DNA from: a bacterium
Lineage (GTDB): Bacteria > Bacillota_I > Bacilli_A > RF39 > UBA660
Length of the DNA: 32,166 nucleotides
Direction of reading: 5' to 3'
Assembly (NCBI GenBank): GCA_029007415.1
Contig: JAQXHT010000051.1
Location: 1-32,166, forward strand
How positions within the stretch are numbered: position 1 is the first letter of the stretch; every line of letters starts with the position of its first letter. The position numbers and the translations under genes were made by a program. This document shows, one piece after another, positions 1-32,166 of this stretch. A model generated the notes under the pieces. That model did not search any database. It saw nothing but the letters and a program-made list of their open reading frames with translations, and was not told the DNA's origin.

Positions 1-36
1 CCATTATTTGATATGGAGAAATTGGAGTATTAAAAT

Positions 37-60
37 AAGAGGCTTGTAATAGCCTCTTTT
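37..60. terminator. Probable bidirectional intrinsic terminator
   Basis: aagaggct-tgtaat-agcctctt stem with T-tract on + and A-rich flank; lies between a + strand reading frame ending at 33 (..PLFDMEKLEY*) and a minus-strand gene remnant ending at 79. Confidence 0.7.
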
Positions 61-78
61 ATCGTTTTATCAGATATA

Positions 79-245
79 TTATTTTTCCTTAATTATATTT
101 TTACTGCAAATATAAGTTACTAAGAAGTATCCTCCATAAATCGCAACAATAAATATTGCAATACCAATTATTGATGATACTAAATTAGCGGCTCCAAAGG
201 CACTTAACAAAAAATTACAAAATTTAATTCCAAATACAGAATGGA
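79..245 (-). pseudogene. C-terminal remnant of an ABC-transporter permease (FtsX/BceB-like)
   Basis: Manual translation HSVFGIKFCNFLLSAFGAANLVSSIIGIAIFIVAIYGGYFLVTYICSKNIIKEK*; no start codon; resembles last TM helix of peptide-resistance permeases (from memory). Confidence 0.5.
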
Positions 246-251
246 TTTATG

Positions 252-623
252 TCAAGTTTTTAGATAAGCAAGTAATTCTGAATCTTTTTTAATTATATCA
301 ACTATACTTTTTTCAGAACTTTCTTGATTTATATAATCCCCAAACACATAATCTATACAATGCGCAAAACAAGGCGTTCCGGTATCATGGAGTAAAGCAG
401 CAATAGTTTCTTTTTTCTGATGAGTAAAGTGCCAAGTCATGTGAGTAACAACTAATGAATGGTCAAATCTCGGATATAAAAATTTTGGAGAATATAGTTT
501 AGTATAATCACAACCACAAAACTGAGTTATATTTTTAAGTCGATTTAGAGTTTTTGTATTTAAATACTTATCTATAAATGTTGGATATTCTTTATCAATG
601 AAAATGTTTAAGTATTCATCCAT
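252..623 (-). pseudogene. HD-domain phosphohydrolase, 3'-truncated
   Basis: RFDHS...AALLHDTGTPCFAH motifs of HD/dNTPase-like family; ends at 123 aa, before the rest of the domain. Confidence 0.65.
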
Positions 624-641
624 TTTATATTCAACTCTTTA

Positions 642-797
642 TTAAATAACTAAATCTCTTTGATAATCTGTTATTTCACTACCAAGTTTTAATAATAATT
701 CTTTAACAGTTAATTGCTTCTTTTGAAGAGCCTTCAACTCACTATCAGTAACTCTAATAAATTCTATAAAATTTACTTTTCCATTTGGAGTATCAAT
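642..797 (-). pseudogene. Frameshifted gene remnant, possibly Suppressor-of-fused (SUFU)-like C-terminus
   Basis: Joining frames across ~3 shifts gives IDTPNGKVKFIEFIRVTDSELKALQK-KQLTVKELLLKLGSEITDYQRDLVI*; family assignment from memory only. Confidence 0.35.
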
Positions 798-1008
798 GCT
801 GTCAATTTAGATTTTCTATTATAATCGATTCCTTTATAAGATCTAAGCTTATAATTTATTTCTTTATAAGTAATTTCTTTTATTGGCAACTTAAATAAAG
901 TTGTTAATTCTTCTTTTATTTCTTCAAACACTTTAAACCTCCCGTTTTGATTGATATAATATCATGTTTTATAGGAAATTGCAAAATATAATCTTACAGT
1001 AACAAGTA

Positions 1009-1440
1009 TTAATTAGTATGTATCATATAATATCTTGTTTGTGTTTCTTCTACTACTTCGAATCCTAATTTTTTATATAAAGAAATAGCTTTTACATTTT
1101 CTTTATAAACCCACAAATACACTATATTATGTTCTTTTAAGATAGCATTTATTATGTTAGTGCCAATCCCTTTGTCTCTATAAGACTCCTCAATAAAGAT
1201 TTCATCAATTAAAATATCATTATCTTTTTTTGTTACGAGATAGCAACCTATTATCTTATCATTAGACATAATTATTTTATAATTCTTTACTTCTAATAAA
1301 ATTTGTCTATCAATATAGCTATTTATTTTGTCTTTTTCAAAACTTGTTAAATTAGTGGCATAGCTAAAAATAGTGTTAGCTTTTACTTCTTTTAAATAAT
1401 TAATATCAGAATCAGCTGCAGTTCTTATATCATATTTCAT
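1009..1440 (-). CDS. GNAT family N-acetyltransferase
   Basis: YRDKGIGT acetyl-CoA motif A; N..AISLYKKLGF motif B; aggag RBS. Confidence 0.9.
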   Translation of the reverse strand: MKYDIRTAADSDINYLKEVKANTIFSYATNLTSFEKDKINSYIDRQILLEVKNYKIIMSNDKIIGCYLVTKKDNDILIDEIFIEESYRDKGIGTNIINAILKEHNIVYLWVYKENVKAISLYKKLGFEVVEETQTRYYMIHTN

Positions 1441-1513
1441 CTAATAACTCCTTCTTATTTTATATTAAAAACTTATTTCCATTAATATTTTGGAAATAAG
1501 TTTTATTATAATA

Positions 1514-2938
1514 TTAATACTGAATTCCCCAAACGACTAGGTGTTTAGCTTCTTTACCACACACTACGCACTTATCATCTATCTTTTCAGCATCTTCTAA
1601 TATACAACGTGATTTAGTTCCCTTAATTTCTTTCATCTTAAGTTCACATTCTTCATCTCCACACCACATTGCTTTTATAAAACCTGGTTGAGTTTCCATT
1701 ATATTCTTTACATCAGCTAGGTTATGGGCTTCAAATGTTAGTTTTTCTCTACGTTCTAGTGCTCTTTCATACATATCATTTTGAATAGTATCTAAAAGGT
1801 TTGCCACTGTTGAAGCAACATCACTATCGGCTTCTGTAGTAATTTTTTCTCTAGTATCGCGTCTAGCTAGAACAATTTTATTTTCTTTTAGGTCTCTTTC
1901 ACCGACTTCAATACGAACAGGAATTCCTTTAACTTCTGCTTCGGCAAATTTAAATCCTGGACTTCTATCAGAGTCATCAACCACATAAGAAATACCTTTA
2001 GCAGTTAGAGTTTCTTCTAAGTCTGCAATTTTCTTATTAACTAGGTCGCTATCTCCTATTTTAATAATCGTAGCCTTTACTGGTGCTATCTTTGGCGGTA
2101 ATACCAAACCAAAATCATCACTATGCACCATTATTAAAGCTCCAATCATTCTAGTAGTAGTACCCCAAGATGTTTGATAACAATAACTATCTTGGTTATT
2201 TCTATCTTTAAATTTTATATCATAAGCTCTAGCAAACTTATCACCAAAGTAATGACTTGTTCCAGATTGAAGCGCTACTCCATTGTACATTAAGGCTTCT
2301 ACTGTTAGAGTGTATTCAGCTCCAGCAAACTTTTCTTTTTCAGTTTTCTTTCCGGTAATAACAGGAATAGCCAAATATTCTTTAAATAGTTTTTCATAAA
2401 TACCAAGCATTCTCTTTGTTTCTTCTTCTGCTTCACGACTAGTCTCATGAACAGTATGTCCTTCCTGCCATAGAAATTCACGACTTCTTAAGAAAGGACG
2501 AGTTTCTTTCTCCCAGCGGAACACACTACACCACTGATTATATTTAAGAGGAAGGTCACGATAACTTTTAACAACGTCGTGATAGTAATCACTAAATAAT
2601 GTTTCACTGGTTGGTCTAACACATAGTGGTTCTTCTAGTTCTTTCTCGCCACCCTTAGTAACCCAAGCTACTTCAGGAGCAAAACCTTCTACTAATTCTC
2701 CTTCTTTTTCTAGTAAAGTTTTAGGAATTAATAAAGGCATATAAACATTTTTATGACCAGTCTCTTTAAACATTTTATCTAGTGTTTTTTGAATTTCTTC
2801 CCATAAAGCATAACCATTTGGTTCAAAGATGATACAACCTTTAACACTGGAATAAGTAGCAAGATGAGCAGCTTTTACAACATCAGTATACCACTTAGCA
2901 AAATCAACATTTCGTTCTGTTATTTTCTCATTCTTCAT
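1514..2938 (-). CDS. proS: Proline--tRNA ligase (archaeal/eukaryote-like type)
   Basis: RPTSET, RWEKETRPFLRSREFLWQEGHT, QTSWG, C-terminal Cys-rich domain ending in Y. Confidence 0.97.
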   Translation of the reverse strand: MKNEKITERNVDFAKWYTDVVKAAHLATYSSVKGCIIFEPNGYALWEEIQKTLDKMFKETGHKNVYMPLLIPKTLLEKEGELVEGFAPEVAWVTKGGEKELEEPLCVRPTSETLFSDYYHDVVKSYRDLPLKYNQWCSVFRWEKETRPFLRSREFLWQEGHTVHETSREAEEETKRMLGIYEKLFKEYLAIPVITGKKTEKEKFAGAEYTLTVEALMYNGVALQSGTSHYFGDKFARAYDIKFKDRNNQDSYCYQTSWGTTTRMIGALIMVHSDDFGLVLPPKIAPVKATIIKIGDSDLVNKKIADLEETLTAKGISYVVDDSDRSPGFKFAEAEVKGIPVRIEVGERDLKENKIVLARRDTREKITTEADSDVASTVANLLDTIQNDMYERALERREKLTFEAHNLADVKNIMETQPGFIKAMWCGDEECELKMKEIKGTKSRCILEDAEKIDDKCVVCGKEAKHLVVWGIQY

Positions 2939-2947
2939 ATTTTCCTC

Positions 2948-4102
2948 CTAATGAACATAAAATATTCCCATATAGATTAAAAAGGCTAAGTAAAGAAGAC
3001 AAGTAATCGCTCCATTTACTCTTTCAAAAGTGCTACTTTTATATTGAACACCAACAGCAGTTGTCATAAAGACACCACCGATTAAACCACCAATATGTGC
3101 AGCATTATCAATTCCTGGTACAAGAAAACCTAAGATAAGGTTTAAAGCTATTAAAGGAATTATCTGACTTTTAATGACTGTTCCTAAGTAAACACGGTAG
3201 TGATAACCAAAGTAAACCATTGAACCAAGAAGTCCAAAGATAGCTCCACTTGCTCCAACACTAACACTAGTGCTAGAAACAATAATGGATAGTAGTGAAG
3301 CAGTTACGGCACTAAATAAGTAAACAAGTAAATATTTCCATCTACCAAGAAAACTTTCTAATTGAACACCAATAATCCATAAAGCATACATATTGAAAGC
3401 TAAATGAGCAATATTAGCATGAACAAAGGTACCTGTTAATAAACGGTAATATTCCCCTTGTTTAATATAAGGACCAAATACTGCTAACTCTCTAAAGACA
3501 TCATCACTTTTCCCAAGTAATAAAGGAACAAAGAAAAGAGCAACATTTAAAAATACTAAGATAGCAGTAATAATTGCTTTCTTTGGCATAAATATTTTAT
3601 CCGTTTTCGTATGGTCTTGATAGTTATGTTCATTTATTTCATCAGTTATCTTAATAAATAAATCCGCACCTGTTTCTTTATTTTTGCTAATATTTTTATA
3701 TAAATCTGGATAAGCTTCTAATAATAATTTATTATTCTTAACATCTTTTTCATCAGTTATATGAACAGCTCTTCCTCTTTTTGGTAACTCTTTAGTAAGG
3801 TCTACACTACTTCCTAGATTTAAAAAGATACTTAAGACATTTAGTCTAAAAGAAAATGTTTTAGCTTTAATTTTCTTTATTATACGATTAGTTTTAAAAA
3901 CATCAAACTTATATTGTTCTTCATTATGGATATGACCGATTACTATTCTTATTATTTCACAATCTTCATCTAAATTTTCTAACCAAATCTCATCATCTAC
4001 ACCATTTAATACTATTGGTGTATAATTCTTTTCAGTTATAAAATAATGAAGAAGTTTCATAGCAATCATATTAGTGTCATCTATTTCAAGCACATTATTC
4101 AT
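2948..4102 (-). CDS. Rhomboid family intramembrane serine protease (GluP/YqgP-like)
   Basis: HLAFNM, GASGAIFG, AHIGG motifs; N-terminal soluble domain. Confidence 0.93.
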   Translation of the reverse strand: MNNVLEIDDTNMIAMKLLHYFITEKNYTPIVLNGVDDEIWLENLDEDCEIIRIVIGHIHNEEQYKFDVFKTNRIIKKIKAKTFSFRLNVLSIFLNLGSSVDLTKELPKRGRAVHITDEKDVKNNKLLLEAYPDLYKNISKNKETGADLFIKITDEINEHNYQDHTKTDKIFMPKKAIITAILVFLNVALFFVPLLLGKSDDVFRELAVFGPYIKQGEYYRLLTGTFVHANIAHLAFNMYALWIIGVQLESFLGRWKYLLVYLFSAVTASLLSIIVSSTSVSVGASGAIFGLLGSMVYFGYHYRVYLGTVIKSQIIPLIALNLILGFLVPGIDNAAHIGGLIGGVFMTTAVGVQYKSSTFERVNGAITCLLYLAFLIYMGIFYVH

Positions 4103-4147
4103 TAATTCATCACCCTTCTTCTTTCAAGTATTATACACGAATTTACG

Positions 4148-5023
4148 TTAATTCTCAAGAGAAGCAAGTTCATCTTGAAATTCTTTTGGTGGTTCTTTCG
4201 TAAACTCTAAATGTTCTTTAGTTAATGGTTCTACTAGTTCTATCTTGTAGCTATGAAGCATTTGACCAAAACTAGTTGTTTTTTTACTATGACCATAGAC
4301 TGGATCGTTTACAACCGGATGATTGATATAAGCTAAATGAACTCTAATCTGATGCGTTCTTCCCGTATCAAGCTGACACTCTATCAAAGTTTTATTTTGA
4401 TATCTTTTAAGAACTTTAAAGTGAGTAACTGCTTCTTTTCCTCCTGCTATTACTTTCATCTTAAGTCTATCTTTAGGATCTCTTCCAATCGGTGCATCAA
4501 TAGTTCCTCTAGCTGGTTTAATAACTCCTTCAACCAAAGCAAGATAAGTTCTTTTTACTTCTTTTTTCTTTAACATTAGACTTAAAGCTTCTTTCGTTTC
4601 TTCATTTTTTGCTACTAACATTAAACCACTAGTATCTTTATCTAAACGATGAACAATACCAGGTCTTAATAAATCATCTGTTAAAGGATAATCTACTAGT
4701 AAGGCATTTACTAACGTATCATTCATATGACCAGGAGCAGGATGAACAACTAAACCGCTTTGTTTATTGATAATTAACAAATTTTCATCTTCAAAAACAA
4801 TATCAAGTGGTATTTCCTTCTTTTCTAAATTACTAGTTACTTCTTCTTTTAAGACTTCGATAATGTCACCTTTAGCAACTTGGTAATTACAACTAATCTC
4901 TTTATTATTAACTAAGACTTTACCATCTTTTATCTTACGTTGTATTTTACTTCTAGATTCTTCTAACATATTACTTAAAACAACATCTATTCTTCCAGTT
5001 TCATCATTTATTTCTAACTTCAT
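4148..5023 (-). CDS. rluD: RluA/RluD family pseudouridine synthase
   Basis: S4 domain, VHRLDKDTSG, TGRTHQIRVH; start moved to ATG 5023 (MKLEIND) after an RBS-like gggtga. Confidence 0.92.
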   Translation of the reverse strand: MKLEINDETGRIDVVLSNMLEESRSKIQRKIKDGKVLVNNKEISCNYQVAKGDIIEVLKEEVTSNLEKKEIPLDIVFEDENLLIINKQSGLVVHPAPGHMNDTLVNALLVDYPLTDDLLRPGIVHRLDKDTSGLMLVAKNEETKEALSLMLKKKEVKRTYLALVEGVIKPARGTIDAPIGRDPKDRLKMKVIAGGKEAVTHFKVLKRYQNKTLIECQLDTGRTHQIRVHLAYINHPVVNDPVYGHSKKTTSFGQMLHSYKIELVEPLTKEHLEFTKEPPKEFQDELASLEN

Positions 5024-5471
5024 TTTTTTCACCCTTCCATAGTTCATAGATAAGTAGTAAAACTCCAATCACAATTAGCATATCAGCAAAATTAAAAATT
5101 GGAAAGTGATAATTAAATATTATAACACTAATATAATCAATTACATAATTAAGTACTAAACGGTCATAGAAATTACCAAGTATTCCTCCTAGAATCATTA
5201 TATAAGAGATATTTAGTAATGTTTTATTTTTCTTACTTATTAGTTCTTTATAAATTACTAAAAATGCTAGTAAGGAAAGAATAGCAAGAAGAGTGGTTTT
5301 TCCTTCCATAAGAGAAAAAGCCGCTCCAATATTTTTTACATAGACTAAAGATACGAAGTTTGGTATTAGAGTAACAGTGCCTTTTAGGTAATTAACTACT
5401 AATACTTTAAATAATCTATCTATTAAAAATAAAATAATTATTACTACCGTATATTTTAGCTTATCTTTCAT
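5004..5471 (-). CDS. lspA: Lipoprotein signal peptidase II
   Basis: NIGAAFS, GGILGNFYDR, VIDY, FNFAD; lspA-rluD synteny; start taken at ATG 5471 after aggtg. Confidence 0.94.
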   Translation of the reverse strand: MKDKLKYTVVIIILFLIDRLFKVLVVNYLKGTVTLIPNFVSLVYVKNIGAAFSLMEGKTTLLAILSLLAFLVIYKELISKKNKTLLNISYIMILGGILGNFYDRLVLNYVIDYISVIIFNYHFPIFNFADMLIVIGVLLLIYELWKGEKNEVRNK

Positions 5472-8367
5472 CAGTAACACCTATTTCTTCTATCTGACTA
5501 ACAATCATTTGAATTTGGTCGTATCGCTTTTCTACTCTTCCCACTATTTTATAAAGATGACCTTTCTTTAATTCTATATTATTCCAAATTTTCGGAAAGA
5601 AGGTATAATCGACACTTCCTGTTTCGTCACTACAACTAGCAAAAGCCATTTTATCACCTTTTTTAGTAGTTATTTCTTTAATACTTTCTACTAATACAAC
5701 TGTTGTTACTAATTTATCAAAGTATTTATTTAGTTGTTCTAAAGAAATACAGTTAGTAACTGTTCCTTTATAACTAGTCGCAGGATGATTACTTATATAA
5801 AGACCAAATAAGTCTTTTTCTTGTTCTAGCAATAAATAGTTATCATATTCATCTACTACTTCAATATCTGGTATTAAGACTAAACTAGGGTCTAAATCTT
5901 TAACTAGTTCGCCATAATTATATAAAGAGTCTAGGTTCATTATTAAAGTTCGTTTGTTATATTTAAAGTTTCTAAAACAATCAGCTAGTATTAGAGTTTC
6001 GAGTTGCTTTTTGGTTATTCCTTCTCCTACTAGTTCTCTAATCGCTTCAAAGATATCAGTAAATTTTTCTTTTCTTGCTTTAATAACTGTTCTTGAAACA
6101 CTAACTCCAATTCCTTTAATGGTAGAAAAGGGAAATACTATTTTACCAGCAATAACTTTAAAGACATCTTCACTCTCATTAATATCTGGTTTTACCACCT
6201 CGATTTTAACACTTCTAACTTCTCTTATATATTCGTTTAGTTTACTTTCTACACCGATAACATTTGTTAATAAGTTGGTATAAAAATAAAGTGAGTAATG
6301 AACTTTTAAATAAGCCATTTTATAAGCAACCATTGAGTAGGCTACCGCATGACTTCTATTAAAACCATAACCAGCAAATTTTAGAATTTGAGCAAATAAT
6401 TCTTTCGAAATAGTTTCATTCTTTCCTAGTTCTTTAGCTTTACGTAAAAATCTTTCTTCTTCTTTTTCTAAGACATCTTTTTTCTTTTTGCTTATCGCCC
6501 TTCTTAATATATCTGCTTCTCCTAAAGAGTAACCAGCATAAGAACTAACTGTTTGCATTACTTGTTCCTGATAAATCATAATACCATACGTTTTCTTTAG
6601 AATGGGCTCTAGACAGTTATCTAAGTAGGTTACTGTCTCCTTGCCTTCTTTTCTTTTAATATAAGTGTCTATATTAGCAGCAGGTCCTGGTCTAAATAAT
6701 GCTATAGCAGCAACAATATCTTCAAAATTAGCGGGTTTTAAATCTCTTAAGAATTTACGCATTCCACTAGATTCAAACTGAAAGATACCTGTTGTGAAGG
6801 CTTTACTAAATAATTGATAACAAGCTGAATCATTAAGAGTAATATCATAGAATGGAATCTTTATTCCTTGAAACTTTTCAATATCTTTTAAGATATTCAT
6901 AATTAAAGTAAGATTTTTAATTCCTAGAAAATCCATCTTTAAAAGTCCTAGTTCTTCTAGATAATTCATTGAATAACTAGTTAAGTACATACCGTCACTC
7001 ATAGTAAGAGGTAATACTTCATCGAGTTCTTTCTGACACATTACTATTCCAGCAGCATGCGTTCCAATCTGTCTTGGAAAGCCTTCTAATCTACTTGCTA
7101 TTAAATAGACACTTCTAAGTCCTTCATCACTATCTATTTCACTTTTGAATAACTTATCATTTTGATAATAATAGTTAAGTGTTTCTTTACTCATCGGCGG
7201 AATAAAAGAGTTTAAATGATCTATTTTATAGTTCGGTATTTTTAAAACTCTTGCTACATCTCTTAAGACTTGTTTAGCAGAAAGGGTTGAGAAAGTAACT
7301 ATTCCAGCAACTTTCTTTTCGCCATACTTTTCTTTGACATAATTAATAACATCTTCACGATACATATCAGGTAAATCCGTATCAATATCAGGCATACTAA
7401 CTCGTTCTGGATTTAAGAATCGTTCAAATAGTAAATCATATTTTAAAGGATCTATTTCAGTTATTCCTAAAGAGTAAGCTACTAAGCTACCAGCAGCACT
7501 TCCCCTACCTGGTCCTACTAAGATATTATTTTTCTTAGCATATAATATGAAGTCATATACTACTAAAAAGTAGTTAGAAAAGCCCATTTTTTTAATAATA
7601 GATAATTCATAGATTAATCTATCGAAATAATTTTTTAAGACATTACCTTTTAGTCGTTTAGTTAAACCTTTAATAGCTAATTCTTTTAAATAAGTGTCAG
7701 CATCTAAGTTATTAGGGCAGTTATAAATAGGTAGTAACAATTCTGCCTTAGGAAAAGTAATATTACATTTATTAATTATTTCTAAGCAAGTTTTATCACT
7801 AACAAATTCTTTATCAGTTAAGTCATAGTGCATTTCATCATAGATACTTTTACCATCACGTATTAAATATAAATATTTTAAATAGTCAGCTTCTTGTTTT
7901 TCCTTATATAAGCATTCTCTTAAGAATACAACTTTTTCTGTTAATTCTAAGGCTTTAGTTCTTTCTTCTTCCGTTTTATATCCTAGGTATATTGAAGGCG
8001 TAGTTATTTCTTTTAATAATTCTCTACTCTCATAGGGAAGACAGATAATAAGTTCTTCTTGATAATTATTTAAATCAGCAAGTTCTACTCTACTAGTATT
8101 AGCAAGAGTTGATAATTTAATCAAATGCAAATAACCAGTATAACTCTTAGCATAACAAAGAACTATTCTATCTGCTATCTTTAATTCTAGACCAATAACA
8201 GGTTTTATTCCCTTTAAATTACATTTCTTAATAAACTCCATTGTTCCATACATAGTATTATCAGTAATAACAGCATAGTCATTGCCTCTAGCAGCATTTA
8301 ATTCAATAATATCATCTACTGATAAAAGGCTAGATAACAAGGAATAATAACTTTTAACATATAACAT
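5461..8367 (-). CDS. dnaE: DNA polymerase III alpha subunit
   Basis: GPGRGSAAGSLVAY, FERFLNPER, PDIDTD, HAAG, GLLKMDFLG, C-terminal OB fold. Confidence 0.97.
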   Translation of the reverse strand: MLYVKSYYSLLSSLLSVDDIIELNAARGNDYAVITDNTMYGTMEFIKKCNLKGIKPVIGLELKIADRIVLCYAKSYTGYLHLIKLSTLANTSRVELADLNNYQEELIICLPYESRELLKEITTPSIYLGYKTEEERTKALELTEKVVFLRECLYKEKQEADYLKYLYLIRDGKSIYDEMHYDLTDKEFVSDKTCLEIINKCNITFPKAELLLPIYNCPNNLDADTYLKELAIKGLTKRLKGNVLKNYFDRLIYELSIIKKMGFSNYFLVVYDFILYAKKNNILVGPGRGSAAGSLVAYSLGITEIDPLKYDLLFERFLNPERVSMPDIDTDLPDMYREDVINYVKEKYGEKKVAGIVTFSTLSAKQVLRDVARVLKIPNYKIDHLNSFIPPMSKETLNYYYQNDKLFKSEIDSDEGLRSVYLIASRLEGFPRQIGTHAAGIVMCQKELDEVLPLTMSDGMYLTSYSMNYLEELGLLKMDFLGIKNLTLIMNILKDIEKFQGIKIPFYDITLNDSACYQLFSKAFTTGIFQFESSGMRKFLRDLKPANFEDIVAAIALFRPGPAANIDTYIKRKEGKETVTYLDNCLEPILKKTYGIMIYQEQVMQTVSSYAGYSLGEADILRRAISKKKKDVLEKEEERFLRKAKELGKNETISKELFAQILKFAGYGFNRSHAVAYSMVAYKMAYLKVHYSLYFYTNLLTNVIGVESKLNEYIREVRSVKIEVVKPDINESEDVFKVIAGKIVFPFSTIKGIGVSVSRTVIKARKEKFTDIFEAIRELVGEGITKKQLETLILADCFRNFKYNKRTLIMNLDSLYNYGELVKDLDPSLVLIPDIEVVDEYDNYLLLEQEKDLFGLYISNHPATSYKGTVTNCISLEQLNKYFDKLVTTVVLVESIKEITTKKGDKMAFASCSDETGSVDYTFFPKIWNNIELKKGHLYKIVGRVEKRYDQIQMIVSQIEEIGVTDER

Positions 8368-8515
8368 AAAAAACTACTCCTTTCTGAATATCACTATATC
8401 ATATTTTTGTTCGAAAAACTACTAATTTTTCACATTTTTCCCAATAATAATTTGACTTTATCACCTATCTATGGTAAAGTTAATAAGCAGAACGAGAAAT
8501 AAAGGAGGAGAAATT

Positions 8516-8710
8516 ATGGCAATTAAAGTTACTAATAAGAAACCTTTAACAGGAAATAAAAGATCACACGCTTTAAACGCTACTAAAAAGCAACAAAAGC
8601 CTAACTTACAAGTAGTAACATTAGATGATGGTACTAAAGTTAGAATGAGTACTCGTGAAATTAGAAATATGCGTAAACAACAAGCAGTTGTTACTGAAGA
8701 AGCAGCTTAA
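8516..8710 (+). CDS. rpmB: 50S ribosomal protein L28
   Basis: GNKRSHALNATKKQQKPNLQ; start at ATG 8516 after aaggagg. Confidence 0.93.
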   Translation: MAIKVTNKKPLTGNKRSHALNATKKQQKPNLQVVTLDDGTKVRMSTREIRNMRKQQAVVTEEAA

Positions 8711-8744
8711 AAAAGAGATAAATTTTCAAATTTTATCTCTTTTT
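8709..8744. terminator. Bidirectional terminator between rpmB and trmL
   Basis: aaaagagataaa...tttatctctttt inverted repeat between convergent genes. Confidence 0.75.
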
Positions 8745-9249
8745 ATTTTTCTAAATAATCAGCACCTTTATGCGGTTCTTCAAATAATAAGTTGTTAAAG
8801 TTTTGCTGTCTCAAAGCTTCGTAAATAACAACTGCTACACTATTACTAACATTTAAAGCTCTAACATTATCACTCATTGGTATTCTAAGACAATGGTCTA
8901 GATCATCTTTTAATATTTCTTTGGGAATGCCAGTGGATTCTTTTCCAAAGATGAAATAATGATCAGTATTAGTATCACTATAATCAAAACTAGTATGTGG
9001 TTTTCTTCCGTATCTAGTTAGGTAATAGTAAATACCTTTATTTTTACTTTTAAACTCTTCAAAGTCGTTATATTCTTCATAATTCAACTTATCAATATAG
9101 TTAACACCACTTCTTTTTAAGTGATTGTCATCTAAGACAAAACCATAAGGTTTAATTAAATGAAGTTTCGTATTAGTAGCAACACATGTACGCATTATAT
9201 TACCTGTATTTTGGGGTATTTCTGGTTCAAATAAAACAATATGATTCAT
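8743..9249 (-). CDS. trmL: tRNA (cytidine(34)-2'-O)-methyltransferase
   Basis: PEIPQNTGNI, FGKESTG, RIPM...RALNVSNSVAV SPOUT motifs. Confidence 0.95.
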   Translation of the reverse strand: MNHIVLFEPEIPQNTGNIMRTCVATNTKLHLIKPYGFVLDDNHLKRSGVNYIDKLNYEEYNDFEEFKSKNKGIYYYLTRYGRKPHTSFDYSDTNTDHYFIFGKESTGIPKEILKDDLDHCLRIPMSDNVRALNVSNSVAVVIYEALRQQNFNNLLFEEPHKGADYLEK

Positions 9250-9250
9250 A

Positions 9251-9754
9251 TTAAATACCTACCCTATATTTTTTTATGAATTTGATAGTTTCTTCTACGG
9301 TTAACTTAGTAGCTTCTCCTTCACCTAGATAAGATACTATTTTCCCATTTTCAAAAGCTAAAAATAAGGGTGTATTATTAATATTAGAACTCATTCCATA
9401 GTTAGCAAAAATACTATTTATATAATTTTCTTTATTAGCAACGCCTTGCAAATCAATATAAGTTATAGAGTCTTGAAGACCATTTTTTAATAATTCTTTT
9501 TTCAAGTTAGTATCAAAACTACGACAAGCAGGATCAGTTGCAACACACATATAAACAACACCATCAGGATTTTCTAAAACGAAATGGTCAAGTTCTTCAG
9601 TATTAATTTCTGATACAATATTTCTCAATACAGGAATAGTTGTTTTATAGTTTTGATAAGTACTATACCAACTAGCAGCATATAAAACCACTACAATCAC
9701 TACTAAATAAATAATTGCTAAAGTTACATAATTTTTCTTCTTTTTCTTAAACAT
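9251..9754 (-). CDS. Membrane-anchored protein with thioredoxin-like fold
   Basis: Basic N-terminus plus one TM helix; C-x5-C and TPLFLAFENGK; start at ATG 9754 after gaggtggag. Confidence 0.6.
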   Translation of the reverse strand: MFKKKKKNYVTLAIIYLVVIVVVLYAASWYSTYQNYKTTIPVLRNIVSEINTEELDHFVLENPDGVVYMCVATDPACRSFDTNLKKELLKNGLQDSITYIDLQGVANKENYINSIFANYGMSSNINNTPLFLAFENGKIVSYLGEGEATKLTVEETIKFIKKYRVGI

Positions 9755-9963
9755 TTGCTCCACCTCTTTATATTTCAATTCTACCATAATTTTTGAACTT
9801 TGAAAATGATTAGTAAAAGAAAATATCTACTTTAATAAACAACTTATATGAGAAGATACATCTTCATCTTTTGTTTTAAATTTAATTTTTATATATTACA
9901 CTAACAAAACTAGACGAATTAAATCTATCTGTTAGAAACCTTTACATAAATTATAAAAGGAAG

Positions 9964-10149
9964 GTGAAGTTTATGAATTATAGAATTAATAATAACGAAC
10001 GTGGATTAGTTCCTTTTGTTCTAGGTGGTGCTTTAGGTTATGGAATTGGTGCTTATGGTAGACCTAATTATCAATTTTATTCAATGTATTATCCACCTGT
10101 TTATTATCAGCCATATCCTATTTATAATTATCCATACTATAGACGATAA
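9964..10149 (+). CDS. Small Gly/Tyr/Pro-rich protein (spore-coat-like composition)
   Basis: aaggaagg RBS, GLVPFVLGGALGYGIG followed by YP-rich tail, downstream terminator. Confidence 0.6.
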   Translation: MKFMNYRINNNERGLVPFVLGGALGYGIGAYGRPNYQFYSMYYPPVYYQPYPIYNYPYYRR

Positions 10150-10175
10150 AAAGCTGTCAATTGACAACTTTTTTC
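10149..10175. terminator. Probable terminator between convergent genes
   Basis: aaaagctgtc-aatt-gacaactttt stem plus T-tract. Confidence 0.6.
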
Positions 10176-10177
10176 TT

Positions 10178-11536
10178 TTAAGCTTCTTCTAAGAAAGCAA
10201 TATAACCTTTATATGATTCATATAAATCAAGCTTACTAGTTACTTCGTATGGGGCATGCATACTAAGAACTGGTAGGCCACAATCGATTACTTCAACATT
10301 GTAATTAGCTAAGATGTAGGCGATTGTTCCACCACCGCCTTGGTCAACTTTACCTAACTCACCAAATTGATAAGTGATATTGTTATTATCCATTATATTT
10401 CTAAGTGTTGCGACAAATTCAGCATTAGCATCACTGCTACCACCTTTTCCTCCTGAACCAGTATATTTACAAAATGCTAAACCTCCTCCTAGATAAGCTT
10501 CATTATTTTTATTGCTAGCACTCTTATATAGTGGATCATATCCCGCTGTTACATCACAAGATAGCATCTTTGAATTAGATAATACTTTGCGATAAACTCC
10601 TTCTTTTTCATCTAGTAATAAGCAAATATCTGCAACAGTATTAACAAAGAAATGTGAATCCATTCCTGTTGAACCCATACTGCCAATTTCTTCTTTATCA
10701 GTGAAGATAACACAAGTTGTTTTTCTTGGATTAGTTACTTTTAACATAGCTTCTAAACAAGCATAAGAACAAGACCTATCATCTTGACCATACCCCATCA
10801 CCATACTGCGGTCAAATCCTAAATCTCTTGCAGGAAAAGCTGGTACTACTTCTAATTCACTAGAAATGAAGTCTTCTTCTTCAATATCATATTTATCTTT
10901 TAATATTGCTAAGATATTTTTCTTAACCGCTTCTTTTTCTTCACCTTTTAAGCTCTTACTTCCTACTAAGACATCTAAGTCTTCACCAGTTACCACAAGA
11001 GAAGCGGTCTTTTTCATTTGGTCTTTTGCTAGATGAATTAATAAATCTGTGATACCTAATACGGGGTCAGTCAAATCTTCACCAATATTTATTTTAATCT
11101 TGGTACCATCTTTTTTAATAACAACACCATGAAGTGCTAAAGGAATAGTAACCCATTGATATTTTTTAATACCACCATAGTAATGGGTATCAAGATAAGC
11201 TAAATTTTCTTCTTCATATAAAGGATGAAGCTTTAAATCAAGTCTTGGCGAATCAATATGAGCTCCTAAGATATTCATACCATTCTTGATATTTTCTTCA
11301 CCAATTACAAATAAGGCTACTGATTTACCACGATTACATAGATAAACTTTATCTCCTTTTGTTAAAGAAGTAACATCATCTAAATTTTTAAACCCTGCCT
11401 CCTCTGCTCTTGCAGTGATGTAGCTAGCACATTCTCTTTCTGTTTTACAACTAGTAATAAACTCTTTATAAGTATTACCTAGTTCCATTAAATCATTAAG
11501 TTCTTTTTCATTATATTTATCCCAATTATTTTTCAT
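10178..11536 (-). CDS. M18 family aminopeptidase
   Basis: GAHIDSPRLD, YYGGIKKYQW, GQDDR, DKEEIGS, SMHAP; start at ATG 11536 (MKNNWDK) after ggagg. Confidence 0.93.
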   Translation of the reverse strand: MKNNWDKYNEKELNDLMELGNTYKEFITSCKTERECASYITARAEEAGFKNLDDVTSLTKGDKVYLCNRGKSVALFVIGEENIKNGMNILGAHIDSPRLDLKLHPLYEEENLAYLDTHYYGGIKKYQWVTIPLALHGVVIKKDGTKIKINIGEDLTDPVLGITDLLIHLAKDQMKKTASLVVTGEDLDVLVGSKSLKGEEKEAVKKNILAILKDKYDIEEEDFISSELEVVPAFPARDLGFDRSMVMGYGQDDRSCSYACLEAMLKVTNPRKTTCVIFTDKEEIGSMGSTGMDSHFFVNTVADICLLLDEKEGVYRKVLSNSKMLSCDVTAGYDPLYKSASNKNNEAYLGGGLAFCKYTGSGGKGGSSDANAEFVATLRNIMDNNNITYQFGELGKVDQGGGGTIAYILANYNVEVIDCGLPVLSMHAPYEVTSKLDLYESYKGYIAFLEEA

Positions 11537-11671
11537 ATATCTATCCTCCACTATTAGTATAACAGAATAGTAAAAAAATAATAAAGAAGTTGTTAACATA
11601 TTTTGACATAATAAGTCTTAACTGGTATTAATCTTTTTTGAAAGACATATTTTGTTTATAGGTGATACCTT

Positions 11672-12766
11672 TTGAAAAAGTTTTTATTAGTACTTAGTCT
11701 TTTAACTATTATTTTTCCTTTGTATACTAAAGCTAGTGATACTGCTAGAAGTTCTATTGTTATGGATATAGATAGTGGTAGAGTTTTATATGAGAAGAAT
11801 GCGAATGAGAAGAGATTAATTGCTTCTACTACGAAGATTATGACTGCTCTTCTTGCTCTTGAATCTGGTAAATTAAACGAGATGGTAGAATCAAAAGAAG
11901 AGATATTAAAGATGTATGGAACTAGTATTTATCTCAGTCTGCACGAAAAGATGAGATTAGAAGATTTAGTTTATGGACTGTTACTTAGAAGTGGTAATGA
12001 TGCAGCGGTAGTTATTGCTACTTACCTCTCAGGTAGTGAAGAAGCTTTTGTTAAAGAGATGAATAAGAAAGCAAAAGAAATTGGAATGCTTAATACTACT
12101 TTTCAAAATGCTCATGGTTTAGATGAAGAGACACAAAACTATTCTACAGCACATGATATGGCCCTTTTATCTAGCTATGTTTATAAGAATTTTAAAAAAT
12201 ATCGTACAATTACTAAGACTTATAAATATCAGGTGCAAACTAAAGAGAAGAGCTATCTTTGGTATAACCGAAATAAACTTTTAAAGTCTTATGAATATTG
12301 TACTGGTGGAAAAAATGGTTACACTCCTAGTGCTGGTAAAACTTTAGTAACTACTGCTAGTAAGGATAGATTAAATCTAACTGTTGTAACACTAAAAGAT
12401 GGTGATGAATATAACACGCATAAAGAATTATATGAGTTAATGTTTAATAAGTATAAGTCTTATAAGTTAATTGATAAAGATAATTTTAATATTTATGATA
12501 AGAAGTTAAAAGATAAAGTCTATATTAATAAGAGTTTCACTTATCCTCTTACTGAAGAAGAAAAAAATCATATTGAAATAAAAACTAAAGTAGATACTAA
12601 TATTAAAAAAGGAAAGATTGGTTATATTAGTATTAAACTTTACAATAAAGAAATTGGTAACATTAAAATCTATTTAAAAGAAAAAAAGAGCCAGAAGAAA
12701 AAGCTCTTTGGATTTCTAAATGTTAGCAATATAAATTTATATATTTCTAGAAATATCTGCAATTGA
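11672..12766 (+). CDS. D-alanyl-D-alanine carboxypeptidase (peptidase S11, DacB-like)
   Basis: Signal peptide; STTK (SxxK), SGN (SxN), KNG (KTG-like); TTG start after aggtga. Confidence 0.92.
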   Translation: MKKFLLVLSLLTIIFPLYTKASDTARSSIVMDIDSGRVLYEKNANEKRLIASTTKIMTALLALESGKLNEMVESKEEILKMYGTSIYLSLHEKMRLEDLVYGLLLRSGNDAAVVIATYLSGSEEAFVKEMNKKAKEIGMLNTTFQNAHGLDEETQNYSTAHDMALLSSYVYKNFKKYRTITKTYKYQVQTKEKSYLWYNRNKLLKSYEYCTGGKNGYTPSAGKTLVTTASKDRLNLTVVTLKDGDEYNTHKELYELMFNKYKSYKLIDKDNFNIYDKKLKDKVYINKSFTYPLTEEEKNHIEIKTKVDTNIKKGKIGYISIKLYNKEIGNIKIYLKEKKSQKKKLFGFLNVSNINLYISRNICN

Positions 12767-13309
12767 TGTAAATTTAAAAGCCTTTAGTCCTATTTCATTA
12801 GCAGCAATAATATTTTTTTCTTTATCATCAAAAAATACAGTTTCTTCTTTATTTAAATTATATTTATCAAGTATTAGGTTATAAATGTCATAATCTGGTT
12901 TTAGTAAATGTTCTTGATAGGAATATACTCCTCCACTAAATATGTCATCTAAATTAATAACGCTATTTATATAATTGAAACTGTCTTCTGTTATATTTGT
13001 TAATAAAAACAATCTATAACCTTTCTTTTTTAGACTTTTTATGTATTCAAAATTATTTTTCATCAATGGATATGATTTACTTAAATTATCTTTTTCTAAA
13101 ATATATTTAATAATCGTAAATTCTTTATTATCTTTAAAACCATTTATATAATCCTGAACACTTATTTCTCCTAATAAACACTTTTTGAATGTTTTACCAT
13201 AAGTTATTTTATAGATATAGTCACAATTTTTACCTAATAACTTTTCAGTATTTTCTTTGCTATCATCAAAAAGTATACCGCCAATATCTAATATAATATT
13301 CTTAACCAT
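12737..13309 (-). CDS. HAD family phosphatase
   Basis: LDIGGIL, LLTN, KPD, FFDD motifs. Confidence 0.9.
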   Translation of the reverse strand: MVKNIILDIGGILFDDSKENTEKLLGKNCDYIYKITYGKTFKKCLLGEISVQDYINGFKDNKEFTIIKYILEKDNLSKSYPLMKNNFEYIKSLKKKGYRLFLLTNITEDSFNYINSVINLDDIFSGGVYSYQEHLLKPDYDIYNLILDKYNLNKEETVFFDDKEKNIIAANEIGLKAFKFTSIADISRNI

Positions 13310-13395
13310 AAATTTCTTCCTCTCAATGTATAGGAGCCATCTTTTGAAAAGTTATTCCAGTACACTGGAATAACTTTTTTACATAACAATAGAAA

Positions 13396-14301
13396 TTATG
13401 AATTAATTTGATTAAGTCTAGTTAGATTAATAGCTGGTCTATCACAAAATCTAAAGTCGTAAACATTAACTCCTACACCACTAGTAATATAAAATTTAGT
13501 ATTGTTAATTTCATAATAACCATCTTTATATTTCTCAGCTCCTTCTCTAGTTAACAAACTACCAATCAAAGGAAGTCTTACCTCTCCTAAATGAGAATGT
13601 CCAGCGAATGCTAAATCGATGTTACTGTATCTTGCTAAAACATCATCTAAAGAATCTGGCTTATGAGTCATTAAGATAGAATAAATATTATCAGTTTTTC
13701 CTTCACTACTATAATAAGCAAGTAAAGTATCTAAGTTTTCTTTATCACTATTAAGTCCCATCAGAAGAATAACATCATCTTTTCGATAGATTAAATCATA
13801 ACTATTATCCAAGATAGTAAACCCTACATCTTTTAAAATAAGACTTGCTTGTTCTGTATCATTTTCTCCTAAAACTGCATATTTTAAACTGCTAGATGAT
13901 AATTTCTTTAACTCTTTAATTAATTCTTCCCTTTTTTTAGAATCAATACTTTCACCATTTAATAAATCACCTGTAAAAAGTAATAAATCAGGTTTACTTC
14001 TATTTATTAGGTCAACTGTTTCTCTTACCATTTCGATAGAAGCATCATGCAAATCAGAGAATGTTACTATTTTATAACCGTGAAAAGAAGTAGTTATCTT
14101 ACTACTTTCTACTCTATCTTCTTTTACTAACATTTTAACTGTTCCAATTTTTGTGACATACAAAAAGAAAGAAAAAGAAGCAACTAATATAATAATAATT
14201 ATGAGAACAATTCTTTTAATAATCTTTATTTGATGTTCTTTTTCTTCATCTTTAATTATTTCTAATTGTTTCTCCTTATTTAGCTCGCTTCTTTTATCCA
14301 T
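13396..14301 (-). CDS. Membrane-anchored metallophosphoesterase
   Basis: SDLH, FTGD, LGEND, AGHSH motifs; N-terminal TM helix. Confidence 0.88.
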   Translation of the reverse strand: MDKRSELNKEKQLEIIKDEEKEHQIKIIKRIVLIIIIILVASFSFFLYVTKIGTVKMLVKEDRVESSKITTSFHGYKIVTFSDLHDASIEMVRETVDLINRSKPDLLLFTGDLLNGESIDSKKREELIKELKKLSSSSLKYAVLGENDTEQASLILKDVGFTILDNSYDLIYRKDDVILLMGLNSDKENLDTLLAYYSSEGKTDNIYSILMTHKPDSLDDVLARYSNIDLAFAGHSHLGEVRLPLIGSLLTREGAEKYKDGYYEINNTKFYITSGVGVNVYDFRFCDRPAINLTRLNQINS

Positions 14302-14371
14302 AATATCATACCCTTTTCTAAATTATATCAAGAAAATCTCTTTTCGTACACTTAATTTTCCTATAATTCTT

Positions 14372-17320
14372 TTATATGATTTCTTCTTTATTTTCAATTG
14401 CTACTCTAACTAGTTTTGAAACTCCTGACTCTTGCATCGTAATTCCATATAGAGTATCAGCATATTCCATCGTTTTCTTTTTATGGGTGATAATTAAAAA
14501 CTGGGTTTTATTTTTATAATGTTCTAGATATTTACCAAACTGAGTAACATTTGCTTCATCTAAAGCAGCTTCTACCTCATCAAAAATACAGAATGGTACT
14601 TTTCTAATATTTAATATTGCAAATAACAAACTAATAGCAGTTAGAGTTTTTTCACCACCTGATAATAGTTGAATAGTTGATAGTTTTTTTCCTGGTGGTG
14701 AAGCGATTATCTCAATACCCGTTGTTAATAAATCATCTGGATTAGTTAGTTTTAAGTCAGCACTTCCACCATGAAACATCTTAGAGAAAACTATTTTAAA
14801 TTCTTCTTTAATTTCTTCAAAAGTCTTTAAGAATTCATCTTTCATTACTTGGTCTAGTTCTCCCATTATCTCTAATAAAGTTCCTTCTGCTTTTTCCAAG
14901 TCTTCTTTTTGATGTAGTAAAAATTCATATCTTGTCTTTACTCTATCATACTCTTCTATCGCTTGTAAGTTAACCATACCTAAATCTTTAATAATCATTT
15001 TATATTGATTAACTAGCTTTCTTGATTCTTCTACTTCTTCTGTTAATTGATAATCATTTCTAGCTTTTTCATAAGTCATTGTATATTCTTCTGATAAAGT
15101 TTGTAAATAACTATTAAGTTTAATATCAATTCTTGATAATTCTATTTCCAAGTTTTTCATTGTATCTTGTTTTTTCTTTAGAATTCTACCTTCATAAGTA
15201 TCTTCATCTTCAAAGCTAGCAATGTTACTTTTAAGAGTTTTTAATTTATTATCAAGAAAACTCTTCTTTTGTTCAAGTTTTTCCTTATAGGTACTCTTCT
15301 TATAGAAAGCTTCAATTAGTTCTTTTTCTTTTTCATCAAAACTATCAGTGGAAGCTTCTAATCTTTTAATTGATTCATTTTTTCTAGTAAGACTTTGTTT
15401 TAATTCACTATATCTTTTTTCCTTTTCAGTAATAGTATCTTTAATGCTTTCTAGCTCTTTAGCTAGATTATAGTAAATATCTTCAATTGTAGTAATTTTC
15501 TCTTCTGTTTCTTTAATATCTAATAATACTTTACTCCTTGATTTAGTTAGTGCTTGATAAGTTCTCCGTAAAGACTCTATTTCTTGTCTTATCATTACAG
15601 AACTTCTTCCTTTATAGAAAGTTCCACCCGTCATAGAACCACCTGAGTTGATAACATCACCATCAAGAGTTACTATTTTATAGCGATTAGCAGTGTATCT
15701 TGCTATTTGAATAGCACTATCCATATCTTTAGCTAAGACAACAAGACCAAATTGGTTATAAATTACATCTTTATATTTTTCTTCGGTTTTAATTTTATCT
15801 GCTAAGATACCACAATAACCATTAACTTTTTCTAACTGACTTTTTACTTCTACCGGAATATATCGTGGTTTAATGACTGTCAAAGGGAAGAAAGTTGCTC
15901 TTCCTTTCTTTTTATTTTTTAAGTTTGCAATTGCTTCTTTAGCACAAGTTTCATCTTTTACTAAGACAAAGTTTTTACTAGCTGCTATGGCTATATCTAA
16001 AGCTTTAGCATAAATATCATCAGTTGTAACAACATTACCAATCGTATCATAGATTCCTTTTAGCGATTCTTCTTTTAAAATATAGCGAATAACTTCTGGT
16101 AGATTAGAACCCTTCTCTTCTTCACTTACTAAAAAGTTAATCTTATTCTTATAGCTCAACTGGTCTTGATCTATTTTACTATATTCACTTAGGTAGTTTT
16201 TCTTAGCTATTTTAGTTGAATCTAATTCTTTCTTTTTAGTTGTTACTTCTTCTTCTTTTTCTTTTACTTCTTCTTTTAAGTTTGTAAGTTCTTCTTCTAA
16301 AAGTGCTAGTTCTTTTTTATCTTTCGATTGTTCTGTTAAAAGAAGACGTAACTCTTCTTCGCTTTCTCCTTTTTCTTTTTTACTACGTTCTAGTTTAAAT
16401 AGTTCTAAACTTCCTTCTTGTCTTACAACTTCCTCAGCAGTTTTTATTAATTCATTCTGAACAAAAGTTATTTCTTTTTGTAGTTCATCTTCTTCTTGTT
16501 TAAACTTTAAAAGCTTACTATCTCTGACATTTTCTTCTTTTAATGCTAAAGATATTTCTTCATCTAACCTATGTTTTTCTTCTTTTTTTAGTTTTTCTTC
16601 TTCTGTTAAATGATATATGTCATAAGCAAGTAATGCTATTTCTAAAGATTCTAACTTTTTCTTATATTCTAAATATTTTTTAGCTTCTTCGCTTTGTCTT
16701 TTCAAAGGAGTTACTTGTAGTTCTAACTCCGTTATAATATCTTGCACTCTATCTAAGGCTTCATGAGTACGGTCTAATTTTCTTAAAGCTTCTTCTTTTC
16801 GTTTCTTGTATTTTAAGATACTAGCAGCTTCTTCAAAGATAAGACGTCGTTCATCTTTACTTTCACTTAGTATCTTTTGTACTTCACCTTGACCAATGAT
16901 ATTGAAGGACTCTCTTCCAATACCACTATCTAAAAATAGATTTAAAATATCTTTCAAACGACATTTTTGATTATTCAAAAAGTATTCATTTTCACTACTT
17001 CTAAATACACGTCTTTTAATTGATACTTCTGTATAAGGTATTGGTAAATAATGATCATTATTATCAAAAACAAGTTCCACCGAAGCGACATTTTTCATTT
17101 TTCTTGAAGCACTTCCGACAAAGATGACGTCACTCATAGCGCCGTCACCTCTTAAAGTTTTAACTGATTGTTCTCCTAAAACCCATCGAACCGCATCAAC
17201 GATATTACTTTTTCCACTACCATTCGGTCCAACAATACAGGTCGTTTCATCATTTAATACTATATCTATTTTATCAGCAAATGATTTAAAACCATTCACT
17301 ACTATTTCTTTTAAATACAT
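14372..17320 (-). CDS. smc: Chromosome segregation ATPase SMC
   Basis: GPNGSGKSN, hinge GRATFFPL and GGSMTGG, LSGGEK, DEVEAALD. Confidence 0.96.
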   Translation of the reverse strand: MYLKEIVVNGFKSFADKIDIVLNDETTCIVGPNGSGKSNIVDAVRWVLGEQSVKTLRGDGAMSDVIFVGSASRKMKNVASVELVFDNNDHYLPIPYTEVSIKRRVFRSSENEYFLNNQKCRLKDILNLFLDSGIGRESFNIIGQGEVQKILSESKDERRLIFEEAASILKYKKRKEEALRKLDRTHEALDRVQDIITELELQVTPLKRQSEEAKKYLEYKKKLESLEIALLAYDIYHLTEEEKLKKEEKHRLDEEISLALKEENVRDSKLLKFKQEEDELQKEITFVQNELIKTAEEVVRQEGSLELFKLERSKKEKGESEEELRLLLTEQSKDKKELALLEEELTNLKEEVKEKEEEVTTKKKELDSTKIAKKNYLSEYSKIDQDQLSYKNKINFLVSEEEKGSNLPEVIRYILKEESLKGIYDTIGNVVTTDDIYAKALDIAIAASKNFVLVKDETCAKEAIANLKNKKKGRATFFPLTVIKPRYIPVEVKSQLEKVNGYCGILADKIKTEEKYKDVIYNQFGLVVLAKDMDSAIQIARYTANRYKIVTLDGDVINSGGSMTGGTFYKGRSSVMIRQEIESLRRTYQALTKSRSKVLLDIKETEEKITTIEDIYYNLAKELESIKDTITEKEKRYSELKQSLTRKNESIKRLEASTDSFDEKEKELIEAFYKKSTYKEKLEQKKSFLDNKLKTLKSNIASFEDEDTYEGRILKKKQDTMKNLEIELSRIDIKLNSYLQTLSEEYTMTYEKARNDYQLTEEVEESRKLVNQYKMIIKDLGMVNLQAIEEYDRVKTRYEFLLHQKEDLEKAEGTLLEIMGELDQVMKDEFLKTFEEIKEEFKIVFSKMFHGGSADLKLTNPDDLLTTGIEIIASPPGKKLSTIQLLSGGEKTLTAISLLFAILNIRKVPFCIFDEVEAALDEANVTQFGKYLEHYKNKTQFLIITHKKKTMEYADTLYGITMQESGVSKLVRVAIENKEEII

Positions 17321-17460
17321 ATCTTACACCTACATTTTCTATATAGATTTTACCAAATTATAAGGTATTTAACAAGGAGTTTAGACTATATAACGGTAAA
17401 TACTATATTTTTGAAAAGTTAATTTTTATTTGATGTAAAGACTATTTCTTTTTGCTATTA

Positions 17461-17531
17461 TTTAAAGTTACTTAGATTAATTTCTCTAATCATATTACTA
17501 TCCACTTTATTAGTACTATCAATAATAGATA
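17461..17531 (+). pseudogene. Remnant of small hydrophobic peptide gene (copy A)
   Basis: LKLLRLISLIILLSTLLVLSI; lacks promoter, RBS and start; 1-nt deletion before the homologous stop. Confidence 0.7.
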
Positions 17532-17532
17532 A

Positions 17533-17642
17533 TAAAAAGGCACTCTTCATCAAGATAGAGTGTCACCCAAAATCTTTTTGAAGGAGACATTCACTACCAA
17601 ATAAATGTTCCTATTTTTTTATGTTATGCAAGTTCTCTTGCT
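17533..17642 (-). ncRNA. Putative antisense antitoxin sRNA A
   Basis: Minus-strand TTGTTA(17677-72)-17bp-TAATAT(17654-49) promoter; terminator hairpin 17539-17564 with U-tract; ends approximate. Confidence 0.55.
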
Positions 17643-17728
17643 ACATACATATTAGCACAACACTTATCATTTAACAAGGCATTTTGCTACGAGAAAAGTT
17701 CAAATATTAAAAAGTGTTATCTATTCAA

Positions 17729-17757
17729 TTGGTTAATTATCTTATCTATGTTATTAT
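17729..17757 (+). promoter_or_regulatory. Sigma-A-like promoter for peptide gene B
   Basis: TTGGTT-17bp-TATTAT with extended TG; conserved in copy C. Confidence 0.6.
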
Positions 17758-17825
17758 CTTTAACAGGAACATTTATAGATGAGTGTCATCCTTCTTATAT
17801 AAAACATATAAGGAGGTGGTGATTT

Positions 17826-17918
17826 ATGAAAACTAAGACTTTTATTCTAAAATTTCTTAGATTAATTTCATTAATCTTACTACTATCCACCTTATTGGTA
17901 CTAGCAGTAAAAAACTAA
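17826..17918 (+). CDS. 30-aa hydrophobic peptide, putative type I toxin (copy B)
   Basis: MKTKTFILKFLRLISLILLLSTLLVLAVKN*; aaggaggt SD paired in a hairpin with upstream ccttcttatat. Confidence 0.8.
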   Translation: MKTKTFILKFLRLISLILLLSTLLVLAVKN

Positions 17919-17919
17919 A

Positions 17920-18025
17920 ACAAAGACACTCTTCATTAAAGTAGAGTGTCAACAACAAACTTTGAAGGAGACATTCACTACCAAATAAATGTTCCTCTTT
18001 TTTATTTTATGCAAATTTATTTGCT
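17920..18025 (-). ncRNA. Putative antisense antitoxin sRNA B
   Basis: TTGTTA(18060-55)-17bp-TAATAT(18037-32); terminator hairpin 17925-17950; ends approximate. Confidence 0.55.
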
Positions 18026-18111
18026 ACATACATATTAGCACAATACTAACTTATTAACAAGTAATTTTACTACGGAAAAAGTTTAAATATTTAAAAGTAT
18101 TATCTATTTAA

Positions 18112-18140
18112 TTGGTTAATTACTATATCTATGTTATTAT
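18112..18140 (+). promoter_or_regulatory. Sigma-A-like promoter for peptide gene C
   Basis: TTGGTT-17bp-TATTAT with extended TG. Confidence 0.6.
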
Positions 18141-18208
18141 CAATAACAGGAACATTTATAGCTGAGTGTCAACCTCCTGTCACAAAAAATAGCAAGGAGG
18201 TAGATAGA

Positions 18209-18301
18209 ATGAAAACTAAAACTTTTATTTTAAAGTTACTTAGACTAATTTCACTAATCTTGTTACTATCTACTTTATTAGTATTATCAATAAATAGATA
18301 A
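18209..18301 (+). CDS. 30-aa hydrophobic peptide, putative type I toxin (copy C)
   Basis: MKTKTFILKLLRLISLILLLSTLLVLSINR*; aggaggt SD complementary to upstream acctcct; differences from copy B are mostly synonymous. Confidence 0.8.
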   Translation: MKTKTFILKLLRLISLILLLSTLLVLSINR

Positions 18302-18407
18302 TAAAAAGGCACTCTTCATTAAAGTAGAGTGTCAACAAAACATTATGAGGTGACATTCACTTCCAAATAAATGTTCCTCTTTTTTATTTTATGCAAATTC
18401 ATTTGCT
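18302..18407 (-). ncRNA. Putative antisense antitoxin sRNA C
   Basis: TTGTTA(18442-37)-17bp-TAATAT(18419-14); terminator hairpin 18308-18333 with U-tract; ends approximate. Confidence 0.55.
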
Positions 18408-18563
18408 ACATACATATTAGCATAATACTAACTTATTAACAAGTAATTTTACTACGAGAAATACTATAACTTTTTTCTTTATCATTTTAAAATATATTAC
18501 GAAAGAAAGTAATATCACATTTTTCCATTACGTTACTATTTCTAACATATTTTGTATATAATT

Positions 18564-18594
18564 AAAAGACACTCTTCATAGAATAGAGAGTGCC
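18564..18594 (-). terminator. obgE terminator
   Basis: gacactct..agagtgcc stem followed on minus strand by TTTT, just downstream of obgE stop. Confidence 0.65.
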
Positions 18595-18607
18595 AAATAA
18601 AATTTAA

Positions 18608-19876
18608 CTAGTTATTTTTAAATTCGAAATAGAAGTCTAGTATTCTGACCATATCACCATCTTGAGCGCCCATTTCTTCTAACTTTTCATCGATTCCCAT
18701 TCTTCTTAATTTCTTAGCAAAGCGTAACATTCCTTCTTCAGTACTAAATTTAGTCATTTTGAATAGTTTTTCTACTTCTTCACCTTTTATAACGAAACAG
18801 TCATCTTCTTTTTCAATGGTGAATGGTTCTTCCTCTTTAAATTTATATAAAACATAATCTTCATAATCATCATTTTCATATAAATCGACTTCTCTATTTT
18901 TAGATACTATCTCTTCTAAGTAATCAACCACTTCTTGAAGACCAGTTTTTTCAAAAGCTGATATTGCAAAGATTTTCTTATCTTTAATATTTTCTTTTAA
19001 GATATTTAGTTTTTCTTCACTTCCTGCTACATCCATTTTGTTTGCTACAACAACCATGTCTTTTGCCATTAACTTTTCGTTAAAAGCTTTTAATTCATTA
19101 TTGATTAATTTATAGTCATTAAGTGGATCTTCGCGAGACATATCTAAAACGTGAAGTAAAACTTTAGTTCTTTCGATATGTTTTAAAAATCTATCACCTA
19201 AGCCATCACCTTTACTAGCTCCTTCAATTAATCCTGGTAAATCTGCCATAACAAATGTATCACCATTAGTTGCTCTTACCACTCCCAAGTGGGGATGAAG
19301 GGTTGTAAATGGATAATCAGCTATTTTGGGTTTTGCTTTTGAAACACTAGAAATTATAGTACTCTTTCCAACACTAGGAAAACCAACTAAACCAACATCA
19401 GCTAAAAGCTTTAATTCTACTTTTATTTCACGTTCTTCACCTGGTTCACCATTTTCAGAAAAATTAGGAGCAGTATTAGTTTGCGTTTTAAAAGCAGTGT
19501 TACCACGTCCTCCACGTCCTCCATGTGCTACAACAAAAGATGAATCTTTTCCTTTTAAGTCTGCTAAAACAAGACCGGTATCCATATCGGTTATTACCGT
19601 ACCTTGTGGTACTTTAACAACAATTGGTTCCCTACTCTTCCCATGTTGATTTTTACCTTTACCGTTTTCTCCTTTTTCTCCTTTAATTAACTTTTGATAG
19701 CGTAAATCAAGTAAAGTGTGAAGTCCTTCATCTACTTTAAAGATGATATCAGCTCCGTGGCCTCCATTTCCACCATAAGGTCCACCATAAGCGATATATT
19801 TTTCTCTTCGAAAAGCAGTACAACCATCTCCACCATTTCCTGCTTTTACTTTTAATACTACTTCATCTACAAACAT
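18608..19876 (-). CDS. obgE: GTPase ObgE
   Basis: Gly-rich Obg domain, GFPSVGKST, DYPFTT, DLPG, NKMD. Confidence 0.97.
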   Translation of the reverse strand: MFVDEVVLKVKAGNGGDGCTAFRREKYIAYGGPYGGNGGHGADIIFKVDEGLHTLLDLRYQKLIKGEKGENGKGKNQHGKSREPIVVKVPQGTVITDMDTGLVLADLKGKDSSFVVAHGGRGGRGNTAFKTQTNTAPNFSENGEPGEEREIKVELKLLADVGLVGFPSVGKSTIISSVSKAKPKIADYPFTTLHPHLGVVRATNGDTFVMADLPGLIEGASKGDGLGDRFLKHIERTKVLLHVLDMSREDPLNDYKLINNELKAFNEKLMAKDMVVVANKMDVAGSEEKLNILKENIKDKKIFAISAFEKTGLQEVVDYLEEIVSKNREVDLYENDDYEDYVLYKFKEEEPFTIEKEDDCFVIKGEEVEKLFKMTKFSTEEGMLRFAKKLRRMGIDEKLEEMGAQDGDMVRILDFYFEFKNN

Positions 19877-19919
19877 AGCTAATCACCTTTCTTTCTCTAA
19901 AAGAAAAAAAGCAGCTGTA

Positions 19920-20210
19920 TTACTCAGCAACTGGGTAAACAGATACTTGCTTTTTATCTCTACCTACACGTTCAAACTTAACAATACCATCAACAGTAGT
20001 ATAGATAGTATCATCATTACCACGTCTAGCGTTAACTCCTGGATAAATTTTTGTTCCTCTTTGACGATATAGAATACTTCCTGCTGTTACGAATTCTCCA
20101 TCAGCAGCTTTTGCTCCTAAACGTCTTCCGATTGAGTCACGTCCATTTGAAGTTGAACTTTGTCCTTTTTTATGTGCAAAGAATTGAATGTTTAACTTTA
20201 ATAATTCCAC
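19920..20210 (-). CDS. rpmA: 50S ribosomal protein L27 with N-terminal Prp-cleaved extension
   Basis: [25 protein letters not shown]. Confidence 0.97.
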
Positions 20211-20223
20211 GTTTGTCTCCTCC

Positions 20224-20526
20224 TTACTTTATCTCAATATTATCTTTATAATTTTCTTCTAATTCCTTTAGTAAAGAAATCATATTGCAAATTAAGGTTT
20301 CTGTTATTTTGTCTTGTTTACAAACATTTATTGTTAATCCTTTTTTAGTCACCTGATATGTCAAAGCTTCTTTATCTATTGATAAGATACCATTAATTGT
20401 AGTAGTAACAATTGAACTTGCTGCACTACAAACGATGTCTTTGCCATAATCATCATACATAGCGTGACCTAATATTGCAATTTTTTGGTAAAATCCATTT
20501 TCTTTTTCTGTTTTAACCTTAATCAT
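20224..20526 (-). CDS. prp: Ribosomal-processing cysteine protease Prp
   Basis: GHA..G.DIVCSA motif; position between rplU and rpmA. Confidence 0.93.
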
Positions 20527-20528
20527 AA

Positions 20529-20831
20529 TTAACCATTAATTTTAGTAATTTTGATTTTTGTATAAGGTTGACGATGTCCTTGAGTTTTACGATTACTTCT
20601 AGACTTGTTCTTATACTTAAAGATACGGATTTTCTTACTTTTTCCTTGTTTTAAAACAGTACCTTTAACAGTAGCACCATCAAGATAAGGAGTTCCAATT
20701 TTTCCATCGATCATTAATACTTCATCGAAAGTAACTTCTTTTCCATCTTCAACATTTAATTTTTCAACGAAGATTTCGTCTCCTTCACTAACACGATATT
20801 GTTTTCCACCGGTTTTAATAACTGCGTACAT
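20529..20831 (-). CDS. rplU: 50S ribosomal protein L21
   Basis: [21 protein letters not shown]. Confidence 0.97.
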
Positions 20832-20854
20832 TTTTTATACCTCCTTTATTTAAC

Positions 20855-20935
20855 TTAAGACTCGCTCTTAAGGTACAGAGAAAATTCTGTTTCTACCTTT
20901 TCAATGCGGTTTGAGAAAGAGGTTTCCTCTCGCTA
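20855..20935 (-). promoter_or_regulatory. Probable L21 leader RNA
   Basis: Structured 5'UTR of rplU with ccgca...ggta..tacc...gcgagtc; position fits the Bacillota L21 leader; boundaries approximate. Confidence 0.6.
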
Positions 20936-21002
20936 CAAACAAGTTTATTTTACCATACGTGTCTTTAATAGTCAAACAATTTTTGTGATAAATTGGTGTA
21001 TT

Positions 21003-24000
21003 TTATTCACCACTTGATAATAAGTCTCTAATATCATTTTCAGATAAAGCTGATAAACTCTCACTATCATTTTTACCTTCAATTAAATTTTCACTTAATA
21101 TCCTTTTCTTTTCTTGTAATTCTACAATTCTCTCTTCAATAGTTCCTTTAGTAATTAATTTTATAACAGAAACCGTTTTAGTTTGCCCTATTCGATGAGC
21201 TCTATCAGTTGCTTGATTTTCTACTTGAGGATTCCACCAAATATCTAAGTGAATAACTGCATCTGCTCCAGTCAAGTTAAGTCCTGTTCCTCCAGATTTT
21301 AAAGTTATCAAGAAACAATTAGTATCATCATTATTAAAGTTTTCTACCATTGCCATTCTATCTTTACTCTTTACAGAACCATCAATCATATAATTAGAAA
21401 TATTATTTTCGATAAATATCTCTCTTACATTATCTAATACTCTTTTAAAGCTACTAAAGATTAGAATTTTATGACCATTTTCGATATTTTCTTTAACTAC
21501 TCTTAATAATTCTTCAATCTTAACTCTATCACCAGTATAGTTTTCATACATTACTGTTGGGTCAATACAAATTTGTCTTAAACGCATAAGTAATTGTAAA
21601 ATCTTCATTCTTGATTTTTGGAAGCCACCAGTTCTAATCATTTCATCCATTTCTTCTCTAGTATCTTTTAAGACTTTCATATATAGCATTTTTTGTTTTT
21701 CTGGTAAATCTATATAGATATTATTTTCAATCTTTGCAGGAAGTGATTTTACGACATCACTTTTCTTTCTTCTTAAAATAAATGGCTTAATTTGATTACT
21801 TAAATTATTTAATACTCTTAAACCTTCCTCATCAACATCTTTAATATTATATTTTTCTCTAAATTTAACAACACTATTTAGATAACCTGGCATAATAAAA
21901 TCAAAGATACTCCATAATTCCGTAACGTTGTTTTCTACTGGTGTTCCAGTAAGAGCTATTTTACACTTAGCTTTTATCTTTTTAATTTCTCTAGTCATAG
22001 TAGCTTGATGATTTTTTATATTTTGTGCTTCATCAACAACACATAGTTCAAAGTTCATATCTTCATATTCATCTTTATCATTTCTAATTAAACCATAACT
22101 AGTAATGAAGATATTATATTCATCTTTTCTAGCAAAAACTTCTTTTCTTTTTGCAACTGTATCAGCTACTGTAACATATTTTAAGTTAGGAGCAAATTTT
22201 TGAAATTCTCTTTCCCAGTTATAAACAAGAGAAGTTGGTACTACTATTATAATCTTTGCATCTTGCTTTTCTTTCAAAATTTGTTTGATAAAGATAATAG
22301 TTTGTAAACTCTTACCTAACCCCATCTCATCTGCTAAGATACCACCAAGGTCACATTTATAAATAGTATTTAACCATCTAACTCCTTCTTTTTGATAATC
22401 TCTTAGTATTTTCTTATCCGCTTCTTCAAATTTTACTTCCAAGTCTTTATACTTTTTGAAGTTAGTAATAAATTCATCAAATAAATTATTAGTTTCAATA
22501 TTTTTATATCTACTATTCTTTAAACTATCAATATAAATAGCTCGATATTTAGGAATAGCTACTTCACCGTTTATGATATCATCTTTCGATAAGTCAAGGT
22601 CTGTTATTAAGTCGTTAAGTTGAGCTAATTCTTCATTATTTTCAAGAGAAACGACATTATTATTTTTTAATTTATAGTATCTTTTCTTTTGCTTAAGAGC
22701 TACAAATAAGTTATTTAAATCTTCTTGATTAATACCATCAGCACTAAACTTATAAGACATTATTCCTTCTTTTCCGATACTAAAGTTATTACTAGTAGAA
22801 ATTCCTTTAAGAATTTTGGTACTATCTATTTTCTTACTAGTAAATATTTGGTACTTTTCACTTAGTTTTGCTAGTTCTTCATCTAAAAAAGCATACATTT
22901 CATCTTGATCAGTCATAATAAAACTATTATCATCTTCAGTAAAATTATAACTTAAAATATCTGTTACCACTTCTTGTTCATAATCATTATCTCTTAAGAA
23001 ATCTGTTTTATCAAAATAGTTTATTTCTCTATCTTTATAAGCTAAAACTATATCACATTTTAACTTAGAATAGGAAATATCAAAGTAAAGTTTTACATCT
23101 GGTTTAGTTGGTAAAGCTACTTCTGTTACATCTTCACTTATAACAATATTATTTTTTACTCTATTGAATAAGCCATTACTAAACTGATTGATACTTGCTT
23201 TATTAAAAGTTAAGCCTTTTAATTTACTACTAGTTAGTTTTCTTATGTAATCACTTTCTTCTTTGGCTAGTATATATAAGTTATGATTATAGTAAACATA
23301 TTTAAACTCATTATCTAGAAAATCATAATTAGCAAAGTCTTCAATTTCTAAAGTAAAGTTATCTGCTTTTTTATTAAGAATGTAACTAGTAGGAAGACCT
23401 TTATAAACATTATATACTACTCCACTATCAGTGATAGTAAACTCTTTTCCTTTTAACATATCTAAAACATTAGCAAATTCTCTTTTAGTAAGAGCAAAAG
23501 CGTAACCACTTGCCGTATAGTAATTACCATTTTCACTTATTTCTGCTAGATAATCTAATAGTTCACTATCTTCTTTAGAAAAGTAATGCATATTAGCATT
23601 ATAAGTCAAAGCTTTTCCAAAATAATATTCATCCTTATTTTTATAAGCATAGATAAAGTTTCTAAACTTGGATGGTACTGATAATGTATATTTTTTCTTG
23701 TCACCTATTCGTAATTTAACATTAACATAGTGATAGACAAAAGCAAACTCTAACTCCACTTCCAGTTTTTGTTTAATATTAGCTTTATTATCAGATTGAT
23801 AATCAGCTAGTATTTTCTTTGATAATTCAAGTTCATCAATTATTTCAAAACTAGCTAAATCATCGCCATCATTCATCAAAACTGCAGCTACGTGTTTACA
23901 AGTTTTTGCTCGGTCAAATTGTGGACAATCACAAGAATAGCCAAGAACATCTTCGCCATTGTTTTTAATCTTAACATTGTAATGTCTTCTCGATGACTCT

Positions 24001-24137
24001 GACTTCACAGAATAAGTATGAATGAAACTACTAGCTAATTTAGTACAACCTATCTTTTCGATATAGCCAGGGTCAAACCATCTTCCCTTAATAAAAGAGT
24101 CACGCCCCACTAAACTTAATATACTAGTATAATCCAT
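21003..24137 (-). CDS. SNF2 family helicase with N-terminal SWIM zinc finger
   Basis: CDC..CKH, LADEMGLGKS, DEAQ, TGTPVEN, QATDRAHRIGQ. Confidence 0.95.
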   Translation of the reverse strand: MDYTSILSLVGRDSFIKGRWFDPGYIEKIGCTKLASSFIHTYSVKSESSRRHYNVKIKNNGEDVLGYSCDCPQFDRAKTCKHVAAVLMNDGDDLASFEIIDELELSKKILADYQSDNKANIKQKLEVELEFAFVYHYVNVKLRIGDKKKYTLSVPSKFRNFIYAYKNKDEYYFGKALTYNANMHYFSKEDSELLDYLAEISENGNYYTASGYAFALTKREFANVLDMLKGKEFTITDSGVVYNVYKGLPTSYILNKKADNFTLEIEDFANYDFLDNEFKYVYYNHNLYILAKEESDYIRKLTSSKLKGLTFNKASINQFSNGLFNRVKNNIVISEDVTEVALPTKPDVKLYFDISYSKLKCDIVLAYKDREINYFDKTDFLRDNDYEQEVVTDILSYNFTEDDNSFIMTDQDEMYAFLDEELAKLSEKYQIFTSKKIDSTKILKGISTSNNFSIGKEGIMSYKFSADGINQEDLNNLFVALKQKKRYYKLKNNNVVSLENNEELAQLNDLITDLDLSKDDIINGEVAIPKYRAIYIDSLKNSRYKNIETNNLFDEFITNFKKYKDLEVKFEEADKKILRDYQKEGVRWLNTIYKCDLGGILADEMGLGKSLQTIIFIKQILKEKQDAKIIIVVPTSLVYNWEREFQKFAPNLKYVTVADTVAKRKEVFARKDEYNIFITSYGLIRNDKDEYEDMNFELCVVDEAQNIKNHQATMTREIKKIKAKCKIALTGTPVENNVTELWSIFDFIMPGYLNSVVKFREKYNIKDVDEEGLRVLNNLSNQIKPFILRRKKSDVVKSLPAKIENNIYIDLPEKQKMLYMKVLKDTREEMDEMIRTGGFQKSRMKILQLLMRLRQICIDPTVMYENYTGDRVKIEELLRVVKENIENGHKILIFSSFKRVLDNVREIFIENNISNYMIDGSVKSKDRMAMVENFNNDDTNCFLITLKSGGTGLNLTGADAVIHLDIWWNPQVENQATDRAHRIGQTKTVSVIKLITKGTIEERIVELQEKKRILSENLIEGKNDSESLSALSENDIRDLLSSGE

Positions 24138-24232
24138 AAGAAAACCCCTCCCTTACAAATAGTAGATATATGATAACATTTTTTAATTATTTAATAAAGA
24201 TATTTTTATACATATTTACTATCATTTACATC

Positions 24233-24838
24233 TTATTTCAAGTGATTTATCAAAAAGTTTAACACATCACTTTCATCTCTTTTAATTTCTTTCTTTTCAC
24301 TATCAGTAATATCAACAAAATATTTATTATTTCTCTTATCGATAGAAATACTATCAAGAGGATAATCTTTCTTTATTTTAGTAGTTTTCTCACTAACTAA
24401 GTAAAAATCATCTAAACTCCAAGAGTAAGTAGATTCTTTTCCATTATTAATAACAGCTATACCATAAACCCAACGACAATTTAGCTTTCCATCTTTTGAA
24501 TAAGTATTAACTAAATTAGTATAATAATCAAGCATCTCTGAATCATTTAATCTTTTGCCATTAATTCGTCTTACACAAGTACCTGGTTGTAATTCAGCTG
24601 GTATTCCTTCTATATATAGGTTATCATCCATAGCAAAAACAGGCATATCAACTGCTTCGGCATAACTTCTTGCTTTGATAAGGGCATTTTCGACACCATC
24701 CTTACCAGTTTCTTCTATTTCGATTTTTTTATCTATATCATTAAGAGTAAGTATTTCAATACCATTTTCTAAAAGTCCTTTTTGAAATCTCTTTCCCTTA
24801 CTCTCATTTCCAGTAGCAAATAACACTTTTTTCATCAA
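24233..24838 (-). CDS. Ham1/RdgB-like non-canonical purine NTP pyrophosphatase
   Basis: FATGNESK, EETG...ENALIKA, DDNLYIEG..PG; C-terminal SHR motif not seen. Confidence 0.75.
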   Translation of the reverse strand: MMKKVLFATGNESKGKRFQKGLLENGIEILTLNDIDKKIEIEETGKDGVENALIKARSYAEAVDMPVFAMDDNLYIEGIPAELQPGTCVRRINGKRLNDSEMLDYYTNLVNTYSKDGKLNCRWVYGIAVINNGKESTYSWSLDDFYLVSEKTTKIKKDYPLDSISIDKRNNKYFVDITDSEKKEIKRDESDVLNFLINHLK

Positions 24839-24933
24839 TTACTCCTCCTTCATCAATTAACAATATCTATTATATCATAGAATATTTGTTCGTCAATAAC
24901 ATTTTAAAAAAAGAAAACAATTAAGTTTTCTAG

Positions 24934-25575
24934 TTAATCTCTATCATTACCACCAATAAGTTGTAAAATATAGACAAAAATATTAATAAAATCTAAGTAT
25001 AATTGAAATGCTCCAAAAATGGCACCCTTATCTTCACCTAAACTATCAAGAAGAACTGGTAGTTTTTTAGTGTCATAGGCAACATAACCGATAAATGCAA
25101 TCATTCCAAGAATACAAAGAACTAAATCTGCTGTACTACTTCCAACAAAGATATTAATGATACTTGCAATAATTATTCCTATTAACATCATAAGTAAAAT
25201 ATTACCTAGCTTGTCCAAAGACATTTTAGTAACTGTTCCAAATAAAGCAAATAAGCCAAACACAATCGCTGTTACTAAAAAGACTAGTATTAAACTCTTA
25301 AGTTCAAATGCTATGAATAGTGTTGAAAATGTAATTCCTGTAATAAATGAATATAACAAGTAACAAAATATCGCCGTCTGTTTGCTCATTTTGTGAATTC
25401 TAGCTGAGAAAAAGAAAGCAACTCCTAATTCTATTAGGATAATAATTATATAACTTGCTCCACTCATTAGATTAATGATAGCATTTTCATAATTTGATAG
25501 TACCATACCAGTTGCAAAAGTAAGTAATAGACCAGCAAATAACCAACCATATACTTTTGAATACAACTTCTCCAT
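24934..25575 (-). CDS. Bax inhibitor-1/YccA family membrane protein
   Basis: About 7 TM helices, AYDT and LYLDFINIF. Confidence 0.92.
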   Translation of the reverse strand: MEKLYSKVYGWLFAGLLLTFATGMVLSNYENAIINLMSGASYIIIILIELGVAFFFSARIHKMSKQTAIFCYLLYSFITGITFSTLFIAFELKSLILVFLVTAIVFGLFALFGTVTKMSLDKLGNILLMMLIGIIIASIINIFVGSSTADLVLCILGMIAFIGYVAYDTKKLPVLLDSLGEDKGAIFGAFQLYLDFINIFVYILQLIGGNDRD

Positions 25576-25629
25576 TTTATCCTCCTTCCCTTTTAGTATA
25601 GCATATTTGATTTATCTTTACCAATATGC

Positions 25630-26169
25630 TTATTTTGTTTTATTAAGAATTAGAATAAACTTATCGCCATATTTTCTTTCTTTATATATGGTATAATATT
25701 CACCATAAACAAATTTGTCTTTACTACTACTTTCTAAAATAACTAAACCATCAGTATTTAACAAATCATTCTTTTCTATTAGAATAAGAGCTTCTTTAAT
25801 ATAATCTGTTTTATACGGTGGATCAATAAAGATTAAATCATATTTATTAGTTGTTTCCTTCAAGAATTTACGGAAATCAATTAAATAGACAGTGTCTAAC
25901 TTTTCCCCTAAATTAGTTAAATTATTCTTGATAGTTTTAATAGCTATTTTGTTTTCATCAATGAAGGTACAACTCTTTCCTCCTTCACTTAATGCTTCTA
26001 AACCTAGATTACCACTACCTGCAAAAAGGTCAAGACAATTACTATCTTTAATATAATTTTGAATCATGGCAAATAAAGATTCTTTCACCCTATCCATAGT
26101 AGGTCTTGTTCCTTCTATATCATAACCAATAATATTTCTTCCTTTATATTTACCACTAATTATTTTCAT
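25630..26169 (-). CDS. rsmD: 16S rRNA (guanine(966)-N2)-methyltransferase
   Basis: TRPTMDRVKESLF, LDLFAGSG, DPPY. Confidence 0.95.
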   Translation of the reverse strand: MKIISGKYKGRNIIGYDIEGTRPTMDRVKESLFAMIQNYIKDSNCLDLFAGSGNLGLEALSEGGKSCTFIDENKIAIKTIKNNLTNLGEKLDTVYLIDFRKFLKETTNKYDLIFIDPPYKTDYIKEALILIEKNDLLNTDGLVILESSSKDKFVYGEYYTIYKERKYGDKFILILNKTK

Positions 26170-26422
26170 CTTTAATCTCTCCTAAGTATTTATTACAAGA
26201 TAATATCAAAAAGTTAAGTCGATTTTCTAGCATTTTATATTTTTTGTATTTCTCATCATTATATATTTCTTTTCTAATCGTTTCATTATAAGTATTATGA
26301 TACTCATCTATCTTAGCAATTAGTTCTTTATCTTCATAAATACTAGCAAGACTTTTCTTAATTTCAAACTTTATCTCCGAATTATCAATCATATCAACTA
26401 GTTCATAATAAGTTCCAATCAT
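26156..26422 (-). CDS. Small helical protein, possibly YlbF/YmcA-like
   Basis: Overlaps rsmD start; Y..YK.LEN.LN pattern; family uncertain. Confidence 0.5.
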   Translation of the reverse strand: MIGTYYELVDMIDNSEIKFEIKKSLASIYEDKELIAKIDEYHNTYNETIRKEIYNDEKYKKYKMLENRLNFLILSCNKYLGEIKDENN

Positions 26423-26472
26423 CTGTTAACCACTTCCGTCATTATTATAACAAATACTTAATCAAGAGAAAA

Positions 26473-27600
26473 CTATCTTTTCATTTTTAAATCATTACGA
26501 TAGCAGAAACTACCGCTATCAGCACTTTTTAGAAAGCCATTATAACTTGCTAAGGTTTGTTCTAACTTTTCTGGTTCATGTTTTCTAACGTATTTTACTC
26601 GTTTTTTTATTTTTCGTTTAGTCTTGCCATTTATTAGCATTAATAGTCTTTTATTCTTTAAAACAAAGCGATACCCTAGAAAACAAAAGCCATGATGAAT
26701 TTCTACTATCTGTGTCTTTCTATTAAGTTTTAGTTTTACTTCATCTAATTTCTTTTCTATTTCTTTTAAACAGTATTTAAGATATTCTCTATCTTCATGA
26801 AATAAAATGAAATCATCCATATATCTAACGTAGCATTTTATTCTTAGCTTTTCTTTAATAAAATGATCTAAGTCATTTAAATAATAAACTGCTAATATTT
26901 GACTAGTCATATTACCTATTGGTAGTCCTTTTCCTTTTTGATAAAGTGGTATTGATTCAAGAGACTTAATATGACTTTCGCAATCTCTAATACCTAGTTT
27001 TTTAACTCTTTCAATTTCACTTTCTACTGATTTTTTAATTTCTTCATTAACATAATTATAATTAGTACTAATAATTATTTCTTTTACCATATTAAATATA
27101 CGTTCATCTTTAATAAGCTTAGTTAGCTTATCAAGAAGTATTTCTTGGTCTATTGAATAAAAGTATTTTGATATATCACATTTAAGTACATATATTTTAT
27201 CATGATTTTCCTTCATTTTATTAATGTACTTTTTCACATAATATATTCCTTTACTTGAACCCATAAGTGGTCTTGTAGCTACATTCATTGGTAGTAAAAG
27301 TGGATCAATTAAAGGAAAAAGAAAATAAGTACTAACTAAGTGATTAACTATTTTATCTGGCATTGTTTCACTCATAATCAAACGATATTTCGGCTCTTTA
27401 ATTATAAAGATATGATATTTTTGATGATGATAAGCTTCCTCTTTTAAGGTATTGTAAATTGACATAATATTGCAAGAAAAAAATAGTTCAAATATGAAAA
27501 TCTTATCCTTGTGTTTAGTATTTTTGCGAACGGTATTATAAACATTAGTAAGATTTTCTATCGTAACTACTTCTTCATAACTAAGTGCTTTGCTTTTCAC
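26473..27600 (-). CDS. DGR reverse transcriptase
   Basis: KCDISKYF, GLPIGNMTSQ (DGR-type GxxxSQ), YVRYMDDF, FLGY; 375 aa with no maturase or endonuclease domain. Confidence 0.95.
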   Translation of the reverse strand: MKSKALSYEEVVTIENLTNVYNTVRKNTKHKDKIFIFELFFSCNIMSIYNTLKEEAYHHQKYHIFIIKEPKYRLIMSETMPDKIVNHLVSTYFLFPLIDPLLLPMNVATRPLMGSSKGIYYVKKYINKMKENHDKIYVLKCDISKYFYSIDQEILLDKLTKLIKDERIFNMVKEIIISTNYNYVNEEIKKSVESEIERVKKLGIRDCESHIKSLESIPLYQKGKGLPIGNMTSQILAVYYLNDLDHFIKEKLRIKCYVRYMDDFILFHEDREYLKYCLKEIEKKLDEVKLKLNRKTQIVEIHHGFCFLGYRFVLKNKRLLMLINGKTKRKIKKRVKYVRKHEPEKLEQTLASYNGFLKSADSGSFCYRNDLKMKR

Positions 27601-27937
27601 TCCTAATCACCCCATAAGAAATTTTTCTGATTTCAATTAAAAAATTACTAACTGACTCGTACTTCTTATGGCTAATAATTTTTTTCTTATAACTAACATG
27701 CATATAATAATCGAGCATAGAAATTTGAATAACTAGTGCTTTTAGATATTTAAGTTTAATTCTATTAGTATCCTCGATTCGGTAAGAAAAAATATTTTCA
27801 ATTATCAAATACATAGTTTTTTCGATATTTTGTTTTAATATCACTTCATTTTTAGGATAGTTAATTAATTGTTTGTTAATATAATCAATCGTTTTTTCAC
27901 TATTAGATAAAAGTCTAAAACTATCATTGGAGTCCAT
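27581..27937 (-). CDS. avd: DGR accessory variability determinant (four-helix bundle)
   Basis: 118-aa basic helical protein with YPKNE..L and KIISHKKYE..EI.K..G pattern; overlaps RT start by 20 nt. Confidence 0.85.
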   Translation of the reverse strand: MDSNDSFRLLSNSEKTIDYINKQLINYPKNEVILKQNIEKTMYLIIENIFSYRIEDTNRIKLKYLKALVIQISMLDYYMHVSYKKKIISHKKYESVSNFLIEIRKISYGVIRSEKQST

Positions 27938-28331
27938 CGATAAACTCCTTAATTTTATTATAATTTTCAGAACTATTAGAAATTAACATTTCAATTCTTT
28001 TCATTAATAATTCATGGGAACATTTGCTGTAATAACTTTTCTGAGCAATAGCTGATATATCTTTATATAGATTATCATCACTCATATAACTAGTTATTTC
28101 TTCATTTTCTACGATGTAAAAAGAAATATTCTTATCACGTAAATTTTTTGTTACTTTAGTAAGTGCTGCTACTGGGAATCCTAATTTTTCATTATTAATT
28201 TGGTATGAAAAAAGATAATTCATAGTTATAGCATCAAATCCAAAAGTAACATAAAAACTGCCTACTTTTAAGAGAACTATTTCTTCTTGATGTTGTTTTT
28301 TCAACTCTTCATACTTTTCTTTTACTTTCAT
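27924..28331 (-). CDS. Stand-alone MutS domain I-like DGR accessory protein
   Basis: Y..LK......LLKVGSFYVTFGFDA and GFP motifs; start at ATG 28331 after aggag, giving 135 aa. Confidence 0.8.
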   Translation of the reverse strand: MKVKEKYEELKKQHQEEIVLLKVGSFYVTFGFDAITMNYLFSYQINNEKLGFPVAALTKVTKNLRDKNISFYIVENEEITSYMSDDNLYKDISAIAQKSYYSKCSHELLMKRIEMLISNSSENYNKIKEFIDGLQ

Positions 28332-28348
28332 TTTACTCCTATAATAGT

Positions 28349-28734
28349 TATGCCAAAGATTAATCTTGTTTCCAATCTTTAGATTATGAGTTATATCATT
28401 ACTTCCTCTAGTTACCAACCTTAATCAATAACATACGGTTAGATTAGCAATAATTATACTAATTCGTAGTAGGAATCTGGACGGGCCCCGAAGGAATTCG
28501 TGACGTTGTTCCAATGATTCAGACTGCCTGAAGGATTCACGTTCCAAACGTTCGCATTAGAGTTGTTAGACTCAAAGTTAGACGGAGACAGCGAAGTTCT
28601 AAGCTCTGAATGCAACACAAACCTGAAAGGTCCGTTAGTAGATTAACCTCACTTACTATATTTTTTCAATGTATCAATATTTTCTCAAATAATAATATTA
28701 GCTAAGAAAAGTATACATTATTTTTTCTGGCATA
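28349..28734 (-). ncRNA. DGR template cassette 1 (TR1 28477-28592)
   Basis: TR reads LSPSNFESNNSNANVWNVNPSGSLNHWNNVTNSFGARP; bounded by tatgcca/tggcata. Confidence 0.88.
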
Positions 28735-29363
28735 TAGTTTTTAAAGTAGATTTTAGTTAAATTGCAAGAATTACTAATTTACCTATATATGATGTTAGTT
28801 TTATTTTATAGATAAACGGATACTTACATGTCATATGACAGATATTTTTAAGTAAAACTATGCATGACACAAATTATTTTTCACTACTAGCATATTAGTA
28901 AATATGCCTTACTAGCTCCTATGGTATTTAATTATCTTTAGTAGTTAAATTTAACTGTAATAAACAACTATATATATTATTATCAGTCTTTTTCATAATC
29001 CGTACGAGGTGTCATTACCCCTGTTTCTTTCCGTTAGTATCTATTAGTGTCAAATAATAGATATATTACTCCGCTATAAGTTTTGTATTTTGAGTTATTT
29101 TCTTAATTTATATTAGTATTAAAATAATACAAAAATAAATTTCTTTCTATATCTTTTAATAATAGTAAAAAGTATTTTAAAGATTATAGATAAAGTCATT
29201 ACTCAAAACAAAATTACCATATTTTACCATAGATTTCCCCTCATCATCCATAATAATGGTAACATATCGTTTGAGAATTTTCAATATTTATTCTCAAGTA
29301 TGAATATATTTATACAAGAAAAAAAGCAAAAACTTTTTTAATAATTTTTACTTTTGTTATTGT

Positions 29364-29742
29364 TATGCCAAAGATTAATCTTGTTTCCAATCTTACAGAT
29401 TATGAGTTGGCTCATTACTTCCTCTAGTTATTAACCTTAATCAATAACATACGGTTAGATTAGCAATGATTATACTAATTTGTAGTAGGAATCTGGACGG
29501 GCCCCGAAGGAATTCGTGACGTTGTTTCCGTTATTCAAGCTGCCTGAAGGATTCACGTTCCAAACATTTGCATTAGAGTTGTTTGAATTGAAGTTAGACG
29601 GAGACAGCAAACTTCTAAAAACTAATACTAGAAGGAAAAAACCGTTATTAGACTAACCTTATTTATATTCTTTTAATGTACCAATATTTTCTTGAATAGT
29701 TAACACCAGTCAAAAAAAGTATACATCATATTTCTTGGCATA
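29364..29742 (-). ncRNA. DGR template cassette 2 (TR2 29493-29608)
   Basis: TR reads LSPSNFNSNNSNANVWNVNPSGSLNNGNNVTNSFGARP; bounded by tatgccaa/ttggcata. Confidence 0.88.
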
Positions 29743-29774
29743 GTATTTAAAAACTACTTTGTCTTAATTATGGT

Positions 29775-30156
29775 TATGCCAAAGATTAATCTTGTTTCCA
29801 ATCTTACAGATTATGAGTTATCTCATTACTTCCTCTAGTTACCAACCTTAATCAATAACATACGGTTTAGATTAGCAATAATTGTACTAACTTGTAGTAG
29901 GAATCTGGACGGGCCCCGAAGGAATTCGTGACGTTATTCCAGTCAATCAGACCGCCCGAAGGAAGGACGTTCCAAACGTTCGCATTAGAGTTGTTTGAAT
30001 TGAAGTTAGACGGAGACAGCAAACTTCTAAAAACTAATGCTAGAAAAAGTCTAAAACCGTTATTAGATTAACCTTTATCATTTTCTTTTAATGTACCAAT
30101 ATTTTTTTAAATAATTAGTTTAGCTAAAAAACGTATACATTATTTTTTTTGGCATA
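29775..30156 (-). ncRNA. DGR template cassette 3 (TR3 29905-30020), cognate template of the visible VR
   Basis: TR reads LSPSNFNSNNSNANVWNVLPSGGLIDWNNVTNSFGARP; 15 mismatches to VR, all at TR adenines. Confidence 0.95.
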
Positions 30157-30232
30157 ACATAGGAAAAATAATACTCCTTTATTTTTTTAAATGCAAGCGA
30201 TTTTATATTTTAAAAATAAACAATTATAGCTT

Positions 30233-30591
30233 GTGTCAAAGATTAATCTTGTTTCCAATCTTACAGATTATGAGTTAGCTCATTACTTCCTCTAGTTAGT
30301 AACCTTAATCAATAACATACGGTTTAGATTAGCAATGATTATACTAATTTGTAGTAGGAATCTGGACGGGCCCCGAAGGAATTTGTTACATCACGATTAT
30401 TCAGGCTGCCTGAAGAAAACACGCTCCAAATATCTATTATAGAATAATTAGAATTGAAATAAAACGGAGACAGCAATATCTTTAATGCTTAGAACCTCGC
30501 ATTAGATTAACCTTGTTATTATTGCAATGTACAAATATTTTCTTAGCAATAATTATTAACTGAGAAAAGTATACATTATTTTTTCTGACAC
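30233..30591 (-). ncRNA. DGR template cassette 4 (TR4 30362-30474)
   Basis: TR reads LSPFYFNSNYSIIDIWSVFSSGSLNNRDVTNSFGARP (one codon shorter); bounded by gtgtca/tgacac. Confidence 0.82.
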
Positions 30592-30627
30592 TTTTGATAG
30601 AAAAATTATATTTTTATTTAAAATTAA

Positions 30628-31011
30628 TATGCCAAAGATTAATCTTGTTTCCAATCTTTTAGATTATGAGTTAGCTCATTACTTCCTCTAGTTATTAACC
30701 TTAATCAATAACATACGGTTTAGATTAGCAATGATTATACTAATTTGTAGTAGGAATCTGGACGGGCCCCGAAGGAATTCTCGACACTACCCCAATGATT
30801 CAACATGCCTGAAGGATTCACGTTCCAAACATTCGCACTAGAGTTATTTGAATTGAAGTTAGACGGAGACAGCGAACTTCTAAAACTAATGCTAGAATGG
30901 ATCAAAACCGCTATTAGATTAACCTTATATTATTTTTTATTATCAATGCACCAATATTCTTACAAATAGTATTATTAGTTATAAGATGTATACATTATTT
31001 TTTCTGGCATA
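30628..31011 (-). ncRNA. DGR template cassette 5 (TR5 30758-30873)
   Basis: TR reads LSPSNFNSNNSSANVWNVNPSGMLNHWGSVENSFGARP; bounded by tatgcca/tggcata. Confidence 0.88.
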
Positions 31012-31036
31012 AAATAATTTTGATATTTATATAGTA

Positions 31037-31399
31037 GTGCCAAAGATTAATCTTGTTTCCAATCTTACAGATTATGAGTTAGCTCATTACTTCCTCTAGT
31101 TACCAACCTTAATCAATAACATACGGTTAGATTAGCAATGATTATACTAATTTGTAGTAGGAATCTGGACGGGCCCCGAAGGAATTATTGACGTTATTCC
31201 AGTCAAGACTGCCTGAAGGCTGCACCGTCCAAACGTTAGCGTGAGAATTACCTGAGTTGAATTTAGACGGAGACAGTGAAAAAGAAATCCAAGTGAGAGA
31301 ACCGTTTTTAGATTAACCTTTTCTTTATGTTCAATGTACCAATATTTTTTCTGAATAATTAATTTAATCAAAGAAAGTATACATTATTTTTTCTGGCAC
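31037..31399 (-). ncRNA. DGR template cassette 6 (TR6 31165-31277)
   Basis: TR reads LSPSKFNSGNSHANVWTVQPSGSLDWNNVNNSFGARP (one codon shorter); bounded by gtgcca/tggcac. Confidence 0.86.
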
Positions 31400-31441
31400 G
31401 TTTTAAGTAATATAAATTTTTTCAAATATATTTTATAGATG

Positions 31442-31810
31442 TATGCCAAAGATTAATCTTGTTTCCAATCTTTAGATTATGAGTTAACTCATTACTTCCT
31501 CTAGTTATCAACCTTAATCAATAACATACGGTTAGATTAGCAATGATTATACTAATTTGTAGTAGGAATCTGGACGGGCCCCGAAGGAATTTGCAACATA
31601 CGTCCAATCATTCAGACTGCCCGAAGGATTCACGTTCCAAACGTTCGACTGTGAGTTGTTTGAATCGAAGTTAGACGGAGACAGCGAAAGGACAAACAAA
31701 CAGAAAGAGTCCGTTAGTAGATTAACCTTATTTATATTTATTTAATGCATCAATATTCTTACAAATAATTATATTAGTTGCAAGATGTATACATTACCTT
31801 TTCTGGCATA
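31442..31810 (-). ncRNA. DGR template cassette 7 (TR7 31570-31685)
   Basis: TR reads LSPSNFDSNNSQSNVWNVNPSGSLNDWTYVANSFGARP; bounded by tatgcca/tggcata. Confidence 0.88.
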
Positions 31811-31816
31811 AATTAA

Positions 31817-31842
31817 AGGCAAAATGATGAGTCATTTTGCCT
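31817..31842 (-). terminator. Perfect hairpin after target gene (terminator and/or DGR homing hairpin)
   Basis: aggcaaaatga-tgag-tcattttgcct: 11-bp stem, 4-nt loop, 5 nt past the stop codon. Confidence 0.7.
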
Positions 31843-31847
31843 AGAAA

Positions 31848-32165
31848 CTAACTTATTGAAACAACATATGGATTTAAAGCAGTTCCATCTCCCTTGGTTA
31901 TCAGTGTATCAGCCTTTAGGTTGATAACTGGACGGGCCCCGAAGGAAGACGAGACGTAAATCCAGTCAAGCAGACCGCCCGAAGGAAGGACGTACCAAAC
32001 GTACGCAAGAGAGTAGTATGAAGAGAAGTAAGACGGAGACAGCGTCCAGAAATATTGGCCATTATATAGATAATAATTACTATTTGCTGTATTATATACT
32101 CCTCCAGCCATTGCTACTTCATCGGCTGTGATAAGTGAAACTGGATAGTCTAGTTTGGCACTTGC
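31848..32165 (-). CDS. DGR target protein, C-terminal part (probable C-type lectin-fold variable domain); 5' end outside window
   Basis: Frame open to window edge: ASAKLDYPVSLITADEVAMAGG...FWTLSP[VR]GARPVINL; WxxS...GxRP framing is typical of CLec DGR targets. Confidence 0.9.
   Translation of the reverse strand, partial: ASAKLDYPVSLITADEVAMAGGVYNTANSNYYLYNGQYFWTLSPSYFSSYYSLAYVWYVLPSGGLLDWIYVSSSFGARPVINLKADTLITKGDGTALNPYVVSIS
31928..32043 (-). repeat. DGR variable repeat (VR)
   Basis: 116 bp colinear with TR3; encodes LSPSYFSSYYSLAYVWYVLPSGGLLDWIYVSSSFGARP. Confidence 0.95.
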
Positions 32166-32166
32166 A

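Follow-up and report, generated by a model that had tools for sequence, protein, structure and literature searches.

A probable chromosomal MSL-type diversity-generating retroelement with a tandem array of seven template cassettes

The diversity-generating retroelement (DGR) of Bordetella phage BPP-1, with the gene order mtd-avd-TR-brt, is the prototype with which the locus described here can be compared. Both comprise a reverse transcriptase (RT) with Avd (here a candidate), an A-rich template repeat (TR) and a variable repeat (VR) at the 3' end of the target gene, with adenine-only differences between TR and VR and a GC-rich 3' end common to both, as well as structured RNA separating the TR from the gene that follows, a spacer that in BPP-1 has a role in priming cDNA synthesis. 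However, the BPP-1 element is phage-borne, lacks msl and has one TR and one target in the order avd-TR-RT, whereas here seven TR-spacer cassettes are found upstream of msl-avd-RT on a chromosome with many scattered targets. In the characterised DGRs only the template adenines are varied, around one fixed scaffold. With the silent-cassette systems pilS/pilE and vls, where unexpressed, diverged donor cassettes with common ends feed expressed surface-protein genes by DNA gene conversion, there is an analogy only, as the donors here would be RNA templates for an error-prone RT.

The combination of one RT locus with many remote paralogous targets is shared with the DGRs of Treponema denticola and Trichodesmium erythraeum, which, however, reuse a single TR, whereas here the target classes match different TRs, one for each class, where non-adenine positions are concerned. 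According to the accessible text of PMC6596454, the TR RNA of Trichodesmium is a discrete 265-nt sRNA, similar in size to the ~245 nt of TR plus spacer here, and diversifies at least 12 proteins. A small MutS-like gene accompanying avd is also found in the MSL DGRs ('Architecture D') of Wu et al. (PMC5758913), the accessible part of which names MSL as a class of DGR accessory genes and does not describe multi-TR arrays. The earlier note gave one TR per RT as the rule of the characterised DGRs, for which it holds; as a statement on DGRs in general it is too strong, as multi-TR DGRs are already listed in surveys (PMC6642488) and noted in phages (PMC12386605). In the accessible portions of these sources, multiple TRs occur in 55 of 271 multi-VR DGRs, SKA14 has two TRs and six VRs (both PMC6642488), and for the zeta crAss-like phages Lera and ct1yV3 the number of TR-VR pairs is three (PMC12386605); like the present locus these combine more than one TR with one RT, but they are counted or drawn there without analysis. 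In the accessible literature we found no account of TR-to-paralogue assignment or of non-positional pairing in multi-TR DGRs, nor of seven to eight complete cassettes in tandem that conserve both leader and spacer, although the supplements of PMC5758913 (Tables S1), PMC6642488 and PMC11661182 may list such loci.

The window, i.e. the whole stretch of 32,166 nt that was analysed, belongs to a metagenome-assembled genome (G000, 125 contigs, 77% complete). With a probability of roughly 0.8, we consider its array to be part of a chromosomal MSL-type DGR in which the whole template-RNA unit has been tandemly duplicated to seven copies.

Organisation of the array and its accessory genes

On the minus strand, the 3' end of a target gene with its VR is followed by seven cassettes of 359-384 nt each and these in turn by msl-avd-RT, which gives the MSL-type order target - TR - msl - avd - RT. 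Each cassette consists of a conserved leader, an A-rich TR of 112 or 115 nt and a structured spacer of ~130 nt. The features are as follows:

31848..32166, minus strand: 3' end of the target gene, an open reading frame truncated where the contig ends (coding 31851-32165, stop codon 31848-31850)
31928..32043, minus strand: VR of the array-adjacent target, a TR3-class copy (15 adenine and 0 non-adenine mismatches to TR3)
31817..31842, minus strand: hairpin resembling a terminator, past the target gene and directly ahead of the cassette 7 leader (11-pair stem, 4-nt loop, T-rich tail; from a consensus scan only)
31444..31810, minus strand: cassette 7 (leader 31686-31810, TR7 31570-31685, spacer 31444-31569)
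31038..31400, minus strand: cassette 6 (leader 31278-31400, TR6 31165-31277, 112-nt class, spacer 31038-31164)
30630..31011, minus strand: cassette 5 (leader 30874-31011, TR5 30758-30873, spacer 30630-30757)
30234..30592, minus strand: cassette 4 (leader 30475-30592, TR4 30362-30474, 112-nt class and most divergent, spacer 30234-30361)
29777..30156, minus strand: cassette 3 (leader 30021-30156, TR3 29905-30020, spacer 29777-29904)
29366..29742, minus strand: cassette 2 (leader 29609-29742, TR2 29493-29608, spacer 29366-29492)
28740..29346, minus strand: AT-rich insert between cassettes 2 and 1 (607 nt, 22% GC, no open reading frame of at least 60 aa)
28351..28734, minus strand: cassette 1, nearest the RT (leader 28593-28734, TR1 28477-28592, spacer 28351-28476)
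27924..28334, minus strand: msl, small accessory gene resembling MutS domain I (start codon ATG at 28334; Pfam MutS_I)
27581..27937, minus strand: avd accessory gene, 118 aa (Pfam bAvd and NCBIfam DivGenRetAVD, both below cutoffs)
26473..27600, minus strand: reverse transcriptase, 375 aa (Pfam RVT_1)

Cassette length is taken here from the leader block TATGCCAG through the spacer end, and TR length is 112 or 115 nt when counted from CTG and 113 or 116 nt when counted from the G or A preceding CTGTCTCC. The seven units, described in the earlier note as 359-386 bp long, are present, and its coordinates for the array (28349-31810) are right; they exclude the VR (31928-32043) as well as msl, avd and the RT gene. 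Repeat counts and alignment likewise agree with its description of a near-identical segment 3' of the TR, invariant TR ends and TRs of 113/116 bp: the 18-nt TR 3' end CCTTCGGGGCCCGTCCAG has eight exact minus-strand copies (seven TRs and one VR) versus none in 100 shuffles, the TR 5' end GCTGTCTCCGTCT has eight copies at no more than one mismatch versus a shuffle mean of 0.1, and the alignment of the seven cassettes has a mean column identity of 82%, the block 3' of each TR being near-invariant. TRF reports a period of 396 across 30237-31816, and the repeat families were also recovered by a repeat search of the window. The start-to-start spacing of the cassettes is 396-457 nt except for cassettes 1 and 2, which are 1016 nt apart because of the 607-nt insert. 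This insert is 73-82% identical to upstream regions of target genes in genome G064 (94% complete), which carries a whole target gene at the same position, and as judged from this similarity the insert is probably what is left of the sequence upstream of a target gene that has been lost.

The p-distances are 0.024-0.078 among the seven spacers versus 0.146-0.451 among the TR cores, in keeping with the proposal that a single DGR locus combines a scaffold that stays constant with templates that vary. Every TR end is exact while leaders vary across cassettes, and the TR interiors form separate in-frame scaffolds that differ in their fixed residues and fall into one-codon length classes, an A occupying position 1 or 2 in 13-15 of their codons. 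The genome has a GC content of 28%; nonetheless, the VR frame is open in all 15 templates of G000 (seven) and G064 (eight).

The spacer folds into four predicted hairpins, with compensatory changes in 6 of the 42 predicted pairs (21 units from nine genomes), and by this comparison is a conserved structured RNA; cassette 4 has one broken pair in hairpin 2. Leader blocks are kept in single-TR relatives too, and the duplicated unit therefore appears to be the whole ancestral RNA gene. Transcription of the cassettes would be expected. A consensus scan for promoters gave 21 sites versus 21.3 expected from shuffles, so that none was assigned, and the three conserved leader blocks cannot be called as a -35/-10 pair because their spacing varies. 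Rfam gave no family over 28200-32166 at E up to 1. In one bovine metatranscriptome, a 153-nt contig matches spacer 1 without differences, and another, of 235 nt, covers TR3 and its leader with 12 differences; such contigs show neither strand nor ends, and DNA may occur in RNA libraries. In RNA run X20, contigs cover 8 of 30 bins, which is a hint and not evidence of expression.

With respect to the protein-coding genes, IGxxxSQ is a mark of DGR RTs, and the RT translation contains IGNMTSQ as well as YMDD (peptide YMDDFILF). It matches Pfam RVT_1 (E = 1.5e-18), and its best solved relative is the 328-aa 'Reverse transcriptase' 8ub7_A (E = 2.6e-32; entries 8ub7-8ube are presumably the BPP-1 RT), group II intron and retron RTs following at E values of at least 5e-10. 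In NCBIfam, a set without a DGR-specific RT model, the RT matched only other RT classes, all far under their cutoffs. The avd product matches Pfam bAvd (E = 1.9e-7, 32 bits, cutoff 40) and NCBIfam DivGenRetAVD (E = 1.4e-9, 38 bits, cutoff 80), its size and position fitting Avd, and the 136-aa msl product encoded directly upstream of it matches Pfam MutS_I (E = 3e-8, 34.3 bits, cutoff 20.6), so that a small MutS-like gene lies beside avd, as in MSL-type DGRs. Since a second DGR RT is encoded in the same genome, on contig C67, the attribution of the array to one RT is inferred from adjacency.

Assignment of variable repeats to templates

Several templates have cognate VRs in scattered paralogues of one gene family, and the two differ almost only at template adenines. 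The search by invariant ends and adenine-only mismatch proposed in the earlier note yielded two VRs for TR3 and one for TR1 in the source genome. All 15 mismatches between TR3 and the adjacent VR fall at template adenines and none elsewhere (hypergeometric P = 1.4e-12), while the other six TRs have 6-17 non-adenine mismatches to this VR. Against TR3, the VR on contig C88 has 13 adenine and no non-adenine mismatches, and the VR on contig C77 has 14 mismatches to TR1, 12 of them at adenines and two elsewhere; over the TR3 and TR1 pairs, P ranges from 1.4e-12 to 3.3e-7. With seven TRs at one RT locus, of which TR1 and TR3 have VRs of their own in this genome, the element is a multi-TR DGR. A further VR, on contig C25, fits no assembled TR cleanly (13 adenine and 5 non-adenine mismatches), and inspection by eye did not reveal a clean mosaic of two templates.

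The adjacent VR ends 77 nt before the stop codon of the target. The GC-rich 3' end TTCCTTCGGGGCCCGTCCAG is exact in the seven TRs and in the VRs; past it the homology stops, TRs reading ATTCCTAC and VRs TTATCAAC, and comparison of TRs with VRs showed, within the repeat, no difference of the kind between IMH (in the VR) and IMH* (in the TR), the GC-rich 3' homing element by which DGRs set the direction of transfer.

In the sister genome G063, VRs are assigned to TR1 (14 adenine/0 non-adenine mismatches), TR3 (13/2) and the TR5 class (10/2 and 10/3), whereas three more sites with imperfect 3' ends match no TR, with 4-9 non-adenine differences; one metagenome contig carries a further TR5-class VR (10/2). 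The TR1 VR of the source genome and these TR5-class VRs indicate that templates other than TR3 are in use. Genome G064 has eight cassettes and 15 VRs, ten of which fit one of five templates at 0-3 non-adenine mismatches (in total 133 at adenines versus 12 elsewhere), while the same ten have at least six non-adenine or gap differences to every other template. The suggestion that templates might be dedicated to paralogous targets therefore fits the VRs of the TR1, TR3 and TR5 classes and five of the eight G064 templates. VRs of one class also differ from each other at adenine sites, both between paralogues and between genomes, an indirect sign that retrohoming may be ongoing.

The target family comprises proteins of ~620 aa with an N-terminal membrane anchor, full-length relatives having 622-625 aa. 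A C-type-lectin (or Ig) fold would be expected to display the variable residues of a DGR target. The target gave no match in Pfam or NCBIfam and none in a PDB profile search, and an AlphaFold2 model of its C-terminal 293 aa from an eight-sequence alignment was unusable (mean pLDDT 35). The hosts are abundant, uncultured gut Bacilli with small genomes.

The adjacent VR derives from TR3 and not from TR7, the nearest template, and the array-adjacent VRs of G064 are likewise of T5 and not T8, and of T4 and not T1. Because the array-adjacent VR has in no case been copied from the nearest template, TR-VR pairing is, on the sequences compared, not positional. In addition, two tandem genes of G064 share 98-100% identity in the ~480 nt that precede the VR and ~90% in what follows it but carry different VRs, one of the T5 class and the other of the T3 class, and such near-identical genes with different VR classes point to template choice.

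Other candidate template switches, at orthologous loci, are ambiguous. C88 of the source genome (TR3 class) and C41 of G063 (TR5 class) share a downstream flank at 97.5% identity, but their gene bodies are 55-95% identical and their tails differ, so that an exchange between paralogues would explain the difference equally well. The comparison of the window with locus L187 has the same ambiguity, with 23 of 123 upstream positions differing. Locus L221 has the same VR class as the window (T6/TR3 type) and a 7-nt deletion that is possibly an assembly error. Differences in VR class at shared loci can also come from recombination between paralogues.

Origin and use of the cassettes

As judged from its core, TR1 is the ancestral template class, with distances of 0.024 to T1 of G064 and 0.073 to the single TR of genome G024; the counterpart of TR3 in G064 is T6 (TR-core distance 0.085). 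The one-template form occurs in 8 of the 53 genomes of the genus. In G024, for which one TR is assembled, the six scored VR-like sites include one close fit (12/2) and two loose ones (13/5 and 17/6), and its array-adjacent VR has 16 non-adenine differences to the TR, but templates may be missing from this assembly. Among relatives of the RT there is a series from one template, via two to four templates on one spacer, to six to eight complete cassettes. A survey of RT homologues for multi-TR arrays, as the earlier note had called for, indicates that the architecture is common among them, with about one third of the scorable loci carrying arrays; it is a rough survey, in which 28 of 63 loci were unscorable, loci L149-L165 were excluded for RTs of at most 33% identity, and the crude rule of taking as a TR-like copy one followed by TTCC or TTTCC mislabelled the VR of L104 as a TR.

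On the proposed mechanism, each cassette RNA would be bound via its spacer by a single RT-Avd(-MSL) complex, all cassettes thus being used by the one RT. This complex would copy the TR with adenine-specific errors, and the cDNA would replace any VR having the common 5' (CTGTCTCCGTCT) and 3' ends; the last template to rewrite a VR would set its scaffold class, and adenine mutagenesis would then vary it. Since all TRs and VRs have the same ends, the pairing is probably not hard-wired. A tentative extension, to which we give somewhat less than even odds, is a template library with free choice, where the cDNA of any of the seven to eight cassettes homes into any of the 10-15 VR paralogues. Concerted evolution, or co-evolution with the RT, would then hold the spacer uniform inside a genome, and the differences among the templates would be maintained by selection.

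Some cassettes may be inactive. Taken further, this leads to the view that only TR1, TR3 and perhaps TR5 are functional and that the other cassettes are nearly neutral relics of duplication, which we regard as unlikely. It would fit with the lack of a clean VR from TR2, TR4, TR6 or TR7 in the source genome, G063 and 22 metagenome VRs, with the best match of T8 in G064 being poor (11 adenine and 5 non-adenine mismatches), and with the state of TR4, the most divergent TR, which has a single AAC besides the broken spacer pair and no cognate VR in the 53 genomes of the genus (best non-self match 76% identical); from these features cassette 4 may be decaying. However, neutral relics would hardly combine near-uniform spacers and exact TR ends with such diverged TR cores and variable leaders, nor keep every TR open in the VR frame at this GC content, and two metagenome contigs match the tail of the gene, leader 7 and TR7 at 99-100% (TR7 100%, leader 99%). 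Also, T7 and T2 of G064, which have no VR in their own assembly, have clean VRs in metagenome contigs (three and one, respectively), and the absence of a VR from a 77%-complete genome is therefore weak evidence.

It is very improbable that the cassettes are silent DNA donors, with homologous recombination or gene conversion passing VR classes between paralogues and cassettes and the RT adding adenine changes from one template only. At shared loci with different VR classes, the upstream gene body often differs as well, as recombination between paralogues would produce, and the common ends would suit conversion at the DNA level too; however, the VRs of each class diverge from their own template in an adenine-restricted way, which requires error-prone copying of that template and not of one template for all, and every cassette keeps a complete structured spacer that DNA conversion would not need.

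The array is not an assembly artefact, and we give almost no credence to one-TR strains having been strung together via the common spacer, even though the window comes from a fragmented assembly and the shared block of ~150 nt exceeds usual k-mers, because cassettes 1-3 and a portion of cassette 4 follow each other in the same order in G063, a further genome of the genus (97-100% identity per segment, cassettes 3 and 2 each with three substitutions), G064 has its set of eight, the HiFi-assembled chromosome L117 of a relative (RT 54% identical) has two TRs upstream of the RT, and each unique piece, i.e. a TR together with leader and junction to the following spacer, is reproduced with 0-6 differences by contigs of three DNA runs from three studies. 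These contigs break in the repeated spacer only, and 18 DNA runs contain at least 65% of the sampled words.

Implications for the diversification of a gene family

For the preferred reading, a duplicated template-RNA unit serving several targets, an array of diverged templates on a common recognition scaffold would lift the restriction to adenines, and one set of enzymes could serve a whole gene family. The comparative series could be used to study what RT-Avd recognises, how templates and targets are matched and how such arrays evolve. According to the accessible part of a preprint (bioRxiv 10.64898/2026.07.21.739853), DGR-based mutagenesis tools now supply several designed TRs by hand, and the array would be a natural precedent for such multiplexed tools. 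If, in addition, the choice of template is free, receptor-like genes would switch their scaffold class and then be fine-varied at adenines, the switch reaching fixed residues and loop lengths that are closed to adenine mutagenesis, so that two stacked layers of diversification would come from one RT.

Layout of the locus and of the cassette array

The window is an entire 32,166-bp contig of the source genome, which was assembled from a metagenome (1.26 Mb, 28% GC, 125 contigs, rated 77% complete). It carries the following features around the array, all on the minus strand:

Contig end, minus strand: last 105 codons of the target gene, carrying the VR (31928-32043)
31817-31842, minus strand: terminator-like hairpin between the target gene and the repeat units
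After the array, minus strand: msl, coding for a 136-aa MutS-domain-I-like protein
After msl, minus strand: avd, coding for a 118-aa Avd-like protein whose matches lie under the curated cutoffs
After avd, minus strand: gene for the 375-aa reverse transcriptase (RT)

Beyond the RT follow ordinary chromosomal genes, including those for an RsmD-like methyltransferase, Bax1-I, Ham1 and a SNF2 helicase. The closest solved relative of the RT is the 328-aa chain 8ub7_A (E = 2.6e-32), with group II intron and retron RTs matching at an E of 5e-10 or weaker, and its translation contains YMDD as well as IGNMTSQ, the motif IGxxxSQ being typical of DGR RTs.

The seven repeat units described in the earlier note are indeed present, as the 18-nt 3′ end occurs exactly eight times (seven TRs and one VR) and not once in shuffled sequences, and the shared 5′ end of the TRs and the VR likewise occurs eight times with at most one mismatch. 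Each unit opens with a leader, in which three blocks are conserved, continues with a 112- or 115-nt TR and closes with a spacer of about 130 nt; counted from the first leader block through the spacer, its length is 359-384 nt. Counted from the RT, so that cassette 1 is RT-proximal, TR1 lies at 28477-28592 and TR7 at 31570-31685. Differences between spacer copies range from 0.024 to 0.078 and those between TR cores from 0.146 to 0.451. Six units are directly consecutive, and a 607-nt AT-rich insert (28740-29346), similar in sequence to the upstream regions of target genes, parts cassette 2 from cassette 1. Since a complete target gene is found at the position of this insert in G064, a genome with eight cassettes (templates T1-T8), the locus probably descends from one with the order target A - array - target B - TR1 - msl - avd - RT.

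When 53 genomes of the genus were searched with the spacer (E of 1e-10 or better), it was found in 11, as a single copy in eight, where the canonical order VR - TR - spacer - msl is seen wherever the contig extends far enough, and as several copies in three, namely the source genome (seven), its sister genome G063 (at least four, the contig ending within the array) and G064 (eight). G063 is 94.3% identical overall to 25001-30359 of the window and repeats the arrangement of cassettes 1-3 and the start of cassette 4, the individual segments being 97-100% identical. Of the words sampled from the stretch, 65% or more were present in each of 18 DNA runs; all runs holding the stretch come from 11 studies, the labelled ones being gut metagenomes, several of them from pig. 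In contigs from three runs (three studies), every unique piece, made up of a TR, the leader belonging to it and the transition to the following spacer, was recovered with 0-6 differences, the contigs being broken solely within the repeated spacer. Finally, in a relative whose chromosome was assembled from HiFi reads (L117; RT 54% identical), the RT is preceded by a VR and two TRs. By the order shared with G063, the several copies in G064, the run contigs and L117, an assembly artefact is thus ruled out.

Within 26473-30359, the segments of the array, msl and avd match contig C38 of G063 at 97-100% identity, whereas the RT gene reaches just 93% (79 mismatches in 1128 nt), as though a recombination boundary lay close to where avd meets the RT gene.

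The source genome also holds, on contig C67 (8000-15500; locus L084), a second, canonical DGR with a single TR:

L084 2592-2963, plus strand: 123-aa ORF
L084 2947-3282, plus strand: avd
L084 3251-4357, plus strand: RT
L084 4802-4909 and 5200-5307: repeats, the AAC-rich TR being read on the minus strand

Its avd matches bAvd (E = 6.8e-6), its RT is 41.7% identical to the window RT, and a convergent gene of 513 aa carries the VR at its 3′ end. Comparison of the two repeats, short flanks included, shows 43 differences, of which 24 are A-to-N when read on the minus strand; in the repeat core such differences predominate. Contig C20 (1282-2232; L085) has a third RT-like match, which shares 28% identity with the window RT.

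Templates in use and their pairing with target genes

The array-adjacent VR differs from TR3 by 15 mismatches, all 15 at template adenines (P of adenine restriction 1.4e-12), and from each other TR by 6-17 non-adenine differences. The VR-type 3′ end occurs in the source genome at five sites at other contig ends or nearby (C51, C88, C77, C25 and C118), the site on C118 being cut. With mismatches given as those at template adenines/elsewhere, the VR on C88 is a TR3 copy (13/0; P = 1.1e-10) and that on C77 a TR1 copy (12/2; P = 3.3e-7), which fits the earlier note's option of dedicated templates for paralogous targets. For the VR on C25, no clean template was found among the TRs of this genome, the closest being TR3 (13/5). 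VRs of G063 match TR1 (14/0), TR3 (13/2) and TR5 of the source genome (10/2 and 10/3).

In G064 (94% complete; eight templates, 15 VRs), ten of the 15 VRs match one of T1, T3, T4, T5 and T6 with 0-3 non-adenine differences, adding up to 133 adenine versus 12 other mismatches, and each of these ten differs from any other template by at least six non-adenine or gap differences. T2 and T7 have no VR in G064 itself; amongst VRs on metagenome contigs, T7 is matched three times (0-1 non-adenine differences) and T2 once (two). VRs derived from TR2, TR4, TR6 or TR7 of the source genome were found neither there nor in G063 or the metagenome contigs, and no cognate of TR4 was found among the 53 genomes of the genus, its top non-self match being 76% identical. 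Judged by the distribution of mismatches, several templates of the array have demonstrably been used; all seven cassettes may be active, and the adjoining RT would presumably serve every one of them.

In G024, a relative with one assembled TR, the array-adjacent VR on contig C14 (L041) ends at 35990 with its 3′ end intact and departs from that TR at 16 non-adenine positions; the template that it was copied from may be either absent from the assembly or lost. On metagenome contig L221 (215-324), the VR of the array-adjacent target measures 108 nt and has a 7-nt gap relative to the window, which would disrupt the frame and may reflect either a misassembly or a broken allele.

As to pairing, the array-adjacent VR of the source genome was copied from TR3 and not from the neighbouring TR7, and the two array-adjacent VRs of G064 from T5 (not T8) and T4 (not T1); as read from these alignments, the pairing of TRs and VRs is non-positional. 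The best evidence that one locus can apparently be rewritten from different templates comes from two tandem target genes in G064, which share 98-100% identity over the roughly 480 nt that precede the VR and about 90% beyond it. One has a T5-class VR of 115 nt and the other a T3-class VR of 112 nt, and their divergence starts and stops at the TR boundaries. Alternatively, the flanks of this pair might have been homogenised by gene conversion. With regard to template switching, two further locus comparisons of VR class are ambiguous because the gene body differs too. The choice of template may be free.

Full-length relatives of the target are 622-625 aa long; behind a basic N-terminus they have a hydrophobic stretch, and by eye this arrangement resembles a membrane anchor. 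The family has no match among Pfam, NCBIfam and PDB sequences, and the structure model of the target was unusable. The source genome harbours five VR-bearing copies and a minimum of six paralogues in which the shared 3′ end is missing:

Contigs C8, C123, C72, C43, C24 and C107: paralogues without the shared GC-rich 3′ end and without a TR match (at least 20 non-adenine differences)

As these six match no TR, the family has members outside the reach of the DGR. Many contigs of the three DNA runs that yielded the junction pieces share the target 3′ end (31857-31881) and part into different sequences directly after the stop codon, which is what a large number of paralogous target loci in these communities would produce.

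Structure and evolution of the duplicated unit

An alignment of 21 TR-spacer units from nine genomes yielded a consensus spacer with four hairpins, with compensatory changes in six of the 42 predicted pairs; no Rfam family matched. Conservation of the leader blocks extends to relatives with a single TR, so that the duplication took in the ancestral RNA gene as a whole. In the VR frame, none of the 15 templates of the source genome and G064 is interrupted; each has 12-15 codons whose first or second position is A, and they differ by fixed residues and by one codon in length.

Spacers group by genome, with distances of 0.047 and 0.077 within genomes and 0.132 between them; by this measure the scaffold is kept uniform inside each genome. 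TR1 and T1 of G064 are separated by 0.024 and TR3 and T6 by 0.085, any two TRs of one genome being at least 0.134 apart, i.e., above both cross-genome pairs. As these templates are closer across than within genomes, the distances indicate that at least two template classes are older than the split of the two genomes. The one TR of G024 lies at a distance of 0.073 from TR1, which is therefore likely the ancestral template.

In a bovine metatranscriptome (X20), a 153-nt contig (28336-28488) is identical to spacer 1 and the last 12 nt of TR1, and a 235-nt contig (29911-30145) covers TR3 and its leader with 12 differences. These contigs are a hint, and not proof, of a cassette-sized RNA in a relative; the cassettes would presumably be transcribed.

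Multi-template arrays amongst relatives and in the literature

Amongst 63 loci with RTs at least 39% identical, 35 were scorable under a crude rule, by which 11 have at least two TR-like copies; a further four of the 35 have at least three spacer-start motifs. Six complete cassettes are found in L104. A second array type (L101, L097) comprises several TRs and a single complete terminal spacer, a short leader-like piece standing behind each TR and the complete spacer solely after the last one:

L101 3162-3779: second-type array, TRs spaced 160-220 nt
L097 4592-5138: second-type array, TRs spaced 160-220 nt
L100 4171-5119: second-type array, TRs spaced 160-220 nt

The earlier note had known of no described example; multi-TR DGRs are counted in published surveys. 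One survey lists 271 multi-VR DGRs, 55 of which have more than one TR, two in the case of Stenotrophomonas SKA14 (PMC6642488), and three TR-VR pairs are reported in zeta crAss-like phages (PMC12386605). Multi-TR arrays are not mentioned in the consulted sections of PMC5758913, PMC8144416 and PMC3521204, supplements apart, and a literature search for tandem-TR or multi-TR arrays with DGRs, again apart from supplements, found nothing. The locus is a real DGR with an expanded template array; multi-TR DGRs are already known, and the expanded array is a variant of them and not a separate kind.

Follow-up and report, generated by a model that had tools for sequence, protein, structure and literature searches.

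The locus and its genes

The window, that is, the whole stretch of 32,166 nt that was analysed, carries a diversity-generating retroelement (DGR) on its minus strand (Table 1). The reverse transcriptase (RT) gene is on the same strand as the target gene and seven template repeats (TRs), which lie about 750-4200 nt from it. It is accompanied by an Avd-like accessory gene and by a small accessory gene with a MutS domain I; this MSL accessory class, together with avd, is described in PMC5758913. The MutS-like gene is likely to start at the ATG at about 28333, downstream of an AGGAG motif, rather than at the TTG at 28418. A search of the window against Rfam gave zero matches at either threshold. 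The terminator-like hairpin 3' of the target gene is kept in nine related loci (L043, L051, L060, L073, L077, L119, L122, L143 and L150), and none was found behind the remote targets on contigs C88, C25 and C77.

A preliminary description of this DNA had read the cassettes on the plus strand, starting at tatgcca. Since the DGR lies on the minus strand, that "start" is the RNA 3' end, and the plus-strand tatgcca is the complement of the RNA 3' arm. In what follows, arm A denotes the RNA 5' arm and arm B the RNA 3' arm.

Table 1. Features of the DGR locus. Parts of the U1 cassette were placed from the alignment.
Feature	Position	Strand	Parts or support	Ends on the plus strand
DGR RT gene	26473..27600	-	Pfam RVT_1, E 1.5e-18
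Avd-like accessory gene	27581..27937	-	Pfam bAvd-like, E 1.9e-07, 32 bits, under the curated 40-bit cut-off
MutS-domain-I small accessory gene (MSL type)	27924..28333	-	Pfam MutS_I, E 5.2e-08, 33.5 bits (cut-off 20.6)
U1	28349..28734	-	A 28727-28734, H2 28667-28720, P1-5' 28640-28649, TR1 28477-28593, P1-3' 28357-28366, B 28349-28356	tatgcca 28350-28356 / tggcata 28728-28734
U2	29364..29742	-	A 29735-29742, H2 29674-29728, P1-5' 29650-29659, TR2 29493-29609, P1-3' 29372-29381, B 29364-29371	tatgccaa / ttggcata, 8 bp
U3	29775..30156	-	A 30149-30156, H2 30089-30142, P1-5' 30065-30074, TR3 29905-30021, P1-3' 29783-29792, B 29775-29782	gttatgccaaa 29773-29783 / tttggcataac 30147-30157, 11 bp
U4, variant arms (RNA 5' GUGUCA, 3' UGACAC)	30232..30592	-	A 30585-30592, H2 30525-30578, P1-5' 30504-30513, TR4 30362-30475, P1-3' 30240-30249, B 30232-30239	gtgtca 30233-30238 / tgacac 30586-30591
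U5	30628..31011	-	A 31004-31011, H2 30944-30997, P1-5' 30916-30925, TR5 30758-30874, P1-3' 30636-30645, B 30628-30635	tatgcca / tggcata
U6, variant arms (RNA 5' GUGCCA, 3' UGGCAC)	31036..31400	-	A 31393-31400, H2 31332-31386, P1-5' 31310-31319, TR6 31165-31278, P1-3' 31044-31053, B 31036-31043	gtgcca 31037-31042 / tggcac 31394-31399
U7, first in RNA direction	31442..31810	-	A 31803-31810, H2 31743-31796, P1-5' 31719-31728, TR7 31570-31686, P1-3' 31450-31459, B 31442-31449	tatgcca / tggcata
Hairpin 3' of the DGR-adjacent target gene	31817..31842	-	Terminator-like site; core AAAATGACTCWTCATTTT kept across genera
Variable repeat, 3' end of target gene	31928..32044	-	ORF continues past the window end

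Template repeats and variable repeats

Mismatches between variable repeats (VRs) and TRs were concentrated at A of the minus strand. TR3 differed from the window VR at 15 template A and 1 non-A position, from the VR on contig C88 at 13 A and 0 non-A positions, and from the VR on contig C25 at 13 A and 6 non-A positions; TR1 differed from the VR on contig C77 at 12 A and 2 non-A positions. Judged by these mismatches, cassette U3 is the donor of the window VR. Contig C8 carries a degenerate copy that differs from each TR at 22 or more non-A positions. The explanation that we favour below includes the reading of all seven cassettes as complete template RNAs of a single minus-strand DGR.

Covariation of the terminal inverted repeat

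All seven window cassettes have complementary ends of 6-11 nt, with the coordinates and sequences given in the preliminary description, and in U4 and U6 both ends have indeed changed together. U4 carries two such compensatory changes; U6 carries one, which it has in common with U4 and which may represent a single event. The variant arms of U4 recur in two further assemblies of this species, L147 and L148. The seven units are paralogues; their inverted repeats therefore do not count as seven independent events, and the information resides in the variants. When the 3' arms were permuted among the seven window units, 120 of 5040 arrangements (1 in 42) matched the real Watson-Crick count. The corresponding odds were 1 in 6 for L153, and L143 was uninformative (6/6). 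Few independent variants lie behind the covariation of the terminal stem.

The analysis was extended to an alignment of 19 permuted cassettes, taken from the window and from four related loci. In it, the terminal stem of 8 bp was paired in 96.7% of 152 cells, and pairing dropped to 22-43% when one partner was slid by 1-3 columns. Two-sided changes were present at 3 of the 8 pairs (14/500 shuffles reach 3), double-change cells numbered 5 against 1.0 expected (0/500 shuffles), and the covariation score of 0.213, against 0.147 +/- 0.015 for shuffled alignments, was reached by 0/500. The variants comprise U-A to G-C in U4 and U6, C-G to U-A in U4, U-A to C-G in L153_c, with a U.G intermediate in L143_1, and U-A to A-U in L122_1; the compensatory changes thus recur in a second species, which has extra arm variants of this kind. 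One pair of the stem is G.U in 10 of the 19 cassettes. Over the whole predicted cassette structure, 252 G.U cells were counted against 10 A.C cells, a count biased in favour of the structure, which had been predicted on the same strand and alignment. Within this predicted structure, the excess of G.U over A.C supports RNA-level selection on pairing, as the preliminary description had proposed from the compensatory changes.

Predicted folding of the cassettes

In MFE predictions of single cassettes, the two ends were paired in 7/7. The minus-strand fold of U3 reached -88.4 kcal/mol (z = -3.06, 0/100 shuffles as good) and the plus-strand fold -81.0 kcal/mol (z = -2.6). RNAalifold, applied to the 19 permuted cassettes, placed the terminal stem (columns 10-17:415-422) directly against a helix termed P1 (106-115:405-414), with the hairpin H2 between the two on the 5' side. 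The consensus structure was paired in 97.4% of 1493 cells, against just 35-48% in slid controls, and contained 23 double-change pairs against 8.8 in shuffled alignments (0/500 reach 23).

P1 is a long-range helix around the TR, 10-11 bp in the window, and covaries strongly; in the 19 permuted cassettes, 99.5% of its cells form pairs. Across 117 distinct units with 42 different 3' strands, the upstream region of a unit bound its own 3' strand with -12.9 kcal/mol and foreign ones with -8.3 kcal/mol (0/5000 shuffles).

Standard layout in relatives and homology of the terminal stem

The relatives are members of the same family, gut Bacilli with small genomes, and represent other genera within it. 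Their standard RNA runs in the order P1-5', TR, conserved spacer, P1-3', H1, A-rich linker, H2. H1 is a short local hairpin between P1 and H2; of 59 distinct standard segments, 57 form this hairpin, with stems that differ widely in sequence, and its mean dG was -3.0 against -1.03 +/- 0.15 for shuffled sequences (0/200; 63 segments, 4 of them permuted). In H2, a larger hairpin, the internal loop AC/UAUUG separates the outer stem from an inner stem that varies; the outer stem changes between ATATAG/CTATAT and AATGTAT/ATACATT around the constant AC/TATTG loop. P1, H1 and H2 all covary.

In the window clade, H2 is found on the 5' side of the TR, and the strands of H1 are separated, one at each end of the cassette. 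The correspondence is seen from the flanks of H1, which read AAGGTTAATTCC-TTGGCATATGCC-TAAAAAGATGATATAGAC in the standard locus L105 and AAGATTAACCT-ATGGTTGTTACCAG-AAAATATAATATAGAT in L102; the window counterpart is AAGATTAATCT-TTGGCATA // TATGCCAG-AAAAAATAATGTATAC. The neighbours agree between the window and L102, L105, L053, L084 and others, with P1-3' directly before and the A-rich linker and H2 after. By this equality of the flanks on both sides, the A:B stem is homologous with H1, and the same comparison makes the terminal stem a split form of H1, which in related DGR RNAs is a local hairpin. The arrangement of the window clade would be described by a circular permutation that turned H1 into an end-to-end closing stem; this is part of our preferred explanation.

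Tandem arrays of template cassettes are common in the family, and relatives with the standard frame have up to at least 12 templates per array. The permuted loci L150 and L143 have 1 and 3 cassettes, L153 at least 7 (6 complete and 1 at the contig end) and the window 7. L150, in which the order is A-H2-body-B with the MutS-like gene directly after, establishes that a single-cassette permuted locus exists. The first cassette of L122 has 9 perfect bp (AAUGCCAAA/UUUGGCAUU), its B arm being followed by 4 nt and then the next P1-5' strand; given its A-poor, VR-like TR, this cassette may be inactive. Comparison of L143 with L153 revealed arms visibly reshuffled between cassettes by unequal crossing-over.

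Pairing within the cassette or across the spacer

The same arms could pair locally, each B arm with the A arm of the next downstream cassette, across the spacer. The locus would then be a standard-frame array in which the H1 loops have grown to 25-630 nt and the hairpin may act as a double-strand RNase site at which a long precursor is cut into units; the A-H2 module before U7 would be an orphan, and U1 would be left without H1 and H2. We consider this arrangement rather unlikely, although several findings speak for it. H1 is local in nearly all standard segments. In equilibrium (partition-function) folding of two-cassette RNAs, local B(n):A(next) pairing together with outer A:B pairing was preferred in 3 of 5 pairs; at those junctions P(local) was 0.80, 0.79 and 0.98 and P(within) at most 0.03, whereas within-cassette pairing won for U5-U4 alone and neither formed for U4-U3. 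At one L141 junction a 9-bp run, with 10 of 11 positions paired, closes a 16-nt loop, and the within-cassette pair of the decayed cassette there has a U.U. In L143/L144 the cassette-2 B arm (UGACAUA) has a C.A mismatch with its own A arm; it forms an A-U pair with a base that has changed in the partly degenerate A arm that follows, that of cassette 3. Given that promoter-like sites were not in excess over chance (21 found, 21.3 expected) and that terminator-like sites between cassettes were not found, a polycistronic precursor is plausible, and the array may be one long transcript; one RNA library had matches, in two short contigs.

The arms themselves fit this local pairing less well. Mismatches fall inside the 6-bp core at 2 of the 6 window junctions (one at U6|U5, two at U4|U3) and two more junctions rely on wobbles, whereas each of the 7 within-cassette stems has a Watson-Crick stretch of 6 bp or more, with 8/8 in the A:B helix of U2. 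The arms of L153_c (CAUGCC/GGCAUG) match inside the cassette and clash as A.C locally. Within-cassette pairing gave 111 Watson-Crick, 12 G.U and 5 mismatched cells of 128, with 12 of 16 helices free of mismatches; local pairing of the same arms gave 82, 13 and 9 of 104, with 7 of 13 free of mismatches. The spacers are unconserved and 25 to 630 nt long, against H1 loops of 3-13 nt elsewhere. The single cassette of L150 has neither a downstream A arm nor a downstream H2. In the window, the RBS of the MutS-like gene comes after the U1 B arm, so that under local pairing U1 would have neither hairpin, yet TR1 has a cognate diversified VR; at the other end, the A arm of U7 lies 7 nt past the target-gene hairpin and is thus without an upstream B arm. 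In L150 and at both ends of the window array, the end-to-end stem is the only pairing available. The stem joining the RNA ends, as the preliminary description had pictured it, is supported where no other partner is available, and predicted folding favours the spacer-spanning partner in three of the five two-cassette RNAs.

A DNA-level role, which the preliminary description had kept as its alternative, is highly improbable in our view, whether the inverted repeat is taken to mark where a duplicated or mobile piece of DNA begins and ends (as a recombination site, a cruciform or the terminal inverted repeats of a small mobile element) or as a hitch-hiker of concerted evolution with unselected pairing: the cassette count does vary between strains and species, the arms are reshuffled by recombination, and exchanges with their ends in the spacers would carry both arms of a cassette together, but the flanks have no consistent direct repeat or target-site duplication by eye (ACTA is on both sides in U1 alone), no recombinase, integrase or transposase family matched any of the 8 window ORFs scanned, no recombinase or transposase matched the six scanned array-adjacent ORFs (RT, Avd-like, MutS-like, RsmD-like, YlbF-like and target 3' end), the helix has G.U where the other strand would have A.C, which fits a one-strand RNA and not DNA, and the arms have as their homologue an RNA hairpin that, across genera, keeps its pairing while its stem varies freely in sequence.

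Proposed role of the closing stem

Taken as a whole, the locus is probably best explained by permuted template RNAs, each closed by A:B pairing. Compensatory variants of A:B were observed directly; that the stem forms within the cassette in vivo and is needed for cDNA synthesis we infer. In the window clade the 3' module would have been circularly permuted, so that H2, preceded by the H1 3' strand (arm A, UAUGCCAG), came to lie 5' of P1, while the H1 5' strand (arm B, UUGGCAUA) was retained right behind the P1-3' strand at the cassette 3' end. Pairing of A with B across about 350-375 nt would close the cassette, and stacking of this helix on P1 would return H2 to the junction of the standard RNA. 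The stem would thus have an architectural role, rebuilding a P1/H1/H2 junction presumably needed by the RT-Avd complex. In a multi-cassette transcript, where P1 and the spacers are nearly identical, it would also help each cassette to fold on itself. The permutation may have arisen from a tandem duplication whose outer parts were later lost. A fuller version is put forward tentatively, at slightly less than even confidence: H2, as the protein-binding hairpin of the 3' side, has moved 5' and been re-tied by an end-to-end helix derived from H1, one set of RT, Avd and MutS-like proteins serves seven templates, and the arm variants (U4, U6, L153_c) are insulators that force self-folding in a long transcript.

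DGRs are, to our knowledge, the most extreme natural protein diversifiers, and they are being turned into directed-evolution tools. We know of structural detail on what the template RNA needs outside the TR for one phage element only. In the present family, one RNA architecture with strongly covarying P1, H1 and H2 is available in more than 100 natural versions, a single RT serves arrays that range from 2 to at least 12 complete templates, and a natural permutation would show which helices must meet in space. This makes testable how the RT-Avd complex chooses a template, whether cis-priming needs the closing stem, and whether the template RNA is modular and self-contained, which would be useful for multiplexed engineered DGRs. 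Should the local hairpin be the true state, the stem would become a candidate site for the processing of a precursor with several templates; no description of this for DGRs was found in the literature searched.

Comparison with known systems

The closest characterised counterpart used here is the DGR of Bordetella phage BPP-1, in which, according to Handa et al. (bioRxiv 10.1101/2023.10.23.563531), the template needs flanking structured RNA. There, an 11-bp duplex called 'cPRT Stop' joins a segment upstream of the TR to the downstream spacer, a stem-loop lies just past the TR, and the RT is bound by a second stem-loop, long and interrupted, at the 3' end; upstream:spacer duplexes, averaging 13 bp, were predicted in 207 of 278 Avd-containing DGRs (10.1101/2023.10.23.563531). 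The window cassettes have the same general layout, with P1, a hairpin after the TR, and H2 with its long stem and internal loop, and through P1 they show the upstream-of-TR:spacer pairing characteristic of 'cPRT Stop'. By analogy, P1 may correspond to cPRT Stop and H2 to the RT-binding stem-loop. The placement differs: the BPP-1 spacer strand (Sp59-70) lies 2 nt past the priming adenosine, in mid-spacer, whereas the P1-3' strand of the window is near the spacer 3' end. Further marks of 'cPRT Stop' are a short stem-loop and A-minor adenosines behind the spacer strand, and cDNA that stops right ahead of the duplex. BPP-1 has a single TR and the window 7 complete cassettes, and the Introduction and Results of Handa et al. 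describe neither an end-to-end stem nor a permuted order.

Cassette arrays bounded by short, imperfect, covarying inverted repeats also recall integron attC sites and the terminal inverted repeats of mobile elements. Such an identity was rejected on the lack of an integrase or transposase match among the scanned ORFs and of a consistent target-site duplication by eye, on the one-strand G.U pairs and on the homology of the arms to an RNA hairpin of single-cassette relatives.

Permuted genes occur among structured RNAs, for instance those of tRNA and of two-piece tmRNA. Their segments follow one another in rotated order but the helices are preserved: the new ends lie in what was a hairpin loop, the original ends having been fused, and the usual route is a tandem duplication from which the outer halves are then lost. 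No circular permutation of a retroelement template RNA was found in the literature searched. The window differs from permuted tmRNA and tRNA in that duplication has acted again on the permuted unit to form an array, and the ambiguity between within-cassette and local pairing follows from this.

In retrons, the inverted repeats a1 and a2 at the ends of the msr-msd template RNA pair, and the resulting stem organises the RNA for the RT. Paired inverted repeats at both ends of an RNA that templates reverse transcription are likewise what the window has, and the preliminary description had drawn this parallel. Retrons are also cited as a precedent for 2'-OH priming in 10.1101/2023.10.23.563531. The locus itself was rejected as a retron, having no msr/msd, no branching G context and no Rfam match, and its RT is assigned to the DGR type by the Avd-like gene and the TR/VR pairs that go with it. 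The likeness of the ends holds, but the closer analogue of a1/a2 is the much better supported P1, which lies just inside the terminal stem and does the bracketing of the template; the terminal stem lies outside P1 and also encloses H2. The resemblance to retrons, as an analogy of roles, is functional only.

A DGR locus with seven template cassettes

Seven direct repeats of ~365-390 nt each were delimited, with start-to-start distances of 1016, 411, 457, 396, 408 and 405 nt. The target gene lies upstream on the minus strand and runs off the window; 117 nt at its 3' end are a copy of the repeats' central portion. Compared with repeat 3 on the minus strand, this variable repeat (VR) differs at 15 template A and one other base. 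Copies on other contigs of the same genome showed A/non-A mismatches of 13/0 (C88 against repeat 3), 12/2 (C77 against repeat 1) and 13/6 (C25 against repeat 3). Such A-biased mismatches are the DGR signature and, judged from these alignments, the seven repeats represent seven template repeats (TR1 to TR7), each inside its own conserved flanking RNA (cassettes U1 to U7). The RNA strand of the cassettes is the minus strand, on which U7 comes first and U1 last.

In the genome assembly (1.26 Mb, 125 contigs, 77% complete), cognate VRs were found only for TR1 and TR3 (on C88, C25, C77 and the window), and none for TR2 and TR4-TR7. The copy on C8 is degenerate. Pfam returned no family for the target proteins (the 335-aa C-terminal part on C88 and the 105-aa part in the window), and Rfam none matching 26000-32166 at E up to 1 or the whole window at gathering score. 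In contigs from a public run, X4, that match three TR positions, nearly all differences from the TRs fall on T of the plus strand (T>A 8, T>C 6, T>G 10), the pattern expected if the contigs were diversified VR copies from a population of the window's organism.

The mechanical ORF of the MutS-like gene opens at a TTG inside U1. A start at the ATG near 28333, preceded by AGGAG and right after the 3' end of U1, is likelier and would give ~136 rather than 164 aa.

Features of the window and of the sequences compared with it
Feature	Position	Strand	Remarks
SMC gene	14372-17320		
Tandem repeat	17461-18461		383 bp, 2.6 copies, 84% matching; between the SMC gene and obg
obg	18608-19876		
Reverse transcriptase gene	downstream of array	-	RVT_1, E 1.5e-18
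Avd-like gene	downstream of array	-	bAvd-like, E 1.9e-07, under Pfam's own cut-off
MutS-domain-I small gene	27924-28418, downstream of array	-	MutS_I, E 5.2e-08
Template cassettes U1-U7	28349-31810	-	
U2/U1 spacer	28736-29363		628 nt
Matches of X4 contigs	28477-28593, 29905-30020, 31570-31686		on TRs
Matches of RNA-recorded contigs	28336-28488, 29911-30145, 31866-31900		0 differences, 12 differences and a 35-nt overlap, respectively
Target hairpin	31817-31842	-	
Target protein part	31848-32165	-	105 aa
Window VR	31928-32044	-	3' end of target gene

Ends and fold of the cassettes

The preliminary description had reported that each cassette is bounded by an inverted repeat whose two ends change together. 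The end sequences and coordinates were re-read and are as reported: in RNA orientation, arm A, UAUGCCA(G/A), opens each cassette and arm B, (U)UGGCAUA, closes it, with complementarity of 11 bases in U3 and 8 in U2. The joint changes were also borne out, as U4 carries GUGUCA/UGACAC and U6 GUGCCA/UGGCAC, altering one base pair two-sidedly in both and a second in U4. The U4 variant arms are also kept in L147 and L148, loci from two other assemblies of the same species.

When the cassettes were folded singly, the minimum-energy structure paired both ends in 7/7. The fold of U3 reached -88.4 kcal/mol (z = -3.06), and that of the plus strand was weaker (-81.0, z = -2.6). In the consensus fold, arm A is followed by an A-rich linker, a larger hairpin (H2), a linker and the 5' strand, AAGGUUAAUCU, of P1, a long-range helix bracketing the TR. 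Next come 20-45 variable nt, the TR, a conserved ~125-nt spacer with several small hairpins, and the P1-3' strand AGAUUAAUCUU, with arm B immediately after it. Given this order, P1 and the terminal stem formed by the two arms (A:B) are contiguous on the 3' side, with H2 between them on the 5' side. H2 of the window type has the outer stem AAUGUAU/AUACAUU, the internal loop AC/UAUUG and a variable inner stem. Another partner for P1-5', in the spacer's 5' half, was matched by eye (GGUUAAUCUAAUAACGG with CCGUAUGUUAUUGAUUAAGG) and rejected because in homologues (e.g., L014) complementarity is retained only to the 3'-terminal strand, and alifold picks that strand.

In L147 (minus orientation 515-3533), ~3 kb lie between the first A-H2 module and the remainder of cassette U7, reflecting either a real insertion or a mis-join via TR/VR similarity. 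The U2/U1 spacer of the window, which holds only short ORFs (≤37 aa), is homologous to the sequence after the last cassette in the related loci L143, L149 and L152, where a gene with an N-terminal hydrophobic helix follows; it looks like a remnant of a deleted gene's upstream region.

Related loci and the standard layout

A BLAST search of ~400 same-family genomes 'matched' 111 of 401, mostly through AT-rich 20-50-mers at query positions ~300-390, and nhmmer kept 8 of the 29 fetched loci as true homologues. The conserved-spacer pattern AGATTGGAAACAAGRTTA found 98 stretches in species-representative genomes, roughly 40% of them chance matches in other phyla; the true matches were in uncultured gut Bacilli/'Mollicutes'/'Tenericutes' assemblies. 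With a more specific pattern, 14 metagenome contigs were found, of which 11 were related and three (L140, L142 and L146) were not. In total, 124 units were delimited, 117 of them distinct.

In most genera, the unit starts with P1-5' (GGGNUAAUCU-like), often at a TATAAT-type promoter or directly after the target gene's hairpin, and continues with the TR, the spacer and P1-3'. It ends with a short local hairpin (H1), an A-rich linker and H2, plus a terminator in some arrays. In the H2 of this standard layout, the outer stem is AUAUAG/CUAUAU, and the AC...UAUUG-type internal loop is the same as in the window. P1 covaries strongly, with 42 different 3' strands among the 117 distinct units; mean binding to the own upstream region was -12.9 kcal/mol versus -8.3 for foreign strands, and 0/5000 shuffles attained the observed mean. 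H1 covaries as well: 57 of the 59 distinct standard segments form the hairpin despite diverse stems (GGC/GCC, GAAAUAG/CUAUUUC, GAGUU/AACUC, GAUGAUUU/AAAUCAUC), and its mean dG over 63 segments, among them 4 permuted ones included inadvertently, was -3.0 versus -1.03 ± 0.15 in shuffles (0/200).

This small-genome gut Bacilli family often has complete TR-plus-spacer cassettes in tandem: L113 has 12 pattern matches, L046, L133 and L135 have 6-8 units each, L119/L024 and L088 have 4, and L052 has 3. In several genera a separate TATAAT-like box and hairpin-plus-T-run accompany each array unit, which makes the units look like independent small RNA genes sharing one reverse transcriptase. A second multi-template layout places at least two modules of P1-5' strand plus TR in a row (L044, L053/L015, L064, L065, L105 and L138). 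There the conserved spacer, H1 and H2 occur after the last module only; thus, several TRs would have to share one spacer.

The closing stem as a probable split H1

Arm B of the window occupies the position of the H1 5' strand, directly after P1-3', and arm A that of the H1 3' strand, with the A-rich linker and H2 next. The standard loci read ...AAGGTTAATTCC-TTGGCATATGCC-TAAAAAGATGATATAGAC... (L105) and ...AAGATTAACCT-ATGGTTGTTACCAG-AAAATATAATATAGAT... (L102), and the window reads ...AAGATTAATCT-TTGGCATA and, elsewhere, TATGCCAG-AAAAAATAATGTATAC... These matching positions and flanks indicate that the terminal inverted repeat of the cassettes corresponds to H1 and that the connectivity differs: in the window the cassette body comes after arm A and H2, in the standard layout before them. 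By sequence comparison, then, the window layout appears to be a circular permutation of the template RNA: the new ends would come from breaking the H1 loop, and the former ends, behind H2 (3') and at P1 (5'), would have become linked. On balance, we consider the closing stem to be probably an RNA helix, namely H1 split in two by circular permutation of a DGR template RNA.

Pairing within or between cassettes

Since arms A and B are mutually complementary, arm B can also pair with arm A of the next cassette, 25-630 nt downstream. The main rival to a stem closing each cassette is therefore that the A:B helix forms locally, joining two adjacent cassettes, and may act as a site of processing; we regard this as a serious contender, but distinctly the less probable one. 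It has in its favour that H1 of the standard RNA is local, that one junction in L141 offers a 9-bp run with a 16-nt loop, and that one B arm of L143/L144 has a G-to-A change that mismatches the A arm of the same cassette but pairs with an altered base in the A arm of the following cassette, which is partly degenerate. When two-cassette transcripts were folded with the partition function, the local hairpin likewise reached probabilities of 0.80, 0.79 and 0.98 in three of the five neighbour pairs, with the outer A and B arms also paired. Within-cassette pairing won only in U5-U4 (0.97, 0.83), and in U4-U3 neither helix formed.

Pairing counts, which speak for the within-cassette stem, were made on three arrays with neighbours, leaving out near-identical copies from L096, L147 and L148. 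Within cassettes, 128 cells comprised 111 Watson-Crick, 12 G.U and 5 mismatched, and 12 of 16 helices were clean; local pairing gave 82, 13 and 9, respectively, in 104 cells, with 7 of 13 clean. Three single rows outside these counts (L141_2, L150_1 and L122_1) each had 8/8 Watson-Crick pairs. A second species contributed a new compensatory variant, CAUGCCAAA/UUUGGCAUG in L153_c (U-A to C-G), of which L143_1 is the U.G intermediate, and L122_1 has U-A changed to A-U. In an alignment of 19 of the 20 candidate permuted cassettes (the decayed L141_1 was left out), the terminal stem was 96.7% paired (22-43% in slid controls), with 5 doubly changed cells versus 1.0 expected (0/500 shuffles) and three doubly changed pairs (14/500), which upholds the covariation first described. 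Over the whole cassette structure, 23 pairs had double changes versus 8.8 expected (0/500).

The arms have clearly been reshuffled by unequal crossing-over, L143 being a three-cassette recombinant of an L153-like array. When the seven B arms of the window were dealt to the seven A arms, 120 of 5040 arrangements reached the true within-cassette Watson-Crick count (1 in 42). For L153 the corresponding odds are 1 in 6, and L143 gives no information; independent events are few.

Cassettes without a neighbour on one or both sides also speak for within-cassette pairing. L150, a close relative whose sequence reaches only 80 nt upstream of its one cassette, has in order the target hairpin, 27 nt, arm A, H2, the body, arm B and the ribosome-binding site of a MutS-like gene; no other partner for its arms is present. 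The window array ends likewise, with arm A of U7 7 nt after the target hairpin and arm B of U1 abutting the MutS-like gene, and TR1, at this end, has a diversified VR. U1 may be the original cassette, as it resembles the single cassette of L150. The first cassette of L122 has nine perfect pairs, AAUGCCAAA/UUUGGCAUU, and 4 nt after its arm B comes the P1-5' strand of the next cassette, which has a normal local H1 and H2. The TR of this first cassette (minus orientation ~6880-6990) is A-poor and VR-like; the cassette may be inactive, and may have arisen by recombination of a VR with a TR. The VR of the locus matches the TR of the second cassette, from which it differs mostly by A-to-N changes.

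The DNA-level role that the preliminary description offered as an alternative, or a non-functional origin of the inverted repeat, is very improbable given that the predicted structure holds 252 G.U cells (paired only in minus-strand RNA) versus 10 A.C (paired only on the other strand), that no recombinase or transposase was found among the 8 window ORFs scanned, and that no consistent direct repeat was seen by eye at cassette flanks. Pairing of 97.4% on the minus strand would drop to 81.2% on the plus strand, with the caveat that the strand counted was also the one used to derive the structure. All 19 cassettes have G.U at one P1 pair; at one pair of the terminal stem, 10 cassettes have G.U and the other 9 A-U. 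A mobile-element reading was dropped when target-site duplications, sought by eye, gave ACTA on both sides of U1 only.

Transcription of the array

Promoter-like sites were at chance (21 versus 21.3 ± 4.6 expected), and the two terminator-like sites were the target hairpin and one inside the VR, with none between cassettes. Promoter candidates picked by hand, namely TTGCAT-17-TATTAT upstream of U3 and TATAAA-like boxes 5-7 nt before P1-5', did not recur from cassette to cassette. In the arrays of L119, L113 and L135, from other genera, a TATAAT box precedes and a hairpin-plus-U-run follows every unit; the window's array has neither and may therefore be made as one precursor. Co-transcriptional folding of such a precursor would favour the within-cassette stem, because arm A of a cassette is present when its arm B emerges and that of the next cassette is not yet. 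Seven public runs contain part of the window, and contigs of four were compared. The matches in the one run on record as RNA gave no transcript starts or ends and do not prove transcription.

The target hairpin has the conserved core AAAATGACTC(A/T)TCATTTT and an outer stem covarying across genera, and is also present in L043, L051, L060, L073, L077, L119, L122, L143 and L150. In the window's genome, three remote targets that are clearly diversified (C88, C25 and C77) lack the hairpin, which ties it to the DGR locus and not to VR homing; candidate roles are those of a terminator, an attenuator or an RNA 5' element.

Comparison with known systems

In the DGR literature searched, nothing was found on tandem complete cassettes or a permuted DGR RNA, which may be listed in supplements. 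In two further papers, 'multiple TRs' means other things, and the survey of Roux et al. uses the word 'TRs' in its methods only (PMC8144416). MutS-like accessory genes are a known DGR class (PMC5758913). The closing stem belongs to a known kind, the cis-acting RNA of DGRs. As stated in a preprint (bioRxiv 10.1101/2023.10.23.563531), the BPP-1 DGR template requires 20 nt upstream and a 140-nt spacer downstream. Cryo-EM revealed two duplexes involving the spacer, one with the TR (the primer duplex) and one with the upstream segment ('cPRT Stop'), as well as two stem-loops: one right after the TR that binds Avd, and a long one at the 3' end that binds the RT. Upstream:spacer duplexes of this sort were predicted in 207 of 278 DGRs. 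By analogy with what is described there, P1 of the window's family would fit the general definition of the 'cPRT Stop' duplex, and its H2 appears to resemble the 3' protein-binding stem-loop of BPP-1.

Follow-up and report, generated by a model that had tools for sequence, protein, structure and literature searches.

Seven tandem template units in a DGR of small-genome gut Bacilli, and apparent natural rewriting of template slots in relatives

The window (the whole stretch of DNA analysed, 32,166 nt) carries a DGR with seven complete template (TR) units in tandem. In related strains and species, three TR slots hold A-mutagenised copies, and natural rewriting of this kind is a real process in the lineage. 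For the array in the window, rewriting is only a possible contributor. The best explanation overall is probably a tandem expansion of a single template, followed by old, ordinary divergence under selection and by rare rewriting of TR slots.

A DGR is usually pictured as one invariant template that drives many variable copies. The departures from this picture are that complete template genes form arrays of 2 to 11 in a clade of gut Bacilli with small genomes, that several templates feed the same variable repeats (VRs), and that natural cases exist in which a mutagenised copy has overwritten a template. Template arrays and overwriting would add a second layer of variation, i.e., the choice of cassette and changes in loop length, and the donor/recipient rule would be leaky in nature. 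DGR-detection software assumes a single TR for each RT, so arrays matter for it. Natural rewriting is also relevant to engineered DGR mutagenesis, where self-mutagenesis of the TR is a practical nuisance.

In the proposed mechanism, the single template of a MutS-like/Avd/RT-type DGR would have expanded to an array of seven self-contained template-RNA genes, each consisting of a leader, a TR of 113 or 116 nt and a structured scaffold of ~140 nt that pairs with the TR 3' end. Each unit is presumably transcribed independently. Because TRs and VRs share both ends, the A-mutagenised cDNA of any TR could rewrite any of at least five paralogous VRs. The TRs would thus be alternative cassettes that differ in fixed residues, in AAY placement and in loop length, of which there are two. 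Differences between the TRs of the window would arise by duplication and ordinary substitution, filtered by selection on the VR products; this selection would retain scaffold-coding positions and the reading frame, and would leave variable codons and synonymous sites free. Rarely, a mutagenised cDNA may enter a TR slot rather than a VR and replace exactly the VR-homologous tract. The incoming strand is more plausibly cDNA than VR DNA.

Organization of the locus

All features of the locus are on the minus strand (Table 1); TR core coordinates are quoted on the plus strand. The locus is a DGR: the RT gene adjoins the repeats, TR-VR mismatches are at adenines, the VR is near the C-terminus of the target, and the accessory proteins have Pfam matches, above the cut-off for MSL and below it for bAvd. 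The RT translation contains IGNMTSQ and YMDD, which we take to be hallmarks of DGR-RTs. An RT orthologue that is 90% identical adjoins a TR1-like TR in genome G067. MSL is described as a DGR accessory gene of architecture D in PMC5758913, and also appears in bioRxiv 10.1101/2024.11.15.621889.

Table 1. Features of the DGR locus in the window
Feature	Position	Strand	Details
DGR reverse transcriptase (RT), 375 aa	26473..27600	-	Pfam RVT_1 E=1.5e-18, 67.7 bits (cut-off 29.6)
Avd-like accessory protein, 118 aa	27581..27937	-	Pfam bAvd E=1.9e-7, 32 bits (below curated cut-off 40)
MutS-like (MSL) accessory protein, 164 aa	27924..28418	-	Pfam MutS_I E=5.2e-8, 33.5 bits (cut-off 20.6)
TR unit 1	28330..28735	-	TR1 28477-28592, 116 nt, 11 AAY codons; scaffold 28330-28476; leader
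AT-rich non-coding spacer, ~610 nt, units 2/1	28736..29345	-	no ORF of at least 40 aa
TR unit 2	29346..29745	-	TR2 29493-29608, 116 nt, 13 AAY codons
TR unit 3	29757..30157	-	TR3 29905-30020, 116 nt, 10 AAY
TR unit 4	30214..30593	-	TR4 30362-30474, 113 nt, 5 AAY; AT-drifted
TR unit 5	30610..31012	-	TR5 30758-30873, 116 nt, 9 AAY
TR unit 6	31018..31401	-	TR6 31165-31277, 113 nt, 7 AAY
TR unit 7	31423..31811	-	TR7 31570-31685, 116 nt, 8 AAY
Terminator-like hairpin after target gene, upstream of array	31817..31842	-	11-pair stem, then T-rich tail
DGR target gene, 3' end, truncated by contig end	31848..32165	-	ORF open at 5' end
Variable repeat (VR, C51)	31928..32043	-	15 differences from TR3, all at TR adenines

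The seven units are ~400 nt each and occupy positions 28330-31811, between the target VR and the MutS-like/bAvd/RT genes. Unit 1 is a conserved slot adjoining these genes, and shows 95% and 98% identity to the single RT-adjacent TR of two genomes of the same genus. The unit spacing across the spacer between units 2 and 1 is 1016 nt, compared with ~400 nt elsewhere; it is 990 nt in sister strains. The VR is located 80 nt before the stop codon of the target ORF. The hairpin that follows the target gene is the sole terminator-like site of the region, with 1.6 expected in shuffled sequences, and a promoter scan of the region gave 20 sites vs 20.8 expected in shuffles. Rfam searches showed no match in positions 26000-32166 (E up to 1) and none in positions 1-26000 (gathering scores).

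Pfam and PDB sequence searches with the target protein gave nothing usable and no Pfam family; DUF6273 (PF19789) had no hit by hmmscan at E up to 1. In the ESM Atlas, DUF6273 is found in 25-28% of the members of the nearest clusters; this is no more than a lead.

The order of the units is found in independent data. Logan contigs of four runs from four studies bridge the unit junctions with 0-3 differences, and contigs over positions 30751-31067 (the TR5 region) show 0 differences in all four runs. Run X1 has an in-frame 3-nt deletion at positions 31600-31602 in TR7, and the TR7 leader and TR are missing from the sister strain L108. Orthologous TR2 and TR3 of sister strains differ by 3/116. The possibility that the array, or the rewritten slots described below, are assembly artefacts is suggested by the fragmented source genome (125 contigs, with target genes that break at contig ends) and by homopolymer indel errors in the L108 contig. 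However, the bridged junctions, the same unit order in three sister-strain contigs and the many independent contigs that carry arrays of 2-11 units all argue against artefacts, and a chimera would require two joins inside homologies of 20 nt or less. An artefactual origin is considered extremely unlikely.

Templates and variable repeats

As in the VR of the window (C51, Table 1), every mismatch between VR C88 and TR3 (13/13) is at a TR3 adenine. VR C77 differs from its template, TR1, at 12 adenines and at 2 non-A positions (12/14). Judging by these mismatch patterns, TR3 and TR1 have demonstrably rewritten VRs. Paralogues of the target are found at the ends of contigs C88, C25, C77, C118 and C8, such that the genome has five targets with intact VR ends (C51, C88, C25, C77, C118) and one that is degenerate (C8). 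VR C25 was considered as a product of TR3 and rejected; it fits only with five non-A mismatches, and no better TR was found by eye in any locus. No cognate VR was found for TR2, TR4, TR5, TR6 or TR7 in the assembly, which is 77% complete, and the use of these TRs in this genome is therefore unproven. The VR of L108, on an error-prone contig, could not be assigned to a TR; its best fit is TR3, with 7 gaps and with 7 mismatches at A and 4 at other bases.

The VR of the window is hypervariable. Contigs of 142-172 nt from four runs each show 17-24 other letters, to which paralogous VRs may contribute. In the same runs, no contig of TR5, TR6 or TR1 differs from the window inside the TR.

Comparison with genomes G067 and G061 shows that several TRs of an array are live templates. 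In G067, 10 of 11 parsed VRs assign to five of eight TRs with 0-5 non-A mismatches. There are up to three VRs per TR, and a VR that adjoins one TR may be templated by another. In this genome, TRs of 113 nt yield VRs of 113 nt; TR L217:2451, which is 113 nt and lacks a codon near the corresponding place in TR6, templates two VRs of that length. G061, from another species, has 11 TR units and two VRs, one of which (VRa) is U2 with differences only at U2 adenines when compared by eye.

These assignments bear on an alternative that the sequence-only reading had itself raised against its model, i.e., that every TR is dedicated to one old paralogous target and has simply co-diverged with it. The number of paralogous targets (five intact plus one degenerate) is similar to the number of TRs. 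However, TR3 templates at least two VRs (C51 and C88) while TR1 templates one, the termini of all TRs and VRs are identical, G061 has 11 TR units vs two VRs, and in G067 five TRs serve 10 VRs. One TR per target is thus refuted, and co-divergence has almost no likelihood.

The last 20 nt are GC-rich and identical in the seven TRs and the five intact VR ends; only the degenerate C8 differs. A 12-nt 5' end is common to all TRs and VRs. TR and VR loci diverge only downstream of the repeat, with ATTCCTACTA... after the TR and TTATCAACC... after the VR, and there is no distinction between IMH and IMH* within the repeat. As the 3' ends are identical and differ only downstream, the discrimination between TR and VR is directly testable here. 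Identical IMH and IMH* are described for some DGRs in PMC5758913, so this feature does not exclude membership in the DGRs.

Secondary structure modeling of the scaffold in 26 diverse units gives 33 predicted pairs, 18 of which show compensatory changes. The TR 3' end is predicted to pair with an invariant GGAAACAAG motif. The priming site is probably also located in the scaffold.

Divergence of the seven templates

Several features previously noted from the sequence alone are confirmed. None of the seven TRs has a stop in the VR frame (7/7 with 0 stops), whereas the two other forward frames have 0-6 stops. Both length variants are exactly 3 nt shorter than the others (TR4 and TR6, 113 nt; the other five, 116 nt), and TR length is a multiple of three in 132 of 137 unique TRs. 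The codon changes that had been quoted, AAT>CTT, AGT>GGT and TCA>TCG in TR3, AAT>GAT in TR7 and AAT>AGT in TR5, are all present relative to an ancestor inferred with eight single-TR outgroups. The 3' scaffold is almost invariant, with a mean pairwise divergence of 3.9% between the seven units vs 19% for the whole TR and 29% for the leader. The minimal number of substitution events is 66, with 24 at ancestral A and 42 at non-A positions. Twelve of the 42 create an A, and 29 of the 42 are at third positions, as had been stated for non-A changes.

The proposed adenine bias is found relative to base composition (variable sites 19/29 A vs 30/85 non-A, Fisher p=0.008) but not relative to non-A third positions (18/27 vs 20/36, p=0.44). 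Pairwise divergence gives a similar result: it is 27% at A sites vs 3.9% in the scaffold, but 28% at third positions and 29% in the leader. Events per site are 23/27 at A in codon positions 1 and 2, 15/12 at the Y of AAY, 14/24 at other third positions and 13/49 at non-A in positions 1 and 2. Variation is highest at the third, non-adenine base in the 12 AAY codons. The spectrum at A sites of the TRs in the window is dominated by transitions (A>G 13, A>T 7, A>C 4), while VRs of the same genome show A>T 26, A>C 17 and A>G 10, a difference in A>G share with p=0.003. TRs of the TR3, TR4, TR5 and TR6 types are also found in other species, which implies that the differences between TRs of the window are old. 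With an A-site rate no higher than that of third positions or the leader, and a spectrum unlike that of the VRs, the pattern in the window is explained by ordinary divergence with selection at the level of codons. The A-site rate is neutral-like, and some old A>N changes may still have come from cDNA.

The full model of the sequence-only reading is that the differences between TRs come mainly from entry of A-mutagenised cDNA or VR sequence, and that the array has been selected as a heritable archive of variants that succeeded in the past. It is supported by the enrichment of A among variable sites relative to composition, and by comparisons of TR2, the most A-rich TR, with TR3, TR5 and TR1, which are asymmetric (8/0/6, 8/1/7 and 5/0/7 differences, with the adenine in TR2, in the other TR, or in neither). 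A patch of TR3, chosen post hoc, has all four adenines of 18 nt changed together with one G>C. A-depleted TRs are present in arrays, with 0 AAY codons in U4, one in U8 and three in U5 of G061, and five in TR4 of the window. The allele in the TR4 slot of L108 has lost adenines at nine of the eleven AAY codons of TR1 by alignment; its AAY count of zero is unreliable because indels shift the frame of the contig. The clean rewriting events in relatives are also consistent with the model. However, A sites show no excess over third positions or leader, 42/66 events are non-A with 12 that create an A, and the A-site spectrum is unlike the RT output seen in VRs. Most TRs retain 7-13 AAY codons, which implies that rewriting does not dominate, and no VR derived from an A-depleted TR was found in this genome, G061 or G067. 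The full model is thus judged quite improbable. The part that concerns entry of mutagenised cDNA or VR sequence is not supported for the seven TRs of the window by rate, spectrum and non-A events, but stands in the lineage, where three clean rewritten slots are present. An adaptive archive role of the array is unproven.

Comparison with known systems

The locus resembles canonical one-TR DGRs (Bordetella phage BPP-1) and architecture D (Legionella, Bacteroides) in having RT, Avd-like and MSL genes, a C-terminal VR, mismatches only at TR adenines (apart from two non-A in VR C77), an AAY-rich TR and a GC-rich 3' end. Unlike these DGRs, it has seven tandem complete template-RNA genes instead of one, and TR and VR 3' ends that are identical over 20 nt with no IMH/IMH* difference inside the repeat; in addition, TRs are not invariant in this lineage.

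In pilS/pilE and vls antigenic variation, unexpressed cassettes are copied into expression sites by gene conversion. The array is likewise a set of unexpressed cassettes copied to expression sites. The copying here, however, would proceed via RNA and an error-prone RT with adenine mutagenesis, and each cassette is presumably transcribed as an RNA gene that carries a priming scaffold of its own.

DGRs that have several TRs are on record. Yan et al. 2019 (PMC6642488) count a single TR in 216 of 271 multi-VR DGRs, which leaves several TRs for the remainder, and show a Stenotrophomonas DGR that has two TRs and six VRs. The passages of this survey covered here describe no tandem leader-TR-scaffold arrays, no sets of VRs with several TRs each and no TR rewriting. 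Among the papers and survey passages covered, none describes tandem TR arrays or natural TR rewriting.

Rewritten template slots in relatives

Three relatives have TR slots with alleles that differ from a putative parent at adenines. L108 is a sister strain with array flanks that differ from the window at roughly 1%. Its TR4 slot contains TR1 with 11 A>N changes, one C>T and a 1-nt indel, within TR4-type flanks. In G061, U4 matches U10 over 112 nt apart from 15 changes, all of them A>N, within diverged flanks (hypergeometric 4.9e-11). The single-TR relative L130 is identical to L021 over ~460 nt except for five A>N changes clustered at the TR 3' end. Each of these cases is a single record, from a contig with homopolymer indel errors for L108 and from one whose name gives a coverage of 1.35 for L130. 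As a control, ordered pairs among 133 unique TRs were scored for five or more mismatches that share a single parental base, with up to one further mismatch allowed; there are three pairs for A and 0 each for C, G and T. A hand tally of the three events (A>T 14, A>C 7, A>G 10) resembles the VR spectrum (p=0.34). The TR is thus not an invariant master copy in these relatives, whose rewritten alleles are A-only apart from the C>T and indel of L108.

The slots could also have been rewritten by homologous gene conversion from VR to TR, DNA to DNA, with the adenine signature inherited from the donor VR. The outcome would be indistinguishable from cDNA homing at the sequence level, and L126 provides a swap of slots that involved few A changes or none, its unit 2 combining slot-4 flanks with a TR of type 1. 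However, the replaced tracts end within terminal homologies of 12 nt and 20-31 nt, which are short for RecA-type recombination. G061 and G069 showed no VR matching the new alleles, and VRs of G069 lack the L130 patch. This patch is also 3'-polar, which fits integration of a cDNA that is anchored at the 3' end of TR and VR, a polarity described in PMC5758913. In favor of conversion, bioRxiv 10.1101/2025.03.24.644984 describes an engineered system in which TR and VR underwent some exchange via homologous recombination even when the RT was catalytically inactive. Gene conversion is considered unlikely, and entry of cDNA is the preferred reading.

Replacement of IMH* by IMH reportedly makes the BPP-1 TR a target in early work. 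In the engineered DGRec system, mutagenised cDNA recombines back into TR-bearing DNA, and a figure legend in bioRxiv 10.1101/2025.03.24.644984 reads 'TR self-mutagenesis'. DGRec is artificial (recombineering, plasmids, swapped IMH), whereas the events here would be natural, chromosomal, heritable and between different TR slots.

On a broader interpretation, the array would be a library of templates that is inherited and can be written to. The DGR would at times write mutagenised cDNA into TR slots, freeze chosen residues and reshape the hypermutable positions; the mutational programme of the element would in this way itself evolve, earlier binding-site variants would be retained in the genome as a memory, and different cassettes would be swapped into the same VRs. 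This interpretation is tentative, with some chance of being correct but the greater chance of being wrong.

Two TR4 alleles have three identical changes at four shared changed positions, which is not above chance by a rough hand estimate. A comparison of TR-content and flank trees suggests incongruence, weakly supported, with 13/22 and 13/23 inner branches open. A rule by which the donor is always the TR closest to the RT was considered and rejected: in G061, the RT is upstream of the target, ruvA and ruvB come after the array, and the donor U10 is the last unit. The donor TR1 of L108 is likewise the last unit, in what are two cases only.

Organization of the template repeat array

The window spans all of contig C51, which belongs to a genome of 1.26 Mb in 125 contigs, with 28% GC and a completeness of 77%. 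All features of the window that are relevant to the DGR are on the minus strand (see table). Each unit of the array consists of a leader (~140 nt, its 5' block conserved), a template repeat (TR) of 113 or 116 nt and a scaffold of ~140 nt; the TRs are numbered from the reverse transcriptase (RT) side. Of 61 genomes searched, eight others in the genus carry a single copy of the full unit. The TR1 unit, which adjoins the accessory genes, is the conserved one of the array, with TR1 showing 95% and 98% identity to the lone TR beside the RT in two sister species. The unit order is upheld by Logan contigs from four runs of four studies, which span unit junctions.

Features of the locus and other repeats in the window
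Feature	Position	Strand	Remarks
Target gene, 3' end	open at contig end	-	last 105 codons contain the VR
Variable repeat (VR)	31928-32043	-	116 nt
Inverted repeat 3' of VR	31893-31927		7 bp
Terminator-like hairpin	31842-31817	-	3' of target gene
Seven repeat units	after hairpin	-	~400 nt each
3-nt deletion in TR7 (run X1)	31600-31602
Insert between units 2 and 1	28736-29345		~610 nt, AT-rich, non-coding
MutS-domain-I protein, bAvd-like protein, reverse transcriptase	after array	-	Pfam
Obg-like GTPase gene	18608-19876		named from translation
Tandem repeat	17463-18461		three copies of ~383 nt
SMC-like gene	14372-17320		named from translation

RNAalifold modeling of 26 diverse units predicts 33 pairs in the scaffold, 18 of them with compensatory changes, and also predicts pairing of the TR 3' end with an invariant GGAAACAAG motif. 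The scaffold is, by this model, a structured RNA; Rfam has no family for it. A 5-bp inverted repeat, TACTA ... TAGTA, is found just 3' of each TR, and the 7-bp inverted repeat just 3' of the VR (GTTATCA ... TGATAAC, 18-nt spacer) is in coding sequence. Either could matter for target recognition. The insert between units 2 and 1 has no ORF of at least 40 aa and is kept in sister strains. In L108, the array of a sister strain, the leader and TR of unit 7 are missing and the target gene end joins the unit 7 scaffold directly (~3595 in reverse-complement coordinates), which indicates that the array gains or loses units at its VR-proximal end.

Pairing of template and variable repeats

The VR of the window differs from TR3 at 15 positions, all 15 of which are TR3 adenines. 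The VR of contig C88 has 13 mismatches with TR3, again all at adenines; that of C77 has 12 adenine and 2 other mismatches with TR1, and that of C25 has 13 adenine and 5 other mismatches with TR3. The terminal 12 nt at the 5' end and 20 nt at the 3' end are identical in all seven TRs and in five intact VR ends. In contigs from four runs of four studies the VR is hypervariable, with 17-24 other letters per 142-172 nt, and there are no differences inside TR5, TR6 and TR1 in contigs of those runs. Judged by these mismatch patterns and this variation, the system is a working DGR.

A full-length target paralogue with a degenerate VR and 3' end is present on contig C8 of the same genome as the window (G000, C8:816-927, L232). 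Its VR fits none of the TRs, with at least 22 non-A mismatches against every one, and has GTC CTT and ATT in common with TR3. It is apparently a target that no longer undergoes diversification. In sequencing run X1, one Logan contig has an in-frame 3-nt deletion plus six other letters in TR7, suggesting that new length variants that keep the frame segregate in populations. Clade-wide, 132 of 137 unique TRs have a length divisible by three.

Adenine bias among the seven TRs

The sequence-only reading had described the TRs as diversified in a codon-aware and adenine-biased manner. The descriptive part holds: all seven TRs are stop-free in the VR frame, the length variants TR4 and TR6 are exactly 3 nt shorter, and every quoted inter-TR codon change is found against the inferred ancestor. 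Non-A changes are mostly at third positions (29/42), and the scaffold is nearly invariant, with a mean pairwise divergence of 3.9% compared with 19% for the whole TR. The array ancestor was inferred with eight single-TR outgroups, and minimal substitution events were counted.

Minimal substitution events by site class
Site class	Sites	Events
A at codon position 1/2	27	23
A at codon position 3	2	1
Non-A at codon position 3	36	29
Non-A at codon position 1/2	49	13

Adenine enrichment is seen relative to composition, where 19/29 A sites and 30/85 non-A sites are variable (p=0.008), but not relative to third positions, with 18/27 A and 20/36 non-A third positions variable (p=0.44). The most variable class is the non-A third position of the 12 AAY codons, with 15 events at 12 sites. 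In mean pairwise divergence, A sites (27%) are on a level with third positions (28%) and the leader (29%), and non-A first and second positions are at 8.6%. Adenines were created by 12 events. A>G makes up a different share of the A-site changes among the TRs (13, beside 7 A>T and 4 A>C) than in the genome's four VRs (10, beside 26 A>T and 17 A>C; p=0.003). Contents like those of TR3, TR4, TR5 and TR6 turn up again in other species, so the inter-TR differences are old. The seven TRs look like old duplicates with neutral-like drift where the VR product tolerates change and constancy elsewhere. On these counts the adenine bias within the window is explained by constraint, with the proposed entry of mutagenised cDNA or VR sequence a possible contributor at most.

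Rewritten TR slots in relatives

The proposed mechanism itself, however, is found elsewhere in the lineage. Species genomes yielded 47 loci with an 18-nt pattern over the TR end and scaffold start, and metagenome contigs another 78. Many are multi-unit arrays, with 2 to 10 units; in one of them there is also an eleventh, whose scaffold is a variant. Three records (L108, G061 and L130) have a TR slot that holds an adenine-only derivative of another TR.

The flanks of the L108 array differ by ~1% from the window. In its TR4 slot, leader and scaffold are of the TR4 type (4 mismatches in the aligned portion of the leader, 1 in the scaffold), yet the TR between them matches TR1 apart from 11 A>N changes, a single C>T and an indel of 1 nt, in a single record in which homopolymer indel errors are present. 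The TR1-specific non-A markers are kept in this allele. Sister strain L109 has the TR4 allele of the window with one difference. In the genome of relative G061, unit 4 departs from unit 10 by 15 A>N alone over 112 nt (single record), an adenine restriction with a hypergeometric probability of 4.9e-11; the flanks of unit 4 are like those of unit 3 and unlike those of unit 10. L130, a single-TR relative, matches L021 across ~460 nt apart from five A>N, in a single record of very low coverage judging by the contig name. The five changes cluster at the 3' end of the variable part of the TR, which is the polarity expected for cDNA integration.

In a control of ordered pairs among 133 unique TRs, a pair was counted when five or more mismatches fell at a single parental base and no more than one elsewhere. 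Three pairs qualified for A and none for C, G or T; the L108 case requires gapped alignment and is outside these three. Pooled over the three clean events, a hand tally of the alignments gives A>T 14, A>C 7 and A>G 10, a spectrum similar to that of the VRs (p=0.34). Some slots, e.g., L126 unit 2, were swapped with few changes at adenines. As read from the alignments, rewriting of TRs by A-mutagenised copies is documented in close relatives. The sequence-only interpretation is borne out in part, with an adaptive 'archive' as a candidate role of the array.

Several templates for common targets

The pattern of differences could also arise if each TR simply co-diverged with its own target. This is refuted by the TR and VR assignments in two relatives. 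G061 has 11 TR units and only two VRs, and its array-adjacent VR differs from unit 2 solely at unit 2 adenines (compared by eye). G067, a sister species with an RT 90% identical, has eight TRs, one adjoining the RT and seven at a second target locus; 10 of the 11 VRs parsed map to five of these TRs (0-5 non-A mismatches). VRs of 113 nt in G067 come from two TRs of 113 nt, and the variants shorter by 3 nt are thus functional cassettes.

The seven-unit array of G067, behind the second target gene, and the RT are on separate contigs (C18, L217, and C22, L216), so arrays may be served in trans. In the TR loci L064 (units 1-2) and L025 (unit 1), TGA replaces a conserved TGG (Trp) codon; after adenine mutagenesis it would become Trp, Cys or stop.

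Proposed working of the array

Every unit is probably transcribed as a separate RNA, since the terminator precedes the array; a promoter scan gave 20 sites, compared with 20.8 expected from shuffled sequence. The RT/Avd/MSL module would copy the TR of any unit from a priming site in the scaffold, and the cDNA would home to any VR via the common ends. The cassettes differ in fixed residues, AAY codon placement and loop length. Because TR and VR share their 3' 20 nt, discrimination between them must depend on downstream sequence. It is evidently leaky, and now and then a cDNA probably takes over a TR slot, precisely along the tract homologous to the VR. With 7-13 AAY codons retained in most TRs, either rewriting is rare or A-depleted slots are mostly purged. 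A-poor slots persist in G061 (U4, U5, U8) and in TR4 of the window; none was found to have templated a VR.

Comparison with known DGRs and another repeat

PMC5758913 describes MSL-type DGRs and some DGRs with identical IMH and IMH*. DGRs with more than one TR are recorded in a survey (PMC6642488), and 'TR self-mutagenesis' appears for an engineered DGR (bioRxiv 10.1101/2025.03.24.644984). In the literature searched, which for the surveys was the main text, nothing was found on complete template units arrayed in tandem, on VRs served in common by more than one TR, or on TR rewriting in nature.

The tandem repeat between the SMC-like and Obg-like GTPase genes has no Rfam match and contains only small ORFs of 30-56 aa. 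Each of its copies has a hairpin-like inverted repeat.

Follow-up and report, generated by a model that had tools for sequence, protein, structure and literature searches.

In the DGR of Bordetella phage BPP-1, arranged as avd-TR-spacer-brt with mtd as the target, the TR and the VR differ specifically at adenines, the target gene has its VR at the 3′ end, the two repeats share a GC-rich 3′ boundary, and the spacer RNA, a conserved segment located 3′ of the TR, recruits RT-Avd and primes cDNA synthesis. The reverse transcriptases (RTs) of DGRs carry a YxDD box and an (I/L/V)GxxxSQ motif, and the variable residues are displayed on a C-type-lectin-like (or Ig-like) fold. In DGRs of architecture D the accessory gene MSL, coding for a small MutS-domain protein, is found together with avd, according to the description in PMC5758913. 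The locus analyzed here resembles both kinds: it has the adenine-specific differences, the VR position, the GC-rich boundary, a conserved segment on the 3′ side of the TR and a putative Avd-like protein in common with BPP-1, and this putative avd plus a small MutS-like gene beside the RT in common with the architecture D MSL-DGRs of Legionella and Bacteroides, as these are described in PMC5758913 and bioRxiv 10.1101/2024.11.15.621889.

The window, i.e. the whole analyzed stretch of 32,166 nt, is a contig from a 125-contig MAG of 77% completeness (G000), in which the VR-bearing genes are located at contig ends. The gene order at the locus is target/VR, seven cassettes of ~400 bp, MutS-like gene, Avd-like gene and RT. 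We consider it likely that this is a chromosomal MSL-type DGR of a small-genome gut bacterium of the Bacilli, in which a single template has been expanded into seven complete tandem cassettes, any of which could in principle be used. The features of the locus are the following.

26473..27600, minus strand: reverse transcriptase, 375 aa (Pfam RVT_1, E 1.5e-18; IGNMTSQ and YMDD in the translation)
27581..27937, minus strand: Avd-like accessory protein, 118 aa (Pfam bAvd and NCBIfam DivGenRetAVD, both sub-cut-off)
27924..28331, minus strand: MutS-domain-I-like (MSL) accessory protein (Pfam MutS_I, E 5.2e-8)
28347..28734, minus strand: cassette 1 (3′ element 28347-28476, TR1 28477-28592, upstream part up to 28734)
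28735..29345, no strand: AT-rich 611-bp non-repeat stretch between cassettes 1 and 2, outside all repeat families
29346..29745, minus strand: cassette 2 (TR2 29493-29608; 33 adenines, 13 AAY codons)
29758..30157, minus strand: cassette 3 (TR3 29905-30020; donor of the adjacent VR)
30215..30590, minus strand: cassette 4 (TR4 30362-30474, 113 nt; 5 AAY codons; the most divergent TR)
30611..31012, minus strand: cassette 5 (TR5 30758-30873)
31018..31401, minus strand: cassette 6 (TR6 31165-31277, 113 nt)
31423..31811, minus strand: cassette 7 (TR7 31570-31685)
31817..31842, minus strand: terminator-like hairpin directly past the target-gene stop (11-pair stem, then a T-rich tail; a consensus match only)
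31848..32166, minus strand: 3′ end of the target gene, 105 codons, truncated by the contig end (VR 31928-32043)
31928..31940, minus strand: GC-rich IMH-like 3′ boundary GGGGCCCGTCCAG, common to the VR and all seven TRs

The RT gene lies beside the TR array, together with the Avd-like and MSL genes, and we take the IGNMTSQ and YMDD motifs of the RT to be marks of a DGR RT. The Avd-like protein scored 32 bits with bAvd (E 1.9e-7, cut-off 40) and 38 bits with DivGenRetAVD (E 1.4e-9, cut-off 80), while the MutS_I match of the MSL protein lies above its cut-off and, with the Avd-like gene adjacent, identifies the locus as an MSL-type DGR. The MSL gene has a probable ATG start at 28331 with GGAG, and its frame is open up to 28418. 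No ORF of at least 50 aa was found in 28735..29345 among the listed open reading frames, and the cassettes of a related genome, G045, have a similar-sized gap at the same position.

The open frame of the target passes through the VR to the stop at 31848-31850, with the VR ending 26 codons before the stop, and the VRs on contigs C25, C77 and C88 of the same genome are likewise placed in the 3′ part of an open frame. Full-length relatives of the target are 620-625 aa long with a hydrophobic segment at the N terminus. The target gave no Pfam match and no PDB sequence match, and its AlphaFold model is of middling confidence (mean pLDDT 68.7); none of 75 Foldseek matches to the model had E ≤ 0.001, and where the match was to a lectin domain its probability was at most 0.09. 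The one Atlas lead was DUF6273, present on 11-18% of cluster members.

An earlier note on this DNA had proposed that the VR derives from TR3 by changes at adenines only. It is clear from the ungapped 116-nt minus-strand alignment of the VR (32043..31928) with TR3 (30020..29905) that this is the case: all 15 mismatches fall on TR3 adenines, 15 of the 25 adenines being changed, and the chance of 15 mismatches all falling on 25 of 116 sites is 1.2e-12. Such adenine-only differences are what defines a TR-VR pair of a DGR. When all TRs were compared pairwise with the VR, the remaining six showed 6-16 non-A differences, namely TR1 (27 mismatches, 8 non-A), TR2 (29, 6 non-A), TR5 (32, 14 non-A) and TR7 (26, 10 non-A), together with TR4 (38 differences, 16 non-A plus 3 gap columns) and TR6 (33 differences, 12 non-A plus 3 gap columns), leaving TR3 as the sole A-only donor. 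The differing length of TR4 and TR6 (113 nt against 116) was borne out as well, and so was the example of the Val after WN, which is GTC in TR3 and the VR following TGGAAC/TGGTAC and GTG in TR1, TR2, TR5 and TR7.

TR3 is the third cassette counted from the RT and the fifth counted from the target. For the VR on C88, too, no other TR is an A-only donor, and 13 of 13 differences there are at TR3 adenines. Since TR3 alone fits both VRs in this manner, a mid-array cassette has acted as template, in agreement with the claim in the note of a functional cassette in the middle of the array. The lack of non-A drift, which gives no date, is the one sign that the DGR may have been active recently, as the note proposed. 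When contigs assembled from four public runs were compared, 20 of 24 listed variant places inside the VR were TR3-adenine sites, a count to which paralogous VRs can contribute as they can map too. None of the contigs of the four runs on 31400-32166 spans that whole stretch, and the VR is covered by short contigs that are indistinguishable from paralogs; because the paralogous genes share flanks, this VR variation cannot be assigned to this locus. Runs X19 to X24 had low shares of the sampled sequence words, and a single metatranscriptome run had a small share.

More than one TR has been used in this genome. The VR on C77 fits TR1 best, with 12 of 14 differences at A and 2 non-A, whereas even the best-fitting TR leaves 5 non-A differences for the VR on C25, and the VR on C118 is cut off and incomplete. 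For TR2, TR4, TR6 and TR7 no matching VR was found in this 77%-complete assembly. At least two TRs with A-only or near-A-only VRs were found in G000, as well as in its congener G046, and judged from these alignments at least two of the seven cassettes have served in the rewriting of surface-protein genes. A search for mosaic VRs with two parents reduced the non-A counts by just 0-4 and gave no convincing chimera. The shared 3′ end GGGGCCCGTCCAG is unaltered in all 8 copies within the window and in 4 other VRs of the same genome, and downstream from it the VRs differ from the TRs; the boundary may have a role in homing.

All seven TRs of the window are stop-free in the VR frame and differ in length by whole codons only. 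The 19 TRs pooled from four genomes are likewise all stop-free, with lengths of 113 or 116 nt, and so are 11 of 11 TRs in G069, a genome with the array on a 446-kb contig. The 130-nt 3′ element shows 94% mean identity among the seven cassettes with 115 of 132 columns invariant, compared to 80% for the TRs and 54% for the upstream part, and it is retained in single-TR relatives with an RT that is just 48-49% identical. Compensatory changes were seen in 7 of 23 predicted pairs of the element, a number reached in 0 of 500 shuffles, and slid controls gave 0-3. These comparisons suggest that the 3′ element is a counterpart of the Bordetella phage spacer RNA that would recruit RT-Avd and prime cDNA synthesis. 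An Rfam search of 26000-32166 gave no match, and a promoter scan found 23 sites against 23.2 ± 4.8 in shuffles, which is not above chance, and no promoter is claimed.

Arrays recur in relatives: 13 of 80 RT-related loci have 2-8 cassettes within the flanks examined, and the largest array elsewhere has 11 (G069, with 2 VRs found). This bears on the idea that the seven cassettes are one working template with decaying duplicates, so that TR3, or TR3 and TR1, would be functional and the others neutral relics of tandem duplication. Fitting VRs for TR3 and TR1 only, the strong divergence of TR4 with its 5 AAY codons, and the G069 array, where the adjacent VR has 12 of 12 differences at A to the second cassette alone and 10 of 11 cassettes are without a fitting VR, are what such decay could leave behind. 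Decay sits poorly with the intact frames described above, with length changes by whole codons, and with a 3′ element far better conserved than the TRs or the upstream part. In G046, with 8 cassettes and 12 VRs, 9 of the 12 VRs can be matched to a TR with no more than 2 non-A differences, and these are distributed over 5 of the 8 TRs, three VRs being perfectly A-only, each to a different TR; the VRs of G045 fit TR5 of the source genome with 2-3 non-A differences. We therefore regard decay as improbable, and the argument of the note against a single real TR accompanied by debris is supported by the use of a second TR, the intact TRs, the conserved 3′ elements and the VRs of relatives that fit several TRs. 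Far less credible still is an assembly artefact, in which strain variants of a single cassette were joined by the metagenome assembler. A 125-contig MAG with its VR-bearing genes at contig ends invites that suspicion, which is met by the repetition in G045 of the order of cassettes 1-3 and of the gap past cassette 1, by a metagenome contig (L150) collinear with the window over 5.5 kb at 95% identity, by a cassette junction that recurs among contigs from 4 runs belonging to 4 studies, by arrays in the interior of long contigs elsewhere, for example the 446-kb contig of G069, and by the unique spacers between cassettes. We give the artefact hardly any weight.

It could also be imagined that every TR serves a VR or target gene of its own, with no template switching at a given VR. 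Numbers of TRs and VRs are unmatched, with 11 TRs to 2 VRs in G069 and several VRs per TR in G046, even though for most VRs one TR is clearly the best fit, and the template length (113 or 116 nt) is always equal in the VR and its best TR. The boundaries are all identical, and the same VR flanks occur with different TR types: in G046 identical 40-nt downstream flanks are present on two VRs fitting different TRs, showing no address in the flank. The metagenome contigs L148 and L149 have an identical TR7 and are 99.2% identical across the 242 nt between VR and TR7, and yet the neighboring VR differs: that of L148 shows 12 substitutions, all at A, plus a 7-nt gap to a G046 TR, and that of L149, 113 nt long, differs from another G046 TR at 11 places, 9 of them at A. 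The same target-gene end thus carries three template types across G000, L148 and L149, which makes a fixed pairing of TR and VR rather unlikely. In L148 and L149 an MSL-like sequence directly follows TR7 with no array there, and no donor of their VRs is in view. The hairpin contigs L145, L152, L154 and L157, whose VRs differ from all compared TRs at 10 or more non-A or gap positions, were set aside as other species or paralogs, and 8 of 15 metagenome contigs had no TR- or VR-like copy within the stretch examined.

Returning to the expanded array of usable templates, each cassette would supply a TR together with the conserved structured 130-nt 3′ element. If each cassette is transcribed and cDNA synthesis is primed from the 3′ element, one RT/Avd/MSL set would reverse-transcribe whichever cassette RNA binds, misincorporating opposite adenines, and the cDNA would replace the VR at the 3′ end of one among several paralogous surface-protein genes. 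The VR next to the array carries a TR3 copy at present. Because the 5′ and 3′ boundaries are identical in all TRs and VRs, every cassette should in principle be able to rewrite every VR, and the choice of template may be free. An array of cassettes would therefore add a choice of framework to adenine mutagenesis, including the fixed residues, the mutable codons and a length of 37 or 38 codons.

A more tentative idea, which we think possible but less likely than not, is that the array itself is rewritable, so that mutagenized cDNA (or VR DNA) would sometimes be written into a TR cassette and earlier, perhaps selected, variants would be stored there as heritable new templates. Adenine-poor, VR-like cassettes are present in other arrays (14 adenines against 29 in G069), and among the TRs 26 of 29 consensus-A columns vary compared to 37 of 87 other columns. 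Cassette 4 of L150 has kept the TR4 flanks around a TR1-type body, with 11 of 13 differences at TR1 adenines. A TR-to-TR pair within a single array with A-only differences was searched for in ten arrays or TR sets, and none was clean. If the idea is true, diversification would gain a further level above adenine mutagenesis and the array would serve as a sort of memory, its content and length changing from strain to strain.

With a single TR only the codons with template adenines are mutable and all else is frozen. A template array would lift this limit, as a change of template could exchange the fixed residues, alter which codons are mutable and even change the length of the loop. Since arrays of up to 11 cassettes recur in many gut Bacilli, the arrangement appears to be a strategy favored by selection, by which a large family of surface proteins is varied in the gut. 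It offers a natural model for multiplexed DGR engineering and makes two questions testable: the competition of several template RNAs for one RT-Avd complex, and the nature of what bars cDNA from homing into the TR.

Compared with BPP-1, which has one TR, the locus has seven complete TR-plus-3′-element cassettes, an MSL gene, a chromosomal location, several dispersed target genes and a target without a Pfam match. The architecture D MSL-DGRs are described with one TR each, and no cassette array is mentioned, in the parts of PMC5758913 and bioRxiv 10.1101/2024.11.15.621889 that deal with them. Dispersed target genes served in trans by one element are known from the DGRs of Treponema denticola and Trichodesmium (PMC4143802), where a single template serves all targets. 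Reported DGRs with at least two TRs are alike in that one RT serves more than one TR; in the portions of the reports that concern them they appear as counts or pairs only, whereas here there are 7-11 tandem cassettes each with its own 3′ element, TRs can outnumber VRs, and there is evidence for different templates at one VR locus. No description of tandem TR-cassette arrays was found in the full-text literature as far as it was accessible, where surveys count multi-TR DGRs and supplementary tables may list such loci. In outline the locus is also similar to the silent-cassette systems Neisseria pilS/pilE and Borrelia vls, where silent alternative versions of a variable segment are arrayed next to the expressed surface-protein gene and replace that segment in it. 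These systems use RecA-type gene conversion, whereas RNA and error-prone reverse transcription would act here, and the locus is not one of them.

The window is one entire contig (C51) of the host genome G000, an assembly of 1.26 Mb in 125 contigs with 28% G+C and an estimated completeness of 77%, and all relevant features of the locus lie on the minus strand in the following order.

Minus strand, 3' end of the target gene, cut by the contig end, with the variable repeat (VR) at 32043..31928
Minus strand, terminator-like hairpin
Minus strand, seven cassettes of approximately 400 bp, each with a template repeat (TR1 to TR7, numbered from the RT side); TR3 at 30020..29905
Minus strand, MutS-domain-I-like (MSL) gene
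Minus strand, Avd-like gene
Minus strand, reverse transcriptase (RT) gene

The RT translation carries IGNMTSQ and YMDD, and the architecture is that of the MSL-type diversity-generating retroelements (DGRs) as outlined in PMC5758913. The flanking genes, encoding a Cons_hypoth95-family methyltransferase, a Bax1-I-family protein, Ham1 and a SNF2 helicase, look chromosomal. Source organisms of the RT-related loci are recorded as uncultured gut Bacilli, and the public runs with the window sequence, counting only those with half or more of the sampled words (18 runs, 8 studies), are pig-gut or gut metagenomes. An AT-rich non-repeat stretch of 611 bp (28735-29345) parts cassette 1 from cassette 2, while the other cassettes abut; a similar-sized gap is present at the same place in the related genome G045.

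The earlier note had claimed that the VR derives from TR3 by adenine-only changes, and every checkable detail of this claim proved correct. TR3 and the VR align without gaps over 116 nt with 15 differences, all of which fall on TR3 adenines (25 in total; P = 1.2e-12). Each of the remaining six TRs differs from the VR at 26-38 positions, 6-16 of these being non-adenine substitutions, and TR4 and TR6 are 113 nt long. An exact 20-mer at the repeat end is present in 8 copies in the window.

The shared boundary motif was also found on four further contigs of G000; on each it sits within the 3' end of a paralogous gene, in most cases close to where the contig stops. The VR on contig C88 is best matched by TR3, with 13 of 13 differences at adenines, and the VR on C77 by TR1, with 12 of 14 at adenines; the VR on C25 fits TR3 poorly (18 differences, 5 non-adenine) and that on C118 is truncated where the contig stops. 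Non-cognate TR-VR comparisons in the same genome give 6-18 non-adenine differences. Judged by these adenine-only or nearly adenine-only matches, TR3 at the least has served as template in G000, and TR1 very probably has too. The further reading that a mid-array cassette is used also holds, TR3 being an adenine-only match to both the adjacent VR and the one on C88, as does the reading that the array is not one real TR plus debris. No VR fitting TR2, TR4, TR6 or TR7 was found in the 77% complete assembly. A second DGR is located outside the window on contig C67 (11295-13306), with an RT 42% identical to that of the window; in its repeat pair (12801-12908 and 13199-13306) 18 of 19 mismatches fall, on the plus strand, at T residues of the first copy, which places the template on the strand opposite the RT gene.

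The three parts of a cassette have mean pairwise identities of 54% (upstream part), 80% (TR) and 94% (a 130-nt 3' element immediately after the TR). In the 3' element 115 of 132 columns are invariant, and it also follows the single TR in relatives with an RT only 48-49% identical. A 9-pair hairpin is part of its consensus fold, and compensatory changes were found in 7 of 23 pairs, a level reached by none of 500 shuffles, with 0-3 in slid controls; Rfam holds no family for it. In the Bordetella phage element the RT-Avd complex is recruited by a spacer RNA, and since the 3' element is like this RNA in position and conservation, we infer that it may function in the same way. Stop codons in the VR frame are absent from all seven window TRs and from all 19 TRs pooled from four genomes; these TRs differ in length by just one codon and carry 5-13 AAY codons each.

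RT relatives are present in 26 of 41 sampled genomes, G000 included, and a cassette query run against the whole genus matched 17 of its 53 genomes. The classical layout, a single TR and an adjacent VR with 15-17 adenine-only differences, is found in four congeners whose RTs are 72-77% identical. In G045 the first three cassettes are as in the window and in the same order, 83-99% identical to the query cassette, and the fourth is cut by the contig end; VRs of this genome show 2-3 non-adenine differences to window TR5, a cassette absent from the assembled part of its array. In G046 seven cassettes adjoin one target gene and one adjoins MSL-Avd-RT, and 9 of 12 VRs match a TR with at most two non-adenine differences, across five TRs. 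Three of its VRs are perfectly adenine-only, each to a different TR, and 113-nt VRs pair with 113-nt TRs. The closest relative by RT (95% identical; contig C14 of G024) has one assembled cassette, its TR at 5593-5709; the VR next to it (5991-6107) does not match this TR (33 differences, 16 non-adenine). Other templates may have been lost or not assembled. Several of the nine VRs of G024 bear frameworks typical of window TR3 or TR5.

Among 80 RT-related loci in a wider scan, 13 carry 2-8 cassettes within the fetched flanks. One of the 13, on a 446-kb contig of G069, has the order Avd-like ORF, RT, small ORF, target gene and 11 cassettes, all 11 TRs being stop-free, and a search of this genome found just two VRs. 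The adjacent VR is adenine-only to the second cassette (12 of 12) and differs from each of the remaining ten at 6-22 non-adenine or gap positions. In this array (G069:C1:124792-128713) two cassettes are mutually identical, and two have only 14 adenines, where most others have 26-29, and look VR-like, each still followed by the 3' element.

Scanning metagenome contigs for the hairpin 3' of the target gene yielded 15 contigs. Two of these, L148 and L149, have a TR7 identical to that of the window and 99.2% identity to it across the 242 nt between VR and TR7. The VR of L148 has 12 of 12 substitutions at adenines of a G046 TR, plus a 7-nt gap, and the 113-nt VR of L149 has 11 differences, 9 at adenines, to another G046 TR. 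MSL-like sequence, with no further cassettes, comes after TR7 in both contigs, so the donor cassettes, not seen in these contigs, must lie elsewhere, as in G046. Three lines of sequence evidence argue for interchangeable templates and against a one-to-one pairing of TRs with VRs: this pattern across samples, the boundaries, which are the same in all TRs and VRs, and the match of VRs with identical flanks to different TR types.

The cassettes themselves may also turn over. Metagenome contig L150 matches the window collinearly at 95% identity over 5.5 kb, a stretch that starts where TR7 ends and reaches past the RT, and five of the TR bodies in L150 are only 1-3 positions off TR6, TR5, TR3, TR2 and TR1. 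In the cassette with TR4 flanks the body is of TR1 type, and 11 of its 13 differences are at TR1 adenines; this suggests, as a point secondary to our main claim, that cassettes can be overwritten with mutagenised copies. Odd repeat lengths suggest indel errors in this contig; such errors would not be adenine-specific. No clean adenine-only TR-to-TR pair was found within any one array examined, and the excess of variable columns among TRs at adenines (26 of 29, against 37 of 87 elsewhere) could also reflect free evolution of variable codons. On the minus strand of L150 (5480-5560) the target gene 3' end joins a 3' element directly, with the last codons, hairpin and TR7 missing and the VR 56 nt upstream of the template-type element; this could be a route for a VR to become a template, in a contig that looks indel-prone.

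In four runs, drawn from four studies, contigs link TR7 to the target gene 3' end with 0-2 differences, and one cassette junction recurs in them; the VR is covered by short contigs alone, with 13-29 differences. In these contigs 20 of 24 listed variant places in the VR are TR3-adenine sites, but since paralogous genes share the VR flanks (upstream C51 and C77, 100%; downstream C51 and C118, 92.5%) the variation is compatible with diversification at the window locus and no proof of it. Full-length target relatives have 620-625 aa and an N-terminal hydrophobic segment, with no Pfam domain. The VR-bearing C-terminal domain of approximately 190 aa is a widespread unnamed repeat domain matched by 5477 representative clusters and often repeated within giant proteins, with 5-11 copies in P0121-P0124 (2129-4905 aa). 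Its fold was not established by model or fold search, and the Atlas gave only a weak DUF6273 lead.

Collectively, the window element is a DGR that carries a library of complete template cassettes, apparently interchangeable, an architecture widespread in gut Bacilli. A full-text literature search covering the main texts gave no tandem TR-cassette arrays, no DGRs with more TRs than VRs and no template switching at one VR. DGRs with several TRs do feature in surveys: of 271 DGRs with multiple VRs, 216 have a single TR and so 55 have more, a Stenotrophomonas element has two TRs (PMC6642488), and zeta crAss-like phages have three TR-VR pairs (PMC12386605).
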